DNA from: an uncultured Bacilli bacterium | GTDB taxonomy: Bacteria > Bacillota_I > Bacilli_A > RF39 > UBA660 | DNA: 60,436 bases | Direction: 5' to 3' | NCBI GenBank assembly: GCA_910576985.1 | Contig: CAJTLA010000001.1 | Coordinates: 1 to 60,436 of the forward strand | Part shown: positions 1 through 60,436 of the stretch, one piece after another | Layout of the letters: the number at the start of each line of letters is the position of its first letter | How positions within the stretch are numbered: position 1 is the first letter of the stretch | Made by a program: the position numbers and the translations under genes | The notes under the pieces: generated by a model | What the model was told of the DNA's origin: nothing | Databases searched by the model: none | The model's input: the letters and a program-made list of their open reading frames with translations, nothing else

Positions 1-237
1 GAGTATATCAATGAAGCAATCGAAGTCACAAATGATGAAGACTTTAAAGACTTCTTCAGCAAAGAATGGGATATTAAGTATGCGGCTTACGATGATGGCA
101 AAGAAGATGGGAAACAAGAAGGAATTTTAGAAAATCAAAAGAAAATTGTCAAAAAAATGTTAGAAAAAAACACAGACATTAACTTTATTATGGAAATTAC
201 TGGTCTTACAAAAGAAGAAATCGAAGCATATCAATAG
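1..237 (+). CDS. Rpn-family (YhgA-like, PD-(D/E)XK) recombination-promoting nuclease/putative transposase; C-terminal fragment entering from the left edge
   Basis: Frame 1 is open from base 1 to TAG at 235-237. The tail DGKEDGKQEGILENQKKIVKKMLEKNTDINFIMEITGLTKEEIEAYQ has the EG-repeat plus ITGL(S/T)xEEI ending typical of this family. Confidence 0.5.
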   Translation, partial: EYINEAIEVTNDEDFKDFFSKEWDIKYAAYDDGKEDGKQEGILENQKKIVKKMLEKNTDINFIMEITGLTKEEIEAYQ

Positions 238-247
238 ATATACCAAA

Positions 248-276
248 CTATTGGCAAAAAAAGTCAATAGTTTTTT
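248..276 (+). terminator. Rho-independent terminator after the Rpn-like gene
   Basis: Stem ctattg/caatag (248-253 / 265-270) with an 11-nt A-rich loop, followed by T6 (271-276). Confidence 0.45.
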
Positions 277-548
277 CTTCTTTTAATATAATAAACAAAA
301 TATCATTTTTACTTCATTTATTTTTGTAAGATTTGAATAAATTACAAAAATTTCGAAAAAAAAAGACTTTCAAAAAAGTTGTGTAAATGGTAATTTACAT
401 TCCGTAAGAATCATCATAATGATGGTCTTTTTTTTACTGTGGTATCTTGAAAAACTGTATCTATAATTTTTTTGTTTGTTGTGTATATGAGTTTTCCAAG
501 AGCCTAAATAAGATTAGATTCTATCTTCGTAAATAATTGATTGTATAT

Positions 549-572
549 CAAAAAAAGAATCATTTTGATTCT
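549..572 (-). terminator. Terminator of the rplU-prp-rpmA operon, overlapping the rpmA stop codon
   Basis: The minus strand reads agaatca-aaa-tgattct followed by T7: a 7-bp stem and a tight 3-nt loop. Confidence 0.45.
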
Positions 573-862
573 TCTCTTGTTGGATAAACACTAACTTGTT
601 TTTTATCTCTTCCAACACGTTCAAATTTTACATATCCATCTATTTTAGCATATACAGTGTCATCACTACCAATTCCTACATTGTTTCCAGGATAGATTTT
701 TGTTCCTCTTTGACGATATAAAATAGAACCTCCTGTTACAAATTCTCCATCAGCAGCTTTTGCTCCTAATCTTTTAGAAATTGAATCACGTCCATTTTTT
801 GTGGAACCTTGACCTTTTTTATGTGCAAAAAGTTGAATATTTAATTGCATTAATTTTTCCAT
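560..862 (-). CDS. rpmA: 50S ribosomal protein L27 with N-terminal propeptide
   Basis: Sequence [47 protein letters not shown]. The start was chosen at [12 protein letters not shown], which has GGAGG 8 nt upstream (an internal ATG at 850 is also possible). The ORF-track start at 871 lacks an RBS. Confidence 0.95.
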
Positions 863-879
863 CCAATACACCTCCTCTA

Positions 880-1167
880 TTATGTAACTTTAATATACTT
901 AGAATAATTTTTTTCTAAATCTTTTAATAGATCTACCATATTTAAAATCAAAGTATTCGTCATTTCATTTTCTTCTAAGATATTTATTTCTACCATACCA
1001 TCTGACTCTTGATATGTAATAGTTGATGGTTCTAATCGTATGATTGCATTCACTGTTGTTATCACAATACTTGATACAGCTGCACAAACAATATCTTTGC
1101 CATTTTCTTCATACCCAGAATGACCATTTACTTTAATTTTATTTTTGAATACTTGAACTCTAATCAT
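880..1167 (-). CDS. prp: Ribosomal-processing cysteine protease Prp (YsxB family), which cleaves the L27 propeptide
   Basis: Motif [21 protein letters not shown], and its position between rplU and rpmA. Confidence 0.9.
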
Positions 1168-1169
1168 AA

Positions 1170-1472
1170 TTATTTTGTTTTAATTGATTTGATTTCTACT
1201 TTTGTATATGGTTGACGGTGTCCTTGTGTTTTATGGTAGTTTTTCTTTGCATTATATTTAAACACTTTGATTTTTTTACTTTTACCATGTTTTAAAATTT
1301 CACCAGTCACTTCGGCATTTTCTAAATATGGATGCCCAACAACACCATTTGCCATTAGTACTTTATCAAACTTAATTTTAGATCCACTTTCTTCATTTAG
1401 TTTTTCAATATAAAGTACAGTTCCTTCTTCTACATAGTATTGTTTACCACCAGTTTCGATTACTGCTTTCAT
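1170..1472 (-). CDS. rplU: 50S ribosomal protein L21
   Basis: Sequence [25 protein letters not shown]...[19 protein letters not shown], with a GGAGG RBS. Confidence 0.95.
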
Positions 1473-1577
1473 TTTTTTAACCTCCTAACATTTCTAAGAC
1501 TCGCCTTTAAGGTACACAGCAGTGTTTTTAACCTATTCGGTGCGGTTGTAGAGTGAGGCTCTACACAGTTATTCATT
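1473..1577 (-). promoter_or_regulatory. Candidate ribosomal protein L21 leader (structured 5' UTR of rplU)
   Basis: This is a 105-nt untranslated gap between spoIVFB-like and rplU, the same position as the Firmicute L21 leader. The minus strand has a tgtagag-cctcac-tctaca hairpin and further pairing potential. It was not verified against a covariance model. Confidence 0.4.
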
Positions 1578-2336
1578 TTACCACTTCTTTCCTTTAAAGT
1601 CAAATATTTTTTGTAAGTAAGCTCGTTCTGTATAATAGTTTTTGTTTATGTAAAAGAGATGTTTGGTATCCCGCTTCATTTTTTTTATGTTCGTTCCTTT
1701 AATTATTTTTCTTCTCGGAAATTGAAATGGGTATAATGTACGTTCTAATATAAATTTGGAAAACAACATGTGACGGCTTTTAAATTCTTTGATTACTTTA
1801 CTTATTAAAATCATTAAAATAAAATATAATACTAAGGAGTGTTTTGATATAAAATATAATAAAATAATATGAAATATGGAAAATATGAATAAAAAAGATT
1901 GACTATAAAAGTAGGAAAAAAACCTTTGATAAATTAAAACCCATATTTTTGATCCGTCTAATGGTGTGATTGGAAGTAAGTTAAATAGTAATAATCCATA
2001 ATGATATGTTTCTAAGTTTGGAATTTGATATAGGCAAAGAACTAGATAACAAAGACATTGAAAGATTGGTCCCATTAGAACAATTAGCAATTCTTCTTTG
2101 ATTGGTTTATTCAAATGATCTTTAAAGACTGTGAGTGCTCCAAATGGGAAAATCATTACGGATTCAATGTTCCATTTAAAGTATATGCCTACTAAGATAT
2201 GACCACATTCATGTATTAGTAGAAGAATCATAAATATTGTAAATTCCTTAAAATTTCCAGTCATTAAAACAATAAAAGAAGTCAAATAAAAAAAAGGATG
2301 TATTTTTATTTTATGATAAATATTCTTTATAATCAA
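1578..2336 (-). CDS. spoIVFB: Site-2 protease (peptidase M50), SpoIVFB-like intramembrane metalloprotease
   Basis: HECGH (HExxH) lies in a TM helix and is paired with the NLLPITPLDGSK (NxxPxxxLDG) motif. The protein is polytopic. Synteny with rplU matches B. subtilis. Confidence 0.8.
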   Translation of the reverse strand: MIIKNIYHKIKIHPFFYLTSFIVLMTGNFKEFTIFMILLLIHECGHILVGIYFKWNIESVMIFPFGALTVFKDHLNKPIKEELLIVLMGPIFQCLCYLVLCLYQIPNLETYHYGLLLFNLLPITPLDGSKIWVLIYQRFFSYFYSQSFLFIFSIFHIILLYFISKHSLVLYFILMILISKVIKEFKSRHMLFSKFILERTLYPFQFPRRKIIKGTNIKKMKRDTKHLFYINKNYYTERAYLQKIFDFKGKKW

Positions 2337-2916
2337 GTGTAGTTCCTTCTTTTTTAAATACTAAAAATAAGTTTTGATTTTCTGTTTCTCCAAGTAAACT
2401 TCCCTCTTCTACATAATCATATAATTTTACGTTGATTTCTTTTAGCCCTCCATACCATAAATCAACGCCATTCATTTGTTGAATGATTACTGTTTTTCCA
2501 TAACCTTCTTTTTCTCCAATAAAAACGACTAATCCACTGTTTTTTATCGGAACTAAGTAATGGTCTTCTACTGTTAGTTTAACTCCTTCTTTATAGTTTT
2601 CTTTTTCTTTATAAACGAGCTGTTCTTTGAATGTAGCTTGTACTGGTGTTTTGACAAGTTCTTGAAAAGGAATTGGATTTCCAAATAAGTTTTTATAAAC
2701 ATTATTAATATAAGCAAAGGAAAAGTTTGTTTCATATACTTGTTCATAAAAAACCTTTTTAAATGTTTTTGATTGTTTTATTCCAATTAATATAGAAAGG
2801 GTTAAAATGATTGTAGCCATTAATTTCATCCATATTAAGTTACTATGTTTTTGTTGTTGTTTTAATTGTTTGTTTCTTTTTGATCGCATTTGTTTTTTTA
2901 TTATTTCTGGATTCAT
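2311..2916 (-). CDS. Membrane-anchored M23/LytM-like domain protein, SpoIVFA-like
   Basis: N-terminal basic region plus a TM segment. The C-terminal region GLVVFIGEKEGYGKTVIIQQMNGVDLWYGGL...VEEGSLLGE resembles a degenerate LytM domain. It overlaps the downstream S2P gene by 26 nt. Confidence 0.6.
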   Translation of the reverse strand: MNPEIIKKQMRSKRNKQLKQQQKHSNLIWMKLMATIILTLSILIGIKQSKTFKKVFYEQVYETNFSFAYINNVYKNLFGNPIPFQELVKTPVQATFKEQLVYKEKENYKEGVKLTVEDHYLVPIKNSGLVVFIGEKEGYGKTVIIQQMNGVDLWYGGLKEINVKLYDYVEEGSLLGETENQNLFLVFKKEGTTLDYKEYLS

Positions 2917-2994
2917 AATCTCACCTATTTTATTGTATGAATTTTATTTTTGTATTAGAATATTTTTTTGTTTCATATTAAAAATGGTGATATT

Positions 2995-3948
2995 ATGAGG
3001 ATTCGACTTGGTTATGTGGCAATTTGTAAAACATTAGATAAGGTAAGTTATAATCATACAATGACTTATACAAATTATCAAAAGTTAAGTGAAGAGATTA
3101 GAAAAGAAAAGTTAGATTCTATTATCAAAACGAATTTAGATCATTTGTTTTTGATTTTAAATTATAATGTTCAAAATCATATTTCTTTTTTTCGGTTTAG
3201 TCATAATTTAATTCCTTTGGCTACGCATCAAGGGGTTTCTTTTGATTATATTACACCTTATTTAGATAGGTGGCGAAAAATTGGAAATTATATTAAAGAA
3301 CATCAGCTTCGAATGGATTCTCATCCAGATCAATTTTGTGTATTAAATAGTATTCATGAATCTGTCTTAAAACAAAGTATTGAAATGTTAAGCTTTCAAT
3401 ATGAATTATACAAATCTATGGGAATTCCTGGAAAAGTGGTTCTTCATGTCGGAAGTAGTGTCCCAAATAAGAAAGTAGCTTTAGAACGTTTGGTTTCTCA
3501 TTTTCAATTGTTATCTTCTGAAATTCAAGAAATGATTTTATTAGAAAATGATGATAAAACTTTTACTGCTGGGGAGACGTTATCATTATGTGAGACCCTA
3601 CATGTTCCCATGGTTTTGGATTATCATCATTATCGTTGTAATCCTGGAAATGATGACATCAAGTTATTACTCCCAAGAATTTTGAAAACATGGGAAAGCA
3701 CTGGACTTCCTCCAAAGATGCATTTTTCCTCTCCAAAAAGCAGGAAGGAAAAGCGGTCGCATAGTGTTACTATTGAAGTCAATCAGTTTATTTCTTTTTT
3801 GGAACTTTTAAAACCTTATCAAACAGATATTGATATTATGTTAGAGTGTAAAGGAAAAGATGAGTCTTTGTTTCGTTTATCTAGGCAATTACGTTTTTAT
3901 ACTAATTATCATTTTTTTAATGAAACTATTTTTGAAATATCTGATTGA
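2995..3948 (+). CDS. uvsE: UV damage endonuclease (UvdE/UvsE)
   Basis: Sequence MRIRLGYVAICKTL...FFRFSHNLIPLATH...LHVGS...LLENDD...VLDYHHY. The start was moved to the ATG at 2995, which has a GGTGA RBS. Confidence 0.85.
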   Translation: MRIRLGYVAICKTLDKVSYNHTMTYTNYQKLSEEIRKEKLDSIIKTNLDHLFLILNYNVQNHISFFRFSHNLIPLATHQGVSFDYITPYLDRWRKIGNYIKEHQLRMDSHPDQFCVLNSIHESVLKQSIEMLSFQYELYKSMGIPGKVVLHVGSSVPNKKVALERLVSHFQLLSSEIQEMILLENDDKTFTAGETLSLCETLHVPMVLDYHHYRCNPGNDDIKLLLPRILKTWESTGLPPKMHFSSPKSRKEKRSHSVTIEVNQFISFLELLKPYQTDIDIMLECKGKDESLFRLSRQLRFYTNYHFFNETIFEISD

Positions 3949-4190
3949 GGTATTATAAAAAATTATTTTTTACAAATGGATCAAAAAAAAAATTAGTTTT
4001 CACTAATATTTGTTCTTTTGATCACTTTATCATTTCCATAATTGTTTTTATATCAAAATTTTCTTTTCATATTTTTTCCAATTTTTCTTATTCGTATTGT
4101 TCAATACCCTATTCAAATTCTTTTATTCTCTCATATTTGTATAAAAAAAGCGAGATTTTATAATGACGTTTGGTTAAAATTTTGAACTGA

Positions 4191-5204
4191 CTATTTGTCA
4201 GTTTCTTCTAATACACTTTTATAAATGTCAATTAATTTTTTTCCAATAATTTTTAAATCTCTTTCTTGGGCTACTTTGTATCCTTCTTCTACTAATGATG
4301 GAAGTTTTCCTTCTAAAATTCCTTTGATTTTTTCTTCAAATTCTTCTATATCTTTTGCTTTATAGACGTTTTTTCCATCTTCTAACCATTTTTCAAATAC
4401 TGGAATGTCACGTATAATGGCTGGAATTTTTGAAGCACAAGCTTCGATAATTGGAATTCCTTCTGTTTCTTCCAAAGTTGGAAATAGATATAAATCTGCT
4501 CCTGATAACGCATCTCGTATCATTGTTGGTTCTACATAACCTGCAAAGTGTAGATTAGGAAGTTCTATATTGACAGCTTCTCTAATTTTTATTGGACTTG
4601 CTGATAATGGACTATATCCAAACCAGATAAATTTATATTGTGGCAGTTTTTTCGCTAATTCTACAAAATCTAAAATTCCTTTTCTTTCTATATATAAACC
4701 AATTCCAACAATGACTTTTTCATGGTCTTGATAACCGTAAAATTCTCTGAATTTTTTTCCGTTTTCTATATTTTTTTCAAAAAATGATGTGTCAATTCCA
4801 TTAGATAAAGCAACAATTGGGGAATCAATAGTTCCATAACTTTCTAATAATCGTTTTGAATATGGGGTTGGTGTAATAATTTTATCCCCAAGGTTGTAGC
4901 ATTTTGTAATCCACCATTTAAAAATTGGGGCCATTTGATTGGAAAAGATAAAAGAGTTTTTAAAGTCTTCTTCGGTGGAATGTGCATGATAAATTACTTT
5001 TTTTCCTGCTTCTTTTGCTTTTTTCGCTAAAACATAAGAATTTGGTCCATAAAAATTGATATGAACTAAGTCATAGTCGTCATTTGGATCGGTTGTATGA
5101 TCAATATTATTTTCTTCTAATGCTTTTAATTGATGTTTGATGGCTTTTCCTAACCCTGACTTTTCAATTTGTTTCAATCCTTCTGTATAAAGTAATACTT
5201 TCAT
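4191..5204 (-). CDS. GT4-family glycosyltransferase (CpoA-type or glycolipid-synthase-like)
   Basis: Sequence MKVLLYTEG...GLGKAI.HQ..AL, with a C-terminal EETEGIPIIEA (E-x7-E-like) motif. The start was set at the ATG at 5204, which has a purine-rich RBS. Confidence 0.75.
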   Translation of the reverse strand: MKVLLYTEGLKQIEKSGLGKAIKHQLKALEENNIDHTTDPNDDYDLVHINFYGPNSYVLAKKAKEAGKKVIYHAHSTEEDFKNSFIFSNQMAPIFKWWITKCYNLGDKIITPTPYSKRLLESYGTIDSPIVALSNGIDTSFFEKNIENGKKFREFYGYQDHEKVIVGIGLYIERKGILDFVELAKKLPQYKFIWFGYSPLSASPIKIREAVNIELPNLHFAGYVEPTMIRDALSGADLYLFPTLEETEGIPIIEACASKIPAIIRDIPVFEKWLEDGKNVYKAKDIEEFEEKIKGILEGKLPSLVEEGYKVAQERDLKIIGKKLIDIYKSVLEETDK

Positions 5205-5255
5205 AAAGTCAATCCCTTCTTTTATTAGAATAACACAATCTATACATTCCTGCAA

Positions 5256-6296
5256 CTAGTGTTTTTGAACTTCGTCTTTTAATTGTTTTAATTGTGTTTT
5301 GAAAGCGGATGGAAGTACATATTGTTTTTCTAATGTACTGACATCTACCCAAATATTTTTTTGATTATTTTCTTCTACATAAACGATGTAATTGGTCATA
5401 TACCAAATTTTATGTGTAAAAATATGTTTCGATGAATCTCTTTCTAAAATCCTAAGGACTTGGTATCCTTCTTTTTTCAAGTATTTTAGCGCGTCTTCTT
5501 GATTTAAGTTTCCTTTGATATTTGGAAATTCGTACATAGATGCGAGCAATCCTCTATTTGGTCTTTTATGAATCGCGACTGTGTGATAATTTAGTAAAAT
5601 AAATACGGTATATTGTTCTATCTTTTTTTCTTTTTTTGTGTCTTTGATTGGGAGTTCCATCATGGTATTTTCTTGGCTTGATTTGCAATATTTTTGAATT
5701 GGACAATTTTCACAATGTGGGATTCCATTTGGAACACAAATGGTAGCTCCTAGTTCCATTAAGGCTTGATTAAATGTTCCAGGATCATTTGGCATAATCT
5801 CAGATAATTCTTTGAATAGTTCTTTTTTGGTGGTTGTTTTACTAATATTTCTTCTAGAGTTTTGAATTCGCATGATCACTCTAAATACATTGCCATCAAT
5901 GGCAGGCACTTTTTCTCCAAAGGCAATGGAAGCGATTGCTCCTGCTGTATATTCTCCAATCCCTGGTAATTTTATGATTTCTTCATAAGTAGATGGCATA
6001 GATCCTGTGTCTTCTATGATTTTTTGAGCTGCTTTCTGTAGGTTTTTTGCTCTGCTATAGTATCCAAGTCCTTCCCATAGTTTTAATAACTGATCGAGAT
6101 GAATGTTGGCCAAAGAAGTGATGTCTGGAATTTCTTTTAAAAAGCGTTCATAATAAACTTTGACTGCTTCGACTCTTGTTTGTTGTAACATAATTTCTGA
6201 AACCCAAATATGATATGGGTTTTTATCATTTCTCCAAGGAAGTTCTCTTTTATTTTTTTGATACCAGTTTAACAATGGTTTTACAATTTCTTTCAT
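5256..6296 (-). CDS. mutY: A/G-specific adenine DNA glycosylase
   Basis: Sequence LPWRNDKNPYHIWVSEIMLQQTRV, the HhH-GPD motif GIGEYTAGAIASIAFG, the Cys cluster CxxxxxxCxxCPxxxxC, and a NUDIX-like C-terminus. Confidence 0.92.
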   Translation of the reverse strand: MKEIVKPLLNWYQKNKRELPWRNDKNPYHIWVSEIMLQQTRVEAVKVYYERFLKEIPDITSLANIHLDQLLKLWEGLGYYSRAKNLQKAAQKIIEDTGSMPSTYEEIIKLPGIGEYTAGAIASIAFGEKVPAIDGNVFRVIMRIQNSRRNISKTTTKKELFKELSEIMPNDPGTFNQALMELGATICVPNGIPHCENCPIQKYCKSSQENTMMELPIKDTKKEKKIEQYTVFILLNYHTVAIHKRPNRGLLASMYEFPNIKGNLNQEDALKYLKKEGYQVLRILERDSSKHIFTHKIWYMTNYIVYVEENNQKNIWVDVSTLEKQYVLPSAFKTQLKQLKDEVQKH

Positions 6297-7384
6297 GCTT
6301 CTTCCTCCACTACAATCGTACTTTTATTTTTTGTTTGACTCATTCTTTCGTACCAAAATGGCTTCCTACGAATCATAGAAATAAAGCCATGAATAAAACA
6401 GATAAAAAATAATATAGAAAATCCAATAAAGAAGATTACGTTTCCTATACTTAGTAGTAAGTATAAATAAAATGGAGCTGGTAGAAAAAATAGATATAGT
6501 ATTCCATAGCGGATCCAATATTGGTACCATTTTGGTGTTTCTTCATTTTCTGTTACAATTTTGATATTCATACATTTTTTTCCTAGGGTGAGTCCTTTGG
6601 TAATCATTGGTATTATCATAAAAAGGATTAATATAGATAAAAGGTATTGTAAAAATGAGTCTTGCATTCCTATGAGATTCATAATCATTGTCATTAGAAA
6701 TATGAATACCAAGTCAATCCATGTTGCGATTGTTCGTCTTAAAATAGAAACTCGCTTTCCTTTTTGATAAGATTTTTGGTCTAATGTTTTCCGATCTGGT
6801 AAGAAATGACTAAATAATGGTGTAATCCCATACCCTATGATTCCTCCTAGTGTGTTTAGAAAAAGGTCATCAATATCAAATAAACGATAAGGTCTAGGAT
6901 ATATTCCATATAATCCTGATAGTTGGGTTCCTTCAAAAAACAAAGTTAATAAAATCGTTAGGAAAAGTGTTTTTTTGAAATTGTATTTAAAGTAATAACG
7001 TAGGTAAATTCCAAATGGTATAGTTAGTAATATGTTATAAAATACTTGATAAAAATATGGTTCTTTTAATACTTCTAAATAAGTATTTGGGTCATTCCAA
7101 ATGAAACTACTATATAAAAAGAATTCTTTTATAAATAAAAATGGAGTTAGTTGAATCCAATCTGTCGTCATTTTTTTTACAGATTCAATCGATGGAAGTG
7201 GTAAAATGACTAGAAAATAGATACAAGTCAGATATAAAATAAAGGAATATACAATGGAAACTCGTAAAAATAAGATAGAACCATATTTATGATATTGGTG
7301 GAAAATATAAGGAAGTGTGAAAATGAGTGCGATGATTGGGAAAAATAAAAAGGCAAATCGAATTGGTTCTATATATCCTGTCAT
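6293..7384 (-). CDS. VanZ-like / RDD-domain fusion membrane protein
   Basis: Polytopic membrane protein. The N-terminal half is VanZ-like (LNTLGGIIGYG). The C-terminal half is RDD-like (RRTIATWIDLVF...). The start was set at 7384 (MTGYIEP), after a GGAGGAG RBS. Confidence 0.6.
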   Translation of the reverse strand: MTGYIEPIRFAFLFFPIIALIFTLPYIFHQYHKYGSILFLRVSIVYSFILYLTCIYFLVILPLPSIESVKKMTTDWIQLTPFLFIKEFFLYSSFIWNDPNTYLEVLKEPYFYQVFYNILLTIPFGIYLRYYFKYNFKKTLFLTILLTLFFEGTQLSGLYGIYPRPYRLFDIDDLFLNTLGGIIGYGITPLFSHFLPDRKTLDQKSYQKGKRVSILRRTIATWIDLVFIFLMTMIMNLIGMQDSFLQYLLSILILFMIIPMITKGLTLGKKCMNIKIVTENEETPKWYQYWIRYGILYLFFLPAPFYLYLLLSIGNVIFFIGFSILFFICFIHGFISMIRRKPFWYERMSQTKNKSTIVVEEEA

Positions 7385-7607
7385 TCTGTCTCCTCCTTTT
7401 TTTCCTATTATAGCATATATTCTTTTCATGATTTGTTACAAAACTGTAATTTTGTTTTTTTATCTAAACAAATGAATTATTGTGTATCATAAATTTCTTG
7501 TCTGTATCGTATTACTAATTTGCGATGTGATTTCTTTTTCTATTATAGCACACTAGTATTTTTTTTTGAAATAAGATATAATACTTTTATGGAAAGGAAG
7601 TTACCAA

Positions 7608-8024
7608 ATGAAACAACATTTTAAAAAATATGGAATGATTTATCAAATTATTTTAATCGCTGTTTGTATTATTTTATCTTGTGTTTTTGTATATTTTGGT
7701 TCTAAGAATCGAAAACAGCGTCATTACACAAAAGAGGAAGCAACCAATCTTATGAAGTTACAAGCGGATAAATTTACTAGAATGATTGAAATTCAAAATT
7801 CTGGTTGTATTGATCATGATACTACTACTCTATCTGAAAAAGAAATGGAAACTTATGGTTTTGATTCTCATTTTTATGAGAAAGTAATTTATACTATGAG
7901 CTGTAAAGATCATAAGCAAGTGATTGTTATTTCTATTACTGGTGCTGGTGATTTTAAGGGATATTCTTTAACGGACTACATTAGTAATAATAATCAACCT
8001 GAAAAAAATCTTAGTGAAAACTAG
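7608..8024 (+). CDS. Hypothetical membrane-anchored protein
   Basis: ORF with a GGAAAGGAAG RBS and one N-terminal TM segment. No family was recognised. Confidence 0.5.
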   Translation: MKQHFKKYGMIYQIILIAVCIILSCVFVYFGSKNRKQRHYTKEEATNLMKLQADKFTRMIEIQNSGCIDHDTTTLSEKEMETYGFDSHFYEKVIYTMSCKDHKQVIVISITGAGDFKGYSLTDYISNNNQPEKNLSEN

Positions 8025-8042
8025 GATTTTTTTAGTTAGGAA

Positions 8043-8064
8043 AAAAGATTAGAATTCTAATCTT
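8043..8064. terminator. Bidirectional terminator between convergent genes (overlaps the leuS stop)
   Basis: Perfect palindrome aaagattagaa/ttctaatcttt, flanked by an A-run and a T-run. Confidence 0.5.
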
Positions 8065-10456
8065 TCACTACAATGTTTACCAATTTTTTAGGAACAGTAA
8101 TCATTTTTACAATTTCTTTTCCTTCAAGGTTTTTCTTTACATTTTCAACTTCTAGGGCAAGACGTTCCATTTCTTCTTTGGTGGTATTGGTTGCTACTTC
8201 TATTTTTCCTCTGACTTTTCCATTCACTTGTACAATCATACAATAACTATCATCAATCGTTTTTGCTTCTTCATAAGTTGGCCATTTAGATTCACAAAGT
8301 GGGTCACCTAAGTGGTAAATCTCATTCAATTCTTCTGTTATATGAGGGGCAATTGGATTTAATAGGTGTAGAAATATACGATAATCCTCTTTGGTAATGG
8401 TTTCTAATTTTTCATAGTTATTTAATAAAATCATTAAAGCAGATACAGCAGTATTGTATTTCATTAATTCAATGTCATTGGTTACTTTTTTAATTGTTTG
8501 GTGAATTAGTGTTTCTAAACTATAACCTGTTTTGTCGTTTAAGGATTCTCCTAGTTTCCAAACACGGTCTAGAAAGCGCTTGCATCCTTTTAGACCATTG
8601 CTACTCCAAGCTGCTTCTTTTTCATAGTCACCAATAAACATTTCATAAGTTCTTAAGGCATCTGCTCCTAATTCTTCTACAATGTCATTTGGATTAATAA
8701 CGTTTCCCTTTGATTTGCTCATTTTTTCCCCATTGTCTCCTAAAATCATACCATGTGCTGTCCGAAGTTCAAATGGTTCTTTATTTGGTACTAATCCAAT
8801 ATTATAAAGGAATTGATTCCAAAATCTTGCATAAAGTAAGTGTCTTGTGGCGTGTTCCATTCCTCCATTATACCAATCTACTTTTCCCCAACAATTTAAT
8901 GCATCTTTGGAAACAAATTCATTTTCGTTATGGGCATCCATATAACGTAACCAATACCAACTAGAACCTGCCCAGTTTGGCATCGTGTCTGTTTCTCTTT
9001 TGGCATTCGCTCCACATTTTGGACAAGAAACATTCACCCAGTCTGTAATCTTCGCTAATGGGCTTTCTCCATCTTCTGTTGGTTCATAATGAGCGACTTC
9101 TGGTAATAACACTGGAAGTTCTTGTTCTCTTACAGGTACCCAACCGCAAGTATCACAATGGATCATTGGAATTGGTTCTCCCCAAAAACGTTGGCGAGAA
9201 AAAATCCAGTCTTGAAGTCGATAATTGGTTTTCCTTTTTCCTATTTTTTGTTCTTCTAAATAGTTCAACATTTTTTCAATAGATTCTTGTTTATTGGTAA
9301 GTCCATTTAAAATTCCTGAGTTTACCATTTCTCCATCCTGTGTATAGGCACTTTGTTTTATGTCTCCACCTTTAATGACTTCAATAATTGGAATATTAAA
9401 TTTTTTGGCAAATTCATAATCACGTTCATCATGGGCTGGAACTGCCATAATCGCTCCTGTTCCATAATGCATCATAACATAATCTCCTACCCAAATTTGA
9501 ATGTTTTCTCCATTTACTGGGTTTATCGCTTCTATTCCTTCTATTTTTACGCCTGTTTTTTCTTTGACTAATTCAGTTCTTTCAAATTCGGTTTTCATGC
9601 TTGTTTCTTCACGGTATTTGACAATTTCGCCAAAGTTTTGAATTTGATCTTTCATTGTTTCTAATATAGGATGTTCAGGTGCGACTACCATAAAGGTAAC
9701 TCCATATAATGTATCTGGTCTTGTTGTGTAGACTGTTAATGTTTCGTCAGAGTTTTTTATTTTAAATTCTACTTCTGCTCCTGTACTTTTTCCAATCCAA
9801 TTGATTTGTGCTGTTTTGATTCTTTCTTCAAATTGGTTATCATTTAATCCATCTAGTAATTGTTCTGCGTAATCACTCATACGAAGCATCCATTGTTCTT
9901 TTTCTTTTTGAACTACTTTAGATCCACAACGCTCACAAACACCTCCACTAGAGTCTTCATTTGATAAACCTGTTTTACAGTTTGGACACCAGTTGATATT
10001 TTTTTTGTCTTTATAAGCAAGTCCATGTTCATAAAATTTTAAAAATTGCCATTGTGTCCATTTATAGTATTCTGGGTCTGTTGTCGAGAATTCACGACTC
10101 CAATCATAGGAAATTCCTAAACTTTGGATTTGGGATTTGAATGTTTTTATGTTTTCTTTTACTGCTATGCTTGGATGAATTTTGTTTTTTATTGCGTATT
10201 GTTCTGCTGGGGCTCCAAATGCATCCCATCCCATTGGAAATAATACATTATATCCTTGCATTCTTCTTTTTCTAGCTAATGTGTCTAATGCTGTATAACT
10301 TCTAACATGTCCAACATGTAATCCTGCTCCTGATGGATATGGAAATTCTACTAAGATATAATATTTTTGCAATTCACTTTCATTTTTTGCTTCAAATGTT
10401 TTTTGTTCTTTCCAATATTTTTGCCATTTGTTTTCTATTCTTTTAAAATCATACAT
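8057..10456 (-). CDS. leuS: Leucine--tRNA ligase
   Basis: 799 aa. Contains PYPSGAGLHVGH (HIGH motif), KMSKSKGN (KMSKS motif), and the CP1 editing domain. Confidence 0.97.
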   Translation of the reverse strand: MYDFKRIENKWQKYWKEQKTFEAKNESELQKYYILVEFPYPSGAGLHVGHVRSYTALDTLARKRRMQGYNVLFPMGWDAFGAPAEQYAIKNKIHPSIAVKENIKTFKSQIQSLGISYDWSREFSTTDPEYYKWTQWQFLKFYEHGLAYKDKKNINWCPNCKTGLSNEDSSGGVCERCGSKVVQKEKEQWMLRMSDYAEQLLDGLNDNQFEERIKTAQINWIGKSTGAEVEFKIKNSDETLTVYTTRPDTLYGVTFMVVAPEHPILETMKDQIQNFGEIVKYREETSMKTEFERTELVKEKTGVKIEGIEAINPVNGENIQIWVGDYVMMHYGTGAIMAVPAHDERDYEFAKKFNIPIIEVIKGGDIKQSAYTQDGEMVNSGILNGLTNKQESIEKMLNYLEEQKIGKRKTNYRLQDWIFSRQRFWGEPIPMIHCDTCGWVPVREQELPVLLPEVAHYEPTEDGESPLAKITDWVNVSCPKCGANAKRETDTMPNWAGSSWYWLRYMDAHNENEFVSKDALNCWGKVDWYNGGMEHATRHLLYARFWNQFLYNIGLVPNKEPFELRTAHGMILGDNGEKMSKSKGNVINPNDIVEELGADALRTYEMFIGDYEKEAAWSSNGLKGCKRFLDRVWKLGESLNDKTGYSLETLIHQTIKKVTNDIELMKYNTAVSALMILLNNYEKLETITKEDYRIFLHLLNPIAPHITEELNEIYHLGDPLCESKWPTYEEAKTIDDSYCMIVQVNGKVRGKIEVATNTTKEEMERLALEVENVKKNLEGKEIVKMITVPKKLVNIVVKD

Positions 10457-10802
10457 ATTTATTCACTTCTTTCTTTTTATATTTCTGTCCTATGTAATGG
10501 TATCCTAAAATGATGAGTGGAATTAGTATTACAAATCCTACCAATAGTTTTACTATGTAATTTTCTATAAAATCTGTAATTAAAAAGGTAAGAGCAATAA
10601 TAAAACTGTTGGTTAAAGCAATGGATCGTGCAAATTTTTTTTTGTCTAATTTTTTTGGTTCCAATTTATATTTTTTAATAATAAATGATGCTTGTCCACT
10701 CTTTTCAAATGTCTCCATTTTTTGTTTGTTTTTGAGCACTGTAATATAATACAGCAGGTAAATGAAGAAAAAAACAATGATTGTTACTATAATACGTTCC
10801 AT
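10449..10802 (-). CDS. Small two-/three-TM membrane protein, co-transcribed with leuS
   Basis: AGGAGG RBS directly after the T-box leader. Overlaps leuS by 8 nt. No family was recognised. Confidence 0.55.
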   Translation of the reverse strand: MERIIVTIIVFFFIYLLYYITVLKNKQKMETFEKSGQASFIIKKYKLEPKKLDKKKFARSIALTNSFIIALTFLITDFIENYIVKLLVGFVILIPLIILGYHYIGQKYKKKEVNKYV

Positions 10803-11030
10803 AAAATCCTCCTACGAAAAAAGTACCATGATATAAGGACGAGTTTTCCCGCGGTACCACCTTACTTCATAATACTTTATTATGCGCTTTCCAGATAACG
10901 GCTGGGACCGCTTAATCGAACAGGATAAGTAAGTTCGGAATGGAAATATTCAGATTTTCACCAACCATCTGCTCTCTTTTTTTATTTCTCTTTTCTTACT
11001 ACTCTTATCTTTTTGTCTTTTTTTAACAAC
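10803..11030 (-). promoter_or_regulatory. T-box riboswitch leader, leucine-specific
   Basis: On the minus strand, in order: AGAGAG (AG bulge), GGTGAAA (distal loop), specifier loop GAA-CUU-A (CUU at 10931-10933), T-box sequence AAGGTGGTACCGCGGG (10848-10861), then a GTACC...GGTAC stem followed by T6. Confidence 0.85.
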
Positions 11031-11036
11031 ACGTTT

Positions 11037-11065
11037 ATTATAATATATATTTTTTTTTATTTCAA
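11037..11065 (-). promoter_or_regulatory. Sigma-A type promoter of the T-box/leuS transcript
   Basis: The minus strand reads TTGAAA (11060-11065), a 17-nt spacer, then TATAAT (11037-11042). Confidence 0.6.
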
Positions 11066-11070
11066 GTGTT

Positions 11071-13488
11071 TTATACTTGATTTACGTATTCTAATAGTTT
11101 TAAAAATAGTTTCATAAATTTTCGTTCTATGATATTTTTGTTTCCCATTTTACGTATTTCAATTCGTTTCTTTTTGATTGGAAGTTCTGGATCAAATAAT
11201 ACAGCATCTACTTTTTCTTTGGTTTCTGTTTCTATTTGTAAGTCACTAATGATCCCTTCTATTTCTTCATTAATTAGTCGAACGGCATCGATTTCTATGT
11301 CTTTTCCTTTGCAGTTAATGGTTAATTGGCCAATTGTTTTTACGTTTTTTACTTCTACAATAAAGTCATTTCCTTCTATATAGGATTCATATCCTAGTTG
11401 GGTATCGTTAAAGTATACGATGACTTCATTAGATTGTTTGGTGTTACGAAATCTAAATTTGTAATTGCGTGTTTCTGGTACAATTCCACTTTTTCCTTCT
11501 AATGCTCGTACAATCACTGTATAATTATTTGGCATATAGTTATAATCAATAGAGGTAAGCAGGTAAAATCCTTTTCGATATAAGTCACTTACTCCATCAT
11601 CTTCATACATTTTATATAAGTTACTTTGTCCTGGAAAAATTTGTATCTCTAGGTTTTTTGGTGGTGTAGTATCATTGAGATTGTCATTATCTCCAAGTGG
11701 GATAATTGATCCTGCTCTTACGAATACAGGATAGTCTTGATCTTTGAAAAACATGGTGTAGTTTCTTCCTCCTGGAAATTTTTTTCCTGTTACAAAGTCA
11801 TACCAAGTTCCGTCTGGCATGAAAAATTTATGGATCACGCGATTCATGACGTAGTCTTTTTTCTTGGTAATTGGTGAAACAAAGAAGGCACTTCCAAAAT
11901 AGTATTCGTCTTTATATAATGGGTCATCGTACATTTCTGGATATTTATAATAAATTGGTTCTATGAGTGGGGTTCCAAATTGATGATATTTATAAGCTTC
12001 TGTATATAGATATGGAATTAATCGATGGCGGAGTTGCAGGTAATCTTTTGTAATTTCATAAGTTTTTATACTCCAACGCCAAGGTTCTCTTTTGTAGTAT
12101 TTTCCTGCTTCTGCTCCAAATTTGAAAATAGGAGAAAAGACACCAAGTTGTACATATCGAATATAAAGTTCATTGTCTTCTGTTCCTTTGAAATATCCAC
12201 CAATATCGTGTGACCAAAAGCTTACTCCTATATTGGTTGCAGTTGCATTATGGAGTGGGATTCGTTTTAAGGTGTCCCATCCGACTGTTGTTTTCCCAGA
12301 GTATAATACTGGATAACGATGAGGAGCAACGAGTGAGTTATGTGCTAGTACCATTGGTCTTCTTTTGTAGTTTCTCATCATATCAAAAAATTGATAATGT
12401 TTTAATAGTTGTAATTCTCCGATTCTTTTTTTGTCAAAGTAATCAATCCAGAAGAAGTCGACTCCTGCTCCATCTAATGGATGAATAAATAGTTTTAAGT
12501 AAACGTCTACTGCTTTTGGGTCAAATACATGAAAAGGAATGACTCCATTTTTATCTGTTCCAAGGTAAGTTTTTGCTTTTTCGTAATATTCATCAATTGG
12601 GTAAAAGCCTTCCATTGGGCTGATATTGAGTCCTAATCGAATTCCTTTTGAGTGTAAATAGTTTGTCATATCTAGTGGAGATTGAAATAATTCTGTATTC
12701 CACGTAAAGCCTGTCATCAAGTGTTTGTCTTTAAAGTAAGTTCGTTTATGCCAATCTTTATCTAGTAATAACACAGATAGCGGAATTTCTTTCAAGCTGA
12801 AGTTATCGATCAGTTGTTTTAGTTCTATATCGTTATAAGTGATGTTTCTACTCCACCAGTTTCCTAATGCATATCTTGGGATTAGTGCTGGTTTTCCAGT
12901 TAGTGCAAAGTAATCTTTTAGGCAAAGGTCAAAGTCTTTATTATAACAAAATAAGTAAATGTCAATTCCTATATTTTCTCTTGGTGATAGTGTTCCGTTT
13001 TCATTTAAGAGGTCTGTTTTGGAGTCATCAATGCTTGCGAATCCATCTATGGAATATAGTGCTTTTCTATAAAGTACTTTTCCATGTTCATCTACTAATT
13101 CAGATCCAGGAGCACCAAAGTTACGAATTTCTGGATGTCCATAATACCATGCTCGATCTGTTTTTTTTAGGTGAACTTTTAGGTTTGACATTGGATTTAC
13201 TTTTCCACCGTTAAAGTTTTTTTCTTTTGTGTAAACCAATTTTAAGTATTCGGTTTCTAGTTCTAAGTAGTTGGCATCTTCTTTTTTAGTGAATGGAACT
13301 TCTGGTAAGTTTCGATACCAAATCAGGTTGGTTGGTCTATCTTCAAAGATGCCTTCTTCGTTATATTCTAGACGAATGAGTCGTTCTGTTAAGACTGTGA
13401 TGCGATATTTGTTTCCTTTTATAATTTGTTTTGGATTCATTAAAGCCAATTCTTGGTTTATTTTAAATTGTTCTCCTAAGTTATACAT
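11071..13488 (-). CDS. Glycoside hydrolase family 31 (alpha-glucosidase/alpha-xylosidase type)
   Basis: 805 aa. Contains GVDFFWIDY (nucleophile region) and FWSHDIGGY. It begins 15 nt after the pyk stop with its own GGAG RBS. Confidence 0.85.
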   Translation of the reverse strand: MYNLGEQFKINQELALMNPKQIIKGNKYRITVLTERLIRLEYNEEGIFEDRPTNLIWYRNLPEVPFTKKEDANYLELETEYLKLVYTKEKNFNGGKVNPMSNLKVHLKKTDRAWYYGHPEIRNFGAPGSELVDEHGKVLYRKALYSIDGFASIDDSKTDLLNENGTLSPRENIGIDIYLFCYNKDFDLCLKDYFALTGKPALIPRYALGNWWSRNITYNDIELKQLIDNFSLKEIPLSVLLLDKDWHKRTYFKDKHLMTGFTWNTELFQSPLDMTNYLHSKGIRLGLNISPMEGFYPIDEYYEKAKTYLGTDKNGVIPFHVFDPKAVDVYLKLFIHPLDGAGVDFFWIDYFDKKRIGELQLLKHYQFFDMMRNYKRRPMVLAHNSLVAPHRYPVLYSGKTTVGWDTLKRIPLHNATATNIGVSFWSHDIGGYFKGTEDNELYIRYVQLGVFSPIFKFGAEAGKYYKREPWRWSIKTYEITKDYLQLRHRLIPYLYTEAYKYHQFGTPLIEPIYYKYPEMYDDPLYKDEYYFGSAFFVSPITKKKDYVMNRVIHKFFMPDGTWYDFVTGKKFPGGRNYTMFFKDQDYPVFVRAGSIIPLGDNDNLNDTTPPKNLEIQIFPGQSNLYKMYEDDGVSDLYRKGFYLLTSIDYNYMPNNYTVIVRALEGKSGIVPETRNYKFRFRNTKQSNEVIVYFNDTQLGYESYIEGNDFIVEVKNVKTIGQLTINCKGKDIEIDAVRLINEEIEGIISDLQIETETKEKVDAVLFDPELPIKKKRIEIRKMGNKNIIERKFMKLFLKLLEYVNQV

Positions 13489-13503
13489 AGAATCAACTCC
13501 CTT

Positions 13504-14919
13504 TTATAATTCTTCTATTTTCATAAAGTTTGTATATTTTACTTCTTTGAATGGATATCCTCCTGTGATAATGATTTTGTCTCCATCATTAATGTCCATG
13601 AGCTTTTTTGTGATTTCTTTTGAGCGTTTGGTGATTTTATCAAATGAGCTAATTTCGTCTACCAAGACTGGTGTTATTCCAAAATGAAGGTTTAGACTTT
13701 TTACAGTACTAATATCAGGGCTTACTGCAATGATAGGACAGCTTGGTCGAAAACGGCTCATTTTTTTTGCGGTATATCCTGTTATGGTCGGGGCAATAAT
13801 TGCGCAACATTTTAGTCTATTAGCGCATTCTGTGACGCTATAGGCAATCATTCCTGTGATGTCTTGTTTTTCAGTTCGCATTGCTTTATCCAATAATTCT
13901 AAATAGTTAATTTCTTCTTCTGCTGATTCAATAATTTTTTCCATGATAGATAGTGTTTCTACTGGATATTTTCCAATTGTGGTTTCTCCTGAAAGCATTA
14001 CGGCATCGGTTCCATCTAATACTGCATTGGCGATATCGCTTACTTCTGCTCTTGTTGGTCTACTATTTGTTTCCATTGTTGATAATAGTTCGGTTGCGAC
14101 AATACTTACTTTTCCTATGTTATGACATTTACTAATGATACTTTTTTGAATTCCAGGAACTCGTTCCATTGGTATTTCTACTCCAAGGTCTCCTCTTGCA
14201 ATCATAATTCCTTCACTGACTCTGATAATTTCATCAATTTCTTCTACGGCTGATTCATTTTCGATTTTGGCAATGATTCCAATGTGATCGTTGTTTAATC
14301 CGATTAAAATATCATTAATTCCTAAGACGTCTTCTGCTGTGGAAACAAAGGAAAGGGCTAAATAGTCTACTTTCATTTGATTGGCAAACAAAATGTCTTT
14401 ATAGTCTTTTTCGCTTAGGAAAGGAAGAGATAGTTTTACGCCTGGGGCATTTAATGATTTATTATTTTCAATGGTTCCTTCTTTGATCACTTCGCATAAT
14501 AAATAGTTTGTTCCTTTTTCTAAGACTTGTAATTCGATAATTCCATCATCAATTTTTAAAATGGTATTATAGTGAACATCTTGAATTAAGTTTTTGTAAT
14601 TGACACTAAACTTTGTGTTATCACCAATTAGTTCTTCCATATAGATGCGAATTCGGTCTCCTTTTTTTAGCAAGGCTTTTCCTCCGACAAATTTTCCAAC
14701 TCTAACATTTGGTCCTTCTGTATCTAGCATAATAGAAACTACTGTGTTTAATTCTTTGTTGAGTTCTTGTATTTTATGGATGACATCTTTGCAAAAGTCA
14801 TAGTCAGCGTGACTTAGATTGAGTCGCGCGACTGACATTCCTTGATTGATTAATCCTTTTAAGCATTCTTTGGAATTGCTAGCAGGTCCTATGGTTGCTA
14901 TTATCTTAGTTTTATTCAT
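13504..14919 (-). CDS. pyk: Pyruvate kinase
   Basis: Sequence KTKIIATIGPAS...ARLNLSH...MLDTEGP...IAKIEN...MIARGDLGVEIP. Confidence 0.96.
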   Translation of the reverse strand: MNKTKIIATIGPASNSKECLKGLINQGMSVARLNLSHADYDFCKDVIHKIQELNKELNTVVSIMLDTEGPNVRVGKFVGGKALLKKGDRIRIYMEELIGDNTKFSVNYKNLIQDVHYNTILKIDDGIIELQVLEKGTNYLLCEVIKEGTIENNKSLNAPGVKLSLPFLSEKDYKDILFANQMKVDYLALSFVSTAEDVLGINDILIGLNNDHIGIIAKIENESAVEEIDEIIRVSEGIMIARGDLGVEIPMERVPGIQKSIISKCHNIGKVSIVATELLSTMETNSRPTRAEVSDIANAVLDGTDAVMLSGETTIGKYPVETLSIMEKIIESAEEEINYLELLDKAMRTEKQDITGMIAYSVTECANRLKCCAIIAPTITGYTAKKMSRFRPSCPIIAVSPDISTVKSLNLHFGITPVLVDEISSFDKITKRSKEITKKLMDINDGDKIIITGGYPFKEVKYTNFMKIEEL

Positions 14920-14935
14920 AGTATCACCTTATTTT

Positions 14936-14964
14936 ATTATACCAATATTTGTAGAGTTTCAAAA
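14936..14964 (-). promoter_or_regulatory. Candidate pyk promoter
   Basis: The minus strand has an extended -10 TGgTATAAT (14936-14944), with TTTTGA/TTGAAA 15-17 nt upstream. Confidence 0.4.
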
Positions 14965-15057
14965 GAGGTTTTTATCAATTATTCAAAAAAAATGTATTTT
15001 TTTCTTAGTTGTGAAACTTCTTTGTTATCAATGACAAAATAAAAACTGATAAAATTA

Positions 15058-15300
15058 TCAATTTTTAACTTTGACTTTTTTATCAGTTTTTGCTGTCCTA
15101 TTCTGTCTTTTTATAACTTTTGTTTTATTGTTGAAACCTTCTGTTAATCCATTGCTATAGTCATATATAATTGCATTTTTAACTGCATCTATATCACTTT
15201 CAATAAGATTAATAAAACTATTTAATTCTATAATGTCTAGTAATTTTGCTTTTTCTATCCATTTGTCTAACTGTTCTGGTTTTTGAGAAAAAATAACTGT
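15058..15300 (-). mobile_element. ISL3-family transposase, C-terminal fragment (remnant)
   Basis: The minus frame reads TVIFSQKPEQLDKWIEKAKLLDIIELNSFINLIESDIDAVKNAIIYDYSNGLTEGFNNKTKVIKRQ. The SNGxxEGxNNKxKxIKR block is the ISL3 hallmark. There is no N-terminal part, and stops lie immediately upstream. Confidence 0.6.
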
Positions 15301-15574
15301 ATGTTACTATTTCGATTGAAATAGTTTAAAAAGCAGAAATCTGTTAGTTATGTAATTTCTTTTGAATTTAATGAATATTATGAGTTATTTAAATTATAAA
15401 TGACTTTTATCACATTTTTTTTATTTTTGTGAATTTGATTGTTTCATAGATAATAATCTGTCTTGTCCTACTTGGTCTGTCACTACTGCTATTGCATTAT
15501 CTAAGAAGTTGTTTATAATTTCTTTATATACTAATAGTTGTTTCAATTACTTCTGCTTCTTCTATTCCTAAGAA

Positions 15575-15670
15575 TTGGTATTTTTTATATCCCATAGATG
15601 TTTCAAACTCTGCATTCATCATTTCCTGTAGAGAATCTTTAAACAAATCTTTAATTGCACTTGTTATTAT
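15575..15670 (-). mobile_element. Possible IS256-family transposase N-terminal scrap
   Basis: The minus frame IITSAIKDLFKDSLQEMMNAEFETSMGYKKYQ resembles the IS256 IKxLxxxxLexxLxaExxxhLGYxKY block. The similarity covers only about 30 aa and is followed by stops. Confidence 0.3.
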
Positions 15671-15805
15671 AAATTATCTATGCTAAATAATAACAGGAAG
15701 ACAAAAGTCATGATTATAATTATCTCATAATCTCCTGTGAATTTTTTTCTAACATTTGTTAGTCTTTAGTTTTTAATGTATAGTGGTTACCACCACATAT
15801 ACAAA

Positions 15806-15846
15806 AGCAAAAAACATTTGTTCGCCCTGGAACAAAGGCTTTTTAT
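15806..15846 (-). terminator. Bidirectional rho-independent terminator about 100 nt downstream of hsdR
   Basis: Hairpin catttgttc-gccctg-gaacaaagg (15815-15838). The minus strand continues with TTTTTTGCTTTT, and the plus strand continues with CTTTTT. Confidence 0.55.
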
Positions 15847-15947
15847 ATACCACTATTTGCAAGACAAACCTTTGTACTGTCACTTCCGTATAATGCATAT
15901 TACCATAGATCTTCAAAGAAATCAATATCACTCTACGATTTATTCTG

Positions 15948-18900
15948 CTAAATCTTTTGTTGCTTATAGCACCCATTGCCATTAATCAAGTCAATTATTG
16001 CAATTATGATCTGAATTATATTCATTTGACCATCAAATAATTCTAGAATACTTCCATAATTAGTAAATGGATCTTCATTTAAAATACGTTTGTCTATTAC
16101 TCCATTTTTCATAATATAATTTTTAATTAAGTTTAGAAATCTTGTCTGTTCGACATTTAGTTCGTTATCATTTTCAAATTTAGAAAATTCTCTGTCTATT
16201 GCCTCCTTAGATAAACCAACAGTCTTTCTTACCAATAGTACTAGTGATTCATCATTATAGTTTATCTTATATTCTGCTTCATTTGAATTTAAATCAGCAA
16301 ATAATATTTCTTGTAATTTATTAATTTCTTTAGAACTAATTCTTTCATTATTTCTAATTTTATTAATAATTTCATTATCCATATGATTTTTCAAATAGAA
16401 ATTAATTTTTTTCTTATAATCAGATAAATCTTGTTGTTCAATTTTTCTGTCATCATGTTCAACTATATTAATATCATCACTAAAATCAGTGTAAACAGCT
16501 TTTCTAATTCTTTTTGGCAAATACTTGATTAACTCTCTTAACGAATCTCTTATTCTATCTATTTCAAAAATATCTGCTTTATTTATATAGTCCTCTTTTA
16601 ACAATTTTTGAACATCATCTTTTTTGTTAGCGACTTGTGGAATATTCATTAATCCTATAAGACCTTCTCCAATATGAGATAATCTACTTTTTTCTCTTTC
16701 ATATCTCATATTTAACATTTTTGATAATTCTATAGATAACATTAATCGGTCAAATTGTTTTGCAGTTTCATCATTATCATTTGACATAATTAATGAAGTC
16801 AAATTATCCTTAATTTCTTTTACTGCTAAATCAGTTAAATTATTCCAATTAACAATGTCTTTATACTTCTCAACATACTGCATTTTTTGTTTAACGTCAA
16901 ATTTTAAAGTATTAAGAGAAGAAATAGTATCAACGAGTTGTTCTAATAAAATATTTTTATACCACAAATATTCATTATCATTTAAGTAATCTACTTTCTG
17001 TAATTCTCTTAATATATCCACCTTCAATTCAAATATAAATTGCGATAGGCTCATTCCAATTGTACATTCTTTGCCTTTCGGATTTTGATCAAAAAATTCA
17101 AAATTTTGACAAGCATCAAATATATAAAATTCTTTTTTATCTTTCCCCCATCCGAACAAATCTGGACATAGTCTAGTTCCTCGACCAATCATTTGCAAAA
17201 ATTTAACTTTAGATTTTACTTCCTTAAAAAATACTAAATTTACTATTTCAGGAATATCAATTCCGGTATCTAACATATCTACGGATATTGCTATTTGTGG
17301 CATTTTAGTACAATCAGAAAAATCTTCTATGAGTGATGAATAATAATTTGTATGAATATCTATAACTCTAGCAAAATGTCCATTATACTGCGGAAATAAT
17401 ATATTAAACCTTTTTTCTATAACTTCAGCATGTTTATGATTTTTGGCAAATATAATGGTTTTACCAAGCTTATCATTGCTTTCCACTTTTAATCCCTTTT
17501 CCATCATAACAGTCAAAATTTTATCTATTGTATCATTGTTAAATAGCCAACTATTTATATCAGATGCTTTTACAGAATCAACTATCTCCTCATCTTCAGC
17601 AAATGTATCCTCAAATTCTTCTTTGTCTTTATCTGACAATTCATCATATTTAATACCATCTCTAATAAAACCAGTAGAACATTCAATTGTATGATAATCA
17701 ACTAGGAAACCATTAGCAACAGCTTCTTCATATTCATATGAATAGGTAGGTACATTATCCTGAAGTTCAAATATTTTATAAGTATTTTTATCTATATCAC
17801 TTCGAGGTGTAGCTGTTAATCCTAACAGTAATCCATCAAAGTATTCAAATATGGCTTGATATTTTTTGTAAATGCTTCTGTGAGCTTCATCAACTATAAT
17901 CAAATCAAAATGACCCACTGTAAATAGTTTCTTATCATCTTTTGTTTTTATATCATCAATTGCATTCATCATTGTTTGATAAGTAGAAAATACCATCCTT
18001 GCATTTTCAGCATTTTCTTTTTCAAAAGTTAAATTAATTGTAGATAATGATGGAATTAATTTATTAAAGCTCTTTTTGGCTTGTTTTACTAATTCTGCTC
18101 TGTCCGCTAAAAATAAGACATTCTTAACCCAATTTGAATTTGTTAGCACATCTACTATAGAAACTGCTGTTCTTGTCTTACCTGTTCCTGTGGCCATCAC
18201 TAACAATCCCTTTCTTTGATGATTGTTCAAATCATCGCAAAAAGCTTTAATGGCTTCCTGTTGATAAGTTCTATTAGTAATAGTATCATCTATAGATATA
18301 TTTTTTAAATCTTTTTTCAAAGTTCTTCTATCTATTAGTAATTGTAATTGTTCTTGTGTATAATAACCTGATACTTTTCTATACGGATAATTACAATCAT
18401 CCCACATATAAATATCAAACCCATTAGTAAAGAAAATTACTGGTCTTTGTCCATATTTATTTTCTAAACAATCAGCATATATTTTAGCTTGCTGCTGCCC
18501 AACTCTAGCATCCTTAGAAGTTCTTTTTGCTTCTACTAAAGCAACAGGCTTACCATTTGCACCCATTAGAACATAATCGACGAATCCGTCACCTGATACA
18601 TTCGGCATTCCAGTTACAGGCAACTCCTCAACCATATTTTTATTAATTTCCCATCCAGCTATTTCTAAATCTAAATCAATATATTGTTTACGAGTCTTAA
18701 ACTCTGATATATCTTTAATATCAAATGGAATAGAACTTTCTCTTTGTTTTCTTATTTTTGAAGTTTCATTTCTTAATGATTCAAATTCTTTTTGTAGTTG
18801 TTCAATTGTCTTCTCATTAGCTTCTAATCTTTCTAATAGTTCTAATTTTTCTTTTTCTAATGCTTTATTATTTACAGGGTCAGAAACAATAGATTCATTA

Positions 18901-19304
18901 AATCGATGTTCAATATAATTATCACAATATAAATATGTGATCCATAGCATAAAGTCATGTAAATTTTTTAATGATAATAATGATTCTTGTTTTTTTATTT
19001 TTGTATTGCTATGAACTGCTTGATTACCAAGTTTTTGAATATAAATTATTTTTTTCAATAAATTAGTATCTATAATATTTTTAAAATTTCTATCATGAAT
19101 TAAAGTAGCTAAAGTTTGTTGATAAGGTATTTTTAAATCTCCATCTACACCGTATACCCATTTAATCCCTAACTCTAAAGCTTTTCTAGACATAATAGCA
19201 CTAGTTGTTGCTGTTATAGTTAAACTTCTTTCAGCCTCAATACAAGCATTTTTAATATCAATCAATCTGCTATCACTTATAAAATCAAAATTTGACATCA
19301 TCAA
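15948..19304 (-). CDS. hsdR: Type I restriction enzyme R subunit
   Basis: 1118 aa. It has an N-terminal DUF4145-like region and a PD-(D/E)XK nuclease region (VDYVL...VEAKR). Helicase motifs are MATGTGKT and IIVDEAH. The C-terminus is EcoEI-R-like. Confidence 0.93.
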   Translation of the reverse strand: MMMSNFDFISDSRLIDIKNACIEAERSLTITATTSAIMSRKALELGIKWVYGVDGDLKIPYQQTLATLIHDRNFKNIIDTNLLKKIIYIQKLGNQAVHSNTKIKKQESLLSLKNLHDFMLWITYLYCDNYIEHRFNESIVSDPVNNKALEKEKLELLERLEANEKTIEQLQKEFESLRNETSKIRKQRESSIPFDIKDISEFKTRKQYIDLDLEIAGWEINKNMVEELPVTGMPNVSGDGFVDYVLMGANGKPVALVEAKRTSKDARVGQQQAKIYADCLENKYGQRPVIFFTNGFDIYMWDDCNYPYRKVSGYYTQEQLQLLIDRRTLKKDLKNISIDDTITNRTYQQEAIKAFCDDLNNHQRKGLLVMATGTGKTRTAVSIVDVLTNSNWVKNVLFLADRAELVKQAKKSFNKLIPSLSTINLTFEKENAENARMVFSTYQTMMNAIDDIKTKDDKKLFTVGHFDLIIVDEAHRSIYKKYQAIFEYFDGLLLGLTATPRSDIDKNTYKIFELQDNVPTYSYEYEEAVANGFLVDYHTIECSTGFIRDGIKYDELSDKDKEEFEDTFAEDEEIVDSVKASDINSWLFNNDTIDKILTVMMEKGLKVESNDKLGKTIIFAKNHKHAEVIEKRFNILFPQYNGHFARVIDIHTNYYSSLIEDFSDCTKMPQIAISVDMLDTGIDIPEIVNLVFFKEVKSKVKFLQMIGRGTRLCPDLFGWGKDKKEFYIFDACQNFEFFDQNPKGKECTIGMSLSQFIFELKVDILRELQKVDYLNDNEYLWYKNILLEQLVDTISSLNTLKFDVKQKMQYVEKYKDIVNWNNLTDLAVKEIKDNLTSLIMSNDNDETAKQFDRLMLSIELSKMLNMRYEREKSRLSHIGEGLIGLMNIPQVANKKDDVQKLLKEDYINKADIFEIDRIRDSLRELIKYLPKRIRKAVYTDFSDDINIVEHDDRKIEQQDLSDYKKKINFYLKNHMDNEIINKIRNNERISSKEINKLQEILFADLNSNEAEYKINYNDESLVLLVRKTVGLSKEAIDREFSKFENDNELNVEQTRFLNLIKNYIMKNGVIDKRILNEDPFTNYGSILELFDGQMNIIQIIIAIIDLINGNGCYKQQKI

Positions 19305-19386
19305 CCAACTCCAAATTTAATAATCTCAACATAATTTTACCATAAATTCGACAATTTACCTATAATTTCCAGCATTTTCGCACTTA

Positions 19387-19411
19387 CAAATTTCTGTTTA
19401 TCGATTTGTTC
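19387..19411. repeat. hsdS distal conserved-region repeat, copy 2 (exact 25 nt)
   Basis: caaatttctgtttatcgatttgttc is identical to 20855-20879, in direct orientation. Confidence 0.9.
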
Positions 19412-19682
19412 TACTATTTTAGCAAACTTATTTTGTAGTTCAATTGGTGGTAATATTATAATTAGTCTATTTAACATTTGTTGATTAATATTATTAATAT
19501 TTTCACCTCTATTATCCTTCTTTTTCTTTACTTCCGTTTGATCTAACAAAAACTATATCATTGTTTTGTAAGTAATAATTCGGATTAATTTTATCATTTA
19601 AAACAATTTTATCTAGCTGTTCCATTTTAAATATTATCTTTCCATTTTTAAAGTTTCCTATATTTCCTAAATTATCAGTTTC

Positions 19683-19737
19683 CCACTTTTTATCATTTGT
19701 AACTGGATCACCAAACATCTCGACAAACTGAGATTTT
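19683..19737. repeat. hsdS central conserved-region repeat, copy in the silent cassette
   Basis: 55 nt, matching 21348-21402 at 52/55 positions, in direct orientation. It includes an exact 27-mer, ccaaacatctcgacaaactgagatttt. Confidence 0.9.
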
Positions 19738-19745
19738 GAAATGTA

Positions 19746-20736
19746 CTAGCAAATATATTTATGATGAGATAATTTAACATTATTTTGATTAACTATAGTA
19801 TATTGTAATGTAGTATCTATTTTGGCATGACCTAATAATCTCTGTGCTTGTTCTATTGGCATTCCCTTATCAATTGCTTTTGTTGCCATAGTTCTTCTAA
19901 ACTTATGAGGATGCACCCTTTGTAGCTCTAAATCTCTTCCTAATTTTCTTAATCTTATTTCTCCCCCACTAATTTCTAGTCTGTCATAGGGTGAGAGCAA
20001 GCTAACAAATAAAGCTAGATTATCATCATTTCTCATTGATAAATATTTCTCTAAATGTAATTTAGTCCTTGCGTCAAAATAAATTTCTCTTTCCTTACTA
20101 CCTTTACCAAATACAATACATAATCTATCTTCAAAACTAATATCATTTTTATTTAATTTAACTAATTCACCTACTCTCACTCCTGTAGAAGTTAAAAAAT
20201 CTATCAATGCTAAGTCTCTTATTTCCTCACAACTATCTCTTAACTTTTCTATTGTTTCATCTGAATATGTCTCTCGCACTACTTTGGTTGTTTTAATTTT
20301 ATGTATTCTTCTAATCGGACTTTTTATAATATAATCTTCATCTTCAAGCCAAGAAAAGAAGCTAGAAAATATTCTTCTAACATTATCTATAGTTACTTTA
20401 CTACAATTATTTTTTTCCTGATATGATGTTAAATAACCCCTTAAATCATCAGTATCTACAGTTTTAATTTCTTTCTTTATTTGTTCTAACATGTTATCTA
20501 TTGTTGTCTTATAATAATTTAATGTCCTTTTCTGAGCAACCTTCTACTTTTTTTGATGAAATAAATAGTTCTGCATAATCTACATCATCCTTTTTATTCT
20601 TTTCCACTTCAATTACATCATATTTATATAAATTATATTCTAAAATTTCATTTAGTTTTTCTAATTGATAGTTATTTAAATATGAGTTCATTTCAGAATT
20701 AATTGTTCTAATTAAACTATTCTTCATATATACCAA
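19746..20736 (-). pseudogene. Tyrosine site-specific recombinase (phage-integrase/Xer-like) inside the hsd locus, split by a 1-nt frameshift
   Basis: The upstream ORF (20509-20736) ends ...KKVEGCSEKDIKLL*. Shifting one base near 20512-20527 reads CSEKTLNYYKTTIDNMLEQ..., which continues into ORF 19746-20492. That ORF has the catalytic HPHKFRRT and LLGHAKIDTTLQY motifs. Confidence 0.8.
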
Positions 20737-20786
20737 TCCCCATTTTTAGAACGGCATATATTATAACATAGAAAAAAAAGAGCGTT

Positions 20787-21926
20787 TTAATCAAAATACT
20801 CCTGCATCAATGATGACTTCATTTCTTCTAATTTTTTTAAGCTCTTTTCAAATTCAAATTTCTGTTTATCGATTTGTTCAAAGATTTCACCAAAACGAAT
20901 TTGAAGATCTAATGGTGGAAAAATAAACTCTAAATTACCTAATTGATTTTTACTAAGTATTCCCTTCAGAGACATATTTACTGGTGTATGAAGATATTTT
21001 TTAGACAAAACAAATTGCTCATACATAAAATAAACATTATTACTCTTTGGATTAATTCCATTTATTTGTTGATTAAAGGATACTTTACGATTTGTTATAC
21101 CTACATTTCCTATGGAATTTAAACTTCCTGCAATGCATGTCATTAATATGCAACCACTGTCTAAATATCGGCCTACCCTTAAGCCTTCAAAAGATAATGA
21201 TTCTTTTGCCTTTGTTAGATATGTATAATCATTTAATATATTGTCAGATTTTATCCATTCAATATCGTCTCCATAATATGAACCAACTTTTCTTGAAGGA
21301 GTATTTCCTGTTGTAATTTCACATTCATCAAATAATCTTCTTTTTTTCCACTTTTTATCATTTGTGATTGGATCTCCAAACATCTCGACAAACTGAGATT
21401 TTATAATATTATTACAACAAATTATTTGTTTTTTTCTTATATCTATATTATTATAAACTTTATCAAAAACCTTAATTATTTTATATTGGATCTCTAATGA
21501 TGGTATTTCTAAATTATATTCTTTTAACCACTCAGTGCTCATATTCAATTGTGCTATCCCTTGCGATGAATTTATACAATCAAATTCAAATTTTTTAGAA
21601 TTTAAAATATAATATAAAAATTTAGGTATTACTTTTTCCTTATTCACTCGTAAACAACATACTCGTTGATTTAAATATGCAGGTAAAAATTCTTTTGTAA
21701 CCAATGCACATCTTCCAACATTTCCTGTTAGAGAAATTAACAAGTCATTTTCTTGTAATTCATATTTTTCTAATTGACTATCAAATTCATAAAATACAGG
21801 TTTTTCATCTTCTATAAAACCAGATTGAACATTTGTTATTCTAATTACTCTATGTCCATCATTTACATATTTTGAACTTTTAAAGGCATATCCATTTAAT
21901 ACATTTGAAATTTCTTTAATTTTCAT
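20787..21926 (-). CDS. hsdS: Type I R-M specificity subunit, full length (two TRDs)
   Basis: 379 aa. TRD1 is followed by the central region KSQFVEMFGDPITNDKKW, then TRD2, then the distal region FPPLDLQIRFGEIFEQIDKQKF and a coiled-coil tail. Confidence 0.9.
   Translation of the reverse strand: MKIKEISNVLNGYAFKSSKYVNDGHRVIRITNVQSGFIEDEKPVFYEFDSQLEKYELQENDLLISLTGNVGRCALVTKEFLPAYLNQRVCCLRVNKEKVIPKFLYYILNSKKFEFDCINSSQGIAQLNMSTEWLKEYNLEIPSLEIQYKIIKVFDKVYNNIDIRKKQIICCNNIIKSQFVEMFGDPITNDKKWKKRRLFDECEITTGNTPSRKVGSYYGDDIEWIKSDNILNDYTYLTKAKESLSFEGLRVGRYLDSGCILMTCIAGSLNSIGNVGITNRKVSFNQQINGINPKSNNVYFMYEQFVLSKKYLHTPVNMSLKGILSKNQLGNLEFIFPPLDLQIRFGEIFEQIDKQKFEFEKSLKKLEEMKSSLMQEYFD
20855..20879. repeat. hsdS distal conserved-region repeat, copy 1
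   Basis: Exact 25-nt match to 19387-19411. Confidence 0.9.
21348..21402. repeat. hsdS central conserved-region repeat, copy in the full-length hsdS
   Basis: 55 nt, 52/55 identical to 19683-19737, in direct orientation. Confidence 0.9.
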
Positions 21927-22468
21927 AGATACATCTCCTTAACAAACTGAGATTTGACTAGCTGTTCCAATTTACCTATCTGATTACTTTTTATGTTAAT
22001 TAGATTGTCTATCATTGTTAATCTCTCTATTATTTTTTCTTGTTCGCTTATAGTTGGTATATACTTTATTATTATTTTACTCAATCCTTCATTATTTAGT
22101 GCTTTCTGTGTGGCTCCTGAACATAATCTATTTTTTTTCGAATTAAATGATTCTGAGTTTAAATAATAATACAAATATTTTTGCATAACATTGTTATTAG
22201 GCGTTAAAACATAAAATCCTGTAGAATATATATTATTTATATTATCATTATTAGCACACAAAGTTTTAATAGTATCTTTCATCTTTGTAAATAAAACATC
22301 GCTATCATCAATCTGAACATTTGCTCTTGAGGGCTTGTCTTTATAAGATACACTTTCAAAATTTATTATTTCGTTATTTATAACCTCTCCCGTTGCAACA
22401 TATTTCTTCAATCTCTGATATTTCTTTACGGATTTCCCACCAACTTTGCAAATATCTAATAGTTTCAT
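21923..22468 (-). CDS. hsdS: Half-size Type I specificity subunit (single TRD plus conserved helix)
   Basis: 181 aa. The ATG immediately follows the hsdM TAG. The TRD ends in ...IGKLEQLVKSQFVKEMYL*, exactly at the central conserved region. An ATGA overlap links it to the full-length hsdS. Confidence 0.75.
   Translation of the reverse strand: MKLLDICKVGGKSVKKYQRLKKYVATGEVINNEIINFESVSYKDKPSRANVQIDDSDVLFTKMKDTIKTLCANNDNINNIYSTGFYVLTPNNNVMQKYLYYYLNSESFNSKKNRLCSGATQKALNNEGLSKIIIKYIPTISEQEKIIERLTMIDNLINIKSNQIGKLEQLVKSQFVKEMYL
21931..21954. repeat. Partial third copy of the central hsdS repeat, at the 3' end of the half-size hsdS
   Basis: catctc..acaaactgagattt shares an exact 14-mer (acaaactgagattt) with the other two copies. 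It encodes SQFVKEM. Confidence 0.7.
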
Positions 22469-23917
22469 CTATAGCAACTCCTCTAGCTCTTTAAGTTGTT
22501 TTTGAAATTCTTCTTCCATATCCATAATTTGTTTTAATATTACTTTAGGATCTTCGTATTTTATTTTTTCTTGAATAATTTCTTTATATTTATTAATTGA
22601 TAAATCATAATCATTTTTGATTATTTCTTCTTTTGGAACAAAGAAAGATTTGTCTGTTCTCTGTCTATTTTCTTCAGAAGATAGATTATTATACCTTTTT
22701 ATAATATCTGGAATATCATTTTCTTGTGTTGGAGTTCTTTTAGCATCTAAACTGAAACCATCGGCTGTCATATCATAAAACCATACTTTATCTGTACCTC
22801 CAGTAGTTGTTTTAGTAAATATCATTACTGCTGTAGACACTCCTGCATATGGTTGAAATACTCCACTAGGCATAGAAATTATAGCTTCTAGTTTATTATT
22901 CTCTACTATTTCTTTTCTAATTGATTTATGTGCATTACTACTTCCAAACAATACACCATCAGGTACTATACAAGCACATCTGCCGCCTATTTTTAGACTT
23001 CTTAAAAATAATGCTAAAAATAATAATTCTGTTTTCTTAGTATTACAAATTTTTGATAAAGATGGAGATATTGTTGTTTCATCAATAGAACCTTTAAATG
23101 GAGGATTAGCTAATATTAATGAATACTTATCAGTATCTGTATTTTCTCCTGAGGCAGAATCTTTATATTCGATATTAGGATTATCGATTCCATGCATTAT
23201 CATATTCATTGCACTAATACTTAACATAGTATCATCAGTATCAAAACCATAAAACATTTCATTATTAAAATGATATTTTGTACTTTCACTATTAAATATA
23301 TCTGGGTAATTTTTTCTTAAATATTCACTTGATTCAAGTAGGAATCCACCTGTACCACATGCTGGATCACAAATTGTATCGATTGGAGTTGGTTTAACTA
23401 ATTCAACCATCATTTTAATAATGTGTCTAGGAGTTCTAAATTGACCATTTCTTCCTGCTGTTGCAAGTTTAGAAAGTAAATATTCGTAAATATCTCCTTT
23501 CGTATCTCTATCTTTCATTGGAATAGAGTCTAATTTGGTTACAACCTTTTCTAATACTAAGGCACTTGGAACCATAAATATTGATTTTTCCATATATTTT
23601 GAGAAAGATGAATCCTTTCCAGCTTTTAAATTTTTAATAAATGGAAAAATTTTAGTAGTCATTAGGTTAAACATTGCATCTGCTGATAAATTTTTAAATT
23701 TACTCCATCTACAGTTTTGGTGTTCTTCATCAAATATTCTATTAAATTTAACTCCTAATAATTGCTCTGTTTGCTCATTATTAGTTTCCACTTCGTCTAA
23801 TCCTTTTATAAACAACAAATATGTCATTTGCTTAATTACAGATAATGGATCTGTCATGCCACCATTTGCAAAATCTAGCCATATTGAATCGATTTTATTT
23901 TGAATAGCTTTTTCCAT
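22469..23917 (-). CDS. hsdM: Type I R-M N6-adenine DNA methyltransferase subunit
   Basis: Contains an HsdM N-terminal domain, motif I DPACGTGGFL and motif IV LANPPF. Confidence 0.95.
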   Translation of the reverse strand: MEKAIQNKIDSIWLDFANGGMTDPLSVIKQMTYLLFIKGLDEVETNNEQTEQLLGVKFNRIFDEEHQNCRWSKFKNLSADAMFNLMTTKIFPFIKNLKAGKDSSFSKYMEKSIFMVPSALVLEKVVTKLDSIPMKDRDTKGDIYEYLLSKLATAGRNGQFRTPRHIIKMMVELVKPTPIDTICDPACGTGGFLLESSEYLRKNYPDIFNSESTKYHFNNEMFYGFDTDDTMLSISAMNMIMHGIDNPNIEYKDSASGENTDTDKYSLILANPPFKGSIDETTISPSLSKICNTKKTELLFLALFLRSLKIGGRCACIVPDGVLFGSSNAHKSIRKEIVENNKLEAIISMPSGVFQPYAGVSTAVMIFTKTTTGGTDKVWFYDMTADGFSLDAKRTPTQENDIPDIIKRYNNLSSEENRQRTDKSFFVPKEEIIKNDYDLSINKYKEIIQEKIKYEDPKVILKQIMDMEEEFQKQLKELEELL

Positions 23918-23945
23918 GTTTAATTACCTCCTACACTTAATCTTT

Positions 23946-24377
23946 TTAATTCAAGTCATTTCTAAAGTATTTTGAATTTTCTTTAAACAACAAATAATTT
24001 ATATTGTAACCAAGTTCTTTTAAATATTTAATCATAAATATTACTGTTGTTCTAGTATTACCCTCCATAAAAGGATGCACTTGCCAAATACAAAAAGTAA
24101 AATTAGATACACTTATTATTTGATCTGATGCACTTAACTTTTTATAATCTTCTTGTCTTTCATCAGAAAAATCATAAATAAGATAGTCTTTAACCCTATT
24201 ATAATCACAATATACTACCGTATCACCATTCAATATTGCTTCATTTTTTGAGATATTAACTTCCCTAAACTTGCCAGCAAACTCATAGACATCTTTAAAT
24301 AAAAAGTAATGAACATATTTATAAAAATCTATCGTTAAATAAAACATATCCTTTTGTAATATTTGCATAATTCTCAA
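23946..24377 (-). pseudogene. Fic/DOC-family protein, N-terminally truncated, with a non-canonical active-site motif
   Basis: Contains FLFKDVYEFAGKFREVNISK and HPFMEGNTRTTV, versus the canonical HxFx(D/E)GNGRxxR. There is no ATG: the frame opens only about 20 codons upstream, after a stop. The best available start is a TTG. Confidence 0.6.
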
Positions 24378-24415
24378 TGATACAAAATCACATTCATGTC
24401 TATTATAGCTATTGT

Positions 24416-24550
24416 TTAGATCATCATATATTTCTTTAGTTTACTTTCTAATTCATCAAATGATATTTCGTTCTTAATATTTAATTTCACTAATTCTTTC
24501 AGATATTCAGAAGGTGTTAAATTATCAACTTGCTGTAGTCCAATTGCCAT
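24416..24550 (-). CDS. Possible VbhA-like Fic antitoxin mini-ORF (44 aa), fused in frame behind AbiEii debris
   Basis: MAIGLQQVDNLTPSEYLKELVKLNIKNEISFDELESKLKKY resembles the VbhA-type pattern (LEGLxPSxE...GEISxDE). The inhibitory (S/T)xxxE(G/N) motif is not intact. Confidence 0.35.
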   Translation of the reverse strand: MAIGLQQVDNLTPSEYLKELVKLNIKNEISFDELESKLKKYMMI

Positions 24551-24977
24551 TTTCCATCTACTATTATACTTTCCACGTCTTAAAACAGTTGATAATATAG
24601 TTTCAATATTATAGCTATTGATTAAAATACTTCTATCTTCAAATAATAATGGATATTTAAATTTCAATTCTTTTGATGTTACTTTATCATCAATAAATAT
24701 ATCAATTTCTAGATTTACTTTAGTGCTATTTATTCTGCCAGTAATATGATATTTATTACCATCATATTCATCTTCTTCTCTTATATCAGTAATACTTACA
24801 ATATCAAATTTAACTCCATCATTACAGCAAGTAATAATCCCCCTTTAATATAAAATTATCTTGATATTTTGAAACAGATATTCTTTCAAACATAAATCTT
24901 TGTAATGATTCATAATAATTTAAATTATATTTATCTTCAAGCTCTTTAGCTTTTAATTTAATTTTTCCTTCTACCAT
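24551..24977 (-). pseudogene. AbiEii/AbiGii-family nucleotidyltransferase toxin, inactivated
   Basis: It starts at an ATG overlapping the AbiEi stop: MVEGKIKLKAKELEDKYNLNYYESLQRFMFERISVSKYQDNFILKG. The frame then breaks at a C5/G5 run (24839-24843). The segment that should carry the catalytic DxD is missing. The frame resumes as DGVKFDIVSITDIREEDEYDGNKY...YNIETILSTVLRRGKYNSRWK. Confidence 0.75.
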
Positions 24978-25558
24978 TTCATCATTACCTCCACAATTGT
25001 ATTAACTTTTTCATATATATTAAATATTTCTGCATATTCTAATAATTTATCAAGATCTTTATCTTTACTATGAAAATAATAATCTAATACTCTATTTTGA
25101 AGTTCTAAATCAAATTCTCCTTCAGTTCTTAACATGTCACAAATACATCTTTCTGCATTATATATTTTTACTGGATTACCATTTGGGCTTAGAGTTTCGA
25201 TTATCCCGATATCATAATACTTGTCTGAAACATAATGAATATTATAATTCCCTCTAACCCTTTTATTTCTTGGTATCGTTATATCAATTTCAGATGGTGT
25301 CTTAGTAGTAAGATTTAAAATGTGTAATGCTGTATTATATGAAAATACCACTAAAGGATACTTCTTTTGTAAAATAAAATATTCATCCTTAAGAATCTTT
25401 GTATCCATATATAAACCATGACTAACTTTTTCTATAATACTTTTATCAATATAAAATTGAATTTGAGATTTATAAATATTAAGTCTTAGTAATTCTGCAG
25501 TAGTAATATAACCATGACTTGTTTCTAAAAATTCTACCAATCTTTTCTCGTTATTCAT
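24971..25558 (-). CDS. AbiEi-family type IV TA antitoxin / transcriptional regulator
   Basis: 195 aa: MNNEKRLVEFLETSHGYITTAELLRLNIYKSQIQFYIDKSIIEKVSHGLY (AbiEi wHTH) plus a C-terminal domain. An extended -10 TGtTATAAT lies on the minus strand at 25587-25595. Confidence 0.75.
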   Translation of the reverse strand: MNNEKRLVEFLETSHGYITTAELLRLNIYKSQIQFYIDKSIIEKVSHGLYMDTKILKDEYFILQKKYPLVVFSYNTALHILNLTTKTPSEIDITIPRNKRVRGNYNIHYVSDKYYDIGIIETLSPNGNPVKIYNAERCICDMLRTEGEFDLELQNRVLDYYFHSKDKDLDKLLEYAEIFNIYEKVNTIVEVMMKW

Positions 25559-25710
25559 AAAATCGCCTATTTACTTTTGTACACACATTATAACATTTTG
25601 CCGAACAAAAATAAATACGGATTTATCAATTTGTCAAAAAATATTTTTTATTTGTGATATTTATTAGATACTAATAAAATTAAAACTTCATTTTTAAGAA
25701 TAAATTTCAC

Positions 25711-25743
25711 AAAAAAACTCTATTTCAAAAACTAAACAGAGTT
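25711..25743 (-). terminator. Weak candidate terminator after the HD-GYP gene
   Basis: The minus strand has aactct-(16 nt)-agagtt followed by T7. The stem is only 6 bp. Confidence 0.3.
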
Positions 25744-25772
25744 ATTCAAATTTATATTCCAAAAATTATTTA

Positions 25773-26576
25773 TCAGTTTTCATAACCTCTTTGTATTTCA
25801 ATAAACTTGTGTACTAATTCTGGATCATATAATGTTCCTTTGCCACCCTCTTCTTTTTTCTGTGTACATAAAAGCAGTTCTTTGAATGCTTCTTCTTTTT
25901 TTTCTGCATTGTGGTAAATTCTATTTGAAGTAATGGCATCATAGCTATCCGCTATTCCAATGATTTGGGCCCCAATACTTGGAGTGATTCCCATATAGTA
26001 ACCACTTTCATCTAGTCTTTCATGATGAGATTCGATCATTTCAATAATTTCCTCATTTAAAAATTGATCAACAATTTGACGAGCAAAAATACAATGTTTT
26101 TGTATCATTTCAAATTCTTCGTCTGTTAGTTTTCCAGGTTTCCCTAGAACTTCTTCTGGAATCAAATATTTTCCAATATCATGGAATAATGCTGCTATAT
26201 AAATTCTTTTGATGTGTTCTTTTGAAAGTTTTATATGTTCTGCTAATTCACGTGCATATTTTGCAACTCTAAGTAAATGACCTAATTTTTGTTCTTCTAT
26301 CATTTCTATTTTAATATTGAGTTCTAAATAAGAAGAAAATTCATCTAAATATGCTTGTTGTTCTTTGCTTTTTTCAAAGTCAAATTGGTCTACTTCTTCT
26401 AATGTAATCATTGGAATTTCTAGCATTTCATATAAATATAACAATTCTTTATCTAGCATTTTTTTATCTTTTACAATTAAAGGACAACATAAGTGATAAA
26501 TATTTTCTTCTATATTATGACATTCTATTTTTAATTGCTCTATTTCTTTTTGATCTAATTTGTAATAACCTACCAT
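25773..26576 (-). CDS. HD-GYP-type phosphodiesterase (variant GYP motif); last gene of the operon
   Basis: Contains AALFHDIGKYLIPEEVLGKPGKLTDEEFEMIQKH and HHERLDESGYYMG (canonical HHExxDGxGYP). The N-terminal ~100 aa is an unassigned domain. Confidence 0.8.
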   Translation of the reverse strand: MVGYYKLDQKEIEQLKIECHNIEENIYHLCCPLIVKDKKMLDKELLYLYEMLEIPMITLEEVDQFDFEKSKEQQAYLDEFSSYLELNIKIEMIEEQKLGHLLRVAKYARELAEHIKLSKEHIKRIYIAALFHDIGKYLIPEEVLGKPGKLTDEEFEMIQKHCIFARQIVDQFLNEEIIEMIESHHERLDESGYYMGITPSIGAQIIGIADSYDAITSNRIYHNAEKKEEAFKELLLCTQKKEEGGKGTLYDPELVHKFIEIQRGYEN

Positions 26577-26587
26577 AACGCCTCCAT

Positions 26588-27370
26588 CTAATTTTGTTTC
26601 ATTTTTTCATAATAATGATATGCTTTTCGAAGTCCTTCATAATGATAATATTTTTGAATTTTTTTAAAGTCTTGATCCATTTCTTTTTTTGTCTTGAAAT
26701 ATTCTTGTTCATCGGAATAAACTTCATAAATTGTATTTACTTTTTTTTGATATTTTTTTGCATATTCGATTTCATTTTCAATGTTCTCTTTTGTATATTT
26801 TATATTATAGTTCATCAGTGATGCTTCATCGCATCCTTCTTTTATTATATCTTCTAATAGGTTCTTGTCAATACTATCCAACCAGACTGGGAGCGCTAGA
26901 ACAACATAAAGATTTTTCTTTTTCGCATATTGATATGCTTCTTTTACTGAAGCCGCATAAAGTGGAAAGTCAAAATCTTCTTCATTATGTAAGTAAGGTT
27001 CTACATCAAAGACGATTCCATCTATTTTTTCTTCATTTCTCTGATTATAAGAGATTACTTTGTCAATTTCTTTTTTCATTTGGGTGGCTTTTCGATCTAG
27101 TCCCCAAGATGGGTCTCCACATAATTGATATACTTTTATTTTTTTTTCTTTCATTTTTTTTAAAAATGCAGAATCATTTTTACTTAAGTAGTCTGTGGTA
27201 AAGTCTTGATAAATTTCTTTGATATCATACTTTTTAATGATATCGAATAGTTCTTTATCTTCTAATGCATCCATACTCCAAGAATATAATATATTATTTT
27301 CTTGTCTTGAGGTTATAATTAGAAATAAACATACAATGATTAAAATTACACTCCATATTTTCTTTTTCAA
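26588..27370 (-). CDS. Secreted or membrane-anchored small TIM-barrel-like glycoside-hydrolase-like protein
   Basis: N-terminal signal/anchor. IDGIVFDVEPY resembles the GH18-type DGxDxDxE acid-catalyst strip with the middle Asp replaced. No secure family assignment. Confidence 0.45.
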   Translation of the reverse strand: MKKKIWSVILIIVCLFLIITSRQENNILYSWSMDALEDKELFDIIKKYDIKEIYQDFTTDYLSKNDSAFLKKMKEKKIKVYQLCGDPSWGLDRKATQMKKEIDKVISYNQRNEEKIDGIVFDVEPYLHNEEDFDFPLYAASVKEAYQYAKKKNLYVVLALPVWLDSIDKNLLEDIIKEGCDEASLMNYNIKYTKENIENEIEYAKKYQKKVNTIYEVYSDEQEYFKTKKEMDQDFKKIQKYYHYEGLRKAYHYYEKMKQN

Positions 27371-27374
27371 ATTA

Positions 27375-28763
27375 TCACTCCATTTTTGTTCTTGATATTT
27401 TTCCCCAATTAAGTTTATTTTTTCGTGTTGTAAAAAATGAGGTTAATCGGTACCAGTTTACTAGTTGCCTAAATCCAAAGTTTTCAATGATAGAGTAAAA
27501 TATCACTCTAATAAAGTCTTTTGTTGAAAAACGGTTGGTTGTATATACACGATTAAAAAATGTTGTTATTGTAAATATGGTACAAAATAATATATAAATG
27601 GCAAAATAAATCATCATGAATTTAAAGTTAATCAGTTCTAAAAAGTAAGAAATAAATATGAATATCAGTCCTATTGTTTCTGTTAATGGCGCAAATAATT
27701 CATAGATCCAATAGTATAAGAAAGAAACCGTTCCTAATAGTCCATATTTGGGATTTAAAAACATATTTTTATGGGACAATAAACTTTGGAATAATCCTCT
27801 ATGCCATCTTTTTCTTTGACGTTTGAAGTCTTTTAATTTACTTGGTGCTTGTGTATAACATATGGCTTCTGGTACATAACTAATTCGATATGGAATTTTA
27901 TTAGAAATAGCATAATCATGAAGTCGAATGACTAGTTCCATATCTTCTCCAATCGTGTTGGTTTTGTAGCCTCCTGCTTCTATTACAATTTGTTTTTTGA
28001 AAAGTCCGAAGGCTCCTGATACAATCATATTTCCATTGAATACATCGAATATGGTTCTACTCGCTAAAAAAGTACGATCATATTCTAAAGTCTGAATCAT
28101 TTCTAAATATTTTTTTGGCAAATGATAGTCGACGATTTTTCCATCTTTGAATGTAAGTCCATTTGATAGTTTGATCACACCTCCTGTTGCAATAATTGTA
28201 GAGTCTTCCATAATTGGTTTTACTAACTCTGTTAAAGAATTTTCTTGTAATACAGAATCTGCATCAATGGTTAGAAAGTATGGAGAATTTGCAGTATTAA
28301 TTCCAGCATTTAAGGCATCTGCTTTCCCTCCATTTTCTTTTGCAACAACAGTTAATTTTACTTTTAAATTTCCTTCATAATATTCCTTTACTTTTTTTGT
28401 GTGAATTTTTCTTCTTACTACTTTTGGGATTTTCTTTAAATCATAATGTTTTATTAATGTTTTTAAGGTTTGATCTGTCGATCCATCGTCAACAACAACA
28501 ATCTCATATAATTTATAGTCTAAATTTAAAAGAGAGTCTATCGTTGATATAATGGTCACTTCTTCATTATAGGCAGGAACCACTATTGATATGGGCAAAT
28601 AGAAGTCCCTTTCTATTTCGTTTTTATATTTTTTCTTTCGTTCTGTTATATAAAAACGCATTGCTCCTATAATGGCGGAACAAAATAAGAAACCTCCATA
28701 AAGAATAATATAATACAAGAAAAAATCATTTACAAATAATGTTAAGTTTTTTAAAAAGCTCAT
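27375..28763 (-). CDS. Processive family-2 glycosyltransferase (synthase type, BcsA/PgaC/IcaA-like)
   Basis: N-terminal TM segment. Motifs: VVPAYNEE, VVVDDGSTD, GGKADALNAG, TIDADS, IGEDMEL and QRKRWHRG (Q(Q/R)xRW). There are C-terminal TM helices. Confidence 0.85.
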   Translation of the reverse strand: MSFLKNLTLFVNDFFLYYIILYGGFLFCSAIIGAMRFYITERKKKYKNEIERDFYLPISIVVPAYNEEVTIISTIDSLLNLDYKLYEIVVVDDGSTDQTLKTLIKHYDLKKIPKVVRRKIHTKKVKEYYEGNLKVKLTVVAKENGGKADALNAGINTANSPYFLTIDADSVLQENSLTELVKPIMEDSTIIATGGVIKLSNGLTFKDGKIVDYHLPKKYLEMIQTLEYDRTFLASRTIFDVFNGNMIVSGAFGLFKKQIVIEAGGYKTNTIGEDMELVIRLHDYAISNKIPYRISYVPEAICYTQAPSKLKDFKRQRKRWHRGLFQSLLSHKNMFLNPKYGLLGTVSFLYYWIYELFAPLTETIGLIFIFISYFLELINFKFMMIYFAIYILFCTIFTITTFFNRVYTTNRFSTKDFIRVIFYSIIENFGFRQLVNWYRLTSFFTTRKNKLNWGKISRTKME

Positions 28764-28766
28764 TTT

Positions 28767-29801
28767 CTACACTTCCTGACTTATCAATGCTTGAACCATT
28801 TCTATGGCAAATGGGTCTGTTAATCCAGTAATTTTTTTTAAATCGGTCATTTTTTTTAAACTTTTTGCTGCATTATAACGAACGTAATAGTTATAATTGC
28901 TCAATGATTTTGTTAATACTTTAATGGTTTTTGGACTTGGATAATTTGCTAATGTTTGAATGATCACCACATCATATTCAAAATCTTTATAGTAATTATT
29001 TTCTAAACGCTCTAATAATATTATACTAGCTTTTTTATCTAGTACCTTAGAAAAGTAGCGAATTATTTCGATTTCTACTTCTTTTTCTATGTTTTTAGGA
29101 TTTTTTAAACGTTCGATTAGTTCTTTTTTCACATCATATTTACATTGTCTAAAAAATGTTAAAAATCCAATTTTAAATGGTTCTTTAAATTCATCAAATC
29201 GCTCATATAGTTTTTTACAGAGTTCTTCTTTGTCTCCTATAAAATTAGACAGTCCATCTGCTACTAATTTATATCCATAGTTTATGTTTTGTCTAGACAT
29301 TATTTGGTAAGCTTCTACTACTTTATCACTGTTTCCTGAGTGGTAAAATGCTTGAAGAGCATTTTCTTGGCAATAAAGTGATTTTGAAGTAACGCAATGA
29401 AATAAAAAGTGATCGATTTCTTTTTGTTCAATTTGAATAAACTGTAACATATAAGCATAATATGCTTTCTCTAAGTCATCTTTTTTTTGATAAATTGATG
29501 CAAGAGATAAAAGAATTGTTTGATATTCTTTTTTGGAAACGATATCTTGAATGGTTTCATTTTCGATTTCAAGGTTTTCTTCTAGCATGTTACAAAATAC
29601 ATATAAATATGATAACGATTTCAATTTTTGAATTATTTTTTTGTTATCCTTTTTTAAAATAAGTTTTATTAATTTTTCTTTTTTTCTTTGATCAATTTTT
29701 TGTTCTCTTTTTCTTTTATATAAGCTAACCATATCATAAATTAAAAGTAGAACAAAGAATAGTACAAAGAAACTTAAAATAAATGTGACATGTTCTATCA
29801 T
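28767..29801 (-). CDS. Membrane-anchored HEAT-repeat protein
   Basis: One N-terminal TM segment followed by alpha-helical repeats. The terminal repeat LTKSLSNYNYYVRYNAAKSLKKM fits the HEAT/PBS-lyase repeat signature. Confidence 0.55.
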   Translation of the reverse strand: MIEHVTFILSFFVLFFVLLLIYDMVSLYKRKREQKIDQRKKEKLIKLILKKDNKKIIQKLKSLSYLYVFCNMLEENLEIENETIQDIVSKKEYQTILLSLASIYQKKDDLEKAYYAYMLQFIQIEQKEIDHFLFHCVTSKSLYCQENALQAFYHSGNSDKVVEAYQIMSRQNINYGYKLVADGLSNFIGDKEELCKKLYERFDEFKEPFKIGFLTFFRQCKYDVKKELIERLKNPKNIEKEVEIEIIRYFSKVLDKKASIILLERLENNYYKDFEYDVVIIQTLANYPSPKTIKVLTKSLSNYNYYVRYNAAKSLKKMTDLKKITGLTDPFAIEMVQALISQEV

Positions 29802-29804
29802 GTT

Positions 29805-31901
29805 CTACTCCTCCTTTAATGCATTTTTTATGATATCATATGATTTTTTTAGTCGTTCATGGTAAGTGATTCTTTCTTTCCATCCTTTTAAAGAAAGTGT
29901 TCCAAATGGAATTGTATTTTCTTTGGTTCCAATACCAATATGCATTTGATTAATGTGGTAGTCTTCTACTCCATAATGTTCATAATAATCATCATGAATC
30001 ATCATTAGTGATGGATCGGAAAAGTTTAATATTCCCCAAGGAATTCTAATTTCAATGATATTTCCATTGGCATAAAAGTCACTTAATGAGTTAAATTTAC
30101 TATGATTTGGGTCGCTTATTCCATAGATTAAGTTTCCTGTTTTTACTACAGTCGCTTTATTTTCAATTTGGTAATCTCCATTTTGACGGTTTAAGTTTTG
30201 AAAGCTTGTAATGAGTTCAATATCTTCGAAGTTTGAACTGTCTTTTTTTGGTATATTCCCTTTTTCGAATGGTTCAATCCAATATAGTTGCTTTCCATAC
30301 ATGGCTCTTAATGGATTATATCTATCTTGCACTACGATTTTAGAATTTTTAGAGCCATTGATTTTTATAATAAAATCTGCTGCTCGATCAAATTTTAAAT
30401 TATCAAATTTTGAAGTTTTACTTCCTGTTTTTGGTGTAATATCAATTGGTAAATAAATGGTTTCTTCTTCAAACTCAAGATTTTCTTTTTCTATCAATAA
30501 ATATAAGTAAGTTGTATCATATTTACTTGATAGTTGGAATCCATTTTTATTTAATATTTGATCTTCTTTTTTCCACTCATCTTTTTTTCCATCTAAGATC
30601 ACAGGTGTTTCTTTTTTTCCATTTTCAAATGTCAAAATTCCAAAGCTATTGGTCGATGTTTGAATGTCATGCCAGTATTGGCTTCTGGTAACATCAATAC
30701 TATACATAGTATTCCAAACGTTTTTATCCCATTCATCTTGCCACTCATAAAGAATAAAGTTATTAATTCCTACTTCTTGTATTGTTTGAATTGCTTTTAC
30801 GATCATTTCTCCTTGTTCTTCTTCAGTATAAGAGGAATGCCCATAGTCTTCATTTTGGAAGTTGATGGTTTCTCCTCGAGCGGTTGAATATCCAAATTCA
30901 GAAATTACAATTGGCATTTTGTAATGGTTATAAAGACTTTTTAAGTATTCTTTATAAGAGTTTTGATAATGTTCACCGTTTAAACTATAATAATCTGGAT
31001 ATCCTGTATAGACTGCAAATGAGGCAAATAATCCTGATTTTACTTTATTGGTTGTTTCTAGCCTACTGATATCTACTGTTGTAAATTTGTTAAAAAAATC
31101 ACTAATTGCTTCATCATAGGTAAATGGATCTGTGGTTGGAGCGTTTCCAAATGATAGTAATCTTTGAGTTCCATATTTGTTACTTTCGTAGGCAAATATA
31201 GTATCACCAATTTCTGCTAGTACACGTTCAAATGGTGTCGCTTCTTTTGTCGTTTTTATGTATTTTCCATGATATTCATGATCATTTTTGTGGTTTCTAT
31301 TTGTGTATTCTACGGTTACATCATTCCATTCTGTTCCAATAATATATCCAATGGTCCATTCTGACACGTCAGCATCAAAACTTCCTGATGCATAAATCGC
31401 ATTATAGTTGATTATTTTTTTTCCATGTATGACATCTATCATTACTTTGGAATCATTTATCAAACTATTTTTTAAACTTTCATGGAAATAGTCTACACTA
31501 GAATTTTTTTCATAATCTCCTGCATCAATTCCTTGGATGAGGTATAATGGTTTTTTTTGCGTTTTATTATATTCTTTGAGTGCTTTATAAAATTCTGGTG
31601 ATTCTATTGTAAATACTCGAATGGTGTTGATATTCATATCACTAATTTGAGAAAACCATTTTAAATATGTTTGTTTGGTAATTGAAAATTCTTTGTCATC
31701 ATGTCCTGGAATGGCGGAACCAATATTAATGGCTTTTATGGTAAATGGTTGATTTTGTAATTTTAGCTCTTTTTGTTCTGTTTTAATAAATGTGGTTACA
31801 TTTTTTTTTGAAATGATACTTGTAGAGGTGTAGAAGGTAAGATAGTAGTATGCTAGTATCAATATGATAATTATAAAACAAGATATTAAATACTTCTTCA
31901 T
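29805..31901 (-). CDS. Membrane-anchored extracytoplasmic protein with a clan GH-A-like (beta/alpha)8 domain and a C-terminal beta-rich domain
   Basis: 698 aa with an N-terminal TM segment. NINTIRVF and PIVISEFGYS are typical strand-4/strand-7 signatures of clan GH-A enzymes (GH5/GH72-like). No precise family was recognised. Confidence 0.5.
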   Translation of the reverse strand: MKKYLISCFIIIILILAYYYLTFYTSTSIISKKNVTTFIKTEQKELKLQNQPFTIKAINIGSAIPGHDDKEFSITKQTYLKWFSQISDMNINTIRVFTIESPEFYKALKEYNKTQKKPLYLIQGIDAGDYEKNSSVDYFHESLKNSLINDSKVMIDVIHGKKIINYNAIYASGSFDADVSEWTIGYIIGTEWNDVTVEYTNRNHKNDHEYHGKYIKTTKEATPFERVLAEIGDTIFAYESNKYGTQRLLSFGNAPTTDPFTYDEAISDFFNKFTTVDISRLETTNKVKSGLFASFAVYTGYPDYYSLNGEHYQNSYKEYLKSLYNHYKMPIVISEFGYSTARGETINFQNEDYGHSSYTEEEQGEMIVKAIQTIQEVGINNFILYEWQDEWDKNVWNTMYSIDVTRSQYWHDIQTSTNSFGILTFENGKKETPVILDGKKDEWKKEDQILNKNGFQLSSKYDTTYLYLLIEKENLEFEEETIYLPIDITPKTGSKTSKFDNLKFDRAADFIIKINGSKNSKIVVQDRYNPLRAMYGKQLYWIEPFEKGNIPKKDSSNFEDIELITSFQNLNRQNGDYQIENKATVVKTGNLIYGISDPNHSKFNSLSDFYANGNIIEIRIPWGILNFSDPSLMMIHDDYYEHYGVEDYHINQMHIGIGTKENTIPFGTLSLKGWKERITYHERLKKSYDIIKNALKEE

Positions 31902-31903
31902 TT

Positions 31904-33316
31904 CTAATCCCCCTCATACATTTTATTGATTGATTTGTGCGAATATTGTTTTAATGTTTCGATGTTTTCATCCATCCATTTTCCACGTTTATTTAAATAT
32001 GTTTTTACTTGTTTTAATGCTTCCGCATGGCTTTGATAGTTTCTTTCGTATGGTTCGAGCATATTTTCTGTTTCTGTAAAACTTGATTCCCATACTTCAA
32101 AGTTTCGATCAATAGAGTTTCCTAAATATTTGATGGTTTTATCAATATAGTTTTGTATGTATTGATCGCTTAGATAATTTGTTCTTAGGTAACGATAACG
32201 ATCAATGATTTTGTTTACAAATCGTTCGTCTTTTAAAAGCATGTTATACCAAGCTTTGTCTTGAAATAGGAAACCTGTATGACTATAAATTTCTTCTACG
32301 TAATTATTCATGGCATTATTAAAGTCCCAAACTGGGCCCATGTGTATTTTTCCTCTGATGTCTTTAAATAAGTAAGTAGAATGGGTTCCTGCATCACTAT
32401 TTTTAAAGAATTCATTGAGAATCATATAATCGACAAAGCTGTCAACGTCAATATATTTTTCATATTCTTTATAGTCATAGGAATATAATGCTTTTTCAAA
32501 TTTTGAAAAGTCATTGTTGATATAATCTAATATTTCTTCCGTCAAGTCTATTTCTGATGGATAGATAATGTTAATTGCGTTTTGATTAATAATTTTTCCG
32601 CTATATTTGCTTAAATTATTTAACATGATGTTACTGTCATCATGTCTATCTAAACGGACTATATAGCTACTCATTCCATTTGACCAGTTTGGTTTATATC
32701 GAGTGACTTCTGTTAATGTTCTAGAAATACTTTCTACTAGTAAGTATAGTCCTTGGTATTCTTCATTTAGAAATACTTCACAATAACGTACTTCTGGCAC
32801 ATTATTCATAATTTTTCCAGAAATGTTATATGATAAGTAATTTCTAATCAATGATTTATCAAGGTATGGTCCATTTAAAATCCATTTGTTTTCGTTTTGC
32901 ATTCCTAATAGTTGTACATTTTTTCCTTGTTGATTTTTATCGATAAATTTTACTAAATATTGATGTTTGGGGAAGACACGAGATGAGTTTCCACGATATC
33001 GAATCTGAATATTACTTGATAAGTTTTTTTTATCAGTTAAACGGTTACTTGTTTTTCCGTTATAATAAAGGGAAAATTGTGCTTCAATTAAGTCACTTTC
33101 TCCGTTAATTCCGGGAATGGTTTTGTTATTTGTATTGATTTCTACAATTGGTAAATGGGTGCAAAATTCGTCATTTTTGTTACAAGTATTTTTTATTTTT
33201 TCATCAATATGTTGATCAATTCTTTTTTCATGGGATTCACTGATTCTTGCGTTTGCAAACAGGCATAATATAAAAACAATGGCTAATGATAAAAAACTAA
33301 TGAGTTTGAATTTCAT
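31904..33316 (-). CDS. CotH-family atypical protein kinase, exported
   Basis: N-terminal signal/anchor MKFKLISFLSLAIVFILCLFANA. The CotH core reads KHQYLVKF...NKWILNGPYLDKSLIRNYLSYNISGKIM...VFLNEEYQGLYLLVESI. Confidence 0.8.
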   Translation of the reverse strand: MKFKLISFLSLAIVFILCLFANARISESHEKRIDQHIDEKIKNTCNKNDEFCTHLPIVEINTNNKTIPGINGESDLIEAQFSLYYNGKTSNRLTDKKNLSSNIQIRYRGNSSRVFPKHQYLVKFIDKNQQGKNVQLLGMQNENKWILNGPYLDKSLIRNYLSYNISGKIMNNVPEVRYCEVFLNEEYQGLYLLVESISRTLTEVTRYKPNWSNGMSSYIVRLDRHDDSNIMLNNLSKYSGKIINQNAINIIYPSEIDLTEEILDYINNDFSKFEKALYSYDYKEYEKYIDVDSFVDYMILNEFFKNSDAGTHSTYLFKDIRGKIHMGPVWDFNNAMNNYVEEIYSHTGFLFQDKAWYNMLLKDERFVNKIIDRYRYLRTNYLSDQYIQNYIDKTIKYLGNSIDRNFEVWESSFTETENMLEPYERNYQSHAEALKQVKTYLNKRGKWMDENIETLKQYSHKSINKMYEGD

Positions 33317-33321
33317 TGTTT

Positions 33322-33999
33322 TTACCCATTAATTTCATCATTTTGACAAACAATATTTACATAGTCAATGTTTTTAATTTTATATAATGAATCACTAATT
33401 GATAGTTCATTTGTGTTTGCTTTGTTATATGATTTTCTTGATAATTCATAAATAAATTCTACTGTTTCTGGACTTGTATTTTTTACTCTCAAGTTGGCTT
33501 TTCCATGGAAATAAGTGAATATGGTTGATTCAATTTCGCCTTCATTTTTTCTACTTCCACGCACAACTAATAGCAAACGATCTGTATTTTTGATTCTTCC
33601 GAATAGTAATAGAAAGATAAAAATGACAATAGCTCCTACAATTGCAATTGTGAAGCAAGAGATTCCACAGCATAATCCCATTGAAATTGCCCAAAAAATA
33701 TAGATGGTATCTCTTGGATCTTTTATGGCAGTACGGAAGCGAACAATAGAAAGTGCTCCAATTGTTCCTAATGATAATGCGATGTTATTTTGAATTACGG
33801 TCATGACAATTGCAGTTACAACGGTTAACATGACAAGTGAAATATTAAATTTTGTGGAATAAATCGTTCCTGCATGGGTGTATAGGTATGATAAAAATAC
33901 AAGTAAACCTAAAATTAAGGCCATTACTACATTTAGTATGATTTGTTCAGTACTAAGTGTTCCTGTTGTTTCAAAAATATTTGTTATTAATTCATTCAT
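33322..33999 (-). CDS. DUF4956-domain membrane protein (usual partner of bacterial VTC-domain proteins)
   Basis: Contains LGTIGALSIVRFRTAIKDPRDTIYIFWAISMGLCCG and multiple TM segments. The start was set at 33999, after a GAGGAG RBS. Confidence 0.8.
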   Translation of the reverse strand: MNELITNIFETTGTLSTEQIILNVVMALILGLLVFLSYLYTHAGTIYSTKFNISLVMLTVVTAIVMTVIQNNIALSLGTIGALSIVRFRTAIKDPRDTIYIFWAISMGLCCGISCFTIAIVGAIVIFIFLLLFGRIKNTDRLLLVVRGSRKNEGEIESTIFTYFHGKANLRVKNTSPETVEFIYELSRKSYNKANTNELSISDSLYKIKNIDYVNIVCQNDEING

Positions 34000-34015
34000 T
34001 TTATTACTCCTCACT

Positions 34016-34720
34016 TTAATAAATATATTTAATGGTATTCATTCTACCTAAGCAATATTTGCTGATTGGTGTTTGAATTCGATCGATTGTACGAATTAAA
34101 TCTTTTACATAAGATAGTAGAAATCCATTATATTTTACTTCTAATACTACATGATTTTGATCAAAAACGGGATTTAACAATAAGTTTTTGTCAAATAAAT
34201 CAAATGATGTTTCTGTTGCTCTAATATCACTATCAAATGTAATTCTAGTTGAGTTTTCATTTACAATATAGGCTTTTCTACGATATTGATTGATGGTTTT
34301 TGGTACATAGTGATATTTACTCATAATGGTATATACTTCTAGTGCGAAGGGTTCTTCTTTTTCTAGTAGTACTTGATAGTCTTTTTTTATCAATCGCTCT
34401 GCTTCTTCTTTTGATACTTTTAATGATCTTTTCTGTTGATAGTTTCCTTGTTTTTGTTTCATTTCTAAGTAGGCAAAGTCATCTTCTGGATCATAAATAC
34501 GTAAACGTATTTTTCTTCTCGTTTCTAATCCATCTATTTTATTATAAAAGTCATCATCATATAGGGTATCAAAATATAAAGATCGAATCAGGTATCCATC
34601 CTTTTTGTTATGACTGTCTGGATGAAGTACTTTTCCAAAATAATGATCACTAGATAAATAGTTTCGATATGTGATCAAATATTTTTTTTCTTCCCTCAGG
34701 ACTTTTCGCAAATGCTTCAC
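34016..34720 (-). CDS. VTC-domain (polyphosphate-polymerase-like, triphosphate-tunnel) protein
   Basis: Contains REEKKYLITY...IRSLYFDTLYDDDFYNKIDGLETRRKIRLRIY...VVLEVKYNG. The ORF-track GTG start abuts the RBS, so the TTG at 34709-34711 is an alternative start. Confidence 0.8.
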   Translation of the reverse strand: MKHLRKVLREEKKYLITYRNYLSSDHYFGKVLHPDSHNKKDGYLIRSLYFDTLYDDDFYNKIDGLETRRKIRLRIYDPEDDFAYLEMKQKQGNYQQKRSLKVSKEEAERLIKKDYQVLLEKEEPFALEVYTIMSKYHYVPKTINQYRRKAYIVNENSTRITFDSDIRATETSFDLFDKNLLLNPVFDQNHVVLEVKYNGFLLSYVKDLIRTIDRIQTPISKYCLGRMNTIKYIY

Positions 34721-34765
34721 CTTCTTTCATTTTATATAGAAGGATATCATCAATGTTTCTCACAC

Positions 34766-34795
34766 AAAAATAGTATTGTTTCAAATACTATTGGG
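34766..34795 (-). promoter_or_regulatory. Terminator-like attenuator hairpin inside the operon leader
   Basis: The minus strand reads aatagtatt-tgaaaca-aatactatt (a perfect 9-bp stem) followed by TTTTGTGTG. It lies about 50 nt upstream of the VTC start. Confidence 0.5.
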
Positions 34796-34869
34796 TGCTT
34801 TTTATCACTTTTACACTCAAATTTTAAAGCATAATATATTTTGATTTCCTTCCACTAATACTAGCTTAT

Positions 34870-34897
34870 ATAATAGCACAAATTCTCATTTTGTCAA
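34870..34897 (-). promoter_or_regulatory. Promoter of the VTC...HD-GYP operon
   Basis: The minus strand reads TTGACA (34892-34897), a 16-nt spacer, then the extended -10 TGcTATTAT (hexamer at 34870-34875). Confidence 0.6.
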
Positions 34898-34967
34898 ATT
34901 GATTCATCAGATTTTAAATTTCTGCTTGATAATATTTATGAATTTTATTATTTTTTATTCCTTCCAT

Positions 34968-35000
34968 AGAAAAACACAAAAAGTCTTGGTTTTTGTGTTC
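34968..35000 (-). terminator. Rho-independent terminator of the upstream thioredoxin-like gene
   Basis: The minus strand reads acacaaaaa-ccaagac-tttttgtgt followed by TTTTT. Confidence 0.7.
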
Positions 35001-35032
35001 TTTTTAAATAAAACAATTATTACTTCTGAGTT

Positions 35033-35941
35033 TTATTTTCCAAATCCATTTTTTTCAAAGAATTCTAATGTTACTTCTTTGGTCGCTGCGCCTTCTTGTG
35101 AGTCTACTACTTCTTTGTTTTCAATAATTAAAGTTAATGGAGTTCCCCAGCTTTCTTTGTCTTTAAAGTAAGATAATGAAGTAATTTTGCTACTGTCTTC
35201 GCTTTCTAAAGCTGTCATATCAATATAATAAATTGAAATGTTTTTTTCTTGTGCGATTTCATTGATGGTTGGTTTGAATGCTGTACAAGCACCACAACCT
35301 GTCTGTCCTAATACAATAATTGATTTTTCTCCACTTTCATAAATTTCTTCATATTGACTATAGTTGATAAATGAAATGTTTGGATATTGACTTTCATCTG
35401 AATCATCAGTAGTTTCTTCTTTGCTCGCATTACTACTAGATATATATGATTCTTCACTTCCAATAATTTCATGTTCTTGTAGTTCATCAAATAAGCTAGA
35501 TTCGGTAATGTATCCTGGAATTTCATCTATTTTTTTCCCATTTTCTAAGAATGCTACATAAGGAGTTCCAAAGTTATCAATGTCTACCCCAACTTTTTCT
35601 AATAGTTCTGTTAGTTCTTCTGTATCCATGATAGCTGCATCTACGTAATAATAAGTAAAATCATAAGCTTCACTTAAGTATTTCATCTGTGGAGTAAATT
35701 CTGAACATACACTACAGCTAGAACTTCCGATATATAGTACTTTTTTCCCTTCTCCATTAAAAGCTTCTTTATAATCTGTTGAATATTGTCCATCATATTC
35801 AGCAACATTGTTGTTACCGCTTTCATTTTCTGTTGGCTTCAGTGTTCTACTTTCTGTTTTGATTACACCTATCACAATTAATAAAAATAATAAAACGCCA
35901 ATCACAGTTACTATGATTATTGCTCTTTTCTTTTCATTCAT
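35033..35941 (-). CDS. Membrane-anchored protein with two thioredoxin-fold domains
   Basis: N-terminal TM segment. The two CxxC motifs are SSSCSVCSEF and QTGCGACTAF, each followed by a WGTP/FGTP cis-Pro loop. Confidence 0.7.
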   Translation of the reverse strand: MNEKKRAIIIVTVIGVLLFLLIVIGVIKTESRTLKPTENESGNNNVAEYDGQYSTDYKEAFNGEGKKVLYIGSSSCSVCSEFTPQMKYLSEAYDFTYYYVDAAIMDTEELTELLEKVGVDIDNFGTPYVAFLENGKKIDEIPGYITESSLFDELQEHEIIGSEESYISSSNASKEETTDDSDESQYPNISFINYSQYEEIYESGEKSIIVLGQTGCGACTAFKPTINEIAQEKNISIYYIDMTALESEDSSKITSLSYFKDKESWGTPLTLIIENKEVVDSQEGAATKEVTLEFFEKNGFGK

Positions 35942-36034
35942 TTTTACACCTTCCTTAATATAACAAGATTATATCGTTTTTTTCTTTTCATTGTCAACTA
36001 AATTCACAAAATTATCAACTTTTCCACAGGAAAT

Positions 36035-36748
36035 TTATTTTGCATCATCTGTTATTTTCATTATTTTTCCATTTTTGATTTCTAATAAAATTGGTAATTT
36101 CATGTCATCTGTTAATGTTACTGTTTCATCGAATTTTTGTTTTTCTTCTTTTGTAAATACTGCAGGATTTAATAGTTTTATGTTTGTATTTTTGTTTAAT
36201 AAAGTTGTTACCTTTGGATCTCCTATTCTTCCAATTAATACCAATGCGTTTTCTTTTTCTTCTAGTAGTTTAAAATAAGATTCACTTGTGAGTCGTTCTA
36301 TTTTTGGGTAAGCATTTTTAAATGATTGATTGGTAATTCCATTTTTCTTCAAATAATTAAATAGTTCTAAGTCATCCATATAGCCAATCTGTTGATCTTT
36401 TATATTATTTCCTTCTGTAATGATGAGTCTTGGTGTTGAAAATGAAGTTTTTCTAATATGCAATTTTTCTAATATTTTTTCTAATTCTTTTTTGGTTAAC
36501 CAATCTACATTAATATCTTGATATTGAAAGTTATAATTTTTGCTAGCTTCTTGTAATATTGGCTTGAATAAATTACAAAAACCACATGTTGGTCTTTCTA
36601 AGAAAATAATATTTGTTTGTTTTTCTTCAAAGATGTTTTGATATATTTTTTGGAATTGGTAATGATGATATATATTTTTGATTGTAAGTCCAATCATGCC
36701 ACCAATAATACATATCACAGCACTTAATAATAATGTTTTTTTGTTCAT
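36035..36748 (-). CDS. Membrane-anchored thioredoxin-fold protein, paralogue of the downstream gene
   Basis: N-terminal TM segment. The first domain has RPTCGFCNLF and STPRL. The second, Trx-like, half lacks CxxC. The start was set at 36748 (MNKKTLLL), after a purine-rich RBS. Confidence 0.65.
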   Translation of the reverse strand: MNKKTLLLSAVICIIGGMIGLTIKNIYHHYQFQKIYQNIFEEKQTNIIFLERPTCGFCNLFKPILQEASKNYNFQYQDINVDWLTKKELEKILEKLHIRKTSFSTPRLIITEGNNIKDQQIGYMDDLELFNYLKKNGITNQSFKNAYPKIERLTSESYFKLLEEKENALVLIGRIGDPKVTTLLNKNTNIKLLNPAVFTKEEKQKFDETVTLTDDMKLPILLEIKNGKIMKITDDAK

Positions 36749-36870
36749 ACTTTCCCTACTTCCTTTTTTCATTGTAGTACGACTTATTTTTCTTGTCAAC
36801 TGTTTCAAAAGTAATTGTAGTTGTATTATGATTTTGTTATAATGGTTATGATAGAAAGGAAGCGTGTTTT

Positions 36871-37791
36871 ATGAATAACAAAGTTGTTTTAATTGGCTGT
36901 GGAAATGTTGGCATGAGTTATGCTTATGCACTTTTAAATCAAAAAACATTTGTAAATGAACTTGTATTAATTGATTTGGATCAAAAACGAATTGAAGGAG
37001 AAGTAATGGATTTAAATCATTGTCTTGCTTTTGCGCCTTCTAAAATTGATATTAAGGTTGGAACTTATGAGGCTTGTAGGGATGCTTCTATTGTTTGTAT
37101 TTGTGCAGGAGCGAATCAAAATCCTGGGGAAACTAGAATGGATTTAATTCATAAAAATAGTAAAATTTTTAAATCTATTGTGACAGAAGTGATGAATTCT
37201 GGTTTTCAGGGAATTTTTTTGGTGGCTACGAATCCTTTGGATGTCATGACTTATATGACTTGGAAATATTCTGGTCTTCCAGTAAATCGTGTGATTGGAT
37301 CGGGAACTAGTTTGGATACTGCTAGACTTCGTTATATGATTGGCGAAAAATTAGGAGTGAGTCCTAAAAATGTGCATGCTTATGTCATTGGTGAACATGG
37401 GGATAGTGAATTTGTTCCTTGGAGTAATGTAAATATAGGATTACAAAATATCAGTCATTTTTTAACAGAGCAGGAATGTCATGACATTTATCTTAATGTT
37501 AGAAATGCTGCTTATGAAATTATCAACCGAAAAGGGGCAACTTATTATGGAATTGGAATGTGTTTGGTTCGAATTACAAATGCGATTCTAGGCGATGAGA
37601 ATAGTATTATCACTGTATCTGCTTATGATGATGCTAATGACATTTATATTGGAAGTCCTTGTATTTTAAACAAAAATGGGATTAAGGAACGTGTGCTAGT
37701 AAATTTAAATGATGATGAATTGCAGAAGTTACAACAATCTATTGATATTTTAAAAAAAGCAACCCATGAAAATGCCAGTCTAGGAGACTAA
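36871..37791 (+). CDS. ldh: L-lactate dehydrogenase
   Basis: Sequence KVVLIGCGNVGMSYAYAL...ICAGANQNPGETRMDL...GSGTSLDTARLR...IGEHGDSE. Confidence 0.93.
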   Translation: MNNKVVLIGCGNVGMSYAYALLNQKTFVNELVLIDLDQKRIEGEVMDLNHCLAFAPSKIDIKVGTYEACRDASIVCICAGANQNPGETRMDLIHKNSKIFKSIVTEVMNSGFQGIFLVATNPLDVMTYMTWKYSGLPVNRVIGSGTSLDTARLRYMIGEKLGVSPKNVHAYVIGEHGDSEFVPWSNVNIGLQNISHFLTEQECHDIYLNVRNAAYEIINRKGATYYGIGMCLVRITNAILGDENSIITVSAYDDANDIYIGSPCILNKNGIKERVLVNLNDDELQKLQQSIDILKKATHENASLGD

Positions 37792-39282
37792 ACTGGTATT
37801 TTTTTGTACTTTGTTTGTGATACAATCTTGCAATTTATTTAACAAATTCATTTTCTCTGTTGCAATACTCATTTTCGTACCCTTTTTTTCATTTGAATTT
37901 TCAAATTCTAAATAGGCTTGTTTTACGGTTATCATGATTAAAAAAGCAAAAGAGGTTTCTAGTGATGGATTTTTTAAGCAAATTTGTTCTAACCAAAAGC
38001 AAAATTGGTCTTCTTCGATTTTATTTTTTGAATCATATAGTTCTTTTAATTGACTTTTTAATTCTTGAATTTTTTTACTACTTCTAGTTTGATTGTCACT
38101 CAGTGACTTTAAATACTTTTCTTGAATCTGGCGGTAATTTTCCAATGTCCCATATTCTTCTATTTCAGATCGTTCTTTTCTATATTCTTCTTCTGATAGT
38201 TCTTGTGATTGGTAAGATTTTTCTACTTCTTTTATTGCTTCTTCTTTTTCCTGTGCTAACGCATTTGCTAGTTTTTCTGGATTTTCTAATAGTTGTTTTA
38301 ATTGAATCATTTCTGTTTGACGTCTTTCTGTCACTTTTTTAATACTCTGAATATCATCTTCTATGTATGATATTTGACTCGCAATAAAGCTTAATTCACA
38401 CAATTTTTGACTAGTCCAATGATGGATCGCACTTATTAATACATCGGGTCTTTTTTGATGATAACAGTTTAAAATATAAATGATATGGGCGAATATTTTA
38501 TCTACTGGAAGTTGTGGAAATCTGCTTTTTAACATTTGAAAAGAGTCCATTGTAGAATCATTATTTTTAGCTAACTCTTCTAATATTTCATCTCCAAATA
38601 AAATTTGTAACATTTGATATAAATTACTATATGTAGGATAAGAAGTATTTGCTGTTATTTCTAATGTACTATTTTTGTCTGAAACTTCATCTATTTGATA
38701 AGTAACAGAATCTAAATGAAGCATAGTTTCTCTCGTGGCGGCTCTTCCTTCATACAACATTTTACGAATTTCAAATGACATGGGAATGGATGAGTTTAAT
38801 AAAAATGACAACCTTCCTTCTTCTAAATGGGTCATTTCATGAAGTACAGTAGTACATTCGCTAAGAGGATCTAATTGTTCTAGGGAAAAAATCATTCCTT
38901 CATGTTTCCATGTGAAACCTAAGCAACTACAATAGTAGGAACCATTTGGGGTTGGAACATATTTTCCATCGATCAGTTCTAGATTGCCTGTTTTATTTTT
39001 TGATGCTTTAATGTCTTCTCGAAATACTCTTGATGCTTCATTATCTAGATTCAGTTCATCCAATTTAATGATGGCATATCCATTCATAGTTTCTAAAACA
39101 TGTAAGTATTCCTCTATCATTTCTGTTCTGGTTCTTTTGATATATGATGGTTGAATATAGCGATTATACATTAAAATAATTGTATTTCGTAAATTTTTTT
39201 TGGCTTGTTCAGTGAAGTGTTTAGTACTCAAAATTTGATCTATTCTGGCAATTAGTTGTTCTTTTTCATGACTCATTACCAT
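37780..39282 (-). CDS. Uncharacterised cytoplasmic protein with a zincin HExxH motif and a long C-terminal coiled coil
   Basis: 500 aa. Contains TTVLHEMTHLEEG, a Glu/Lys/Gln-rich heptad-like region around residues 300-420, and no TM segment or signal peptide. No family was recognised. Confidence 0.5.
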   Translation of the reverse strand: MVMSHEKEQLIARIDQILSTKHFTEQAKKNLRNTIILMYNRYIQPSYIKRTRTEMIEEYLHVLETMNGYAIIKLDELNLDNEASRVFREDIKASKNKTGNLELIDGKYVPTPNGSYYCSCLGFTWKHEGMIFSLEQLDPLSECTTVLHEMTHLEEGRLSFLLNSSIPMSFEIRKMLYEGRAATRETMLHLDSVTYQIDEVSDKNSTLEITANTSYPTYSNLYQMLQILFGDEILEELAKNNDSTMDSFQMLKSRFPQLPVDKIFAHIIYILNCYHQKRPDVLISAIHHWTSQKLCELSFIASQISYIEDDIQSIKKVTERRQTEMIQLKQLLENPEKLANALAQEKEEAIKEVEKSYQSQELSEEEYRKERSEIEEYGTLENYRQIQEKYLKSLSDNQTRSSKKIQELKSQLKELYDSKNKIEEDQFCFWLEQICLKNPSLETSFAFLIMITVKQAYLEFENSNEKKGTKMSIATEKMNLLNKLQDCITNKVQKNTSLVS

Positions 39283-39500
39283 TCCCCACTTTCAATATCC
39301 ATTTTTAGTTTTTCATAAAGCATTTTTTGAGTTGCTTCTAATGGTGAAATAAGATTCAGTAATTCAGGTTTCTGATTTTTTCCTCGTTCTATTAATAATA
39401 ATGTATCTATTTGATTAAAAATATCATTTATTTGTTTTAAGCTGTTAAAGTCATTGTTTTGTATTAATTTATAATATTGATTTTTTAGTTCTTGTTTCAT
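39276..39500 (-). CDS. Hypothetical 74-aa protein, translationally coupled to the HExxH protein
   Basis: A 7-nt overlap (ATGGTAATGA) links it to the downstream ORF. There is no obvious SD of its own. Confidence 0.4.
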   Translation of the reverse strand: MKQELKNQYYKLIQNNDFNSLKQINDIFNQIDTLLLIERGKNQKPELLNLISPLEATQKMLYEKLKMDIESGEW

Positions 39501-39559
39501 GTTTTGTTGATTAGATAATCTCTTTCACCTCGTTTTCAAATTCCTTTTTGTCTTATTGA

Positions 39560-40075
39560 TTAATTGATAATTCCTTTTAGTAGTCCAAATGATAATATCA
39601 TCATAATAATTCCTGCTAACGTTACTCCAAGAATTGCGGCAAGTAATGATTTCTTTTTGTTCATTCCAATCATGGAAGCGATTAATGATCCTGTCCATGC
39701 GCCTGTTCCTGGTAGTGGAATTCCTACAAACAGTAATAGCCCCCAAAATTCTCTTTTCTCAATTTGATCTTTTTTTGATTTTGCTTTGTTTTCAATTTTG
39801 TTGACTAACTTTGAAAGTCTTTTTGTTTTTTTCAGTTTGTCAAATAGTGGTGTAATAAACCATAGGATAAATGGGATTGGTATTAGGTTACCAATAAAGC
39901 AAATGATGAAACTCGTTACTGGGTTCATATTTAGTAAAGAGGCTGCAATTAGTCCTCCACGAAGTTCTAATATTGGAAACATAGAAATTATAAAGATAAT
40001 CATTTCTTTCCCAAATGGCATGTTGCTTAAGCCTCCAAATATGTCTAAAAATGAGTGTACTAAATTTTCTGCCAT
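39560..40075 (-). CDS. Small multidrug export protein family (COG2426-like) membrane protein
   Basis: Contains FPILELRGGLIAA, GIPLPGTGAWTGSLIA and 4-5 TM segments. Confidence 0.7.
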   Translation of the reverse strand: MAENLVHSFLDIFGGLSNMPFGKEMIIFIISMFPILELRGGLIAASLLNMNPVTSFIICFIGNLIPIPFILWFITPLFDKLKKTKRLSKLVNKIENKAKSKKDQIEKREFWGLLLFVGIPLPGTGAWTGSLIASMIGMNKKKSLLAAILGVTLAGIIMMILSFGLLKGIIN

Positions 40076-40134
40076 GTAATCAACCTTTCTATTTTTATTC
40101 TAAAGTAATTTATGGGTTTCGTCAATAAAATTTT

Positions 40135-42288
40135 TTATGGTTTTATTAATGAAAGGGCCACTTTCTTTTTTTCTAATAAAATTTCATCAACATAACAGTC
40201 TACGATATCCCCAACACTAACAATGTCCATTGGATCTTTTACATAATGGTTGGCTAGTTTTGATATATGGGCGAGTCCATCATTTTTCAGTCCGATATCA
40301 ATGAATACTCCAAATGGGGCGACATTTCGAACGGTTCCTTGTAGTTTCATTCCTACTTTTAAGTCTTCTAGGTGTAATACATCACTTTTTAAGATTGGTT
40401 TGGGCATTTCGTCACGTGGATCTCTGTTTGGTTTTTTCAAACAGTTCATGATATCTTCTAATGTATAATTATCAGTATTTAATGTTTTTGCAGTTTCTTC
40501 TAGTTGTAATTGATCTAGTTTTGTAATTAATAAATCGGTTCCGATGTCAGTTATATCCGCCTCTACTAGTTTGAGTAGTTGATGCGTTTTATCATAACTT
40601 TCTGGATGAATTCCTGTTACATCTAATGGATTTGTACCATCTACAATTCTTAAAAAACCAATTGCTTGTTCATATACTTTATCACTTAATATTTTTGATT
40701 TTTTTAATTCTTCTCTAGATTCGATTTTGCCTTTTGTTTCTCTATAGTTGATAATTTTTTCAATATTTTTCTTTGTGATTCCTGATACGTATTTTAATAA
40801 AAAGGAACTTGCTGTATTGATATTTACGCCTACTAAGTTTACTGATTTTTCTACTACAAAATCGAGTACTTCCCTTAGTCTTTTATTTGGTACATCGTGT
40901 TGATATAGTCCTACTCCAATACTTTCTGGATCAATTTTTACCAGTTCTGCCAAAGGATCTTGCAGTCTTCTACCAATACTGATGGCACTTCTTTCTTCTA
41001 CATGTAAGTCTGGAAATTCTTCGATGGCAAGTTTAGAGGCGGAGTAAACACTTGCTCCTGCTTCACTAACAATGATATATTCTACTTTTCTATTGGCATT
41101 TTTAATTACATCTGCGATAAATGTTTCACTTTCTCTACTAGCAGTTCCATTTCCAATTGCGATAATATCAATGTTATATTTTTGAATTAGTTCTAATATG
41201 ATTTTTTTACTTTCTTCATATTGATTTTTTGGTTCATGTGGATAGATTACTTTGATGTCTATTTTTTTTCCAGTTGGGTCAATCACTGCTAGTTTACATC
41301 CTGTTCTATAGGCTGGGTCAAATCCTAATACCATTTTGTCTTTCATTGGTGGTTGTAAAAGTAGGTTTTCTAGGTTTTTTCCAAAGTTTTGGGTTGCGAT
41401 TTCACTTGCTTTTTCTGTAATTTCACTGCGAATTTCTCTTTCAATTGAAGGTGCAATCAATCTTTTATAGCTATCTTTGATGGCTTCTTCTACGAGTGGG
41501 ACAACAAATGAGTGTTCATTTTTTATCATTTTTTTCTTTAAATAATTAATAAATTGTTCTTCATCTACTTCTAAGTTTACAGTAATTACTTTTTCATTTT
41601 CTGCTCGATTAAATGCTAGAACTCTATGTGCTTTGATTTGTTTGACTGATTCTTGGTAGTCATAGTACATAGAGTACACTAATTCTGGGTCTTCTGCATT
41701 TTTTTTCTTTTTTGTTACAATTTGTCCATATAGGTAACTATTGATTCTAATATATTTTCGGTAGTTCGCGTTATCGCTAATCCATTCTGCAATAATGTAA
41801 GAAGCTCCTTCTAATGCTTGTTTGGTATCTGATACATTTTCATTTAAGTAAGGAAGGGCTAAATTTTCTAAAGACCCTTGTAATGGAAAGCTTAGGATTT
41901 TTTTGGCTAATGGTTCTAATCCATTTTTGATGGCTTCGGTTGCTTTTGTTTTTTTCTTTTCTTTGTATGGTCGGTATAGGTCTTCTACTTCTACTAGTTT
42001 ATTTGCATTTAATATTTGTATTTTTAGTTCTTCTGTAAGTAATCCCTTTTCATCAATGAGTCTTATGACGTCTTCTTTTCGTTTTAATAAGTTCACTTGA
42101 TAGTGATAGACATCGGCAATTTTTCGAATTTGTTCTTCGTCTAGGTTTCCTGTAACTTCTTTTCGATATCTAGCGATAAAGGGTATGGTATTTCCATCTT
42201 CTAATAATGTTAAAGTAGATTCTACTTGTTTTGTTTTTATGTTTAGTTCTTCACTAATTTCTCTTATGATTGTTTCATTCATGTTCAT
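40135..42288 (-). CDS. tex: Tex-like transcription accessory protein with a C-terminal S1 domain
   Basis: 717 aa. Contains TIPFIARYRKE, a YqgF-like region (LGFDPAYRTGCKLAV), HhH motifs and an S1 domain (GTVRNVAPFGVFIDIG). Confidence 0.93.
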   Translation of the reverse strand: MNMNETIIREISEELNIKTKQVESTLTLLEDGNTIPFIARYRKEVTGNLDEEQIRKIADVYHYQVNLLKRKEDVIRLIDEKGLLTEELKIQILNANKLVEVEDLYRPYKEKKKTKATEAIKNGLEPLAKKILSFPLQGSLENLALPYLNENVSDTKQALEGASYIIAEWISDNANYRKYIRINSYLYGQIVTKKKKNAEDPELVYSMYYDYQESVKQIKAHRVLAFNRAENEKVITVNLEVDEEQFINYLKKKMIKNEHSFVVPLVEEAIKDSYKRLIAPSIEREIRSEITEKASEIATQNFGKNLENLLLQPPMKDKMVLGFDPAYRTGCKLAVIDPTGKKIDIKVIYPHEPKNQYEESKKIILELIQKYNIDIIAIGNGTASRESETFIADVIKNANRKVEYIIVSEAGASVYSASKLAIEEFPDLHVEERSAISIGRRLQDPLAELVKIDPESIGVGLYQHDVPNKRLREVLDFVVEKSVNLVGVNINTASSFLLKYVSGITKKNIEKIINYRETKGKIESREELKKSKILSDKVYEQAIGFLRIVDGTNPLDVTGIHPESYDKTHQLLKLVEADITDIGTDLLITKLDQLQLEETAKTLNTDNYTLEDIMNCLKKPNRDPRDEMPKPILKSDVLHLEDLKVGMKLQGTVRNVAPFGVFIDIGLKNDGLAHISKLANHYVKDPMDIVSVGDIVDCYVDEILLEKKKVALSLIKP

Positions 42289-42390
42289 TTTCTCCTTATT
42301 CTATTATGTTTTTTATGATTGTTTTTTTGTTTAGAGTATTTACTTCTCTATCATTTTCCATTATACCAATCTCTTGGAATGGAATCAATT

Positions 42391-43599
42391 TTATTTGAAA
42401 TATTTTTTGTCAATCTTTTGTTCTAAAAGGGAAGCTTTTTTTATTACTGAAATTCCAAATTTGTTTTTTAATTCATCTACTGCTTGTTCTAACTCACTGT
42501 TTTCTTCTCTTATTTCTATATTTTCAAATAGGGATACTTGGTGATTAGATTCATTGGTTAAATGGTCTAATCTGATGCCAATCAATCTCACACTATCTAT
42601 TTCCATTTCTGATAAGATCAAACAAGCTGTTTCATAGATTTCTTGTGTAATATTGGTCGCATTTTTTCGTTTTTTCTGATGAGATTTTCTTCTAAAGTAT
42701 TGATCTTTTAATGTAACTACAATGACATAGGCGTATTTTTTTTGTCTTCTTAGTCTGAGTGCTACATTTTCTGAAAGTCCCAATAGGTATTGTTTTAGTT
42801 GTTGTTTTTCTTTGATGTCATGGTCTAATGTAATTTCGTTTCCAATTCCTTTTGGAATAGAAGTTTCACTAATGACTCTTGTTTCATCAATTCCGTTTGC
42901 GGATTGGATCATCAATGCTGCTTGATTTTTGAAAAAGAGTTCTAATTTCTTTATATCTGCTTTGGCTAGATCTTCTATGGTATGGATTTTTAATTGATGG
43001 AGTTTTGGGGCTGTTTTTTTTCCGATTCCAAATAGTTCTTCTACTTGTAATGGCCACATTTTCTCTTTTATTTCATTTTGGTAAAGGGTATGAATTTTAT
43101 ATGGTTTTGAAAAGTCTGATGCCATTTTCGCACATAGTTTGTTGTTGGCTATTCCAATATTCACAGTAAATCCTAATGTGTCATAAATTTCTTTTTGTAT
43201 TTTTTTGGCGAATTCATATTGGTCCCCATATAGGTTTTTGACTTTTCCATAGTCGAGATAGCATTCATCAATAGAAGCAACTTCTATATCTGGTGAATAT
43301 TTACTGAGCAATTCAAATAATTTTTTTGACATTTCTGCATAAACTGGATAATTTGATGGATAAACTCGCAGGGCTGGGCATTTTTTTCTGGCACTATATA
43401 ATGTTTCTGCTGTTTTAATTCCCATTTTTTTTGCTCCATTTGATTTGGCTAAAACAATGCCTTTTCTTGTTTGTTCGTCTCCTCCAATCACTGCATAACT
43501 GTTTCTAATATCATATTTGTATCCTTTATTTAGTAAATCAATTGCTGACCAAGACAAGAAGGCGTTATTTACATCAATATGAAAGATGATTCTTTCCAT
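42391..43599 (-). CDS. dinB: DNA polymerase IV (Y-family)
   Basis: Sequence IFHIDVNNAFLS...ASIDECYLD...LFGIGKKTAPKL. Confidence 0.9.
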   Translation of the reverse strand: MERIIFHIDVNNAFLSWSAIDLLNKGYKYDIRNSYAVIGGDEQTRKGIVLAKSNGAKKMGIKTAETLYSARKKCPALRVYPSNYPVYAEMSKKLFELLSKYSPDIEVASIDECYLDYGKVKNLYGDQYEFAKKIQKEIYDTLGFTVNIGIANNKLCAKMASDFSKPYKIHTLYQNEIKEKMWPLQVEELFGIGKKTAPKLHQLKIHTIEDLAKADIKKLELFFKNQAALMIQSANGIDETRVISETSIPKGIGNEITLDHDIKEKQQLKQYLLGLSENVALRLRRQKKYAYVIVVTLKDQYFRRKSHQKKRKNATNITQEIYETACLILSEMEIDSVRLIGIRLDHLTNESNHQVSLFENIEIREENSELEQAVDELKNKFGISVIKKASLLEQKIDKKYFK

Positions 43600-43724
43600 G
43601 TTTTCACCTCTATTATTTATTTTATCAAAATTAATGGGGTGTGTAAATTCTTTTGGCGAAAATTTGTTCTCGTTTTTTTTTTAGTTGAAGTATGATATAA
43701 TTTTATTTGAAGGGAGTTTTTTAT

Positions 43725-44405
43725 ATGGCAGAAATGTATTCTAATGCAAATAATTGTCATCAGTTGGCATGTATTTTATATAGTAAACTAGGAGATCAAA
43801 TTCGTTTTTCGGGTGATACACGTCAAGAAAGTGTAATTGGATATTATTTTTCTAAATACAGATATCCATATGGTAAACCTATTCTTGGTAAACCCATTCT
43901 TTCTGCGTCAGAGGGTCTACCATTTTATTTCAAATATTGTGAAGATGGTTTTTTGCGATTTGAAGTCGGTTCATTTTCTTCAGATGATAAGTCTACGGGA
44001 GAAAAGTTGGCTGCGTTAAGTGATTTTTATACAGTGTTACGTTCGTATTTTGGTGAAGCTTCTGTATTCTATACAATCAAAGATGATGAGGAAGAATGTT
44101 TATCTTTACAATGGGTGTTTCAAGATCAAAAATCGGAGATTCAAAAATTTCAAGATGGGAGTTATTTTGATGATGGTGAAATCGATCAATTAATTTTGAT
44201 TGGACAAACTGATGGTGAAACTATCAAGTCATCGGTTGCTTCAAAAATGGGATTACCTTTTGAATTACTTCGTCTTGTTGATGAAAATATGGAAGATTTT
44301 GTAAAGTTTAAAATGGGAAAAAAGAGAGAAATTTCAAATGGTTCTAATGTAGAACCTGTTACTTCTTTTCAAAAAGTATACCAAGCAAATAAAAAAAGAA
44401 ACTAG
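43725..44405 (+). CDS. Hypothetical protein
   Basis: The ATG at 43725 is preceded by GAAGGGAG. No family was recognised. Confidence 0.5.
   Translation: MAEMYSNANNCHQLACILYSKLGDQIRFSGDTRQESVIGYYFSKYRYPYGKPILGKPILSASEGLPFYFKYCEDGFLRFEVGSFSSDDKSTGEKLAALSDFYTVLRSYFGEASVFYTIKDDEEECLSLQWVFQDQKSEIQKFQDGSYFDDGEIDQLILIGQTDGETIKSSVASKMGLPFELLRLVDENMEDFVKFKMGKKREISNGSNVEPVTSFQKVYQANKKRN
43872..43901 (+). repeat. 15-bp tandem duplication inside the hypothetical gene (GKPIL-GKPIL)
   Basis: ggtaaacctattctt / ggtaaacccattctt, with 1 mismatch. Confidence 0.85.
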
Positions 44406-44427
44406 TCAATAATTTCTTTTTTATTTG

Positions 44428-46956
44428 CTATATTTTGTTTTTTATTTTTTTGTCTTTATAAATCATAATTCCTAGTAATAATAATGAAATCACACTTATT
44501 CCTAATCCTACTTTTTTAAGAGGTGCTTCATAGGTAATCTCTATTTTATGGTTTCCTTTTTTGATTGGAAATCCAATGAATGTTTGATTCACTTTTTCAT
44601 AGTTTTGTTTTTTCCCATCTACATAAATTTGGAATGCTTCATCATAGGGAATAGACAAGGTAAAATATCCGTCTTTTTTCACATTTATGGTTCCTTTGAT
44701 TTTGTCTCCTTTTGTTTTTTTTCTGTCTATATGAAATGGGTCTACTGTTTTGTTTTTGATGGTTTCATAATCTAATATATAGTATTGGATATTTTCAATT
44801 TCAAAGGTTCCTTTACTCATGACAATGGATAGATGATCCATACCGCCTTCTTTTCCAAGGGCGTATTCAAAGTTGTTGTTACCATTATGATAAATCCATT
44901 GTTTACATGTTAATTTATTTGACACATTATTGATATTAATTGATAAGTCCCCTACTTTACAGTTTTCTGATTTTTTCAGTTTGAATTTGATGATTAAGAT
45001 TTCTCCATCTTTGATTTTTTGTGGTAAAGGTACTTCAAAGGAAGTGGTTTCTTTTGATACGATTTTATATCCATTTTTTGTTTTATTTACTTTTAATTTG
45101 TTATTTTCTGGGAACTCGTCTATGTTGATTTTTTTTATTTTTGTATTAAACTCAGTTTGTCCTTTTCCATTTACAACTGTTCCATGCATTAATAGTTCTA
45201 TGTTGTAAGGGTAATTTAATTGTTTATAAAATGTTTGGTCATAAATTTGATCGGTTGCATATCCTAATGGGAAAACATCGTCATTTTGGTACACTCCATA
45301 TTGTCCCATTTGTTCTATTAATTGATAGCCAACTGGTTGTTCTCCTTTTTTCGCAATGACATATTTCACATTCATTAGTGTTTGAAAGAAAATGTTGTTT
45401 GAGGAAGAGGTCACTAATCGATTTCGATAAGTATCTGCATTTCCTATTTCGTTATAAAAGAAGTCTTTATATGGTTGATGATATGTAGAGGAATATAGTG
45501 ATGTTGTGTAATAATTATTTTGGTAAATTTTATTGGTTGTTAATAAGGTATCTGTTAAGTCGTTAAAGCGAAAGAATGTGGGATCTTTGGACAATGTGTT
45601 TTTTATGAGGGTTTGTTTGTCGCTATGAAAGGCTTTCTGATATTCGTTTTTTAGTTGATAGTTTTCATTTTTATTGGCAATAAATACGATACATATGGAA
45701 AATATTGTGATGGGTATGATATAAATCCATTTTTTATTCCATTTTTGGTATATTAGTAAAACGATAATACAAATGGCAAAATCTATATAAAATAAGATTT
45801 GTTGATAGCCTCTAAATTTCCAAAAGAAAGCAAGCAAGATCAGTACTAATATTTCTAGTTTTAAATTTATTTTTTTGTTTTCTACATCTTTTATAAAGTT
45901 TGCGATTAAGAAAACAAAAATGGGCAGGAATGGGATCAATACTTTTGATCTTACGTAGAGAAGTCCGTTTAAAATATACATAAATATAGGAATCGATAGG
46001 ATTAGTACTAAAATAATTCCTATAAAAATATTTTCTTTTTTTCTTGTAAAAAAGGTGTGAAAAAGTCCGAAAATTGCTAGTGCTGAAAGTCCAATGGAGT
46101 AAGAACTATATACTAGGGCGTTGATATCAAAGAAAGGTATTAATAGTTTTGATAGTTCTATTGGATGATTCGCACTGTTTCTACCTGTTGCTATGACATA
46201 TGCAGTTGGAAGCAATAATATCGCTGAAAGTCCGATTCCTAGGATTATTGGGTATAGAAATTTGATTCCATCGATCATGAATTTTTTGAATGTGATTTTT
46301 GTTTCTTGTTTTAGGTAAGAGTAAATTCCATATGTTACAAGTACTAGTATTCCACCAATACTGTAGTAATAACTCGTTAAAATCATTCCTAATACTCCAA
46401 GGGTGATGAATGTTCGTTTTTGTTTTTGGAAATAGCGGTCTATTCCAATGAGTCCTAGCATTAAAAATGGCATATAGGTAATAAACATGATGTGTCTATG
46501 ACTATGAAAAATGAGTGGGGCTGCGCAGGTAAAGATCATCGTTGAAATCATAACTGTAGAAGTCGAAAATTGTTTTTTCTTTATCCAATAGTAAAACAAA
46601 TAAATGCTTAAAAGAATAATTATAATATTCATTATTATCATAAAGTCGACCATTTTTATGAATGGAAAGAAATAGGATAATAAGACAATTGGGTTTAATA
46701 ATCCATAATAAGAAATATTATATATATTTTGTCCTGCTCCTAGGTGCATCATAAAGTCTGGAAATAGATCTTTTGTTTGATAAAATAGTGTTCTAAAGTA
46801 TTCTGGAAGCATGGTGTGTTGACTTCCCCAGTCTGTTACTGATCCAAACATTTTATTTGGTATTACACAGAAAAGAACTACAATTAATACAAATATTGTG
46901 ATTATAGTAAGATTGATTATGTCTTTCTTTTTCAATTTAGTCACCTCGTTATTCAT
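44428..46956 (-). CDS. yfhO: YfhO-family polytopic membrane glycosyltransferase-like protein
   Basis: 842 aa. Contains FGSVTDWGSQHTMLPEYFR, more than 10 TM segments, and a large C-terminal extracytoplasmic domain plus a terminal TM segment. The track ATG has no SD. A TTG at 46935 preceded by GAGGTGA is an alternative start. Confidence 0.85.
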   Translation of the reverse strand: MNNEVTKLKKKDIINLTIITIFVLIVVLFCVIPNKMFGSVTDWGSQHTMLPEYFRTLFYQTKDLFPDFMMHLGAGQNIYNISYYGLLNPIVLLSYFFPFIKMVDFMIIMNIIIILLSIYLFYYWIKKKQFSTSTVMISTMIFTCAAPLIFHSHRHIMFITYMPFLMLGLIGIDRYFQKQKRTFITLGVLGMILTSYYYSIGGILVLVTYGIYSYLKQETKITFKKFMIDGIKFLYPIILGIGLSAILLLPTAYVIATGRNSANHPIELSKLLIPFFDINALVYSSYSIGLSALAIFGLFHTFFTRKKENIFIGIILVLILSIPIFMYILNGLLYVRSKVLIPFLPIFVFLIANFIKDVENKKINLKLEILVLILLAFFWKFRGYQQILFYIDFAICIIVLLIYQKWNKKWIYIIPITIFSICIVFIANKNENYQLKNEYQKAFHSDKQTLIKNTLSKDPTFFRFNDLTDTLLTTNKIYQNNYYTTSLYSSTYHQPYKDFFYNEIGNADTYRNRLVTSSSNNIFFQTLMNVKYVIAKKGEQPVGYQLIEQMGQYGVYQNDDVFPLGYATDQIYDQTFYKQLNYPYNIELLMHGTVVNGKGQTEFNTKIKKINIDEFPENNKLKVNKTKNGYKIVSKETTSFEVPLPQKIKDGEILIIKFKLKKSENCKVGDLSININNVSNKLTCKQWIYHNGNNNFEYALGKEGGMDHLSIVMSKGTFEIENIQYYILDYETIKNKTVDPFHIDRKKTKGDKIKGTINVKKDGYFTLSIPYDEAFQIYVDGKKQNYEKVNQTFIGFPIKKGNHKIEITYEAPLKKVGLGISVISLLLLGIMIYKDKKIKNKI

Positions 46957-46983
46957 TATAACAAGTTCTTTTTAGAATTGCAA
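46955..46983 (-). promoter_or_regulatory. Candidate yfhO promoter overlapping the annotated ATG
   Basis: The minus strand reads TTGCAA (46978-46983), a 17-nt spacer, then TGtTATAAT (46955-46963). Confidence 0.4.
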
Positions 46984-47062
46984 TTTCAAGAAAAAAACTG
47001 ATTGTATATTTCCGTTTCTTCTGTAAAGTTTTGTTTTTTTATATGCTTTTTTAAAAGGTTTA

Positions 47063-47088
47063 AAAAACAATCTCTATTGAAATTGTCT
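47063..47088. repeat. 26-nt exact repeat, copy 1 (upstream of yfhO)
   Basis: aaaaacaatctctattgaaattgtct is identical to 60308-60333. It contains the ACAAT-N10-ATTGT and CAAT-N4-ATTG dyads. Confidence 0.9.
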
Positions 47089-47456
47089 AATTTGTTTTTC
47101 TGTTAATGATTTTTTGATATTCCATATTTTTGTGGAAAACAAATCTCCAAATTTTTCTTTCATGTTTTCTTCTAACATTTGATATCGTTTTAGTATTTTG
47201 GACATTCCATATAGATAATTAAATACCAATAATGGTTTTACGTTTTCATAGTTTTTAACGTATTTTGATCTGGGTCATCCACTACTCCTTGCTAGAGAAT
47301 GATTATATCTACATTATATAAGGGTGCTAGATTTTTGTCAATGAGATATTGTTTCCTCATGAACAATATACCTTGTAAGCATCCCTAATTCCTTTAAAAT
47401 ACAGAAAAAAAAGAAATTTTTTTCAATTCCTTATTGCTGAGTAGTAACTTCAAAAA

Positions 47457-47474
47457 AAAAGACTTTCGTCTTTT
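47457..47474. terminator. Short bidirectional terminator-like hairpin in the gene-free gap
   Basis: aaaagac-tttc-gtctttt, preceded by A9. Confidence 0.35.
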
Positions 47475-47568
47475 CATACATAGTATTGTCGATCAAGATA
47501 AGCATTACCAAAAATTAATACTTACTAGTTCTCTGTTAAACTAAATTCGGTACTATGTAGTCTGCAAT

Positions 47569-47602
47569 GGTACATATTGGTAATCAAATATGTGCCTTTT
47601 TT
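47569..47602 (+). terminator. Canonical plus-strand rho-independent terminator with no annotated plus-strand gene upstream
   Basis: ggtacatatt-(8-nt loop)-aatatgtgcc forms a 10-bp stem (one G-U pair), followed by T6. On the minus strand the hairpin is not followed by a U-tract. Confidence 0.5.
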
Positions 47603-47614
47603 ATCATCTCCATT

Positions 47615-48436
47615 TTATGATGTTTTATTCTCATTTTTATAAACTTCTGTATTGATTGCAATGCCTACTACTAAGATATACGATAGTATATAAATCCACA
47701 TCATTAAGATAATTATTCCTGATAAACTTCCATAGAAAATATCATAATTCGTGAAATGTGCAACATAATAGGAATAACAAGCTGTAACCAATGACCAAGC
47801 AAGAGTTGTAAATAGTGCACCTTTATTCACATAACGACTTGGAACTCTTTCATCTGGTGCCATTGTATAAATCATTTTGATTAAAAAGAAAATACAGAAA
47901 AATGCAATTGGCCATTTTAAGAAAACAAAGAAGTAATAAAATGATTCACTAATGGAGCTGAATGCTTCTAAACTCATAATAAATTTTAAAATCACGTTTC
48001 CAAATGCTAGAAAAACAACTACAAAAAAGAATAAGCTTACTAATAAAATCGTTAAAAATAAGGCTTTGATTCGTCTTTTTAAAAATTCAGAATGTGGAAT
48101 ATCATATAAAATATTGGAGGTTAAAATAATAGAATGAGCTCCATTGGAGGCAACCACAAATCCTGTGATCATATAAAAGACGATATTCCCATCAATTCCT
48201 TTTCCTTTGATAAAAGGAAGTAATACACTGCTAATTTCTTTTGGTAAAGTTGTAGATAAAAAAGTTACTAATGAATCAATTGAAATAGAAAAATAGGAGG
48301 CAATGAATCCAATTAAAGTAATAATTGGAATGATAGATAAGACTAAAAAGAAAGCCAGATTTCCAGGTAAAATTCTTAGTTCTGGCTTTATAATTACTTG
48401 GTACAAACTTTTTAAGAATGCTCTTATCTGTTTCAT
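47615..48436 (-). CDS. YihY/BrkB-family membrane protein
   Basis: 273 aa with 6 TM segments. The N-terminus LPGNLAFFLVLSIIPIITL is typical of the YihY family. Confidence 0.75.
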   Translation of the reverse strand: MKQIRAFLKSLYQVIIKPELRILPGNLAFFLVLSIIPIITLIGFIASYFSISIDSLVTFLSTTLPKEISSVLLPFIKGKGIDGNIVFYMITGFVVASNGAHSIILTSNILYDIPHSEFLKRRIKALFLTILLVSLFFFVVVFLAFGNVILKFIMSLEAFSSISESFYYFFVFLKWPIAFFCIFFLIKMIYTMAPDERVPSRYVNKGALFTTLAWSLVTACYSYYVAHFTNYDIFYGSLSGIIILMMWIYILSYILVVGIAINTEVYKNENKTS

Positions 48437-48445
48437 TGCAACCTC

Positions 48446-50491
48446 CTAATTATTGAGTTCTTCTTTATTGTTTCTCATATCTAATGTAGCTTCATTTACA
48501 GCATCATCAATTGTTTTAATTGCATCATTGATCATACTATATCCACTTGCTGCTCCAAAACCATGTGATAATTCTCTTAATTCCTTGTTCAATTTACGAT
48601 TATAAGCTACTACTTGTTTTTCATCATATCCAACTAAATAGATTAAAAACTCATTTCCATTGGTTCTAATAATATCGCTGTTTTGAATTTGACCACGAAT
48701 TAAAATATTTGCAGCTTCTTTTATTACGTTATCCCCTTCTTGATGTCCATAATTATCATTAATATAAGCAACATTGTTTAAATCTATGATAATAATTGCT
48801 TGTGGATATATTTCAGAACTATCCCATTTTTCAATATTATCATTCAAATAAGCTCTATTTTTAAGTGAGGTCAAAGAATCAATATATCGTAGTTTGTCTT
48901 CTTTTGTAATTGTTTTACTTTTACTCTTATTTTTCGCTACTTTTATGTATCCGACTAATGCGACAATGACAAGTAATATACTTCCTACTAAAAGTATCCA
49001 TTGCATTTTTAGTGGTTCTGTTTTTGTCATTTTAGATAGTTCATATAAGCTGTTATTTAATACAGATTTTTCATTTTCAAATGACAAATAGAAACTAAAT
49101 AAGTCAATAAATAATTTGTTGTCTTTTATGTCTCTAATCATAAAGGAATAGTCTTCTACTAAATTTTCATTATAATCTATTTTATAATTTTTCAATTCTG
49201 AACGATTATAATATTTATAGTTCTCATAATCAAGTGCGATTATACTATTTTTATTGATTTTTTTTAATAATTTTTCCATGTTGTCATATTCTTGTACTTT
49301 GACATTGTTTGCTTTTAAATAAAAGCCAATCATACTATTTTTTATGACTGATACATTTTTCCCTTCTAATGAAGCTATAGAGTTCACGATGTTTTTTTCA
49401 GTATTATAAGATAAAATTACCAATTGTTCATTATATGGTGATGTTGTGTTTTTGACATCAAGGTTATATTTTGTTTTTTCATAGTTTTCCAACATAATAT
49501 CTATTTTGTTTTCATTAAATGCTTTTACCATTTCTGATATATTACGATATTCTTGAAATGAAATTTCTACATCAGATAAATCTGAAAAATTCTTAAGGAA
49601 CAAACTGTTATATCCTTTTAATCTTGATCCAATCATAATGTCGTATGGTGCATTTTCAACAAATCCATATACATATCGTTTACTTTTGAATTTTGTTTTT
49701 TCTTTATCTCCAATATTTTTGAAATCAAAGTATGAACTTGCTAGAAAGTGTTGATATGTTTTTTGATAATCATTTGAATACCATTTTTGATAATATTTTT
49801 TTAAGATTGTATTTAATCGTTCCGTTTTTCCTAATCTTAATACATAGTTCATTTGTAATTCTGAAATATTGTAAGCAATGTTGAAATCATTTTCAATAAT
49901 CTCTTTTAAATACATTGTTTTTGGAATGGCAATTGCATTGATACCATCTGTATTTTGGTTTGTTAAGGCTGTGAGTAAATCACTTTCTTTTTCATAAGCT
50001 TTTAATGTAATGGTGCTTCCTCTTAAATAGGTGTTGATAGTTTCTAAATCATTTTTTAAAACACCAAGTGTTAGATCTTTGATATCTTCTAAGCGATTGT
50101 ATTTTATGCTTTCTTTTGTAATAATGGCATAGTTATCTTGATATAATAATAATTCATTTTTTCCGATGTGTTTTGTAGATGTAATAGAATATTCTGTCTT
50201 TGGTTTTTCGTCTTTAGAAATGGAAGTTTTTATAAACTCTAATCCTGTATCTTTTTCTAAGGCGTTTAAGAATTCAAAGGCAATTCCTTTTCCATTATAA
50301 TTTACAATTGGGATTTCATTAATAATAGATAAGTCAATTCTTTTGTTTTTGTTATTTTCAATCCATTTATTTTCTACAATTGTAAGTGTTGTTTCTTTAT
50401 CTGGTTTATTTAAAACATAGTATCCAATTCCTACACCAATTGAGCATAATAATATTAAGATACTAATAATCATTATTTTTTTCTTTTTCAT
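48446..50491 (-). CDS. Membrane sensor protein with a large extracytoplasmic solute-binding-like region and a degenerate GGDEF domain
   Basis: Layout: TM segment, about 480 aa outside, TM segment, then a GGDEF fold (DSLTSLKNRAYL, IDLNNVAYINDNYGHQEGDNVI). The signature reads RTNGNEF instead of GG(D/E)EF. The start was set at 50491, after GGAGGTGA. Confidence 0.8.
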   Translation of the reverse strand: MKKKKIMIISILILLCSIGVGIGYYVLNKPDKETTLTIVENKWIENNKNKRIDLSIINEIPIVNYNGKGIAFEFLNALEKDTGLEFIKTSISKDEKPKTEYSITSTKHIGKNELLLYQDNYAIITKESIKYNRLEDIKDLTLGVLKNDLETINTYLRGSTITLKAYEKESDLLTALTNQNTDGINAIAIPKTMYLKEIIENDFNIAYNISELQMNYVLRLGKTERLNTILKKYYQKWYSNDYQKTYQHFLASSYFDFKNIGDKEKTKFKSKRYVYGFVENAPYDIMIGSRLKGYNSLFLKNFSDLSDVEISFQEYRNISEMVKAFNENKIDIMLENYEKTKYNLDVKNTTSPYNEQLVILSYNTEKNIVNSIASLEGKNVSVIKNSMIGFYLKANNVKVQEYDNMEKLLKKINKNSIIALDYENYKYYNRSELKNYKIDYNENLVEDYSFMIRDIKDNKLFIDLFSFYLSFENEKSVLNNSLYELSKMTKTEPLKMQWILLVGSILLVIVALVGYIKVAKNKSKSKTITKEDKLRYIDSLTSLKNRAYLNDNIEKWDSSEIYPQAIIIIDLNNVAYINDNYGHQEGDNVIKEAANILIRGQIQNSDIIRTNGNEFLIYLVGYDEKQVVAYNRKLNKELRELSHGFGAASGYSMINDAIKTIDDAVNEATLDMRNNKEELNN

Positions 50492-50506
50492 GGCTTTCAC
50501 CTCCAT

Positions 50507-50959
50507 TTACCATACAAATTCAGAACTTGTTTTATGTTTATAACTTATAATAGGATATATTTCGCTTTTTTCATTTTCATTACAGGTAATCATTACTTGT
50601 ATGTCATAGAAGGATTGTTCTTTTTCTGTGAGCGAATTTATGATTGGTTCTACTAATTTTTTGGCATTTTCCAAAGTTGTTTCATTGGATACGTCAATCA
50701 TAAAGTTGAGTAGTTTTCCTTCTAATCGTTTACTTACTTTTTTTACTTGTTCGTTTTTTTTAATTTCATCTGCAATGTTTGTTAATGTATCTTCATTAAT
50801 TCTTACTTTATCAATTCCTTCTAATCGATTTCCATAAATAATTCCTTCGTGTCCTGAAACAAAAATGGAACGTACAAATACAAACATGGCAATGATAATA
50901 ATTACGAATATGCTGACAATAATTACTCCGATTTTATGTTTTTTTAAAAACAATATCAT
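50507..50959 (-). CDS. Hypothetical membrane-anchored protein, upstream of and abutting the GGDEF gene
   Basis: One N-terminal TM segment. No family was recognised. Confidence 0.5.
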   Translation of the reverse strand: MILFLKKHKIGVIIVSIFVIIIIAMFVFVRSIFVSGHEGIIYGNRLEGIDKVRINEDTLTNIADEIKKNEQVKKVSKRLEGKLLNFMIDVSNETTLENAKKLVEPIINSLTEKEQSFYDIQVMITCNENEKSEIYPIISYKHKTSSEFVW

Positions 50960-50986
50960 CTTATCACCTCAACTTTTTACATTATA

Positions 50987-52429
50987 CTATATTTCATCTT
51001 TTTGGGCAAATTCATGTTTTTTTAGTTCTTCTGTCAATAATTTGTTTACTAATGATGGATTCGCTTGACCTTTTGATTCTTTCATAATTTGTCCCATTAG
51101 AAATTTAATGGCTCTATCTTTTCCAGCTTTAAAGTCTTCTACAGAGGCTGGATTTTCATCAATTACTTTATGGATCATTGTTAAAAGAGAATCTGTATCA
51201 CTAATCTGTTTGAATCCTAGTTTTTGAATTAACTCTTCATAGTTTCCACCTTCTAATATTAAAATTGGCAATATTTCTTTTGATTGTTTGGATGAAATTT
51301 CATTGCTTTCTAATGCTTTTATTAATTTTGAAAGATTTTCTTTTGTTAAATGGATGTCAGAAAAGTGTAAATCATTTTTATTCATAATACTTATGATATC
51401 TCCTGTTAATAAGTTAGATAAAATAACTGGATTTATATTTTCTAACATAGATTCAAAGAAATCACACATTGGTTTATTTGATACAATGGTTTTTACGTTT
51501 TTTTCATTGATTCCTAATGATTGATATTTTGCTCTTAGCACTTCTGGCATAATTGGCATATCTGCTTCTACATTTTTAATCCATTCTTCGCTAAGTTCAA
51601 AATAAGGTAAATCTGGTTCTGGAAAATATCTATAATCGTTTCCTGTTTCTTTTGAACGCATTGCGATTGTAGTCATTGTTTTATCATCAAAACGTCGTGT
51701 CTCTTCTGTGATTTTTTTGCCATTTTGAAGTAGTTCCGTTTGTCTTTTGATTTCATAATCAATGGCTACTCCTACATTACTAATGGAACCTATGTTTTTG
51801 ATTTCTACTTTTGTTCCTAATTTTTCTTCTGTTTCTTCATGAAGGGATACATTTACATCGCAACGCATACTGCCTTCTTCTATTTTCACATCACTAATTT
51901 CTAGATATAGTAATATTTCTCTTAATTTTTCTACATATTTCATGGCTTCTATTCCACTTGTCATATCTGGTCTACTCACAATTTCAAGAAGTGGAACTCC
52001 TGCTCTATTAAAGTTTAATAATGTTAAATGTTTTGTATGAATACTTTTACAGGTGTCTTCTTCCATATGCATTCTTTCTAGTCTAATTCTTTTTGTTTGC
52101 CCTTCTAATTCAATTTCAATATACCCATCTGTTCCAATTGGTGTTTGTTGTTGTGTGATTTGGTATCCTTTTGGTAAATCTGGATAAAAATAGTTTTTTC
52201 GGTCAAAATGCATTTTTCTAGTAATATTAGAATGAAATGCTAAGGCGGCTTTGATTGCCATATTAATGACTTCTTTGTTGAGCTGTGGTAATGTTCCTGG
52301 ATATCCCAGGTCCAATATATTGACATTGGTATTTGGGTCAGCATGGAATTCATTTTTTCCTTTTGAGAAAGCTTTGGCTTTGCTTTTTAATTCGACATGT
52401 ACTTCGATTCCAATTGTTGGTACTAACAT
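50987..52429 (-). CDS. gatB: Asp/Glu-tRNA(Asn/Gln) amidotransferase subunit B
   Basis: Sequence TIGIEVHVELKS...NILDLGYPGTLP...DVNVS. The C-terminal tail resembles YqeY-like domains. Confidence 0.95.
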   Translation of the reverse strand: MLVPTIGIEVHVELKSKAKAFSKGKNEFHADPNTNVNILDLGYPGTLPQLNKEVINMAIKAALAFHSNITRKMHFDRKNYFYPDLPKGYQITQQQTPIGTDGYIEIELEGQTKRIRLERMHMEEDTCKSIHTKHLTLLNFNRAGVPLLEIVSRPDMTSGIEAMKYVEKLREILLYLEISDVKIEEGSMRCDVNVSLHEETEEKLGTKVEIKNIGSISNVGVAIDYEIKRQTELLQNGKKITEETRRFDDKTMTTIAMRSKETGNDYRYFPEPDLPYFELSEEWIKNVEADMPIMPEVLRAKYQSLGINEKNVKTIVSNKPMCDFFESMLENINPVILSNLLTGDIISIMNKNDLHFSDIHLTKENLSKLIKALESNEISSKQSKEILPILILEGGNYEELIQKLGFKQISDTDSLLTMIHKVIDENPASVEDFKAGKDRAIKFLMGQIMKESKGQANPSLVNKLLTEELKKHEFAQKDEI

Positions 52430-53862
52430 GTTTTACCACTCTCCAAATTTCTATGTTTTTCGACGTAAGAAGCGAGTTGATAGATCGTTTCTTCTTTAAA
52501 GTAGTTTCCGATAATTTGCATTCCAATTGGCATATGATCATGGTTAAATCCTACTGGAATTGACATTGCTGGCAATCCTGCCATATTGGCTGGTATGGTT
52601 AATAGATCATCATAAAAACTTTTTAAGGCATCATCACCTTTGGTTCCAAGTGGATATGCTACATCGGTGTTGGTTGGTCCAATTAATAGATCATATTGTT
52701 CAAAAGCTTGTTTAAAGCTTTCTATCATTTGTCCTCTTATTTTTAGGGCTTTATTATAATAGATATTGGCATTTTTCCCACTTAATACATATGAACCAAT
52801 CATGAGTCTTCTTTTTACTTCTTTTCCAAATCCTTCACTTCTACTTTTTTTATACAGTTCTTCTAGGTTTTGATAAGTGTCTGTTGCATGTCCAAAACGA
52901 ATTCCATCATATCTTGCTAAATTGCTACTTGCTTCTCCTAAGGCAATAACTTGGTATAAAGGAATGGCATATTCTAAGTAGAATACATCCAAATAATCTA
53001 CTTGACAACCTGCTTGTCTTAGTTGGTCTATAATTTCTTCTATTTTTGTTTTGACTTCTGGGTTGATGGCTTCATTCATATAGTAATTTGGAACTCCAAT
53101 TTTTAGTCCTTTGATATCTTTTTCTAGATATTCTGTATAGTTTGGTACTGGTTTTTCTGATGATGTTAAGTCTTTTTCATCGGTTCCACTAATTGTTTCT
53201 AATAATAATGCATTTTCATAAACGGTTCTAGTCATTGGTCCAATTTGATCTAATGATGATGCAAATGCGATTAGTCCGTATCTTGATACTCTTCCATAGG
53301 TTGGTTTTAGTCCAACAATTCCACAGAAACTAGCAGGTTGTCTGATACTTCCTCCAGTATCTGATCCGAGCGCTAATGGTGTTATATTTGATGCCACTGC
53401 AACTGCACTTCCACTGCTACTTCCTCCTGGTACTTTTGTAATATCCCAAGGATTTAATATTGGTCCAAAATAGCTTGTTTCTCCTGTTGATCCCATGGCA
53501 AACTCATCCATATTGGTTTTTCCAATGATAATCATATGTTTTTGTTTTATTTTTTCGATTACAGTAGCGTCATAGATAGGATCAAAATTCTCTAACATAT
53601 GAGAGGCACAGGTTGTTTTTAGATTTTTGGTTACAATGTTATCTTTTATGGCAATTGGAATCCCAAACAGTGGGTTATCAATTTCCATATTTTCTAGTTG
53701 TTTTGCTTCTTCTATTGCATCTTTATTCAAGGTAATGAATGCATTGAGATTACTTTTTTCTATTTTATCGAATGCTTCTAGTACTAAATCAAGTGGTTTA
53801 ATTTCTTTGTTTTTTATTTTTTTTTGAATTTCTTTTAATGGAAGTTCTAAATAGTTAGTCAT
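52423..53862 (-). CDS. gatA: Glu-tRNA(Gln) amidotransferase subunit A
   Basis: Amidase signature GGSSSGSAVAVA...GSDTGGSIRQPA. Confidence 0.95.
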   Translation of the reverse strand: MTNYLELPLKEIQKKIKNKEIKPLDLVLEAFDKIEKSNLNAFITLNKDAIEEAKQLENMEIDNPLFGIPIAIKDNIVTKNLKTTCASHMLENFDPIYDATVIEKIKQKHMIIIGKTNMDEFAMGSTGETSYFGPILNPWDITKVPGGSSSGSAVAVASNITPLALGSDTGGSIRQPASFCGIVGLKPTYGRVSRYGLIAFASSLDQIGPMTRTVYENALLLETISGTDEKDLTSSEKPVPNYTEYLEKDIKGLKIGVPNYYMNEAINPEVKTKIEEIIDQLRQAGCQVDYLDVFYLEYAIPLYQVIALGEASSNLARYDGIRFGHATDTYQNLEELYKKSRSEGFGKEVKRRLMIGSYVLSGKNANIYYNKALKIRGQMIESFKQAFEQYDLLIGPTNTDVAYPLGTKGDDALKSFYDDLLTIPANMAGLPAMSIPVGFNHDHMPIGMQIIGNYFKEETIYQLASYVEKHRNLESGKTC

Positions 53863-54151
53863 CTAAAGCTCCTGGTACTGTAATATAATCTCCACTTGTT
53901 TTGTTTGCATTCTTTTTTATTTCATCCATAGTTAAACTATTTTCTGTTTCATCTCCATGGTATAAGTCATGGTTTTCTGTTGGTGAAATAGTTGGTGTGC
54001 TGTTTTCTTGTATGTTTACTGAACTAATTTTATCTATATCATCTAAAATATCGTTTAATTGACGTGAAAATTTCTTTTTTTCTTCTTCTGTTAAAACAAG
54101 GTTCGCTAGGTCCGCGACATGTTCTACTTCTTCGATTGTTAATCCGTTCAT
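53855..54151 (-). CDS. gatC: Asp/Glu-tRNA amidotransferase subunit C
   Basis: Sequence TIEEVEHVADLANLVLTEEEKKKFSRQLNDILD. The start was set at 54151, after AAGGAGG. Confidence 0.88.
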   Translation of the reverse strand: MNGLTIEEVEHVADLANLVLTEEEKKKFSRQLNDILDDIDKISSVNIQENSTPTISPTENHDLYHGDETENSLTMDEIKKNANKTSGDYITVPGALDD

Positions 54152-54238
54152 AGATTTCCTCCTTATATCCATATCAATTATACCATATGGGACAAGTTAT
54201 TTACAACCTTAAGCTTTTGGGATAAAGAAAAAGCCTTT

Positions 54239-54637
54239 TTAGACTTTTTCATCGGCTTCTTTTTTTAGTTGTTCTAATTTATTTAGTACTGTTTTTGGAA
54301 TTGGTAAATTCATTGCTGCACAGTTTTCTAAAATTGAGATACATTCATTTATGACAAAATAATATATCATGAATGTTCTGATAACGCCATTACTGTTGCA
54401 GATTTGATCTACAATAACAGCTACTGCGACTAGACATAAGTAACAAAGTTTTTTTATGAATCCTTTTACTCCTGCTTTTGAGCTAATGGTACCTTTTATA
54501 TAGGCTTTGGCAATCCCTGAGATGCAATCAATTCCAATTGCAATTAGTAATGTAATTAAAGCTGTATCCATGCCACCAAATAGGTAAGTAAATAACATTA
54601 GGAAAGAGCCAGTTATCATTTGAAATGTTTGTTTCAT
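54239..54637 (-). CDS. Holin, Phage_holin_4 (TcdE/toxin-secretion holin) family
   Basis: Sequence GGMDTALITLLIAIGIDCISGIAKAYIKGTISSKAGVKGFIKKLCYL with 3-4 TM segments. The start was set at 54637, after AAAGGAG. Confidence 0.7.
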   Translation of the reverse strand: MKQTFQMITGSFLMLFTYLFGGMDTALITLLIAIGIDCISGIAKAYIKGTISSKAGVKGFIKKLCYLCLVAVAVIVDQICNSNGVIRTFMIYYFVINECISILENCAAMNLPIPKTVLNKLEQLKKEADEKV

Positions 54638-54857
54638 TTTATTTTCTCCTTTCATTATATTGGATGTATTTTTTTATATAATGAAAGATATATACGTGTA
54701 ATTTTAATAAAAAGAGGTTACATTTTAAAACGAGGAGTGTGTATGTTCTAGTTGACAACCAGATTTTTTATGGATTCTTGTTTATAATTACTTACATTTT
54801 TAGGTTTGATATTAACAATCTAATTAAGTTATATCAAAAAAAGATATTACTCATATC

Positions 54858-55268
54858 TTATTTTTCATTTTTTTCTAGTTTGGCTAAAACTTCTTTTGTA
54901 ACTGCGATTGCTTTTTCTCGGATTGCATTTGCAGTATTTTCTAATACTGGAGTTCCTTTTTCTACTGCGTAATCCACTAATTCTTCTGCCATATTTTGAA
55001 TGTCTTTGGCTTTTTTCTTAGCAATTTTTAATACTTTTTCTTTATCTAAATCTGTCATTGCTTCTTTGATTTCAAAGATTTTAGCTTCAATTGTCTCTTT
55101 TACCTCTTCTGCATCTACATCTCTTAATTTATGGATCATTTCATCAAATTTTTCTTTTAATTCTTTTCTTGTTTCACTTCCACTTTTTGGGGCAAATAGG
55201 ACTCCTAGTCCTGCTCCAATCCCTGCACCTAATAAAAACTTTCCTAATCCTGTTTTCTTTTTACTCAT
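54858..55268 (-). CDS. YtxH-domain protein
   Basis: Sequence GKFLLGAGIGAGLGVLFAPKSGSETRKELKEK followed by long helices. Confidence 0.75.
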   Translation of the reverse strand: MSKKKTGLGKFLLGAGIGAGLGVLFAPKSGSETRKELKEKFDEMIHKLRDVDAEEVKETIEAKIFEIKEAMTDLDKEKVLKIAKKKAKDIQNMAEELVDYAVEKGTPVLENTANAIREKAIAVTKEVLAKLEKNEK

Positions 55269-55545
55269 AGTCATCATTTCCTTTCTTTTTTCTTCTAAAA
55301 ATTTTGTTAATGCCATTTACGATAAGGTTAATTGTTTTATCACTAATCATATTTAATGTATCTGCTGTTCTATCAACAATGTCAAAAACTCCATTCAGTT
55401 TTTTCACTTTCATGTCTACTTCATCAACTACTCTGTCAATTTTATCCACAACTTTATTTAATCTTACGATAAATATAATTGATACTACTACTAATATAAT
55501 TAATAATAAATATAATATGATTGGAAGTAGTTCCATTGCTTCCAC
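55261..55545 (-). CDS. DUF948-domain membrane protein
   Basis: N-terminal TM segment plus the helical region VDKIDRVVDEVDMKVKKLNGVFDIVDRTADTL. It shows the usual pairing with a YtxH gene. Confidence 0.7.
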   Translation of the reverse strand: MEAMELLPIILYLLLIILVVVSIIFIVRLNKVVDKIDRVVDEVDMKVKKLNGVFDIVDRTADTLNMISDKTINLIVNGINKIFRRKKKGNDDYE

Positions 55546-56429
55546 TATTCTTCACCATCCTTTTTTTCATACATTGAATCAATTAGATTAAAAAGATCGC
55601 TCTCTGTTAATTCGTCTACTTCTGGTTCACTACAAATCTTATCCATTTCTTCTTCAATCATATTGCTCTCTTCTTTTGTTTCTTCTTCTGTAACAATCTC
55701 TGGTCTATCGTTTACCACAATTTGTTCTAGATCATCTACTTCATTCATCAATTCTAATTCTTTATTTTTTTCTACTCTAGATGGTGTCTTTTCTTGAATT
55801 AATTCTTCTACTTTTGAATCTAATTCATCAAAAAGTTCTAATGTTTCTTCTGGCGTTTCTTCTACTACTTTTTTGTGCCCAAATAATGTTGTTTCTAAAT
55901 CATCTTCTAATGTTCCAAAGGCTTTATTACGAATATCATCAATAGTAAGTTCTCGTTTGCTATAAACTTCATTTACTCTTTTCTTTGGCGTAATATCATC
56001 CTTTTTATAGTTTTTGTCTAAAATTCCATATACAGGCGAAATGATTGGAGTTGGCTTAAATGTTTTTTTATCTTCTTTTACCGTAGTTGCTGTAAGTGCT
56101 GGATTTTTTCCTCCATATGCTTCTTTTTTTTGGATTTTTGGAGGAGTTTTTGGTTTTGGAGCTGGTTTTGGAACTGGCTCTTTTTCTTGTGTTGTAGTTG
56201 TAGTAGGTAATTTATCGAAGTCCTTTTCATCAAAATAAACTGGAAATTTAAATTTTTCTTCTTTTTTTGGTGGTTCTTCTTGTTTTACTTCCTCTTTTTT
56301 TGGTTCTTCTTTTACAGTAGTCTTTGCTGGAGATGGAATTTCTATTTTCCGAATATCAGTTTGAATTGGATTTACTTCCTCTTCGACTTCCTCTGTAAAC
56401 ATGTTTTTTACTTTTTCTAGAAATTTCAT
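55545..56429 (-). CDS. Acidic, Lys/Pro/Glu-rich hypothetical protein
   Basis: Low-complexity KPxPKPK and EE tracts, plus a conserved-looking block ISPVYGILD. The start was moved to the ATG at 56429, after AGGTGA. Confidence 0.5.
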   Translation of the reverse strand: MKFLEKVKNMFTEEVEEEVNPIQTDIRKIEIPSPAKTTVKEEPKKEEVKQEEPPKKEEKFKFPVYFDEKDFDKLPTTTTTQEKEPVPKPAPKPKTPPKIQKKEAYGGKNPALTATTVKEDKKTFKPTPIISPVYGILDKNYKKDDITPKKRVNEVYSKRELTIDDIRNKAFGTLEDDLETTLFGHKKVVEETPEETLELFDELDSKVEELIQEKTPSRVEKNKELELMNEVDDLEQIVVNDRPEIVTEEETKEESNMIEEEMDKICSEPEVDELTESDLFNLIDSMYEKKDGEE

Positions 56430-56440
56430 TATATTCACCT

Positions 56441-57067
56441 CTATTTATTGTTGCTTTCTGCTTCTACATAATTATTGATATTAGAATTTGTATTTTGATC
56501 TGTTGATTCAAATAATTCATATTTTTCTTCTTTGTTGGTAAAATATTCATCATCTAACATTAATTGAATGACATTATGATTGAATTTGACTGTGGATAAA
56601 ATATAGGAGGCATTTAGTATAACATCGTCAATATCTTTTTTATCAACTAGTGATTCGATTTTGGCATAGTTATATGTAAATTTCACTAAATATTTTGATC
56701 CTTCTTTTGTAATTTCTACATATCCTTTTTTATTTTTTGTGTGAATTACCTTTGAATAATATGCTTGTTTATTTTCTTTATATGTTGTTTCTTTTTGGTA
56801 ATAGTAACTAATTGCATCAATATACAAATAATAATAGTTTCCATTAGAATATAATTTGTCATTAAATTCGTCTGTATCTATGTAGATAACACCTCTTGGA
56901 ATATAATATTTATAGCCTTTTCCAATACGATTATAAAGTGTATTCTCTTTGGATAAGATTACATTTATAGTATTGTCAATACTATTCGTATCTATTCGTA
57001 CAGCTGTGCAACCTGTTACAAAAAATATATAAGAAATACAAGCTAATAATAAGATTACTTTTTTCAT
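56441..57067 (-). CDS. Lipoprotein, function unknown
   Basis: Signal peptide with the lipobox FFVTGC. Confidence 0.65.
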   Translation of the reverse strand: MKKVILLLACISYIFFVTGCTAVRIDTNSIDNTINVILSKENTLYNRIGKGYKYYIPRGVIYIDTDEFNDKLYSNGNYYYLYIDAISYYYQKETTYKENKQAYYSKVIHTKNKKGYVEITKEGSKYLVKFTYNYAKIESLVDKKDIDDVILNASYILSTVKFNHNVIQLMLDDEYFTNKEEKYELFESTDQNTNSNINNYVEAESNNK

Positions 57068-57146
57068 CTATTCACCTGCTTACTATGATTATATCAAAAA
57101 ATTAGGAATTGCAAAAGATAAAAGCTAAGAGAAATGTAAAAAAGTG

Positions 57147-57782
57147 TTAAATCTGTTTGCGAACTCTAATTTTATAAATGGGAAATCCTTTTAATGAAAA
57201 TTTTTGTTCATATTCTGTTTCGATGTTATCTTCTAAATTTTCTTCATGTAAATTTAATGAGATTTCTTCTATATGATATTTTAATTCATTAAAGGAGATG
57301 ATTGAATATTCAAATAAATGGCGGTTGTCTGTTTTCATTTCTATTATAATGTCATTTTGAAATAATGATTCATAACGTTTTAAAAAGATAGGGCTTGATA
57401 GTCTTCTATTTTCATGTCTATTTTTTGGCCAAGGGTCAGAAAAGTTTAAATAAATCAAATCAATTTCATGGTCAAATATCGTTTGTATTTCAGTTGCATC
57501 CATTCTAATAAATCGTAAATTAGGAAGTTTTAATTCTTCTGCTTTTTCTATCGCTCTTACAATCACACTATCAAATTTCTCAATTCCAATAAAATTGATA
57601 TTAGGGTTACGTTTGGCTTTTTCTATAATAAAGTGTCCTTTCCCCATTCCGATTTCTATATGAAGAGGAGATTTTTTTTGAAATAGATTCATATAGTTTC
57701 CTCTATGCTGCTCTGGGTTCTTGATCACTATTTCGGCGGATTTTATTTTTTCTTCTGCGCCTTTTACATGTTTTAATCTCAT
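57147..57782 (-). CDS. trmB: tRNA (guanine-N7)-methyltransferase
   Basis: Sequence LHIEIGMGKGHFI...GIEK...LNFSDPWPK. The start was set at 57782, after AAGGTGA. Confidence 0.9.
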   Translation of the reverse strand: MRLKHVKGAEEKIKSAEIVIKNPEQHRGNYMNLFQKKSPLHIEIGMGKGHFIIEKAKRNPNINFIGIEKFDSVIVRAIEKAEELKLPNLRFIRMDATEIQTIFDHEIDLIYLNFSDPWPKNRHENRRLSSPIFLKRYESLFQNDIIIEMKTDNRHLFEYSIISFNELKYHIEEISLNLHEENLEDNIETEYEQKFSLKGFPIYKIRVRKQI

Positions 57783-57867
57783 TTTTATCACCTTATTTAT
57801 TATATCACATTCACCAAAAGAAAATAAACTCATATAATGAATTAGAACAAATAAAGGAGTGTGTAAA

Positions 57868-58182
57868 ATGAAAAAAGACAGAAACTGTGGAGCTAATGTA
57901 GCTTATAATCCTGTTTATCCTACTTATCCTATGATGGGGGGCATGCCTAGTGCGATGCCAGGAATTATGCCTGGGATTCCAAATACAATGCCAATGCCTA
58001 CGATGCCATCATATACGCCAACAGTAAGTCAAGACTATAGCAATGTAGAACAACAATTAAATAATTTATCTTCACAGATCAATAATTTAGAAAGACGTGT
58101 TACTAGATTAGAGAATGCCATGAATACAAGTTCTACTTCTTATAATTCAAAATACAATTCGTCTAATTATCAAATGATGTAA
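57868..58182 (+). CDS. Small Met/Pro-rich protein with a C-terminal coiled coil
   Basis: The ATG at 57868 follows AAAGGAG. The PMMGGMPSAMPGIMPGIPNTMPMPTMP tract is followed by EQQLNNLSSQINNLERRVTRLENAM. Confidence 0.5.
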   Translation: MKKDRNCGANVAYNPVYPTYPMMGGMPSAMPGIMPGIPNTMPMPTMPSYTPTVSQDYSNVEQQLNNLSSQINNLERRVTRLENAMNTSSTSYNSKYNSSNYQMM

Positions 58183-58227
58183 AAAGGTTGTTAGGTTTTT
58201 CTAACAATCTTTTTATTTTGACTGTTT

Positions 58228-60123
58228 TTAGAAGCGACCTCCGCCACTTCCTCCACCAAATGATCCTCCACCACCTGAGAATCCTCCTCCAAATCCTCCA
58301 CCTGAAGAATTTCTAGAGTTGGCGATTGACTGTGCTGAATAAGCGTTATTGACGGCTGTATTTACAGAGCTAGAAATGATATGGTTAAATATCATCATGT
58401 CACGCATCATATGCATATTATAATTTAAATTAATAAGGTCTACTTCATTAAATTCGTTTACTCTAATTTCCATTGTTTTTGCAAGTTTATCTGCACAACC
58501 TAAGCTTACTGCATACACTAAATATTTTTCCCAAAGAACAATTTCTGGTAAGTCTTTTTTGTCTATTTGTCCAAAATCTTCCATAAATTTTTTTAGGGCT
58601 TTCCATTTTAAGTAATGTTCGTTTCCTTTTGGTGTTTTTTTGGTAAATGACATAAAGTAAAATAGTGATATGAGTCCTGCTACGAAACAAATCATTGCGA
58701 TAATCATAGAATACTGGAATGATAGAATTCCGATTCCTATTCCTAGGAAGGAGTATAGACTTGCTTTGGCTTTAATTCCATTTTTTTGTTCATAGAAGTT
58801 TTCTTCTTTGGCTTCTATTGTTGCTTGTGTTTTCCAAGAAGTAAAATCATTAATAAATGAGCTATATCCAGATTTTGCTTTGGATTTTAATCGATTTAAT
58901 GTAATTTCTTGATTATTATCTCTAAATATTAATTGAATTAATTTTTGATCAGATGGTGTTAAAACAGCACTGTTTTCATGATATGTTAGTTTATAATCTT
59001 TTTTGTCTATTTTTTCAAAGACAATTACTTTTTTATAGATTAGATTTAATAGGCAAGCAGATAAGTCATTATTGTTTACATTTTGACGAAATAGATATCC
59101 TACTGTAGAAGGATTATAGTCTGCAGGAAAATCTCTAAAGTATTTTGTTTTAAAAGTACTTTCATATTCTTTGTCATGTTTTTTGTATACATAACGAATT
59201 AAAAATCCTAGTCCTACGATCCAAATGGTTCCTAAAATACCAAGTAAAATCGTTATTATGGTTTTTTTTCTTTTTTCTGCTGCAATTTGTTTTCTAGCTT
59301 CTTCTCTTTCTAAGTTGGCTTGCTCTGCTTTTTCAGTTTCAAGTTCTATAATGGTATTTAATGCGTTTATTTGTGTTGTTTTTTTGGGATTAGTTAACAG
59401 GTTTTTGTCAAAGACAAAACGAGTGTCGATTGCGGTATTGGCATGTAATCCTTCTAGTGTTAAATTTATATGATTTTTTCCGTCTAATTTGATGTCCCCA
59501 ATTAATGGTCCATGGGCCCATGCACGAAGTGTTTCTTTGTTGTTTGGTATATAAATATCGATGTTTAGATAATGAATGCTTTCTCTAAAGTTTTCCCCAA
59601 ATATGTTCCAACCAATTTCAGCAATATCTTGATGACTAATGGCCATGTCTTTGATAATATATTCTAGGTAAAAAAATTTTCTTTCTGATGAAGGGTTAAA
59701 AATTCGATAGCTAACACCATTCATGTTTTTTGATTCTGTATATACTCCAAATTCTCCTGAACTTGCTGAATAAGATTTTGTAAATTTTGTTCCTTTATTT
59801 AACATTTCTTCCCAGCTGATGTTATTTTGAAATGGAATTGCTCTAATCTGAATGAGTTCAATATCAGAGCCATTATAGATATCGCTTCCATTAAAAGATT
59901 CTTTACTTCCTGTAAATTCGTTTAAGTTTGGGTTTTTAAAATAAAGGTCTCTATCCATTCCATTATAAGTTCCGTTCATAGAAAAAGCTTCTTTTACATA
60001 AAGGTCTCCATTTTCTAATACGGTTACATGCATGTTAAAATTCTCAATTCCATATTGTTCTGCTTTTACTCCAAGTGGAAATAAAAATAAAATAAATAAT
60101 AATGCTCCTAAAATTTTTTTCAT
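58228..60123 (-). CDS. DUF2207-domain membrane protein with a Gly-rich C-terminal tail
   Basis: Signal peptide, extracytoplasmic beta-rich domain, TM segments, and the tail GGGFGGGFSGGGGSFGGGSGGGRF typical of the family. An extended -10 TGaTATAAT lies at 60144-60152 on the minus strand. Confidence 0.75.
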   Translation of the reverse strand: MKKILGALLFILFLFPLGVKAEQYGIENFNMHVTVLENGDLYVKEAFSMNGTYNGMDRDLYFKNPNLNEFTGSKESFNGSDIYNGSDIELIQIRAIPFQNNISWEEMLNKGTKFTKSYSASSGEFGVYTESKNMNGVSYRIFNPSSERKFFYLEYIIKDMAISHQDIAEIGWNIFGENFRESIHYLNIDIYIPNNKETLRAWAHGPLIGDIKLDGKNHINLTLEGLHANTAIDTRFVFDKNLLTNPKKTTQINALNTIIELETEKAEQANLEREEARKQIAAEKRKKTIITILLGILGTIWIVGLGFLIRYVYKKHDKEYESTFKTKYFRDFPADYNPSTVGYLFRQNVNNNDLSACLLNLIYKKVIVFEKIDKKDYKLTYHENSAVLTPSDQKLIQLIFRDNNQEITLNRLKSKAKSGYSSFINDFTSWKTQATIEAKEENFYEQKNGIKAKASLYSFLGIGIGILSFQYSMIIAMICFVAGLISLFYFMSFTKKTPKGNEHYLKWKALKKFMEDFGQIDKKDLPEIVLWEKYLVYAVSLGCADKLAKTMEIRVNEFNEVDLINLNYNMHMMRDMMIFNHIISSSVNTAVNNAYSAQSIANSRNSSGGGFGGGFSGGGGSFGGGSGGGRF

Positions 60124-60307
60124 ATTCTCTACCTCACATTATCATTATATCATGTTTCTTTTTTTCTAGCACGAAAAGTTAGTCGTTTTTAATAATCTAG
60201 GGATGATATTTATGGATTCCAAACATATATTTTTCTTGTACTACATTTTTTATTTTGGTTTCTATCATCGTTACTCGTTTGATTATTTGGATCATTAACC
60301 TCAAAAC

Positions 60308-60333
60308 AAAAACAATCTCTATTGAAATTGTCT
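60308..60333. repeat. 26-nt exact repeat, copy 2 (upstream of the DUF2207 gene)
   Basis: Identical to 47063-47088. The flanking sequence is unrelated on both sides. Confidence 0.9.
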
Positions 60334-60436
60334 CAGACTGTTGACAAATAAATAATGCAAAAAGTCTTTAAATTTGAAATGAAATGTATTATAATAGAAA
60401 TGTAAGAACGACCTTATATTACCAAAAAATGGTCAT

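Follow-up and report, generated by a model that had tools for sequence, protein, structure and literature searches.

[quoted passage not shown]

Genes, specificity modules and repeats

Here we describe a Type I restriction-modification (R-M) locus of an uncultured mouse-gut bacterium with low GC content (29.9%) and a 1.4-Mb genome (assembly 1.38 Mb). The window, by which we mean the whole 60,436-nt stretch of DNA analysed, carries in order hsdM, module A, hsdS B-C, a split tyrosine recombinase, a TRD-D remnant and hsdR, all on the minus strand, together with two classes of repeats:

22469..23917, minus strand: hsdM, 482 aa, intact
21923..22468, minus strand: module A, single-TRD half hsdS, 181 aa
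21942..21955, minus strand: midpoint repeat copy 1, exact 14-nt core AAATCTCAGTTTGT, then an AAGGAG ribosome-binding site and the module B start
20787..21926, minus strand: hsdS B-C, complete two-TRD gene, 379 aa
21344..21402, minus strand: midpoint repeat copy 2, core 21388-21401
20855..20924, minus strand: tail-end repeat copy 1, perfect 25-nt core GAACAAATCGATAAACAGAAATTTG at 20855-20879
20760..20803, minus strand: terminator-like hairpin and U8 run at 20772-20803, spanning the hsdS stop codon; TGTTATAAT at 20760-20768, between hairpin and recombinase
20509..20727, minus strand: recombinase N-terminal fragment, 72 aa (MKNSLIRT...), cut short by a premature TAA
20525..20535, minus strand: frameshift site, one extra base, gctcAgaaaagg in the window versus gttc-ggaaagg in intact genes
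19746..20492, minus strand: recombinase C-terminal ORF, 248 aa
19679..19737, minus strand: midpoint repeat copy 3, core 19723-19736, 9 nt past the recombinase stop codon
19412..19722, minus strand: module D remnant, non-functional, about 117 codons split between two frames
19337..19456, minus strand: tail-end repeat copy 2 with the hsdR-proximal tail (...VSAKMLEIIGKLSNLW, then stop), core 19387-19411
15948..19304, minus strand: hsdR, 1118 aa, EcoAI/EcoEI-like, intact

All three subunits of a Type I system are encoded without interruption: HsdM (Pfam N6_Mtase, 6e-68, plus HsdM_N), equal in length to that of relatives; a two-TRD HsdS (Methylase_S, 1.9e-37, in two stretches), whose full-length homologues span 375-391 aa; and HsdR with helicase and EcoEI_R_C domains (Pfam ResIII and EcoEI_R_C; NCBIfam PRK11448 and the EcoAI family). 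hsdS B-C is presumably the active, expressed specificity gene. Module A (Methylase_S, 3.7e-13) begins right at the hsdM stop codon, has the C-terminus KSQFVKEMYL and shares an ATGA overlap with the next gene; it is the counterpart of the first, immobile module of the tvr '3+1' arrangement, and its layout (a.J.b) is also present in the relatives' loci L016, L018 and L006. Upstream of hsdM, relatives carry a Fic/DOC-family gene that is broken in the window.

An earlier sequence-only reading had held that all hsdS pieces and conserved repeats of the locus are in direct orientation and that the plus strand carries no hsdS. Both points were borne out: searching all six frames of the assembly with PF01420 placed hsdS-like sequence at just four sites, all on the minus strand, and blastn of 19300-22500 against itself on both strands returned no inverted match longer than 15 nt. 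The same self-comparison and a repeat search reproduced the repeat identities given in that reading, namely 52/55 between 19683-19737 and 21348-21402 (55/59 when extended to 59 nt, with a longest perfect run of 27) and 25/25 between 19387-19411 and 20855-20879 (79% over an extended 70 nt), all direct. The third copy of the central repeat exists as well, and its proposed position (21931-21954) proved only close to the exact core at 21942-21955.

The window has three occurrences of the 14-mer, as against 0.08 expected from shuffles. In the 1.38-Mb assembly as a whole, the 14-mer has no copies beyond these three and the 25-mer just its two, all of them on the same strand. Inverted copies of either core, which the earlier reading had named as potential counter-evidence, were found neither in the locus nor anywhere in the assembly; midpoint-like sites on contigs C51 and C53 were rejected, having one mismatch, no hsdS nearby and a frequency no higher than chance. 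The two repeat classes are alike solely in opposite orientation (inverted match 21/27, reached by 0 of 300 shuffles); the best direct match between them, 9/14, is at chance level and yields no common same-orientation core. This inverted-only likeness recurs in most of 12 distant all-direct loci.

The recombinase is split into 72 and 248 aa by a 1-nt insertion, located by DNA alignment against the relatives' loci L013 and L006, where intact homologues have 326 aa. The 248-aa ORF (Pfam Phage_integrase, 3e-29) keeps the catalytic R, K, HxxR, H and Y and has lost its first ~78 residues, the SAM-like domain match starting only at profile position 31; against NCBIfam NF040815 it scores 204.9 bits, below the cut-off of 220, versus 253.5 for an intact homologue. 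The NCBIfam name is XerA-like, nothing narrower, and no pneumococcal match appeared among the best 80 loci or the named cluster members. Merely 59 nt separate the hsdS stop codon from the recombinase start. The hairpin in this gap (fold z -2.5 for a 111-nt stretch; conserved in relatives) and TGTTATAAT might serve as an attenuator and the recombinase's own promoter, judging from sequence features; a consensus promoter/terminator scan listed no site at 20760..20803 and returned no terminator-like site at all, and the promoter-like count of the region did not exceed that of shuffles.

The second lesion concerns module D, correctly described earlier as degraded. Its remnant, in two frames, extends over 19337-19737 with the repeats included. 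Compared with an intact 198-aa relative, two blocks are missing from it (about 23 and 50 aa; ~73 codons in total) and its frame changes.

Arrangements in the window's lineage and its relatives

The window has a '3+1' arrangement: A, B-C, recombinase, D. The identical arrangement, with the same recombinase frameshift, is present in 7/7 assemblies of its lineage, which are the window and six contigs (two other NCBI assemblies, both MAGs, and four sequencing runs) and are not all independent samples, three of the runs having consecutive accessions. The six contigs are 100% identical to the window over up to 10.9 kb. A database of 5.8 billion proteins held no protein joining B or C to another module at high identity. 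In L022 the first midpoint repeat looked variant, but the stretch proved to be ten N and then Illumina adapter sequence, and the variant was discarded. That this copy of the locus is frozen or decaying, as previously suggested, is supported by the frameshifted recombinase, the gutted TRD-D, the uniformity of the seven assemblies and the lack of a rearranged allele in the protein database.

Two near-clonal sister lineages from the mouse gut, designated I (L006-L012; 0 SNPs in hsdR) and II (L013-L020; 0-3 SNPs in hsdR), encode the intact 326-aa recombinase. Their loci show the arrangements a-x|b-z, a-z|b-x, a.b-x|z, a.b-y|x and a-y|x, as well as forms in which the recombinase is present twice. 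All four predicted permutations (2+1, 3+1 and 2+2 types, first module fixed) are represented between clonal flanks, and block maps show pure permutations at constant hsdM-to-hsdR length. At the 14-nt core each left context (a, b, recombinase) is joined to each right context (J.b, x, y, z) exactly there, and at the 25-nt core each C-module is likewise joined to both tails. These arrangements come from metagenome assemblies, in which the junctions are real k-mers and the phasing along a contig could be chimeric.

In addition, two 1693-nt Logan contigs have a 30-nt prefix identical to their suffix and so close a 1663-nt cycle of one module, one tail and the recombinase. Such a cycle fits either a free circle or a tandem copy, and tandem forms also occur in L006, L008, L017 and L121. 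The post-excision form, a module joined to the hsdR-side tail and lacking the recombinase, was not recovered: its 31-nt tail pattern was unmatched in JGI metagenomes, and of seven further loci found by a search with the 25-nt core none was the post-excision form from lineages I or II.

In other species the same recombinase family lies between hsdS pieces in 20 all-direct and 30 inverted loci, and about one third of the related recombinase loci examined there are all-direct. The recombinase keeps its place in every related locus, 9-27 nt from the midpoint repeat, and the repeat cores are exactly conserved in loci whose HsdM is just 74-78% identical. Recombinases 60-65% identical to that of the window serve loci with inverted hsdS pieces. 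In a quick tree, the window recombinase falls among all-direct loci, apart from the inverton clade, which unites 30 of 31 inverted-type loci.

Excision and re-insertion as the probable mechanism

We consider it probable, at roughly 80%, that the locus is a Type I R-M operon of the tvr/SpnIV kind in its '3+1' form, with a switch locked by the 1-nt insertion in the recombinase and by the decay of module D. In a locus of this kind the half-hsdS modules are all co-directional; every N-terminal module is followed by a midpoint repeat and every C-terminal one by a tail-end repeat. The tyrosine recombinase between the modules would recombine two copies of one repeat class and so excise a small circle, carrying itself and one or two modules, which would re-insert at another repeat copy; the modules fused into the hsdM-adjacent hsdS could thereby be permuted without loss. 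In the relatives the recombinase presumably catalyses these exchanges, and a free circle would be the likely intermediate. What remains in the window would be a system of fixed specificity made up of hsdM, hsdS B-C and hsdR, plus the half-HsdS of module A. Its practical consequence for this genome would be a single fixed methylation specificity.

The sequence-only reading had also taken direct orientation to imply a one-way, inactivating event in an abnormal shufflon. This is not supported: the layout matches that of tvr, relatives with an intact recombinase carry every predicted permutation at constant length, and about one third of related loci are all-direct.

The switch might still operate in the window, through the 248-aa ORF, rare +1 ribosomal frameshifting, a Xer-type recombinase acting in trans, or a recombinase-independent route on the 27-nt perfect midpoint stretch. 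The C-terminal ORF retains its catalytic residues, 5/5 repeat cores are perfect, and tvr circles remain detectable, at a reduced level, in tvrR deletion mutants (PMC6265443). Weak excision without TvrR means that 'locked' may here stand for 'very slow'. We nevertheless regard an active switch as improbable, given the single arrangement across seven assemblies and the lack of a recombinant HsdS in the protein database. Moreover, the internal ATG has no Shine-Dalgarno sequence, there is no slippery motif, and of the four possible states three would rely on the dead module D; the uninterrupted 326-aa ORF of the sister lineages indicates that a programmed frameshift is not conserved.

A second alternative attributes the relatives' arrangements to homologous recombination, gene conversion, horizontal exchange between strains or chimeric assembly rather than to recombinase-driven excision and re-insertion. 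The mosaic make-up of lineages I and II (99.6-99.9% identity in hsdM and modules, 96.3% in the recombinase, 93.5% in hsdR) shows that homologous exchange does occur at the locus, and metagenome assemblies are the one source of the arrangements. However, the crossovers fall within 14 nt, a length on which RecA exchange would not be efficient, the flanks are clonal, total length is constant and cyclic contigs are present. Even synonymous positions of the cores are conserved among diverged loci, the likeness of the repeat classes on opposite strands only is beyond what protein homology can explain, and the sole invariant lineage is the one with the broken recombinase. Together these observations make this alternative very unlikely as the source of the permutations.

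That the repeats merely reflect ordinary hsdS helix conservation among duplicated genes, with the recombinase as an unrelated passenger, is scarcely credible: both cores do lie in conserved helix-coding parts of hsdS, and two loci without a recombinase (L119, L123) retain them, but relatives carry rearranged alleles whose exchange points coincide with the cores, and the recombinase stands at one fixed distance range from the midpoint repeat in every related locus and between hsdS pieces in 20 all-direct and 30 inverted loci of other species.

Excision and re-insertion by the recombinase is the reading we retain, and the sequences offer a natural comparison for it, with every permutation in two clonal lineages that have an intact recombinase and none in the one lineage where it is frameshifted. 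The contrast lends support to a recombinase-driven process of this type beyond the streptococci, in gut bacteria that are uncultured.

A broader proposal, rather unlikely to hold, is put forward tentatively. Midpoint and tail repeats could be two mutually non-recombining versions of one ~26-bp recombinase site, set in opposite orientation, an arrangement retained across Bacillota, Bacteroidota and Spirochaetota; all-direct loci could form an old lineage apart from invertons; and the 1.7-kb recombinase minicircle could be a semi-autonomous cassette that amplifies in tandem and carries specificity modules between strains. If true, such traffic would explain the mosaic nature of lineages I and II.

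Comparison with known systems

Epigenetic invertons, such as the pneumococcal ivr/cod/SpnD39III locus with PsrA/CreX and the systems of Bacteroides fragilis, Treponema denticola and Enterococcus faecalis, shuffle specificity by inversion at inverted repeats (Huang et al. 2020, PMC7672463). Spare hsdS modules and a dedicated tyrosine recombinase accompany the Type I R-M system of the window as they do in invertons, but the window locus has no inverted repeat and no opposite-strand hsdS. Another related case is the hsdS locus of Sphaerochaeta halotolerans, where repeats are direct rather than inverted, and for which excision and re-integration were suggested by the authors in one sentence (Huang et al. 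2020, PMC7672463).

The phase-variable tvr/SpnIV system of Streptococcus pneumoniae, with its recombinase TvrR (Kwun et al. 2018, PMC6265443), placed in clade 2 by Huang et al. 2020 (PMC7672463), is the nearest counterpart. There, hsdM and hsdR are outermost, '2+1', '3+1' and '2+2' arrangements occur with the first module fixed, the ~18-bp midpoint and ~70-bp tail-end repeats all have one orientation, and the circle carries the recombinase (PMC6265443). The likeness is one of layout: hsdM, modules, tyrosine recombinase, further module(s) and hsdR are co-directional, a short midpoint repeat accompanies N-terminal modules and a ~70-bp tail-end repeat follows C-terminal ones, the recombinase lies within the excisable segment, and 2+1, 3+1 and 2+2 arrangements leave the hsdM-proximal module fixed.

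Certain features set the window apart, beginning with its host, an uncultured low-GC mouse-gut bacterium. It has no Phd/Doc-type tvrAT pair beside the recombinase or in the excisable segment. Its repeat classes are alike only when inverted, whereas tvr midpoint and tail repeats are reported to have a common 11-bp core in the same orientation (PMC6265443). Natural locked variants of tvr are isolates without full tail-end repeats (PMC6265443), and the window is locked instead by recombinase frameshift and module decay.

Surveys restricted to inverted repeats would undercount phase-variable Type I systems, given that about a third of the related loci examined are all-direct. The proper reading of an all-direct hsdS array beside a recombinase is a tvr-type switch rather than a broken inverton: this layout is the normal tvr/SpnIV architecture and no sign of decay, and the window locus is a locked, partly decayed example of an already known kind.

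Locus architecture, repeats and lesions in the window

The Type I locus lies on the minus strand of a window that spans an entire contig, C1, of a 1.38-Mb assembly (102 contigs, 95% complete, 29.9% G+C). Open reading frames and Pfam matches delimit its genes in the order of transcription.

22469-23917, minus: hsdM, 482 aa
21923-22468, minus: module A, single-TRD hsdS, 181 aa
20787-21926, minus: complete hsdS, modules B and C, 379 aa
20509-20727 plus ORF 19746-20492, minus: tyrosine recombinase, in two pieces
19337-19737, minus: hsdS remnant D, short and in two frames
15948-19304, minus: hsdR, 1118 aa

Module A starts immediately after the hsdM stop codon and its product ends in KSQFVKEMYL, while hsdS(B-C) starts at an ATGA overlap with an AAGGAG ribosome-binding site. 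By NCBIfam, HsdR is of the EcoAI/EcoEI type and the recombinase groups with XerA-like recombinases. A six-frame search of the whole assembly with the hsdS profile found hsdS-like sequence at four places only, all within this locus and all on the minus strand. Between 20725 and 20835, a hairpin with a U8 run lies across the hsdS stop codon, with TGTTATAAT after it, and a second hairpin covers the ribosome-binding region of the recombinase; both are kept in relatives and may have a role in controlling recombinase expression.

Self-blastn on both strands reproduced the repeat identities and direct orientation described in the sequence-only reading, with 52/55 identical positions between 19683-19737 and 21348-21402 (midpoint repeat) and 25/25 between 19387-19411 and 20855-20879 (tail-end repeat). 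Close to the partial third midpoint copy proposed there, an exact, direct copy of the 14-nt core AAATCTCAGTTTGT lies at 21942-21955, and no inverted matches >15 nt were found within the locus. Within the window the core has three copies where 0.08 would be expected, and the whole 1.38-Mb assembly holds the 14-mer three times and the 25-mer twice, on one strand throughout. The all-direct arrangement of TRD cassettes is thus real.

The recombinase is 326 aa long in nearly all of the 120 closest homologues among the matches listed. DNA alignment with two homologues places one extra base at ~20528-20533 of the window (gctcAgaaaagg versus gttc-ggaaagg), because of which the frame ends prematurely after 72 codons. 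The 248-aa ORF that is left still has the catalytic R, K, HxxR, H and Y. Its first ~78 residues are missing, among them the beginning of the core-binding domain, and its NCBIfam score is under the cut-off, which the intact protein clears. Module D has ~117 codons versus 170-177 in intact C-terminal modules; relative to its best intact relative (198 aa), blocks of ~23 and ~50 residues are gone and the frame changes. Upstream of hsdM (23946-24977), only a 51-aa ORF is left of AbiEii and fragments of 83 and 143 aa of Fic, and the region is ~700 nt shorter than in the related contig L013, where AbiEii (283 aa) and Fic (274 aa) directly precede hsdM. Decay therefore extends beyond the switch.

Rearranged alleles in related lineages

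The co-directional layout recurs in contigs whose recombinase is intact and shares 95-96% identity with the window's ORF. The hsdR sequences define three near-clonal lineages: lineage I (L006-L010, 0 differences in 3354 nt, with L011-L012 assigned by module and recombinase identity), lineage II (L013-L020, 0-3 hsdR differences) and lineage III (the window and L021-L026, 100% identical over up to 10.9 kb). With a and b denoting N-terminal modules, x, y and z C-terminal modules, J a short junction (end of a plus start of b), and T1 and T2 the tails leading to recombinase and hsdR, lineages I and II contain the arrangements a-x|rec|b-z, a-z|rec|b-x, a.J.b-x|rec|z, a.J.b-y|rec|x and a-y|rec|x, as well as forms in which the recombinase is present twice. 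In L015 and L016 hsdR and the locus length are the same, the sole difference being two adjacent blocks, bounded by three midpoint copies, that have traded places; between L013 and L014, x and z are exchanged, the bounds being one midpoint and one tail repeat. In the junction listing for the relatives, every left context is joined to every right context precisely at the 14-nt core, and every C-terminal module to both tails precisely at the 25-nt core. Module a adjoins hsdM in all arrangements.

Each permutation is as predicted if a segment is excised between two copies of the same repeat class and then re-inserted at another copy. From a starting form a-MPR-x-TER-T1-rec-MPR-J.b-MPR-z-TER-T2 (MPR, midpoint repeat; TER, tail-end repeat), excision between MPRs 1 and 3 with re-insertion via the tail repeat would give a-z|rec|b-x, and excision between MPRs 1 and 2 with re-insertion at MPR 3 would give a.J.b-x|rec|z. 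Two Logan contigs, each 1693 nt long and from separate runs, carry the same 30 nt at start and end, one cut at the midpoint and the other at the tail repeat, and therefore close a cycle of 1663 nt that comprises module x, tail T1 and the recombinase. This may be either the predicted circle or a tandem copy, both of which would be products of direct-repeat recombination.

Some contigs (L005/L006, L008, L017, L121) bear two identical recombinase copies in tandem module-tail-recombinase units. Such units could have arisen when a second circle integrated or by unequal exchange, or the assembly could have followed a path through a mixed population. Separately, lineages I and II are mosaic (L006 against L016: hsdM and modules a, b and x 99.6-99.9% identical, tail and recombinase 96.3%, hsdR 93.5%), indicating that the locus has been partly exchanged between them.

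A single arrangement in the window's lineage

Both the frameshifted recombinase and the arrangement A.B-C|rec|D are found unchanged in two further NCBI assemblies, both MAGs, and in Logan contigs from four runs. An apparent variant at the first midpoint repeat of L022 (383-419) proved to be an assembly artefact, ten N followed by Illumina adapter sequence. Among 5.8 billion proteins, the exact B-C protein occurs only in its own cluster, the next best match being 76% identical, and in no protein is a high-identity B or C joined to a different module. Of the three lineages, only the one whose enzyme is broken thus lacks rearranged alleles, and together with the gutted module D this bears out the earlier suspicion of a frozen or decaying shufflon for the window's copy. 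Since the reading frames of hsdM, hsdS(B-C) and hsdR are uninterrupted, a fixed-specificity enzyme is probably left.

The recombinase family, its sites and known systems

A scan of one genome per species yielded at least 528 loci with a related recombinase, of which the best 80 (60-70% identical to the window's) were kept, from gut and oral Bacillota, Bacteroidota, Spirochaetota, Fusobacteriota and others. Among the 57 loci with ≥1.5 kb on both sides, 30 have an opposite-strand hsdS piece, while in 20 the pieces flank the recombinase on both sides, all co-directional, and in most of them direct repeats of 18-64 nt (550 nt in one locus) span it; no inverted repeats were found in these 20. A maximum-likelihood tree is indicative only, being quick and midpoint-rooted, with labels common to related loci; on it, a single clade (SH-aLRT 92) takes in 30 of the 31 inverted-type loci, and the window's recombinase is placed among all-direct loci. 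L031 (G034, 3727-14059) comes from a complete 2.0-Mb genome in the same class; its Type I locus encodes a recombinase with 60% identity, contains an hsdS piece on the opposite strand and has an IS (transposase and integrase-core ORFs) inserted between hsdM and hsdS.

The exact 25-nt core also occurs in seven JGI metagenome contigs. Four encode the recombinase (88-91%) or the window's hsdM type (HsdM 74-78% identical), as compared with L013, and carry the exact 14-nt core, always direct, wherever they cover the midpoint position. L119 (core 5555-5579) and L123 (reverse strand, 3982-4006; 14-nt core also present), two loci that are more distant, show the order hsdM, hsdS, hsdR with the exact 25-nt core and no recombinase. 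Loss of a circle may have produced them, or they may be ordinary relatives.

The two repeat classes are themselves related. When reverse-complemented, the extended midpoint repeat (AACATCTCGACAAACTGAGATTTGAAA; 19679-19737 and 21344-21402) matches the tail repeat (AACAAATCGATAAACAGAAATTTGTAA; 19387-19456 and 20855-20924) at 21/27 positions, a score reached in 0/300 shuffles, whereas the best same-orientation match is 9/14. Protein homology is ruled out as the cause, since the coding strands of the two sites are opposite. The inverted relation recurs in most of 12 distant all-direct loci (e.g. L067, L072, L074, L082, L085, L101 and L112). This suggests one recombinase site in two versions with differing central bases, and we infer that only like copies would recombine.

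The mechanism and architecture of the locus are already known. Huang et al. 2020 (PMC7672463) noted one direct-repeat locus and suggested excision and re-integration for a small share of the Type I systems that are linked to a recombinase. In the pneumococcal tvr locus this scheme was demonstrated experimentally: four modules give four arrangements (2+1, 3+1 and 2+2 forms), the hsdM-proximal module is unmoved, a ~18-bp midpoint and a ~70-bp tail-end repeat share one orientation, and the circular intermediate bears the recombinase gene (PMC6265443). The inverted-only likeness between midpoint and tail repeats differs from that description, but the permutation scheme of the relatives is the tvr scheme, with the same features. 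In tvr terms the window has the 3+1 form, and the description that fits its locus best is that of a Type I specificity shuffler of the tvr type, locked and partly decayed.

Follow-up and report, generated by a model that had tools for sequence, protein, structure and literature searches.

A putative exopolysaccharide operon with a GT2-type synthase and a VTC–DUF4956–CotH module in an uncultured Bacilli bacterium

The window analysed here, a 60,436-nt stretch of DNA from an uncultured Bacilli bacterium, carries eight minus-strand ORFs (34720 to 25773) that very probably form an operon for a c-di-GMP-linked, synthase-dependent exopolysaccharide, one in which a VTC/DUF4956/CotH module is obligate. 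The operon is bounded by a conserved promoter and by a hairpin with a U-tract (Table 1). Taken as a whole, our explanation, in which a polymer-making operon also exports polyphosphate and phosphorylates glycan, is one that we favor with some reserve; the polyphosphate-export and glycan-phosphorylation step, considered by itself, is tentative and rather doubtful. The locus is not new. Its gene order was published as NELoc-2 in 2010 (PMC2879425) and the link between the trio and Pel loci has also been published (PMC7112168, PMC12345266), and the novelty assumed in a preliminary description of this DNA is correspondingly lower.

Table 1. Features of the operon and its flanks, in window coordinates.
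Feature	Position	Strand	Basis or detail
Sigma-70-type promoter, TTGACA-16 nt-TG-extended TATTAT (TGcTATTAT)	34870..34897	-	11/12 match with TG
5' leader, ~150 nt	34721..34869	-	terminator-like hairpin and U-tract at 34760–34793
VTC-domain protein (triphosphate-tunnel, polyphosphate-polymerase-type), predicted cytoplasmic	34016..34720	-	Pfam VTC 1e-43
DUF4956 membrane protein, MgtC-like	33322..33999	-	Pfam DUF4956 5e-12; weak MgtC match
CotH-family kinase, predicted exported or membrane-anchored	31904..33316	-	Pfam CotH 1e-62
698-aa clan GH-A (β/α)8 glycosidase/transglycosylase-like protein	29805..31901	-	model pLDDT 88
HEAT-repeat membrane-anchored protein	28767..29801	-	Pfam HEAT_2 3e-8
Processive GT2 synthase, PgaC/IcaA-like	27375..28763	-	Pfam Glycos_transf_2 5e-29
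260-aa anchored small TIM-barrel protein, putative glycoside hydrolase	26588..27370	-	model pLDDT 93
Possible internal promoter, TTGACA-16-TATAAT	26844..26871	-	12/12 consensus, within 260-aa gene
Stand-alone HD-GYP phosphodiesterase, GYP motif = GYY	25773..26576	-	Pfam HD_5 7e-25
Likely operon terminator, AU-rich hairpin and U7	25712..25743	-	past HD-GYP stop codon

The eight closely spaced ORFs had been listed in the preliminary description, and their coordinates are confirmed, with intergenic gaps of 1, 5, 2, 3, 3, 4, and 11 nt. Its suspicion that DUF4956 starts at 33999 is backed by a GAGGAG ribosome binding site, 8 nt ahead of this ATG, and by relatives annotated at 225 aa; with this better start, the VTC–DUF4956 gap becomes 16 nt. 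The true VTC start is probably TTG 34711 and not GTG 34720, because the GTG falls within a conserved AAGGTG ribosome binding site. The promoter ahead of VTC sits past the terminator hairpin of the upstream gene and is kept in the sister-species contigs L087 and L088. The leader that follows has a fold z of -3.0 and its hairpin one of -2.5, it is not conserved past the sister species, and neither an Rfam search nor a custom c-di-GMP-I model found a known riboswitch in it. The description of this site as the one good promoter stands as to its sequence but not its uniqueness, given the perfect match about 270 nt upstream of HD-GYP. The latter is identical in L087, but the region is 94% identical coding DNA and the match is therefore uninformative on promoter conservation. 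No terminator-like sites were found on the minus strand within the operon, as had been noted, and the terminator hairpin past HD-GYP has a 10-bp stem with a weak fold (z = -1.1). On this layout the eight genes read as one transcription unit and a real operon, from which the internal promoter match could uncouple HD-GYP.

Not only are the genes tightly packed, their order is kept. The preliminary description had asked whether the two halves of the operon co-occur beyond their own genome, and a neighborhood check shows that they do. More than 500 genome stretches matched, and in the informative loci taken from them the order VTC–DUF4956–CotH–GH–HEAT–GT2 recurs, with the trio present in 68/69 loci and HEAT and GT2 adjacent in 69/70; the operon is thus kept in hundreds of gut bacteria. 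Because it recurs in about 70 other species, the arrangement exceeds chance. The loci span Clostridia, Erysipelotrichales, Coriobacteriia, and a Planococcus plasmid. Deinococcus and Paenibacillus possess GH–HEAT–GT2 without the trio, and on the Pseudobutyrivibrio plasmid pNP95 the trio lies within a heteropolysaccharide cluster. The trio could thus be viewed as a mobile three-gene module joined to a GH–HEAT–GT2 synthase core.

The VTC, CotH, and processive-GT2 assignments of the preliminary description agree with HMM and structure analysis, catalytic residues included, and its DUF4956, HEAT, and HD-GYP calls are matched in Pfam. The VTC family profile matches the yeast Vtc4 structure 3G3Q, and the equivalents of Vtc4 K200, R264, R266, K281, Y359, R361, E426, S457, and K458 are invariant (100%) across 70 orthologs. 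No transmembrane segment is predicted in the VTC protein. DUF4956 is predicted to have about four transmembrane segments followed by a cytoplasmic C-terminal domain, and it contains a conserved basic loop, VRFRTAIKDPRD. The DUF4956 gene adjoins HlyD/TolC genes on two Bacteroidota plasmids, neighbors that would speak for an export role; against it, no VTC–DUF4956 fusions were found among the best 150 of about 6,000 family clusters. The CotH protein, with a single predicted N-terminal hydrophobic segment, aligns to Bacillus cereus CotH 5JD9. Of the orthologs, 97% keep its D308 and 100% its D331, at the canonical 23-residue spacing. Against our explanation stand an invariant Ser-Thr that the clade of the operon has where the kinase-loop Asn would be and the fact that, to our knowledge, the CotH kinases characterized to date use ATP as the donor and proteins as substrates.

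In the synthase core, the GT2 has conserved DDG, DAD, GED, and QRxRW motifs, aligns to BcsA, and has transmembrane segments at both ends. With E. coli PgaC it shares 26% identity (E 5e-28), and its best NCBIfam match is PgaC/IcaA, yet at 143 bits versus an equivalog cut-off of 422 bits. The HEAT protein, whose family profile matches HEAT/alphaRep structures, has one N-terminal transmembrane segment followed by KRKREQK; its repeats are predicted to face the cytoplasm, and it is the presumed synthase partner. Neither the 698-aa nor the 260-aa protein has a Pfam match, but the structure of each is modeled with confidence. The clan GH-A likeness proposed for the 698-aa protein is upheld by Foldseek, with GH157, GH2, GH5, and GH72 as best matches, and by two conserved glutamates, E191 (96% of 80 orthologs) and E335 (100%). 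The protein is predicted to consist of an N-terminal anchor with one hydrophobic segment, an extracytoplasmic barrel, and a C-terminal β-sandwich domain, and shows no similarity to PgaB. The 260-aa protein had been called GH18-like. It is indeed a small TIM barrel with one predicted N-terminal hydrophobic segment, but the GH18 likeness is weak: the best Foldseek match is a GH18 chitinase (E 1.6e-6, TM about 0.5), with Ega3 also weak, although D122 and E124 are invariant and form a GH18-like DxE motif. Its gene is found in 17/80 loci at variable positions and is constant in a Clostridium-type clade, which suggests a facultative member of the locus.

The proposal of c-di-GMP control finds backing mainly in the orthologous loci. 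A c-di-GMP-I riboswitch precedes VTC in 33 of 80, ending 23–99 nt from the VTC start in 32 of them, and occurs at the VTC end only. A protein with a degenerate GGDEF and an intact EAL domain is encoded in 59/80 loci, directly past GT2 in at least 48; this is the place that HD-GYP, without a predicted transmembrane segment and closest among solved structures to PmGH (4MCW, 3.6e-22), occupies at the operon end in the window. The HD-GYP gene, like the 260-aa gene, is variable across species. Another part of the window encodes a GGDEF protein, which speaks for the link; against it, the Rfam and custom c-di-GMP-I searches found no riboswitch, nor was a recognizable c-di-GMP receptor found, in the window. 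Bifidobacterial Pel loci likewise carry a DGC/PDE gene (PMC7112168, PMC12345266).

The phosphorylated, polyphosphate-linked, or kinase-modified polymer suggested in the preliminary description is a tentative reading, and we infer the identity of the polymer, the export of polyphosphate, and the substrate and phosphate donor of CotH. The PgaC/IcaA-like GT2 would polymerize and export a β-linked polymer, with the membrane-anchored, cytoplasmic HEAT-repeat protein working alongside it, and the anchored clan GH-A enzyme and the small TIM-barrel hydrolase may trim or remodel the product outside the membrane. The polymer is probably rich in N-acetylhexosamine. Hints in this direction are the PgaC/IcaA best match, a CE4 deacetylase gene inserted in nine loci, and the DxE motif of the small barrel; the low PgaC/IcaA score and the absence of CE4 from the window, as from most loci, would count against it. 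VTC would use NTP to synthesize polyphosphate on the inner side of the membrane, DUF4956 most likely would take it from VTC and pass it across, and the exported CotH would phosphorylate the growing polymer or a component of the matrix. Polyphosphate brought outside would make up for the lack of ATP there. Breakdown of a cyclic dinucleotide by the terminal HD-GYP would provide negative feedback.

Could the trio instead be regulatory and not chemical? CotH would then phosphorylate proteins of the synthase complex or the surface, VTC and DUF4956 would adjust phosphate or ATP homeostasis in an MgtC-like manner, and the amount of polymer would be tuned while the polymer itself stays unmodified. We regard this as unlikely, though it deserves serious weight: known CotH enzymes are protein kinases, DUF4956 has its weak MgtC match, and regulation of Pel through protein phosphorylation was proposed by Whitfield et al. 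(PMC7112168). In the homologous module of Streptococcus intermedius, DUF4956 and CotH mutants have altered aggregation and Pel level, which suits our own explanation too, and Pel amount shifts in opposite directions without being abolished; the VTC deletion, for which no phenotype is reported, tells against that explanation (PMC12345266). However, the predicted topology puts CotH on the outer side of the membrane and the HEAT and GT2 catalytic domains on the inner side, and the invariance of all Vtc4 polymerase residues argues for real polymer synthesis, including as it does the K458 equivalent that separates active Vtc4 from inactive Vtc2/3. That the trio is found with three unrelated glycan pathways also speaks more for an activity on glycans than for a regulator of one pathway. 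The intact VTC catalytic set would also suit polyphosphate as the key product: co-secreted, this anion would cross-link a cationic, partly de-N-acetylated polymer in the matrix, with CotH only anchoring or processing. The trio accompanies the cationic polymer Pel as well as the PgaC-like synthase, and CE4 is present in those nine loci, but its lack in the window and in most others, together with the conserved CotH catalytic aspartates, which argue for enzymatic activity, makes this quite improbable.

It is very improbable that the operon serves the spore surface by making a glycan of the coat or exosporium, as the classical role of CotH would suggest. The host is low-GC and Clostridium-like, CotH is a Bacillus spore-coat kinase, and the operon's protein shares its fold family and the equal spacing of both catalytic aspartates (5JD9/5JDA). 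Unlike the Bacillus enzyme, it has an export or anchor segment, a vegetative promoter, and the invariant Ser-Thr in place of the loop Asn, and its orthologs lie under c-di-GMP riboswitches. The CotH family also extends to taxa that do not sporulate: Gordonibacter and Planococcus, both non-spore-forming, carry the cluster. The trio is found in streptococci, non-spore-forming according to the literature. Barely credible is chance adjacency, or two or more unrelated units that are not co-transcribed. The perfect promoter-like match and the variability of the last two genes would suit it, but gaps of 1–16 nt uninterrupted by terminator-like sites, the six-gene order kept in about 70 species, and a riboswitch confined to the VTC end argue otherwise.

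The closest published counterpart of the operon is Clostridium perfringens NELoc-2, a chromosomal locus tied to necrotic enteritis (Lepp et al. 2010, PMC2879425; Lacey et al. 2018, PMC5964661). Its genes agree with the operon in order and size, an equivalence that rests on the published gene table (PMC2879425): VTC of 230–232 aa, a membrane protein of 222–226 aa that corresponds to DUF4956 although mis-annotated as "tubulin/FtsZ," CotH, a hypothetical protein of 685 aa, a HEAT-repeat protein, and a GT2 that carries the name "chitin synthase." NELoc-2 differs in that its VTC/DUF4956 pair is duplicated around a resolvase and in having a sigma factor and a 348-aa protein; HD-GYP and the 260-aa gene are not listed there. 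In the literature, NELoc-2 has never been read as a c-di-GMP-linked exopolysaccharide operon. Among other known systems, PgaABCD/IcaADBC have a GT2 of the same architecture and motifs, and PgaCD is activated by c-di-GMP, but the window lacks PgaD/IcaD, PgaB/IcaB, and PgaA. The operon's VTC has the catalytic tunnel domain of eukaryotic Vtc4, with every triphosphate- and metal-coordinating residue, and a membrane protein encoded alongside, but it lacks both SPX and a transmembrane domain of the VTC type. The adjoining DUF4956/MgtC-like protein is unrelated by homology to the eukaryotic VTC channel, and the coupling of synthesis to export is one that we infer.

Gram-positive pelDEADAFG loci carry accessory cotH, polyphosphate polymerase, DUF4956, and DUF4832 genes (Whitfield 2020, PMC7112168; S. 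intermedius 2025, PMC12345266). Like the operon, they place the trio beside a synthase-dependent exopolysaccharide system and have a membrane-anchored TIM-barrel hydrolase; in them the trio modulates aggregation and does not build polymer. Unlike them, the operon lacks PelF (GT4), PelG, PelD, PelE, and PelA, its synthase being a GT2 with a HEAT partner; the order is VTC–DUF4956–CotH instead of CotH–VTC–DUF4956, and its CotH lacks an FN3 tail. The authors of the Pel-locus papers state that the trio is confined to Pel loci (PMC7112168, PMC12345266), a statement that the GT2 loci and the pNP95 cluster contradict. Judged by its gene content, the operon appears to be a non-Pel, GT2-synthase version of a trio-bearing exopolysaccharide locus.

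What kind of system is encoded by the eight genes that run from VTC to HD-GYP? The operon is a real and robust feature, and the class that suits it best is a non-Pel exopolysaccharide operon of the GT2-synthase type, with a CotH/VTC/DUF4956 module. At the genomic level, domains, gene content, conservation of catalytic residues, predicted topology, synteny and regulatory association all agree with the preliminary description, which had interpreted these genes as an exopolymer operon. The layout is equivalent to that of NELoc-2, the Clostridium perfringens necrotic-enteritis locus, and is widespread in gut bacteria. The NELoc-2 list comprises VTC, a 'tubulin/FtsZ' membrane protein, CotH, a 685-aa hypothetical protein, a HEAT protein and a 'chitin synthase' GT2 (Lepp 2010, PMC2879425); compared through this published gene table, its order (VTC, DUF4956, CotH, ~685-aa protein, HEAT, GT2) is that of the window. 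No C. perfringens ortholog is recognisable among the best 120 homologs. The tie between NELoc-2 and necrotic-enteritis strains was confirmed in 2018 (Lacey, PMC5964661), and function was assigned to the locus neither in that study nor in the earlier one, whose c-di-GMP discussion concerns NELoc-1 (Lepp 2010, PMC2879425).

The eight closely packed minus-strand ORFs described previously are present, with intergenic gaps of 1–11 nt by the original start calls. The DUF4956 start is almost certainly ATG 33999, judging from a GAGGAG ribosome-binding site 8 nt before it and from relatives called at 225 aa, and this favours the 16-nt gap after VTC that had been given for that start. VTC itself probably starts at TTG 34711 and not at GTG 34720, because the GTG falls within a conserved AAGGTG ribosome-binding site. 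A 13-bp hairpin with a U-tract ends the upstream thioredoxin-like gene, and the operon promoter comes after it. As had been noted, no terminator-like site was found on the minus strand within the operon. The single good promoter of the preliminary description was recovered, but it is not the only candidate: a second promoter-like match lies further down, from which HD-GYP may have its own transcription start. This match is kept in the sister species, yet the region is 94%-identical coding DNA, so its conservation is uninformative. The operon 5' leader holds a terminator-like hairpin with a U-tract, which may be an attenuator. It is common only to the 84%-identical sister species and gone in the 65%-identical clade, and a novel conserved leader RNA was rejected since the hairpin is restricted in this way; there is no covariation power because only that sister has it.

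The flanks, in a window of ~28% GC, are unrelated to the operon, with thioredoxin-like genes and Ldh on one side and, on the other, AbiEi-like and Fic genes together with a type I restriction-modification island. This island (AbiEi-like gene, Fic/DOC gene and a type I system of hsdR, integrase, two hsdS and hsdM) is missing from the sister-species contig, where HD-GYP is followed by one small opposite-strand ORF and then by genes for pyruvate kinase, a GH31 protein and LeuRS. The island resembles a ~10 kb insertion, and its integrase and pair of hsdS genes point to a phase-variable specificity shufflon. The features are collected in the table.

Coordinates of the operon and of other features in the window
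Feature	Position	Strand	Remark
Eight-gene operon	34720–25773	minus	
Operon promoter, TTGACA-16-TGcTATTAT	34897–34870	minus	also in the 84%-identical sister species
Leader hairpin with U-tract	34760–34793		
CotH residues 308–314	32375–32395		
C-terminal β-sandwich of the 698-aa protein	29805–30614		
Internal promoter-like match, 12/12	26871–26844	minus	inside the 260-aa gene
AU-rich hairpin, 10 bp, with U7		minus	just 3' of the HD-GYP stop; operon end
Restriction-modification island	15948–25558		
GGDEF protein, 686 aa	48446–50506		domain C-terminal
T-box leader, 102.6 bits	10832–11015		upstream of a 799-aa class I tRNA synthetase gene (8057–10456)
Ribosomal protein L21 leader	1487–1557		

The 698-aa protein has no match in Pfam. 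In its model (pLDDT 88) a (β/α)8 barrel and a β-sandwich domain accompany a TM anchor, and the Foldseek matches of the barrel assign it to clan GH-A (GH157, GH2, GH5, GH72). Two glutamates, E191 after β4 (strand 183–188) and E335 on β7 (strand 331–336), are conserved in 96% and 100% of 80 orthologs, respectively, so that the predicted structure carries both the barrel and the Glu pair of clan GH-A, in line with the GH-A-like label of the preliminary description. The C-terminal β-sandwich, which matches no family, bears a second invariant cluster (N626, F627, P630, H636, D638, Y639, Y640) that falls in the motif 'MxIHDDYY' and may serve in binding or as an additional active site. In the HEAT protein, KRKREQK follows a single N-terminal TM segment, and for this reason the repeats should be cytoplasmic; comparison with the PDB gave only generic HEAT/alphaRep matches and no functional lead. 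The GT2 retains DDG, DAD, GED and QRKRW (QRxRW) motifs in 70 orthologs, can be aligned to BcsA and PgaC (26% identity to E. coli PgaC) and has predicted TM segments at both termini. Together, the motifs and flanking helices fit a predicted synthase of the processive type (Bcs/Pga/Ica/Has) that had been suggested for it. The 260-aa protein is modeled (pLDDT 93) as a small anchored TIM barrel with an invariant D122-x-E124, the only part of the GH18 DxxDxDxE motif that is present. It had been called GH18-like, and GH18 is indeed its best Foldseek match, but the match is weak (TM ~0.5; Ega3 and many unrelated, non-GH barrels score alike) and the full motif is absent.

The 234-aa VTC protein matches Pfam VTC (PF09359) at 1e-43 and 149.7 bits, compared with a gathering threshold of 23. 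A PDB search with the single sequence gave no match; the family profile does reach yeast Vtc4 (3G3Q). Cryo-EM places K200, R264, R266, K281, Y359, R361, E426, S457 and K458 of Vtc4 around triphosphate and Mn2+, and K458 tells active Vtc4 from inactive Vtc2/3 (bioRxiv 10.1101/2023.01.27.525886). HMMER aligns six of these residues directly with K13, R72, R74, K88, Y146 and R148 of the window protein, E194, S220 and K221 being assigned to the remaining three by motif, and conservation across 70 orthologs is 100% for each of the nine. These invariant tunnel residues uphold the original VTC call and identify a Vtc4-type catalytic domain with a complete polymerase site, whose activity is predicted. 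Unlike the eukaryotic VTC complex, with its SPX and TM channel domains, the window protein is a VTC domain only, in which no SPX domain, VTC-type TM channel domain or any TM segment was found.

The DUF4956 protein (Pfam 5e-12, with a weak MgtC match besides) has about four predicted TM segments and a cytoplasmic C-terminal domain, and its basic loop VRFRTAIKDPRD is nearly invariant among orthologs. Its family comprises 5,992 clusters at 50% identity; the best 150 are all stand-alone proteins of ~220–230 aa, and no VTC–DUF4956 (Rosetta-stone) fusion occurs among them. On two Bacteroidota plasmids, DUF4956 genes (L093 8001-8669, L094 7959-8636) are found without VTC or CotH and directly adjoin TolC-family and HlyD-adaptor genes, neighbours that hint at an inner-membrane part of an export system. 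The 470-aa CotH protein (Pfam CotH 1e-62, 212 bits) can be aligned to Bacillus cereus CotH, with the NFD and WD aspartates of which D308 and D331 line up. They have the canonical 23-residue spacing, are conserved in 97% and 100% of orthologs, respectively, and presumably correspond to D228 and D251 of B. subtilis CotH. From a hydrophobic segment at its N-terminus, CotH is predicted to be exported or anchored; with the Pfam match and both aspartates, this accords with the exported CotH described previously. Five residues beyond the catalytic Asp, the kinase-loop Asn is missing and an invariant S313-T314 stands in its place. Residues 308–314 read D-A-x-x-x-S-T in every CotH of this locus type where spore-coat CotH has D-x-x-x-H-N, a change to the kinase catalytic loop that is specific to this clade.

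Could the operon belong to a system that is already known? The cotH, polyphosphate polymerase, DUF4956 and DUF4832 genes are contiguous with pelDEADAFG in Gram-positive Pel loci (Whitfield 2020, PMC7112168), and the trio of VTC, DUF4956 and CotH was said not to occur outside Pel loci in a 2025 study of S. intermedius (PMC12345266). Pel membership was nevertheless rejected: PelF (GT4), PelG, PelD, PelE and PelA are absent, and no Pel family was found among the eight proteins with Pfam or NCBIfam, or in the genes conserved around the operon in 80 loci. The trio outside Pel loci contradicts the S. intermedius statement. A poly-N-acetylglucosamine (PNAG) synthase is suggested by the best family match of the GT2, PgaC/IcaA (NCBIfam TIGR03937), but the GT2 scores 143 bits, below the cut-off of 422, and is not an equivalog; NCBIfam gave no equivalog for any of the eight proteins, and with Pfam neither a PgaD/IcaD partner nor a PgaB/IcaB CE4 deacetylase was found in the window. 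The 698-aa protein was rejected as PgaB-like, having no similarity to PgaB. A spore-coat role for the CotH operon was rejected in view of promoter type, export signal and taxonomy. In the full-text literature, the coverage of which is incomplete, no description was found of the GT2 locus as a c-di-GMP exopolysaccharide system.

The 698-aa protein was used to search a one-genome-per-species collection, in which it matches at least 552 genome stretches, and 80 loci were retrieved. Their VTC–DUF4956–CotH–GH–HEAT–GT2 order hardly varies: 68 of the 69 loci with sufficient upstream DNA have the trio, and 69 of the 70 with sufficient downstream DNA have HEAT and GT2, so the gene-neighbourhood comparison proposed in the preliminary description finds the two halves together well beyond this genome. 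Among the matches listed, hosts include Lachnospiraceae, Oscillospiraceae, Erysipelotrichales and Coriobacteriia, with Roseburia intestinalis, Blautia schinkii, Faecalicatena faecalis, Zongyangia hominis, Diplocloster hominis and Gordonibacter faecis as cultured representatives; a Planococcus maritimus plasmid bears the same gene set. The locus is modular, since GH–HEAT–GT2 and the trio each occur apart. In a plasmid collection, replicons of Deinococcus radiophilus and Paenibacillus cellulosilyticus possess GH–HEAT–GT2 but lack the trio, and Pseudobutyrivibrio xylanivorans pNP95 has CotH–VTC–DUF4956 (L092 10221-13360) inside a heteropolysaccharide cluster of GT2, GT4, acyl- and pyruvyl-transferase and GH99-like genes, with a phosphodiester glycosidase nearby, and is a third kind of trio-bearing glycan locus. 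The 260-aa gene is facultative (17/80 loci) and varies in position, and a CE4 polysaccharide deacetylase lies between VTC and DUF4956 in 9/80 loci (L003 6303-7772 and eight others). A conserved, Pfam-negative ORF of ~177 aa is found directly 3' of GT2 in 21 loci and may be a PgaD/IcaD-like partner. Three loci (L002, L033, L076) place the Firmicutes-type operon in metagenome-assembled genomes labelled Muribaculaceae or Bacteroides; these labels could reflect mis-binning or horizontal transfer.

How is the operon connected to c-di-GMP? The HD-GYP protein matches Pfam HD_5 at 88 bits and PmGH (4MCW) at 3.6e-22. In alignment with 4MCW the H, HD, H, HH and D ligands are kept, the extra Glu ligand is replaced by Gln, and the GYP motif region reads HHERLDESGYY, with GYY in place of GYP; an HD_5 domain with its His/Asp metal ligands retained is consistent with the initial assignment. 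HD-GYP is restricted to the Clostridium-type clade, at least four lineages of which have conserved it. A degenerate-GGDEF protein (e.g., TENGF, SDRGF) with intact EALxR and DDxGxG is encoded in 59/80 loci, directly 3' of GT2 in at least 48 of the 59, and many of the orthologous loci have a canonical GGDEF cyclase upstream. As the EAL-type enzyme of other species is found at the HD-GYP position, the window HD-GYP occupies an equivalent place, and this looks like a non-orthologous displacement of the operon-terminal phosphodiesterase. Rfam detected a c-di-GMP-I riboswitch (RF01051) 5' of VTC in 6/12 loci. From those matches a clade-specific covariance model was made; run on the 80 loci, it found the riboswitch in 33, on the operon strand every time, and in 32 of these the riboswitch ends 23–99 nt upstream of the VTC start. 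In the window leader no riboswitch was found at the Rfam gathering threshold, at Rfam E ≤ 10 or with the clade-specific model, and Pfam found no PilZ or GGDEF domain within the operon. The organism has c-di-GMP signalling despite the riboswitch-free leader, because the window encodes a 686-aa GGDEF protein.

The polymer made by the GT2 would be β-linked, as expected of an inverting enzyme family and in keeping with a clan GH-A partner, and it would probably contain N-acetylhexosamine, as hinted by the PgaC-like synthase, the CE4 genes of nine loci and the GH18-like DxE barrel. For the trio, polyphosphate would be synthesised at the membrane by VTC, pass through DUF4956 and serve CotH in phosphorylating the glycan or the matrix. 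This three-step model is the most economical because the trio accompanies three unrelated glycan pathways, CotH lies outside where ATP is scarce and the VTC site is complete; the HlyD-adaptor and TolC neighbours on the two Bacteroidota plasmids lean slightly toward a DUF4956 export role. Against the model stand the absence of VTC–DUF4956 fusions among the best 150 of 5,992 clusters and the change to the CotH loop, and, in S. intermedius, a VTC deletion without phenotype, where DUF4956 and CotH deletions alter Pel level and aggregation (PMC12345266). In its general form, the trio would be a portable extracellular phosphorylation machine, joined to three or more unrelated glycan pathways (Pel, the GT2 synthase here and heteropolysaccharide clusters), in which VTC makes polyphosphate, DUF4956 threads it outward and CotH phosphorylates nascent surface glycans with polyphosphate, not ATP. 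DUF4956 would then play a part analogous to that of the eukaryotic VTC channel, although unrelated in sequence. We consider this general reading rather unlikely, and put it forward tentatively.

The CotH/VTC/DUF4956 trio is not Pel-specific, which corrects the S. intermedius study, and the putatively c-di-GMP-controlled exopolysaccharide operon to which it belongs here, with more than 500 matching genome stretches, may be common in gut Bacillota. A working model can now be offered for NELoc-2, a virulence-associated locus that has been tied to necrotic enteritis since 2010, and the role of bacterial VTC-domain proteins and non-spore CotH proteins becomes testable in tractable organisms. If true, exported polyphosphate that fuels an extracellular kinase would be a new way to energise chemistry outside the cell.

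What the first reader, a model, noticed from the sequence alone, without database searches (positions are those of the whole stretch)
31904..34720. VTC-DUF4956-CotH triad with a split predicted topology
The sequence predicts different locations for the three proteins.
- The VTC protein has no signal peptide or TM segment, so it should be cytoplasmic.
- DUF4956 is polytopic.
- CotH begins with a hydrophobic signal/anchor (MKFKLISFLSLAIVFILCLFANA), so its kinase domain should be outside the membrane.

An extracytoplasmic ATP-dependent kinase next to a cytoplasmic polyphosphate-polymerase-like enzyme and a dedicated membrane protein is an unusual combination. One testable idea is that DUF4956 conducts the VTC product (polyP or another phosphoanhydride) across the membrane, as the yeast VTC complex does. 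That product would then supply a phosphodonor or substrate to the exported CotH. This is inference only.
Basis: partly seen in the sequence, partly recalled or inferred. Interest (0 to 1): 0.6.

Follow-up and report, generated by a model that had tools for sequence, protein, structure and literature searches.

The report
VTC–DUF4956–CotH cassette in polysaccharide operon
Three tightly packed genes (a cytoplasmic yeast-type polyphosphate-polymerase-like enzyme, a small MgtC-like membrane protein and an exported CotH kinase) head an eight-gene exopolysaccharide operon; the set is real, widespread and already described beside Pel loci, and the idea that it carries phosphate chemistry across the membrane remains untested.

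Summary
Window 34720..31904 (minus strand) encodes three proteins:
- VTC (PF09359, E 1e-43), with no hydrophobic segment.
- DUF4956, with five predicted membrane helices and an ACT-like domain.
- CotH (PF08757, E 1e-62), with an N-terminal signal peptide.

They are the first three genes of an eight-gene operon. The rest are a membrane-anchored GH-A glycoside hydrolase, a HEAT protein, a GT2 synthase, a 260-aa protein and an HD-GYP enzyme.

Catalytic residues are intact in VTC (including the Lys that separates active Vtc4 from inactive Vtc2/3) and in CotH (the D228 and D251 equivalents).

VTC and DUF4956 form a near-obligate pair: 49 of 52 VTC genes in 200 related genomes, and 10 of 10 loci in Spirochaetota. 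CotH is a frequent but optional third partner. The topology split is conserved: 63 of 66 linked CotHs have an N-terminal hydrophobic segment, against 0 of 70 VTCs.

The triad is not new. It is published as an accessory set of Gram-positive pel loci, and this scan has noted it in at least 673 other genomes. What is new here:
- It sits in a non-pel GT2 operon.
- It occurs twice in a 1.4-Mb genome that lacks PPK1 and PPK2.

PolyP export feeding CotH remains inference. It is weakened by the published lack of a ΔVTC phenotype and by DUF4956–CotH pairs that lack VTC.

The parts
34016..34720 (-). VTC-domain protein (234 aa). It is a Vtc4-type triphosphate-tunnel (TTM) polyphosphate-polymerase-like enzyme, predicted to be cytoplasmic.
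   Evidence: PF09359 E 1.3e-43 over 9-226. A profile of 19 homologues hits the yeast Vtc4 TTM domain 3g3q at E 8e-20. The catalytic and tunnel residues are invariant. There is no hydrophobic segment.
33322..34014 (-). DUF4956 membrane protein. It has five predicted TM helices, an invariant R92-F-R94 motif at the cytoplasmic end of helix 3, and a C-terminal ACT-like domain. The likely true start is the ATG at 33999 (225 aa).
   Evidence: PF16316 E 4.9e-12; the MgtC hit (17.9 bits) is below cut-off. Alignment with invariant R92 and R94. AF2 model with pLDDT 83. By Foldseek the C-domain matches ACT domains and the MgtC C-domains 7qa5 and 2lqj at E ~4e-3. Ribosome-binding site and ATG. Stored as 225 aa.
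31904..33316 (-). Exported CotH-family kinase-like protein (470 aa): signal peptide at 1-23, kinase domain at about 105-448.
   Evidence: PF08757 E 1.3e-62. B. cereus CotH 5jd9 at E 8.8e-6. D308 and D331 align to the catalytic Asp pair (B. subtilis D228 and D251) and are conserved in 97% and 99% of 76 CotHs. N-terminal hydrophobic segment with an ANA|R site.
29805..31901 (-). Membrane-anchored clan GH-A glycoside hydrolase or transglycosylase-like protein (698 aa): TIM barrel plus C-terminal beta-sandwich.
   Evidence: No Pfam hit. The profile hits the sequence of PDB 9fz9 at 6e-4. AF2 model with pLDDT 86.6. Foldseek hits: GH157 9g4n at 5e-15, GH2 glucuronidases, GH72 Gas2/Gel4 and PslG. Conserved directly after CotH in 32 of 80 related loci.
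28767..29801 (-). HEAT-repeat protein with one N-terminal TM helix (344 aa).
   Evidence: PF13646 E 2.7e-8. Conserved between the GH-A protein and the GT2 synthase in about 30 loci.
27375..28763 (-). Processive GT2 polysaccharide synthase (462 aa, polytopic).
   Evidence: PF00535, PF13641 and PF13632. The best NCBIfam hit is PgaC_IcaA at 9e-42, far below the equivalog cut-off. A GT2 synthase lies in 49 of the related loci that hold DUF4956.
26588..27370 (-). 260-aa protein with an N-terminal TM or signal segment; no family assigned.
   Evidence: No Pfam or NCBIfam hit. Found in only 3 of 80 related loci.
25773..26576 (-). HD-GYP-type phosphodiesterase (267 aa), the last gene of the operon.
   Evidence: PF13487 E 7e-25 and PF01966 E 6e-20. 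The genome's single GGDEF match lies at window 48455-48886.
34721..34897 (-). Leader region upstream of VTC, with an AT-rich hairpin followed by TTTTGTGTG.
   Evidence: Sequence read. No Rfam family at E <= 1 on this strand. Function not tested.

Best explanation
The triad is an accessory cassette of a synthase-dependent exopolysaccharide (EPS) operon, and it spans the membrane.

Shown:
- A cytoplasmic VTC enzyme carries the full Vtc4 catalytic residue set.
- It is translationally close to, and nearly always paired with, DUF4956.
- DUF4956 is an MgtC-like protein with five TM helices, an invariant Arg-Phe-Arg motif at the inner membrane face and a cytoplasmic ACT-like domain.
- CotH, with an intact kinase active site, is exported to the same side as the GH-A enzyme and the nascent polymer.

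Inferred, and the most likely mechanism:
- VTC uses ATP to build a phosphoanhydride product (polyP) at the inner face.
- An oligomer of DUF4956 passes that product, or its phosphoryl groups, outwards, by analogy with the yeast VTC complex.
- The exported CotH then modifies the EPS, or matrix or wall proteins, where ATP is lacking.

DUF4956 appears to be the hub. VTC and CotH are exchangeable partners.
For: - Domain calls and operon packing.
- VTC catalytic residues: K200, R264, R266, K281, Y359 and R361 aligned by HMMER. E426 and S457-K458 assigned by motif, with Lys rather than the I/L of inactive Vtc2/3.
- CotH D228 and D251 equivalents conserved.
- VTC-DUF4956 adjacency: 49/52 in the Bacilli-class sample, 68/80 in Clostridia-rich loci, 10/10 in Spirochaetota.
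- V-D distance correlation of 0.89, with a partial correlation of 0.82 given the synthase. CotH tracks the GT2 synthase at 0.85.
- All conserved third partners are extracytoplasmic: CotH with an N-terminal hydrophobic segment in 63/66, and Cthe_2159 proteins (PF14262), mostly with lipoprotein-type signals, in 7 of 12 CotH-less loci.
- The CotH linkage recurs in at least 5 separate CotH lineages.
- The six-gene order V-D-C-GH-HEAT-GT2 is conserved in 24-31 loci.
- The genome has two triads but no PPK1 or PPK2.
- In one Spirochaete locus a TolC-family OEP (9e-31) lies beside CotH-DUF4956. Another locus has a weak HlyD-like gene between DUF4956 and VTC.
- Deleting DUF4956 or CotH alters Pel level and aggregation in S. 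intermedius (PMC12345266).
Against: - No bacterial VTC protein has been assayed. No pore has been shown for DUF4956, whose nearest relatives (MgtC/YhiD) are regulators, not channels.
- No VTC-DUF4956 fusion appears among the 150 best family representatives.
- I know of no kinase with the CotH fold that uses polyP.
- The S. intermedius ΔVTC mutant had no reported aggregation change, and ΔDUF4956 and ΔCotH moved Pel level in opposite directions.
- Only 17 of 52 VTC genes in the class sample have CotH within 6 kb. 15 VTC-positive genomes lack CotH, and 10 CotH-positive genomes lack VTC.
- In Spirochaetota, 14 genomes have DUF4956 without VTC, some as DUF4956-CotH pairs.
- Mirror-tree correlations are inflated by shared operon history.
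- No multimer prediction could be run.
Confidence: 0.35

Rival explanations
1. This is a cytoplasmic regulatory module. VTC, tethered to the membrane by DUF4956, makes or hydrolyses a phosphoanhydride inside the cell. Like MgtC, DUF4956 senses or adjusts phosphate or energy status and tunes the output of the EPS synthase. CotH acts outside independently, using ATP released by lysis or acting before export.
For: - DUF4956 has the MgtC architecture: a weak PF02308 hit, an ACT-like C-domain matching MgtC 7qa5 and 2lqj, and JGI naming of relatives as YhiD-like.
- ΔDUF4956 raises Pel while ΔCotH lowers it, which fits regulation better than one linear pathway.
- The pair often sits beside an OmpR-type two-component system.
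- With no PPK1 or PPK2, VTC may simply be the cell's polyP synthase.
Against: - It does not explain why every conserved third partner of the pair is extracytoplasmic.
- It does not explain why the pair is re-associated with at least 5 CotH lineages.
- It does not explain the TolC-family gene beside the module in a diderm.
- The MgtC similarity is below Pfam's cut-off.
Confidence: 0.3
2. PolyP itself is the exported product and forms a polyanionic component of the matrix. CotH (or Cthe_2159 in other loci) binds, anchors or trims it rather than using it as a phosphoryl donor.
For: - The evidence for the export step is the same as in the best explanation.
- The alternative third partner, Cthe_2159, belongs to a family that Pfam names as carbohydrate-binding, with no kinase features.
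- CotH proteins of the second locus type carry lamin-tail and Fn3-associated binding domains.
Against: The CotH catalytic Asp pair and other kinase-core residues are conserved at 97-99% in linked CotHs. That argues for catalysis rather than binding only. The export step has the same gaps as in the best explanation.
Confidence: 0.15
3. DUF4956 and CotH are the functional pair, with the membrane protein activating, anchoring or supplying the exported kinase with some other donor. VTC is a dispensable TTM accessory, for example a tripolyphosphatase or a local ATP or Pi sensor.
For: - DUF4956-CotH pairs without VTC occur in Spirochaetota (L151, L157, L158, L167).
- In S. intermedius only ΔDUF4956 and ΔCotH have phenotypes.
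Against: - In the Bacilli-class sample VTC and DUF4956 co-occur in 43 genomes, with only 3 exceptions, and most pairs lack CotH.
- V-D co-evolution exceeds D-C co-evolution (0.89 against 0.73).
- VTC keeps the polymerase-specific Lys.
Confidence: 0.1
4. CotH here is a non-catalytic surface or adhesin protein, like the Mucorales CotH invasins, and its link to VTC-DUF4956 is only co-regulation.
For: CotH family members act as surface ligands in Mucorales (PMC9973265, title and abstract seen).
Against: The active-site residues are conserved. The linkage recurs across lineages and phyla.
Confidence: 0.03

Closest known systems
cotH / polyphosphate-polymerase (VTC) / DUF4956 accessory genes of Gram-positive pel loci (S. 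intermedius SIR_1594, SIR_1593, SIR_1592; Whitfield et al. 10.1101/768473; PMC12345266)
   Same: The three families are the same, they are contiguous, and the predicted split is the same (secreted CotH, cytoplasmic VTC, MgtC-like TM protein with an ACT domain). A glycoside hydrolase lies next to them and they are linked to an EPS machine. I found one such pel locus in the same class (L021: DUF2194, PelF, PelG, then CotH-VTC-DUF4956-DUF4874/4832).
   Different: - No PelG was found anywhere in this 95%-complete genome.
- The EPS machine is a GT2 synthase with a HEAT protein.
- The hydrolase is a 698-aa GH-A protein without DUF4832.
- The gene order is VTC-DUF4956-CotH at the head of the operon.
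- The operon ends with an HD-GYP enzyme.
- The published statement that the triad is not found outside pel loci is contradicted here.
Clostridium perfringens NELoc-2 (Lepp et al. 2010, as described in PMC11677781)
   Same: By the published gene list it holds two VTC or polyphosphate-polymerase-domain proteins, a CotH kinase, a HEAT-repeat or PBS-lyase protein and a glycosyltransferase. This is the same family set as the window's operon.
   Different: NELoc-2 also has a sigma/anti-sigma pair, a recombinase and a polysaccharide deacetylase. No sequence comparison was made here, because the locus was not in any collection I could query.
Yeast VTC complex (Vtc4/Vtc3 or Vtc2/Vtc1; PDB 3g3q, 7ytj, 8i6v)
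   Same: The TTM tunnel domain is homologous (profile E 8e-20) and carries the same catalytic residues, including the Vtc4-specific Lys. The soluble polymerase is coupled to membrane protein(s). In yeast, synthesis is coupled to translocation.
   Different: There is no SPX domain. The membrane partner is a separate DUF4956 (MgtC-like, five helices plus an ACT domain), not the three-helix DUF202 domains of Vtc1/3/4. No activity or translocation has been shown in any bacterium.
Bacillus subtilis / B. cereus CotH spore-coat kinase (PDB 5jd9)
   Same: The Pfam family is the same and the catalytic Asp pair (D228, D251) is conserved.
   Different: Bacillus CotH has no signal peptide and acts in the mother-cell cytoplasm, where ATP is present, on CotB and CotG. 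This protein is exported and lies in an EPS operon. On the tree it is remote from the Bacillus protein.
MgtC / SapB / YhiD family
   Same: The architecture is similar: a hydrophobic N-terminal domain of about five helices plus a C-terminal ACT-like domain. There are weak sequence and fold matches.
   Different: The match is below the Pfam cut-off (17.9 against 31.4 bits). DUF4956 has its own invariant GALSIVRFR motif and an obligate VTC neighbour. MgtC has no known transport activity.

Membership tests
VTC / Vtc4-type TTM polyphosphate polymerase domain (PF09359) | Full-length match to the family model above the curated cut-off | tested here: met
   149.7 bits against a cut-off of 23, residues 9-226 on model positions 2-231 of 235. 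The profile hits Vtc4 3g3q at 8e-20.
VTC / Vtc4-type TTM polyphosphate polymerase domain (PF09359) | Basic tunnel residues that bind the triphosphate (Vtc4 K200, R264, R266, K281, R361) and Y359 | tested here: met
   HMMER alignment gives window K13, R72, R74, K88, R148 and Y146. The five basic residues are invariant and Y146 nearly so (at least 90%) in 19 sequences. The residue list comes from 10.1101/2023.01.27.525886.
VTC / Vtc4-type TTM polyphosphate polymerase domain (PF09359) | Metal-binding Glu (E426), and S457-K458 with Lys rather than the I/L of inactive Vtc2/3 | tested here: inconclusive
   Invariant LEVK (E194, K196) and SK (S220, K221) motifs lie at the expected places. HMMER aligned the EVK strand only to Vtc2 and Vtc3, and weakly. 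The Vtc4 C-terminal part did not align because of an insertion. No structural superposition was available.
VTC / Vtc4-type TTM polyphosphate polymerase domain (PF09359) | PolyP synthesis from ATP | not testable with these tools
   This needs an enzyme assay.
Eukaryotic VTC complex | SPX sensor domain and DUF202-type TM domains forming the channel | tested here: not met
   The 234-aa protein is a bare VTC domain. Its neighbour is DUF4956, not DUF202.
CotH kinase family (PF08757) | Family model match and similarity to the solved CotH | tested here: met
   212.6 bits against a cut-off of 23.8. 5jd9 at E 8.8e-6 over 76-453.
CotH kinase family (PF08757) | Catalytic Asp (B. subtilis D228) and metal-binding Asp (D251) | tested here: met
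   Window D308 and D331 align to the NFD and WD aspartates of B. cereus CotH, 23 residues apart as in B. subtilis. They are conserved in 97% and 99% of 76 sequences.
CotH kinase family (PF08757) | Spore-coat context (cotG/cotB partners, cytoplasmic assembly) | tested here: not met
   The protein has a signal peptide and lies in an EPS operon.
DUF4956 (PF16316) | Family model match | tested here: met
   46.3 bits against a cut-off of 30.6. The family profile finds 9662 representative clusters, nearly all about 225 aa long.
MgtC family (PF02308) | Family model match above the cut-off | tested here: not met
   17.9 bits against a cut-off of 31.4. Only the C-domain fold resembles the MgtC C-domain (E ~4e-3, TM about 0.55).
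Gram-positive pel accessory module (cotH + PPP + DUF4956 + DUF4832) | cotH, VTC and DUF4956 contiguous | tested here: met
Gram-positive pel accessory module (cotH + PPP + DUF4956 + DUF4832) | Contiguous with pelDEADAFG | tested here: not met
   No PelG (PF16933) in the genome, which is 95% complete. The neighbours are a GT2 synthase and a HEAT protein.
Gram-positive pel accessory module (cotH + PPP + DUF4956 + DUF4832) | DUF4874/DUF4832 glycoside hydrolase | tested here: not met
   The adjacent hydrolase has no Pfam hit and models as a GH-A barrel closest to GH157, GH2 and GH72.
C. perfringens NELoc-2-like locus | Sequence similarity and synteny with NELoc-2 | not tested
   Only the published gene list was compared.

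The most novel reading that the evidence does not exclude
Bacteria have a counterpart of the yeast VTC machine. A Vtc4-like polymerase docks on an oligomer of the MgtC-like DUF4956 protein and threads polyP through the cytoplasmic membrane. Exported CotH kinases use that polyP as a phosphoryl donor to phosphorylate exopolysaccharide or surface proteins where there is no ATP. In this PPK-less 1.4-Mb gut bacterium the two cassettes would be the only polyP synthases, and both would serve the cell surface. I put the export step alone at about 0.3 and the whole chain at about 0.12.
Probability: 0.12. Interest if true: 0.85.

Novelty: new member of a known kind. Interest (0 to 1): 0.5.

Why it matters
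- How an exported kinase is supplied with a phosphoryl donor outside the bacterial cytoplasm is an open problem. So is the function of the very large bacterial VTC and DUF4956 families (9662 representative clusters at 50% identity).
- This locus gives a compact test case with two cassettes, no PPK1 or PPK2, and a defined EPS operon.
- The comparative data sharpen what to test. DUF4956 is the hub, VTC is its near-obligate cytoplasmic partner, and the third partner is always extracytoplasmic.
- The data correct a published statement that the triad is confined to pel loci.
- Even if the polyP-donor idea fails, the cassette affects matrix production in a streptococcus, and relatives of it sit in a C. 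perfringens disease-associated locus.

Tried and rejected
- Direct phmmer of VTC and of DUF4956 against PDB sequences found nothing useful. A profile was needed.
- A profile of the C-terminal third of VTC still did not align to Vtc4 E426 or K458. That mapping therefore rests on motifs.
A subfamily alignment worked, so the 80 loci are biased towards close, CotH-linked relatives.
- I looked for natural VTC-DUF4956 fusions among the 150 best representatives. The two long proteins (335 and 396 aa) have no VTC domain.
- The two-component systems beside some pairs could not be assigned to PhoR/PhoB or any other equivalog.
- The NAGPA phosphodiester glycosidase beside the second cassette is not conserved in related loci, so I gave it little weight.
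- No riboswitch was found in the leader.
- A sample of the archaeal phylum of L097 had VTC in only 2 of 121 genomes, which was uninformative.
- The HlyD/TolC link reported by other agents was only weakly reproduced in Spirochaetota: one clear OEP and one sub-threshold HlyD hit in 20 loci.
- AlphaFold-Multimer was not available, and fused sequences are not accepted.
- I rejected the 'unusual or novel combination' reading because of the published pel papers.
- I rejected 'CotH is cytoplasmic' because of the signal peptide and its conservation.


Full report
**What is there.**
On the minus strand, eight ORFs run head to tail from 34720 to 25773 with gaps of only 1-17 nt:
- VTC (PF09359, E 1.3e-43)
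- DUF4956 (PF16316, E 4.9e-12, plus a sub-threshold MgtC hit)
- CotH (PF08757, E 1.3e-62)
- a 698-aa protein with no Pfam hit
- a HEAT-repeat protein
- a GT2 processive synthase (best NCBIfam hit PgaC/IcaA, far below cut-off)
- a 260-aa protein with no hit
- an HD-GYP phosphodiesterase

The finding's coordinates cover exactly the first three. The listed GTG start of DUF4956 (34014) is probably wrong. A GAGGAG site is followed six bases later by an in-frame ATG at 33999. The public protein collection stores this protein as 225 aa, which is also the modal length of the family.

**Topology.**
- VTC has no hydrophobic window.
- CotH begins with a classical n-h-c signal peptide ending ANA|R.
- The 698-aa, HEAT and 260-aa proteins each have one N-terminal hydrophobic segment.
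- An AlphaFold2 model of DUF4956 (21-sequence alignment, mean pLDDT 83) has an N-terminal amphipathic helix and five long helices (22-46, 54-74, 78-96, 100-117, 121-139). A beta-alpha-beta-beta-alpha-beta domain follows at 146-223.
- Foldseek matches that last domain to ACT domains and to the C-terminal domains of MgtC from P. aeruginosa and M. tuberculosis. The matches are weak (E ~4e-3, TM ~0.55).
- With five helices and the positive-inside rule, the basic loop R92-F-R94-x3-K98-x2-R101 and the ACT-like domain face the cytoplasm.
- No dedicated signal-peptide or topology program was available, so this part is sequence-based inference.
- The split is conserved. Among the related loci, 63 of 66 linked CotHs have an N-terminal hydrophobic segment. 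Of the other three, one has a milder signal-like segment, one ORF lacks an N-terminal leader and one runs off the locus end. None of 70 VTCs has one, and DUF4956 has a median of four segments by the crude hydropathy count.

**Are the enzymes intact?**
A profile of 19 VTC proteins hits the yeast Vtc4 tunnel domain (3g3q, E 8e-20). Using full-length Vtc4 numbering (8i6v), HMMER aligns the window residues as follows:

| Window | Vtc4 |
|---|---|
| R9 | R196 |
| K13 | K200 |
| R72 | R264 |
| R74 | R266 |
| K88 | K281 |
| K97 | K294 |
| Y146 | Y359 |
| R148 | R361 |
| R159 | R373 |

- The cryo-EM preprint 10.1101/2023.01.27.525886 lists K200, R264, R266, K281, R361, K458, S457, Y359 and E426 as the triphosphate and Mn ligands. 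It states that K458 is I or L in the inactive Vtc2 and Vtc3.
- The remaining three residues fall beyond a Vtc4 insertion that HMMER did not bridge.
- The bacterial alignment nonetheless has invariant LEVK (E194, K196) and SK (S220, K221) motifs at the corresponding strands. So the polymerase-specific lysine appears to be present.
- For CotH, the pairwise alignment to B. cereus CotH (5jd9) and a 76-sequence alignment place window D308 and D331 on the NFD and WD aspartates. These are 23 residues apart, like B. subtilis D228 and D251, whose substitution kills the kinase (PMC7821199).
- D308 and D331 are conserved in 97% and 99% of sequences, along with N306, K117 and E195.

**Is the association more than chance?**
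- The genome (1.38 Mb, 102 contigs, 95% complete) has two cassettes. The second, on contig C41, reads: CotH (967 aa, with three lamin-tail domains and Fn3-associated domains), then VTC, DUF4956 and a NAGPA phosphodiester glycosidase.
- In the tool's 14 control genomes, VTC and DUF4956 ring in exactly the same three: B. thetaiotaomicron, C. glutamicum and M. acetivorans. CotH rings in those three plus B. subtilis.
- In 200 genomes of the same class, VTC occurs in 45, DUF4956 in 44 and both in 43.
- In that sample, 49 of 52 VTC matches have DUF4956 immediately downstream on the same strand. One of the three exceptions is at a contig end.
- Only 17 of 52 have CotH within 6 kb. 15 VTC-positive genomes have no CotH, and 10 CotH-positive genomes have no VTC.
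- In CotH-less pairs, the adjacent gene in 7 of 12 sampled loci is a Cthe_2159 protein (PF14262), in most cases with a lipoprotein-type signal. An OmpR-type two-component system often lies beside the pair; it could not be assigned to a named system.
- In a 200-genome sample of Spirochaetota, all 10 VTC loci have DUF4956 beside them.
- In the same sample, 14 genomes have DUF4956 without VTC, and several of these are DUF4956-CotH pairs.
- The hierarchy is therefore: DUF4956 is the hub, VTC is its near-obligate cytoplasmic partner where present, and CotH is a frequent extracytoplasmic partner.

**Context.**
- The 80 closest DUF4956 loci in the species-genome collection come mostly from Clostridia, with the best hits from uncultured 'Tenericutes' or Bacilli gut MAGs.
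- Of these, 68 have VTC-DUF4956 adjacent, 56 have VTC-DUF4956-CotH and 4 have CotH-VTC-DUF4956.
- 24 have the exact window order VTC-DUF4956-CotH-(700-800 aa)-HEAT-GT2, or 31 allowing an ORF-calling gap.
- Two other recurrent types also end in a larger GT2 synthase.
- The 698-aa protein models confidently (pLDDT 86.6) as a TIM barrel plus beta-sandwich. Its nearest solved structures are GH157 endo-beta-1,3-glucanase (5e-15), GH2 glucuronidases, GH72 Gas2/Gel4 transglycosylases and PslG. It is therefore a typical EPS-processing enzyme.
- The triad thus belongs to a synthase-dependent EPS operon.
- The HD-GYP gene, together with a single GGDEF protein elsewhere in the window (48455-48886), suggests c-di-GMP control.
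- No PelG was found in the genome.
- A genuine Gram-positive pel locus followed by CotH-VTC-DUF4956-DUF4874/DUF4832 does exist in the same class (L021).

**Co-evolution.**
- On a tree of 62 CotH domains, the window protein sits in a 100/98-supported clade of 30 CotHs that are all linked to VTC-DUF4956.
- Linkage needs at least 5-6 changes on the tree and is clustered (0 of 500 shuffles).
- This fits either several independent recruitments or an old link with losses.
- The sampling is biased, because the linked rows came from a search with DUF4956.

Pairwise-distance correlations over 41 loci:

| Pair | r |
|---|---|
| VTC-DUF4956 | 0.89 |
| VTC-DUF4956, partial given GT2 | 0.82 |
| CotH-GT2 | 0.85 |
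| VTC-CotH | 0.76 |
| DUF4956-CotH | 0.73 |
| VTC-GT2 and DUF4956-GT2 | 0.60 |

- These figures are inflated by shared history.
- The ranking says that VTC and DUF4956 evolve as one unit, while CotH follows the synthase. That is expected if CotH acts on the synthase's product.

**What is known.**
- Whitfield et al. (10.1101/768473) listed cotH, a polyphosphate polymerase, DUF4956 and DUF4832 as accessory genes of pel operons in streptococci, clostridia and bifidobacteria.
- The S. intermedius study (preprint 10.1101/2024.04.20.589940; mBio PMC12345266) predicted a secreted CotH, a cytoplasmic VTC and an MgtC-like membrane protein with an ACT domain.
- That study showed that ΔSIR_1592 (DUF4956) and ΔSIR_1594 (CotH) halve aggregation in sputum medium and change Pel level in opposite directions. 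ΔSIR_1593 (VTC) had no reported effect.
- It also stated that the three genes were not found together outside pel loci. The preprint suggested that the polyP may stay in the cytoplasm.
- C. perfringens NELoc-2 is described with VTC proteins, CotH, HEAT and a glycosyltransferase.
- In the eight literature searches I ran, I found no paper that proposes polyP export through DUF4956.
- This scan's own notes hold 747 findings of the triad in at least 673 genomes. Other agents reached the same export idea and reported HlyD/TolC partners in diderms. One later check priced the bold reading at 5 in 100.
- I treated those notes as leads. My own test in Spirochaetota found one clear TolC-family gene (OEP, 9e-31) next to CotH-DUF4956. 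It also found one sub-threshold HlyD-like gene between DUF4956 and VTC, among 20 loci.

**Mechanism.**

Shown:
- The gene set, its conservation and the topology split.
- Intact catalytic residues in VTC and CotH.
- The EPS context.
- The absence of PPK1 and PPK2, with one Ppx/GppA homologue present.

Inferred:
- VTC polymerises phosphate from ATP at the membrane.
- DUF4956 oligomers, with the invariant RFR motif at the inner face, pass the product outwards.
- CotH uses it on the polymer or on matrix proteins.

I put the whole cassette-as-trans-membrane-phosphoryl-system reading at 0.35, the export step alone at about 0.3, and the complete chain with polyP as CotH's donor at about 0.12. The main rival (0.3) is an MgtC-style regulatory role for VTC-DUF4956 inside the cell, with CotH acting independently. 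The ΔVTC result, the VTC-less DUF4956-CotH pairs and the many CotH-less pairs all argue that the three proteins are not one obligatory linear pathway.

**Verdict.**
- The locus is a new member, in a non-pel GT2 context, of a published accessory gene set.
- Tools not available were look-up of sequencing runs (closed), multimer prediction and signal-peptide predictors.

Noticed in passing
own genome contig C41 (locus L025: 7418..1320, minus strand): There is a second cassette in the same 1.38-Mb genome. It reads: CotH of 967 aa (three lamin-tail domains, Fn3_assoc, CHB_HEX_C_1), then VTC, DUF4956 and a 617-aa NAGPA phosphodiester glycosidase. The NAGPA neighbour is not conserved in related loci.
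   Followed up: partly
loci L008, L009, L010, L012-L015, L098, L104, L105: VTC-DUF4956 pairs without CotH are usually followed, or preceded, by a Cthe_2159 protein (PF14262), in most cases with a lipoprotein-type signal. They often sit beside an OmpR-type response regulator and histidine kinase that could not be assigned to a named system.
   Followed up: partly
whole genome G000: No PPK1 (PF02503) or PPK2 (PF03976) match was found in a 95%-complete genome. One Ppx/GppA match lies on contig C6. The two VTC proteins would be the only recognisable polyP synthases.
   Followed up: yes
window 33997-34014: The DUF4956 start is probably the ATG at 33999 (GAGGAG six bases upstream), not the GTG at 34014. 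This gives 225 aa, as stored in the public collection.
   Followed up: yes
window 34760-34830 (minus strand): The AT-rich hairpin AATAGTATT-gaaac-AATACTATT, followed by TTTTGTGTG, lies about 50 nt before the VTC start. No Rfam family matches the leader.
   Followed up: partly
window 48455-48886 (minus strand, 686-aa frame): This is the only GGDEF-domain match in the genome. Together with the operon's HD-GYP gene it suggests a minimal c-di-GMP circuit that may control the EPS operon.
   Followed up: no
window 35033-35941 and 36035-36808 (minus strand): Two membrane-anchored proteins with thioredoxin-like domains lie directly upstream of the operon. The first has two such domains.
   Followed up: no
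Spirochaetota loci L151, L157, L158, L167; L152, L155, L160, L169: In this diderm phylum DUF4956 occurs without VTC in 14 of 23 positive genomes. Sometimes it is paired with CotH only; in L157 a TolC-family gene is also present. In four loci it lies behind a conserved 559-aa protein with no Pfam family and a 989-aa TPR protein.
   Followed up: partly
41 related loci: CotH sequence divergence tracks the GT2 synthase (r = 0.85) more closely than it tracks VTC or DUF4956. VTC and DUF4956 track each other (r = 0.89).
   Followed up: partly
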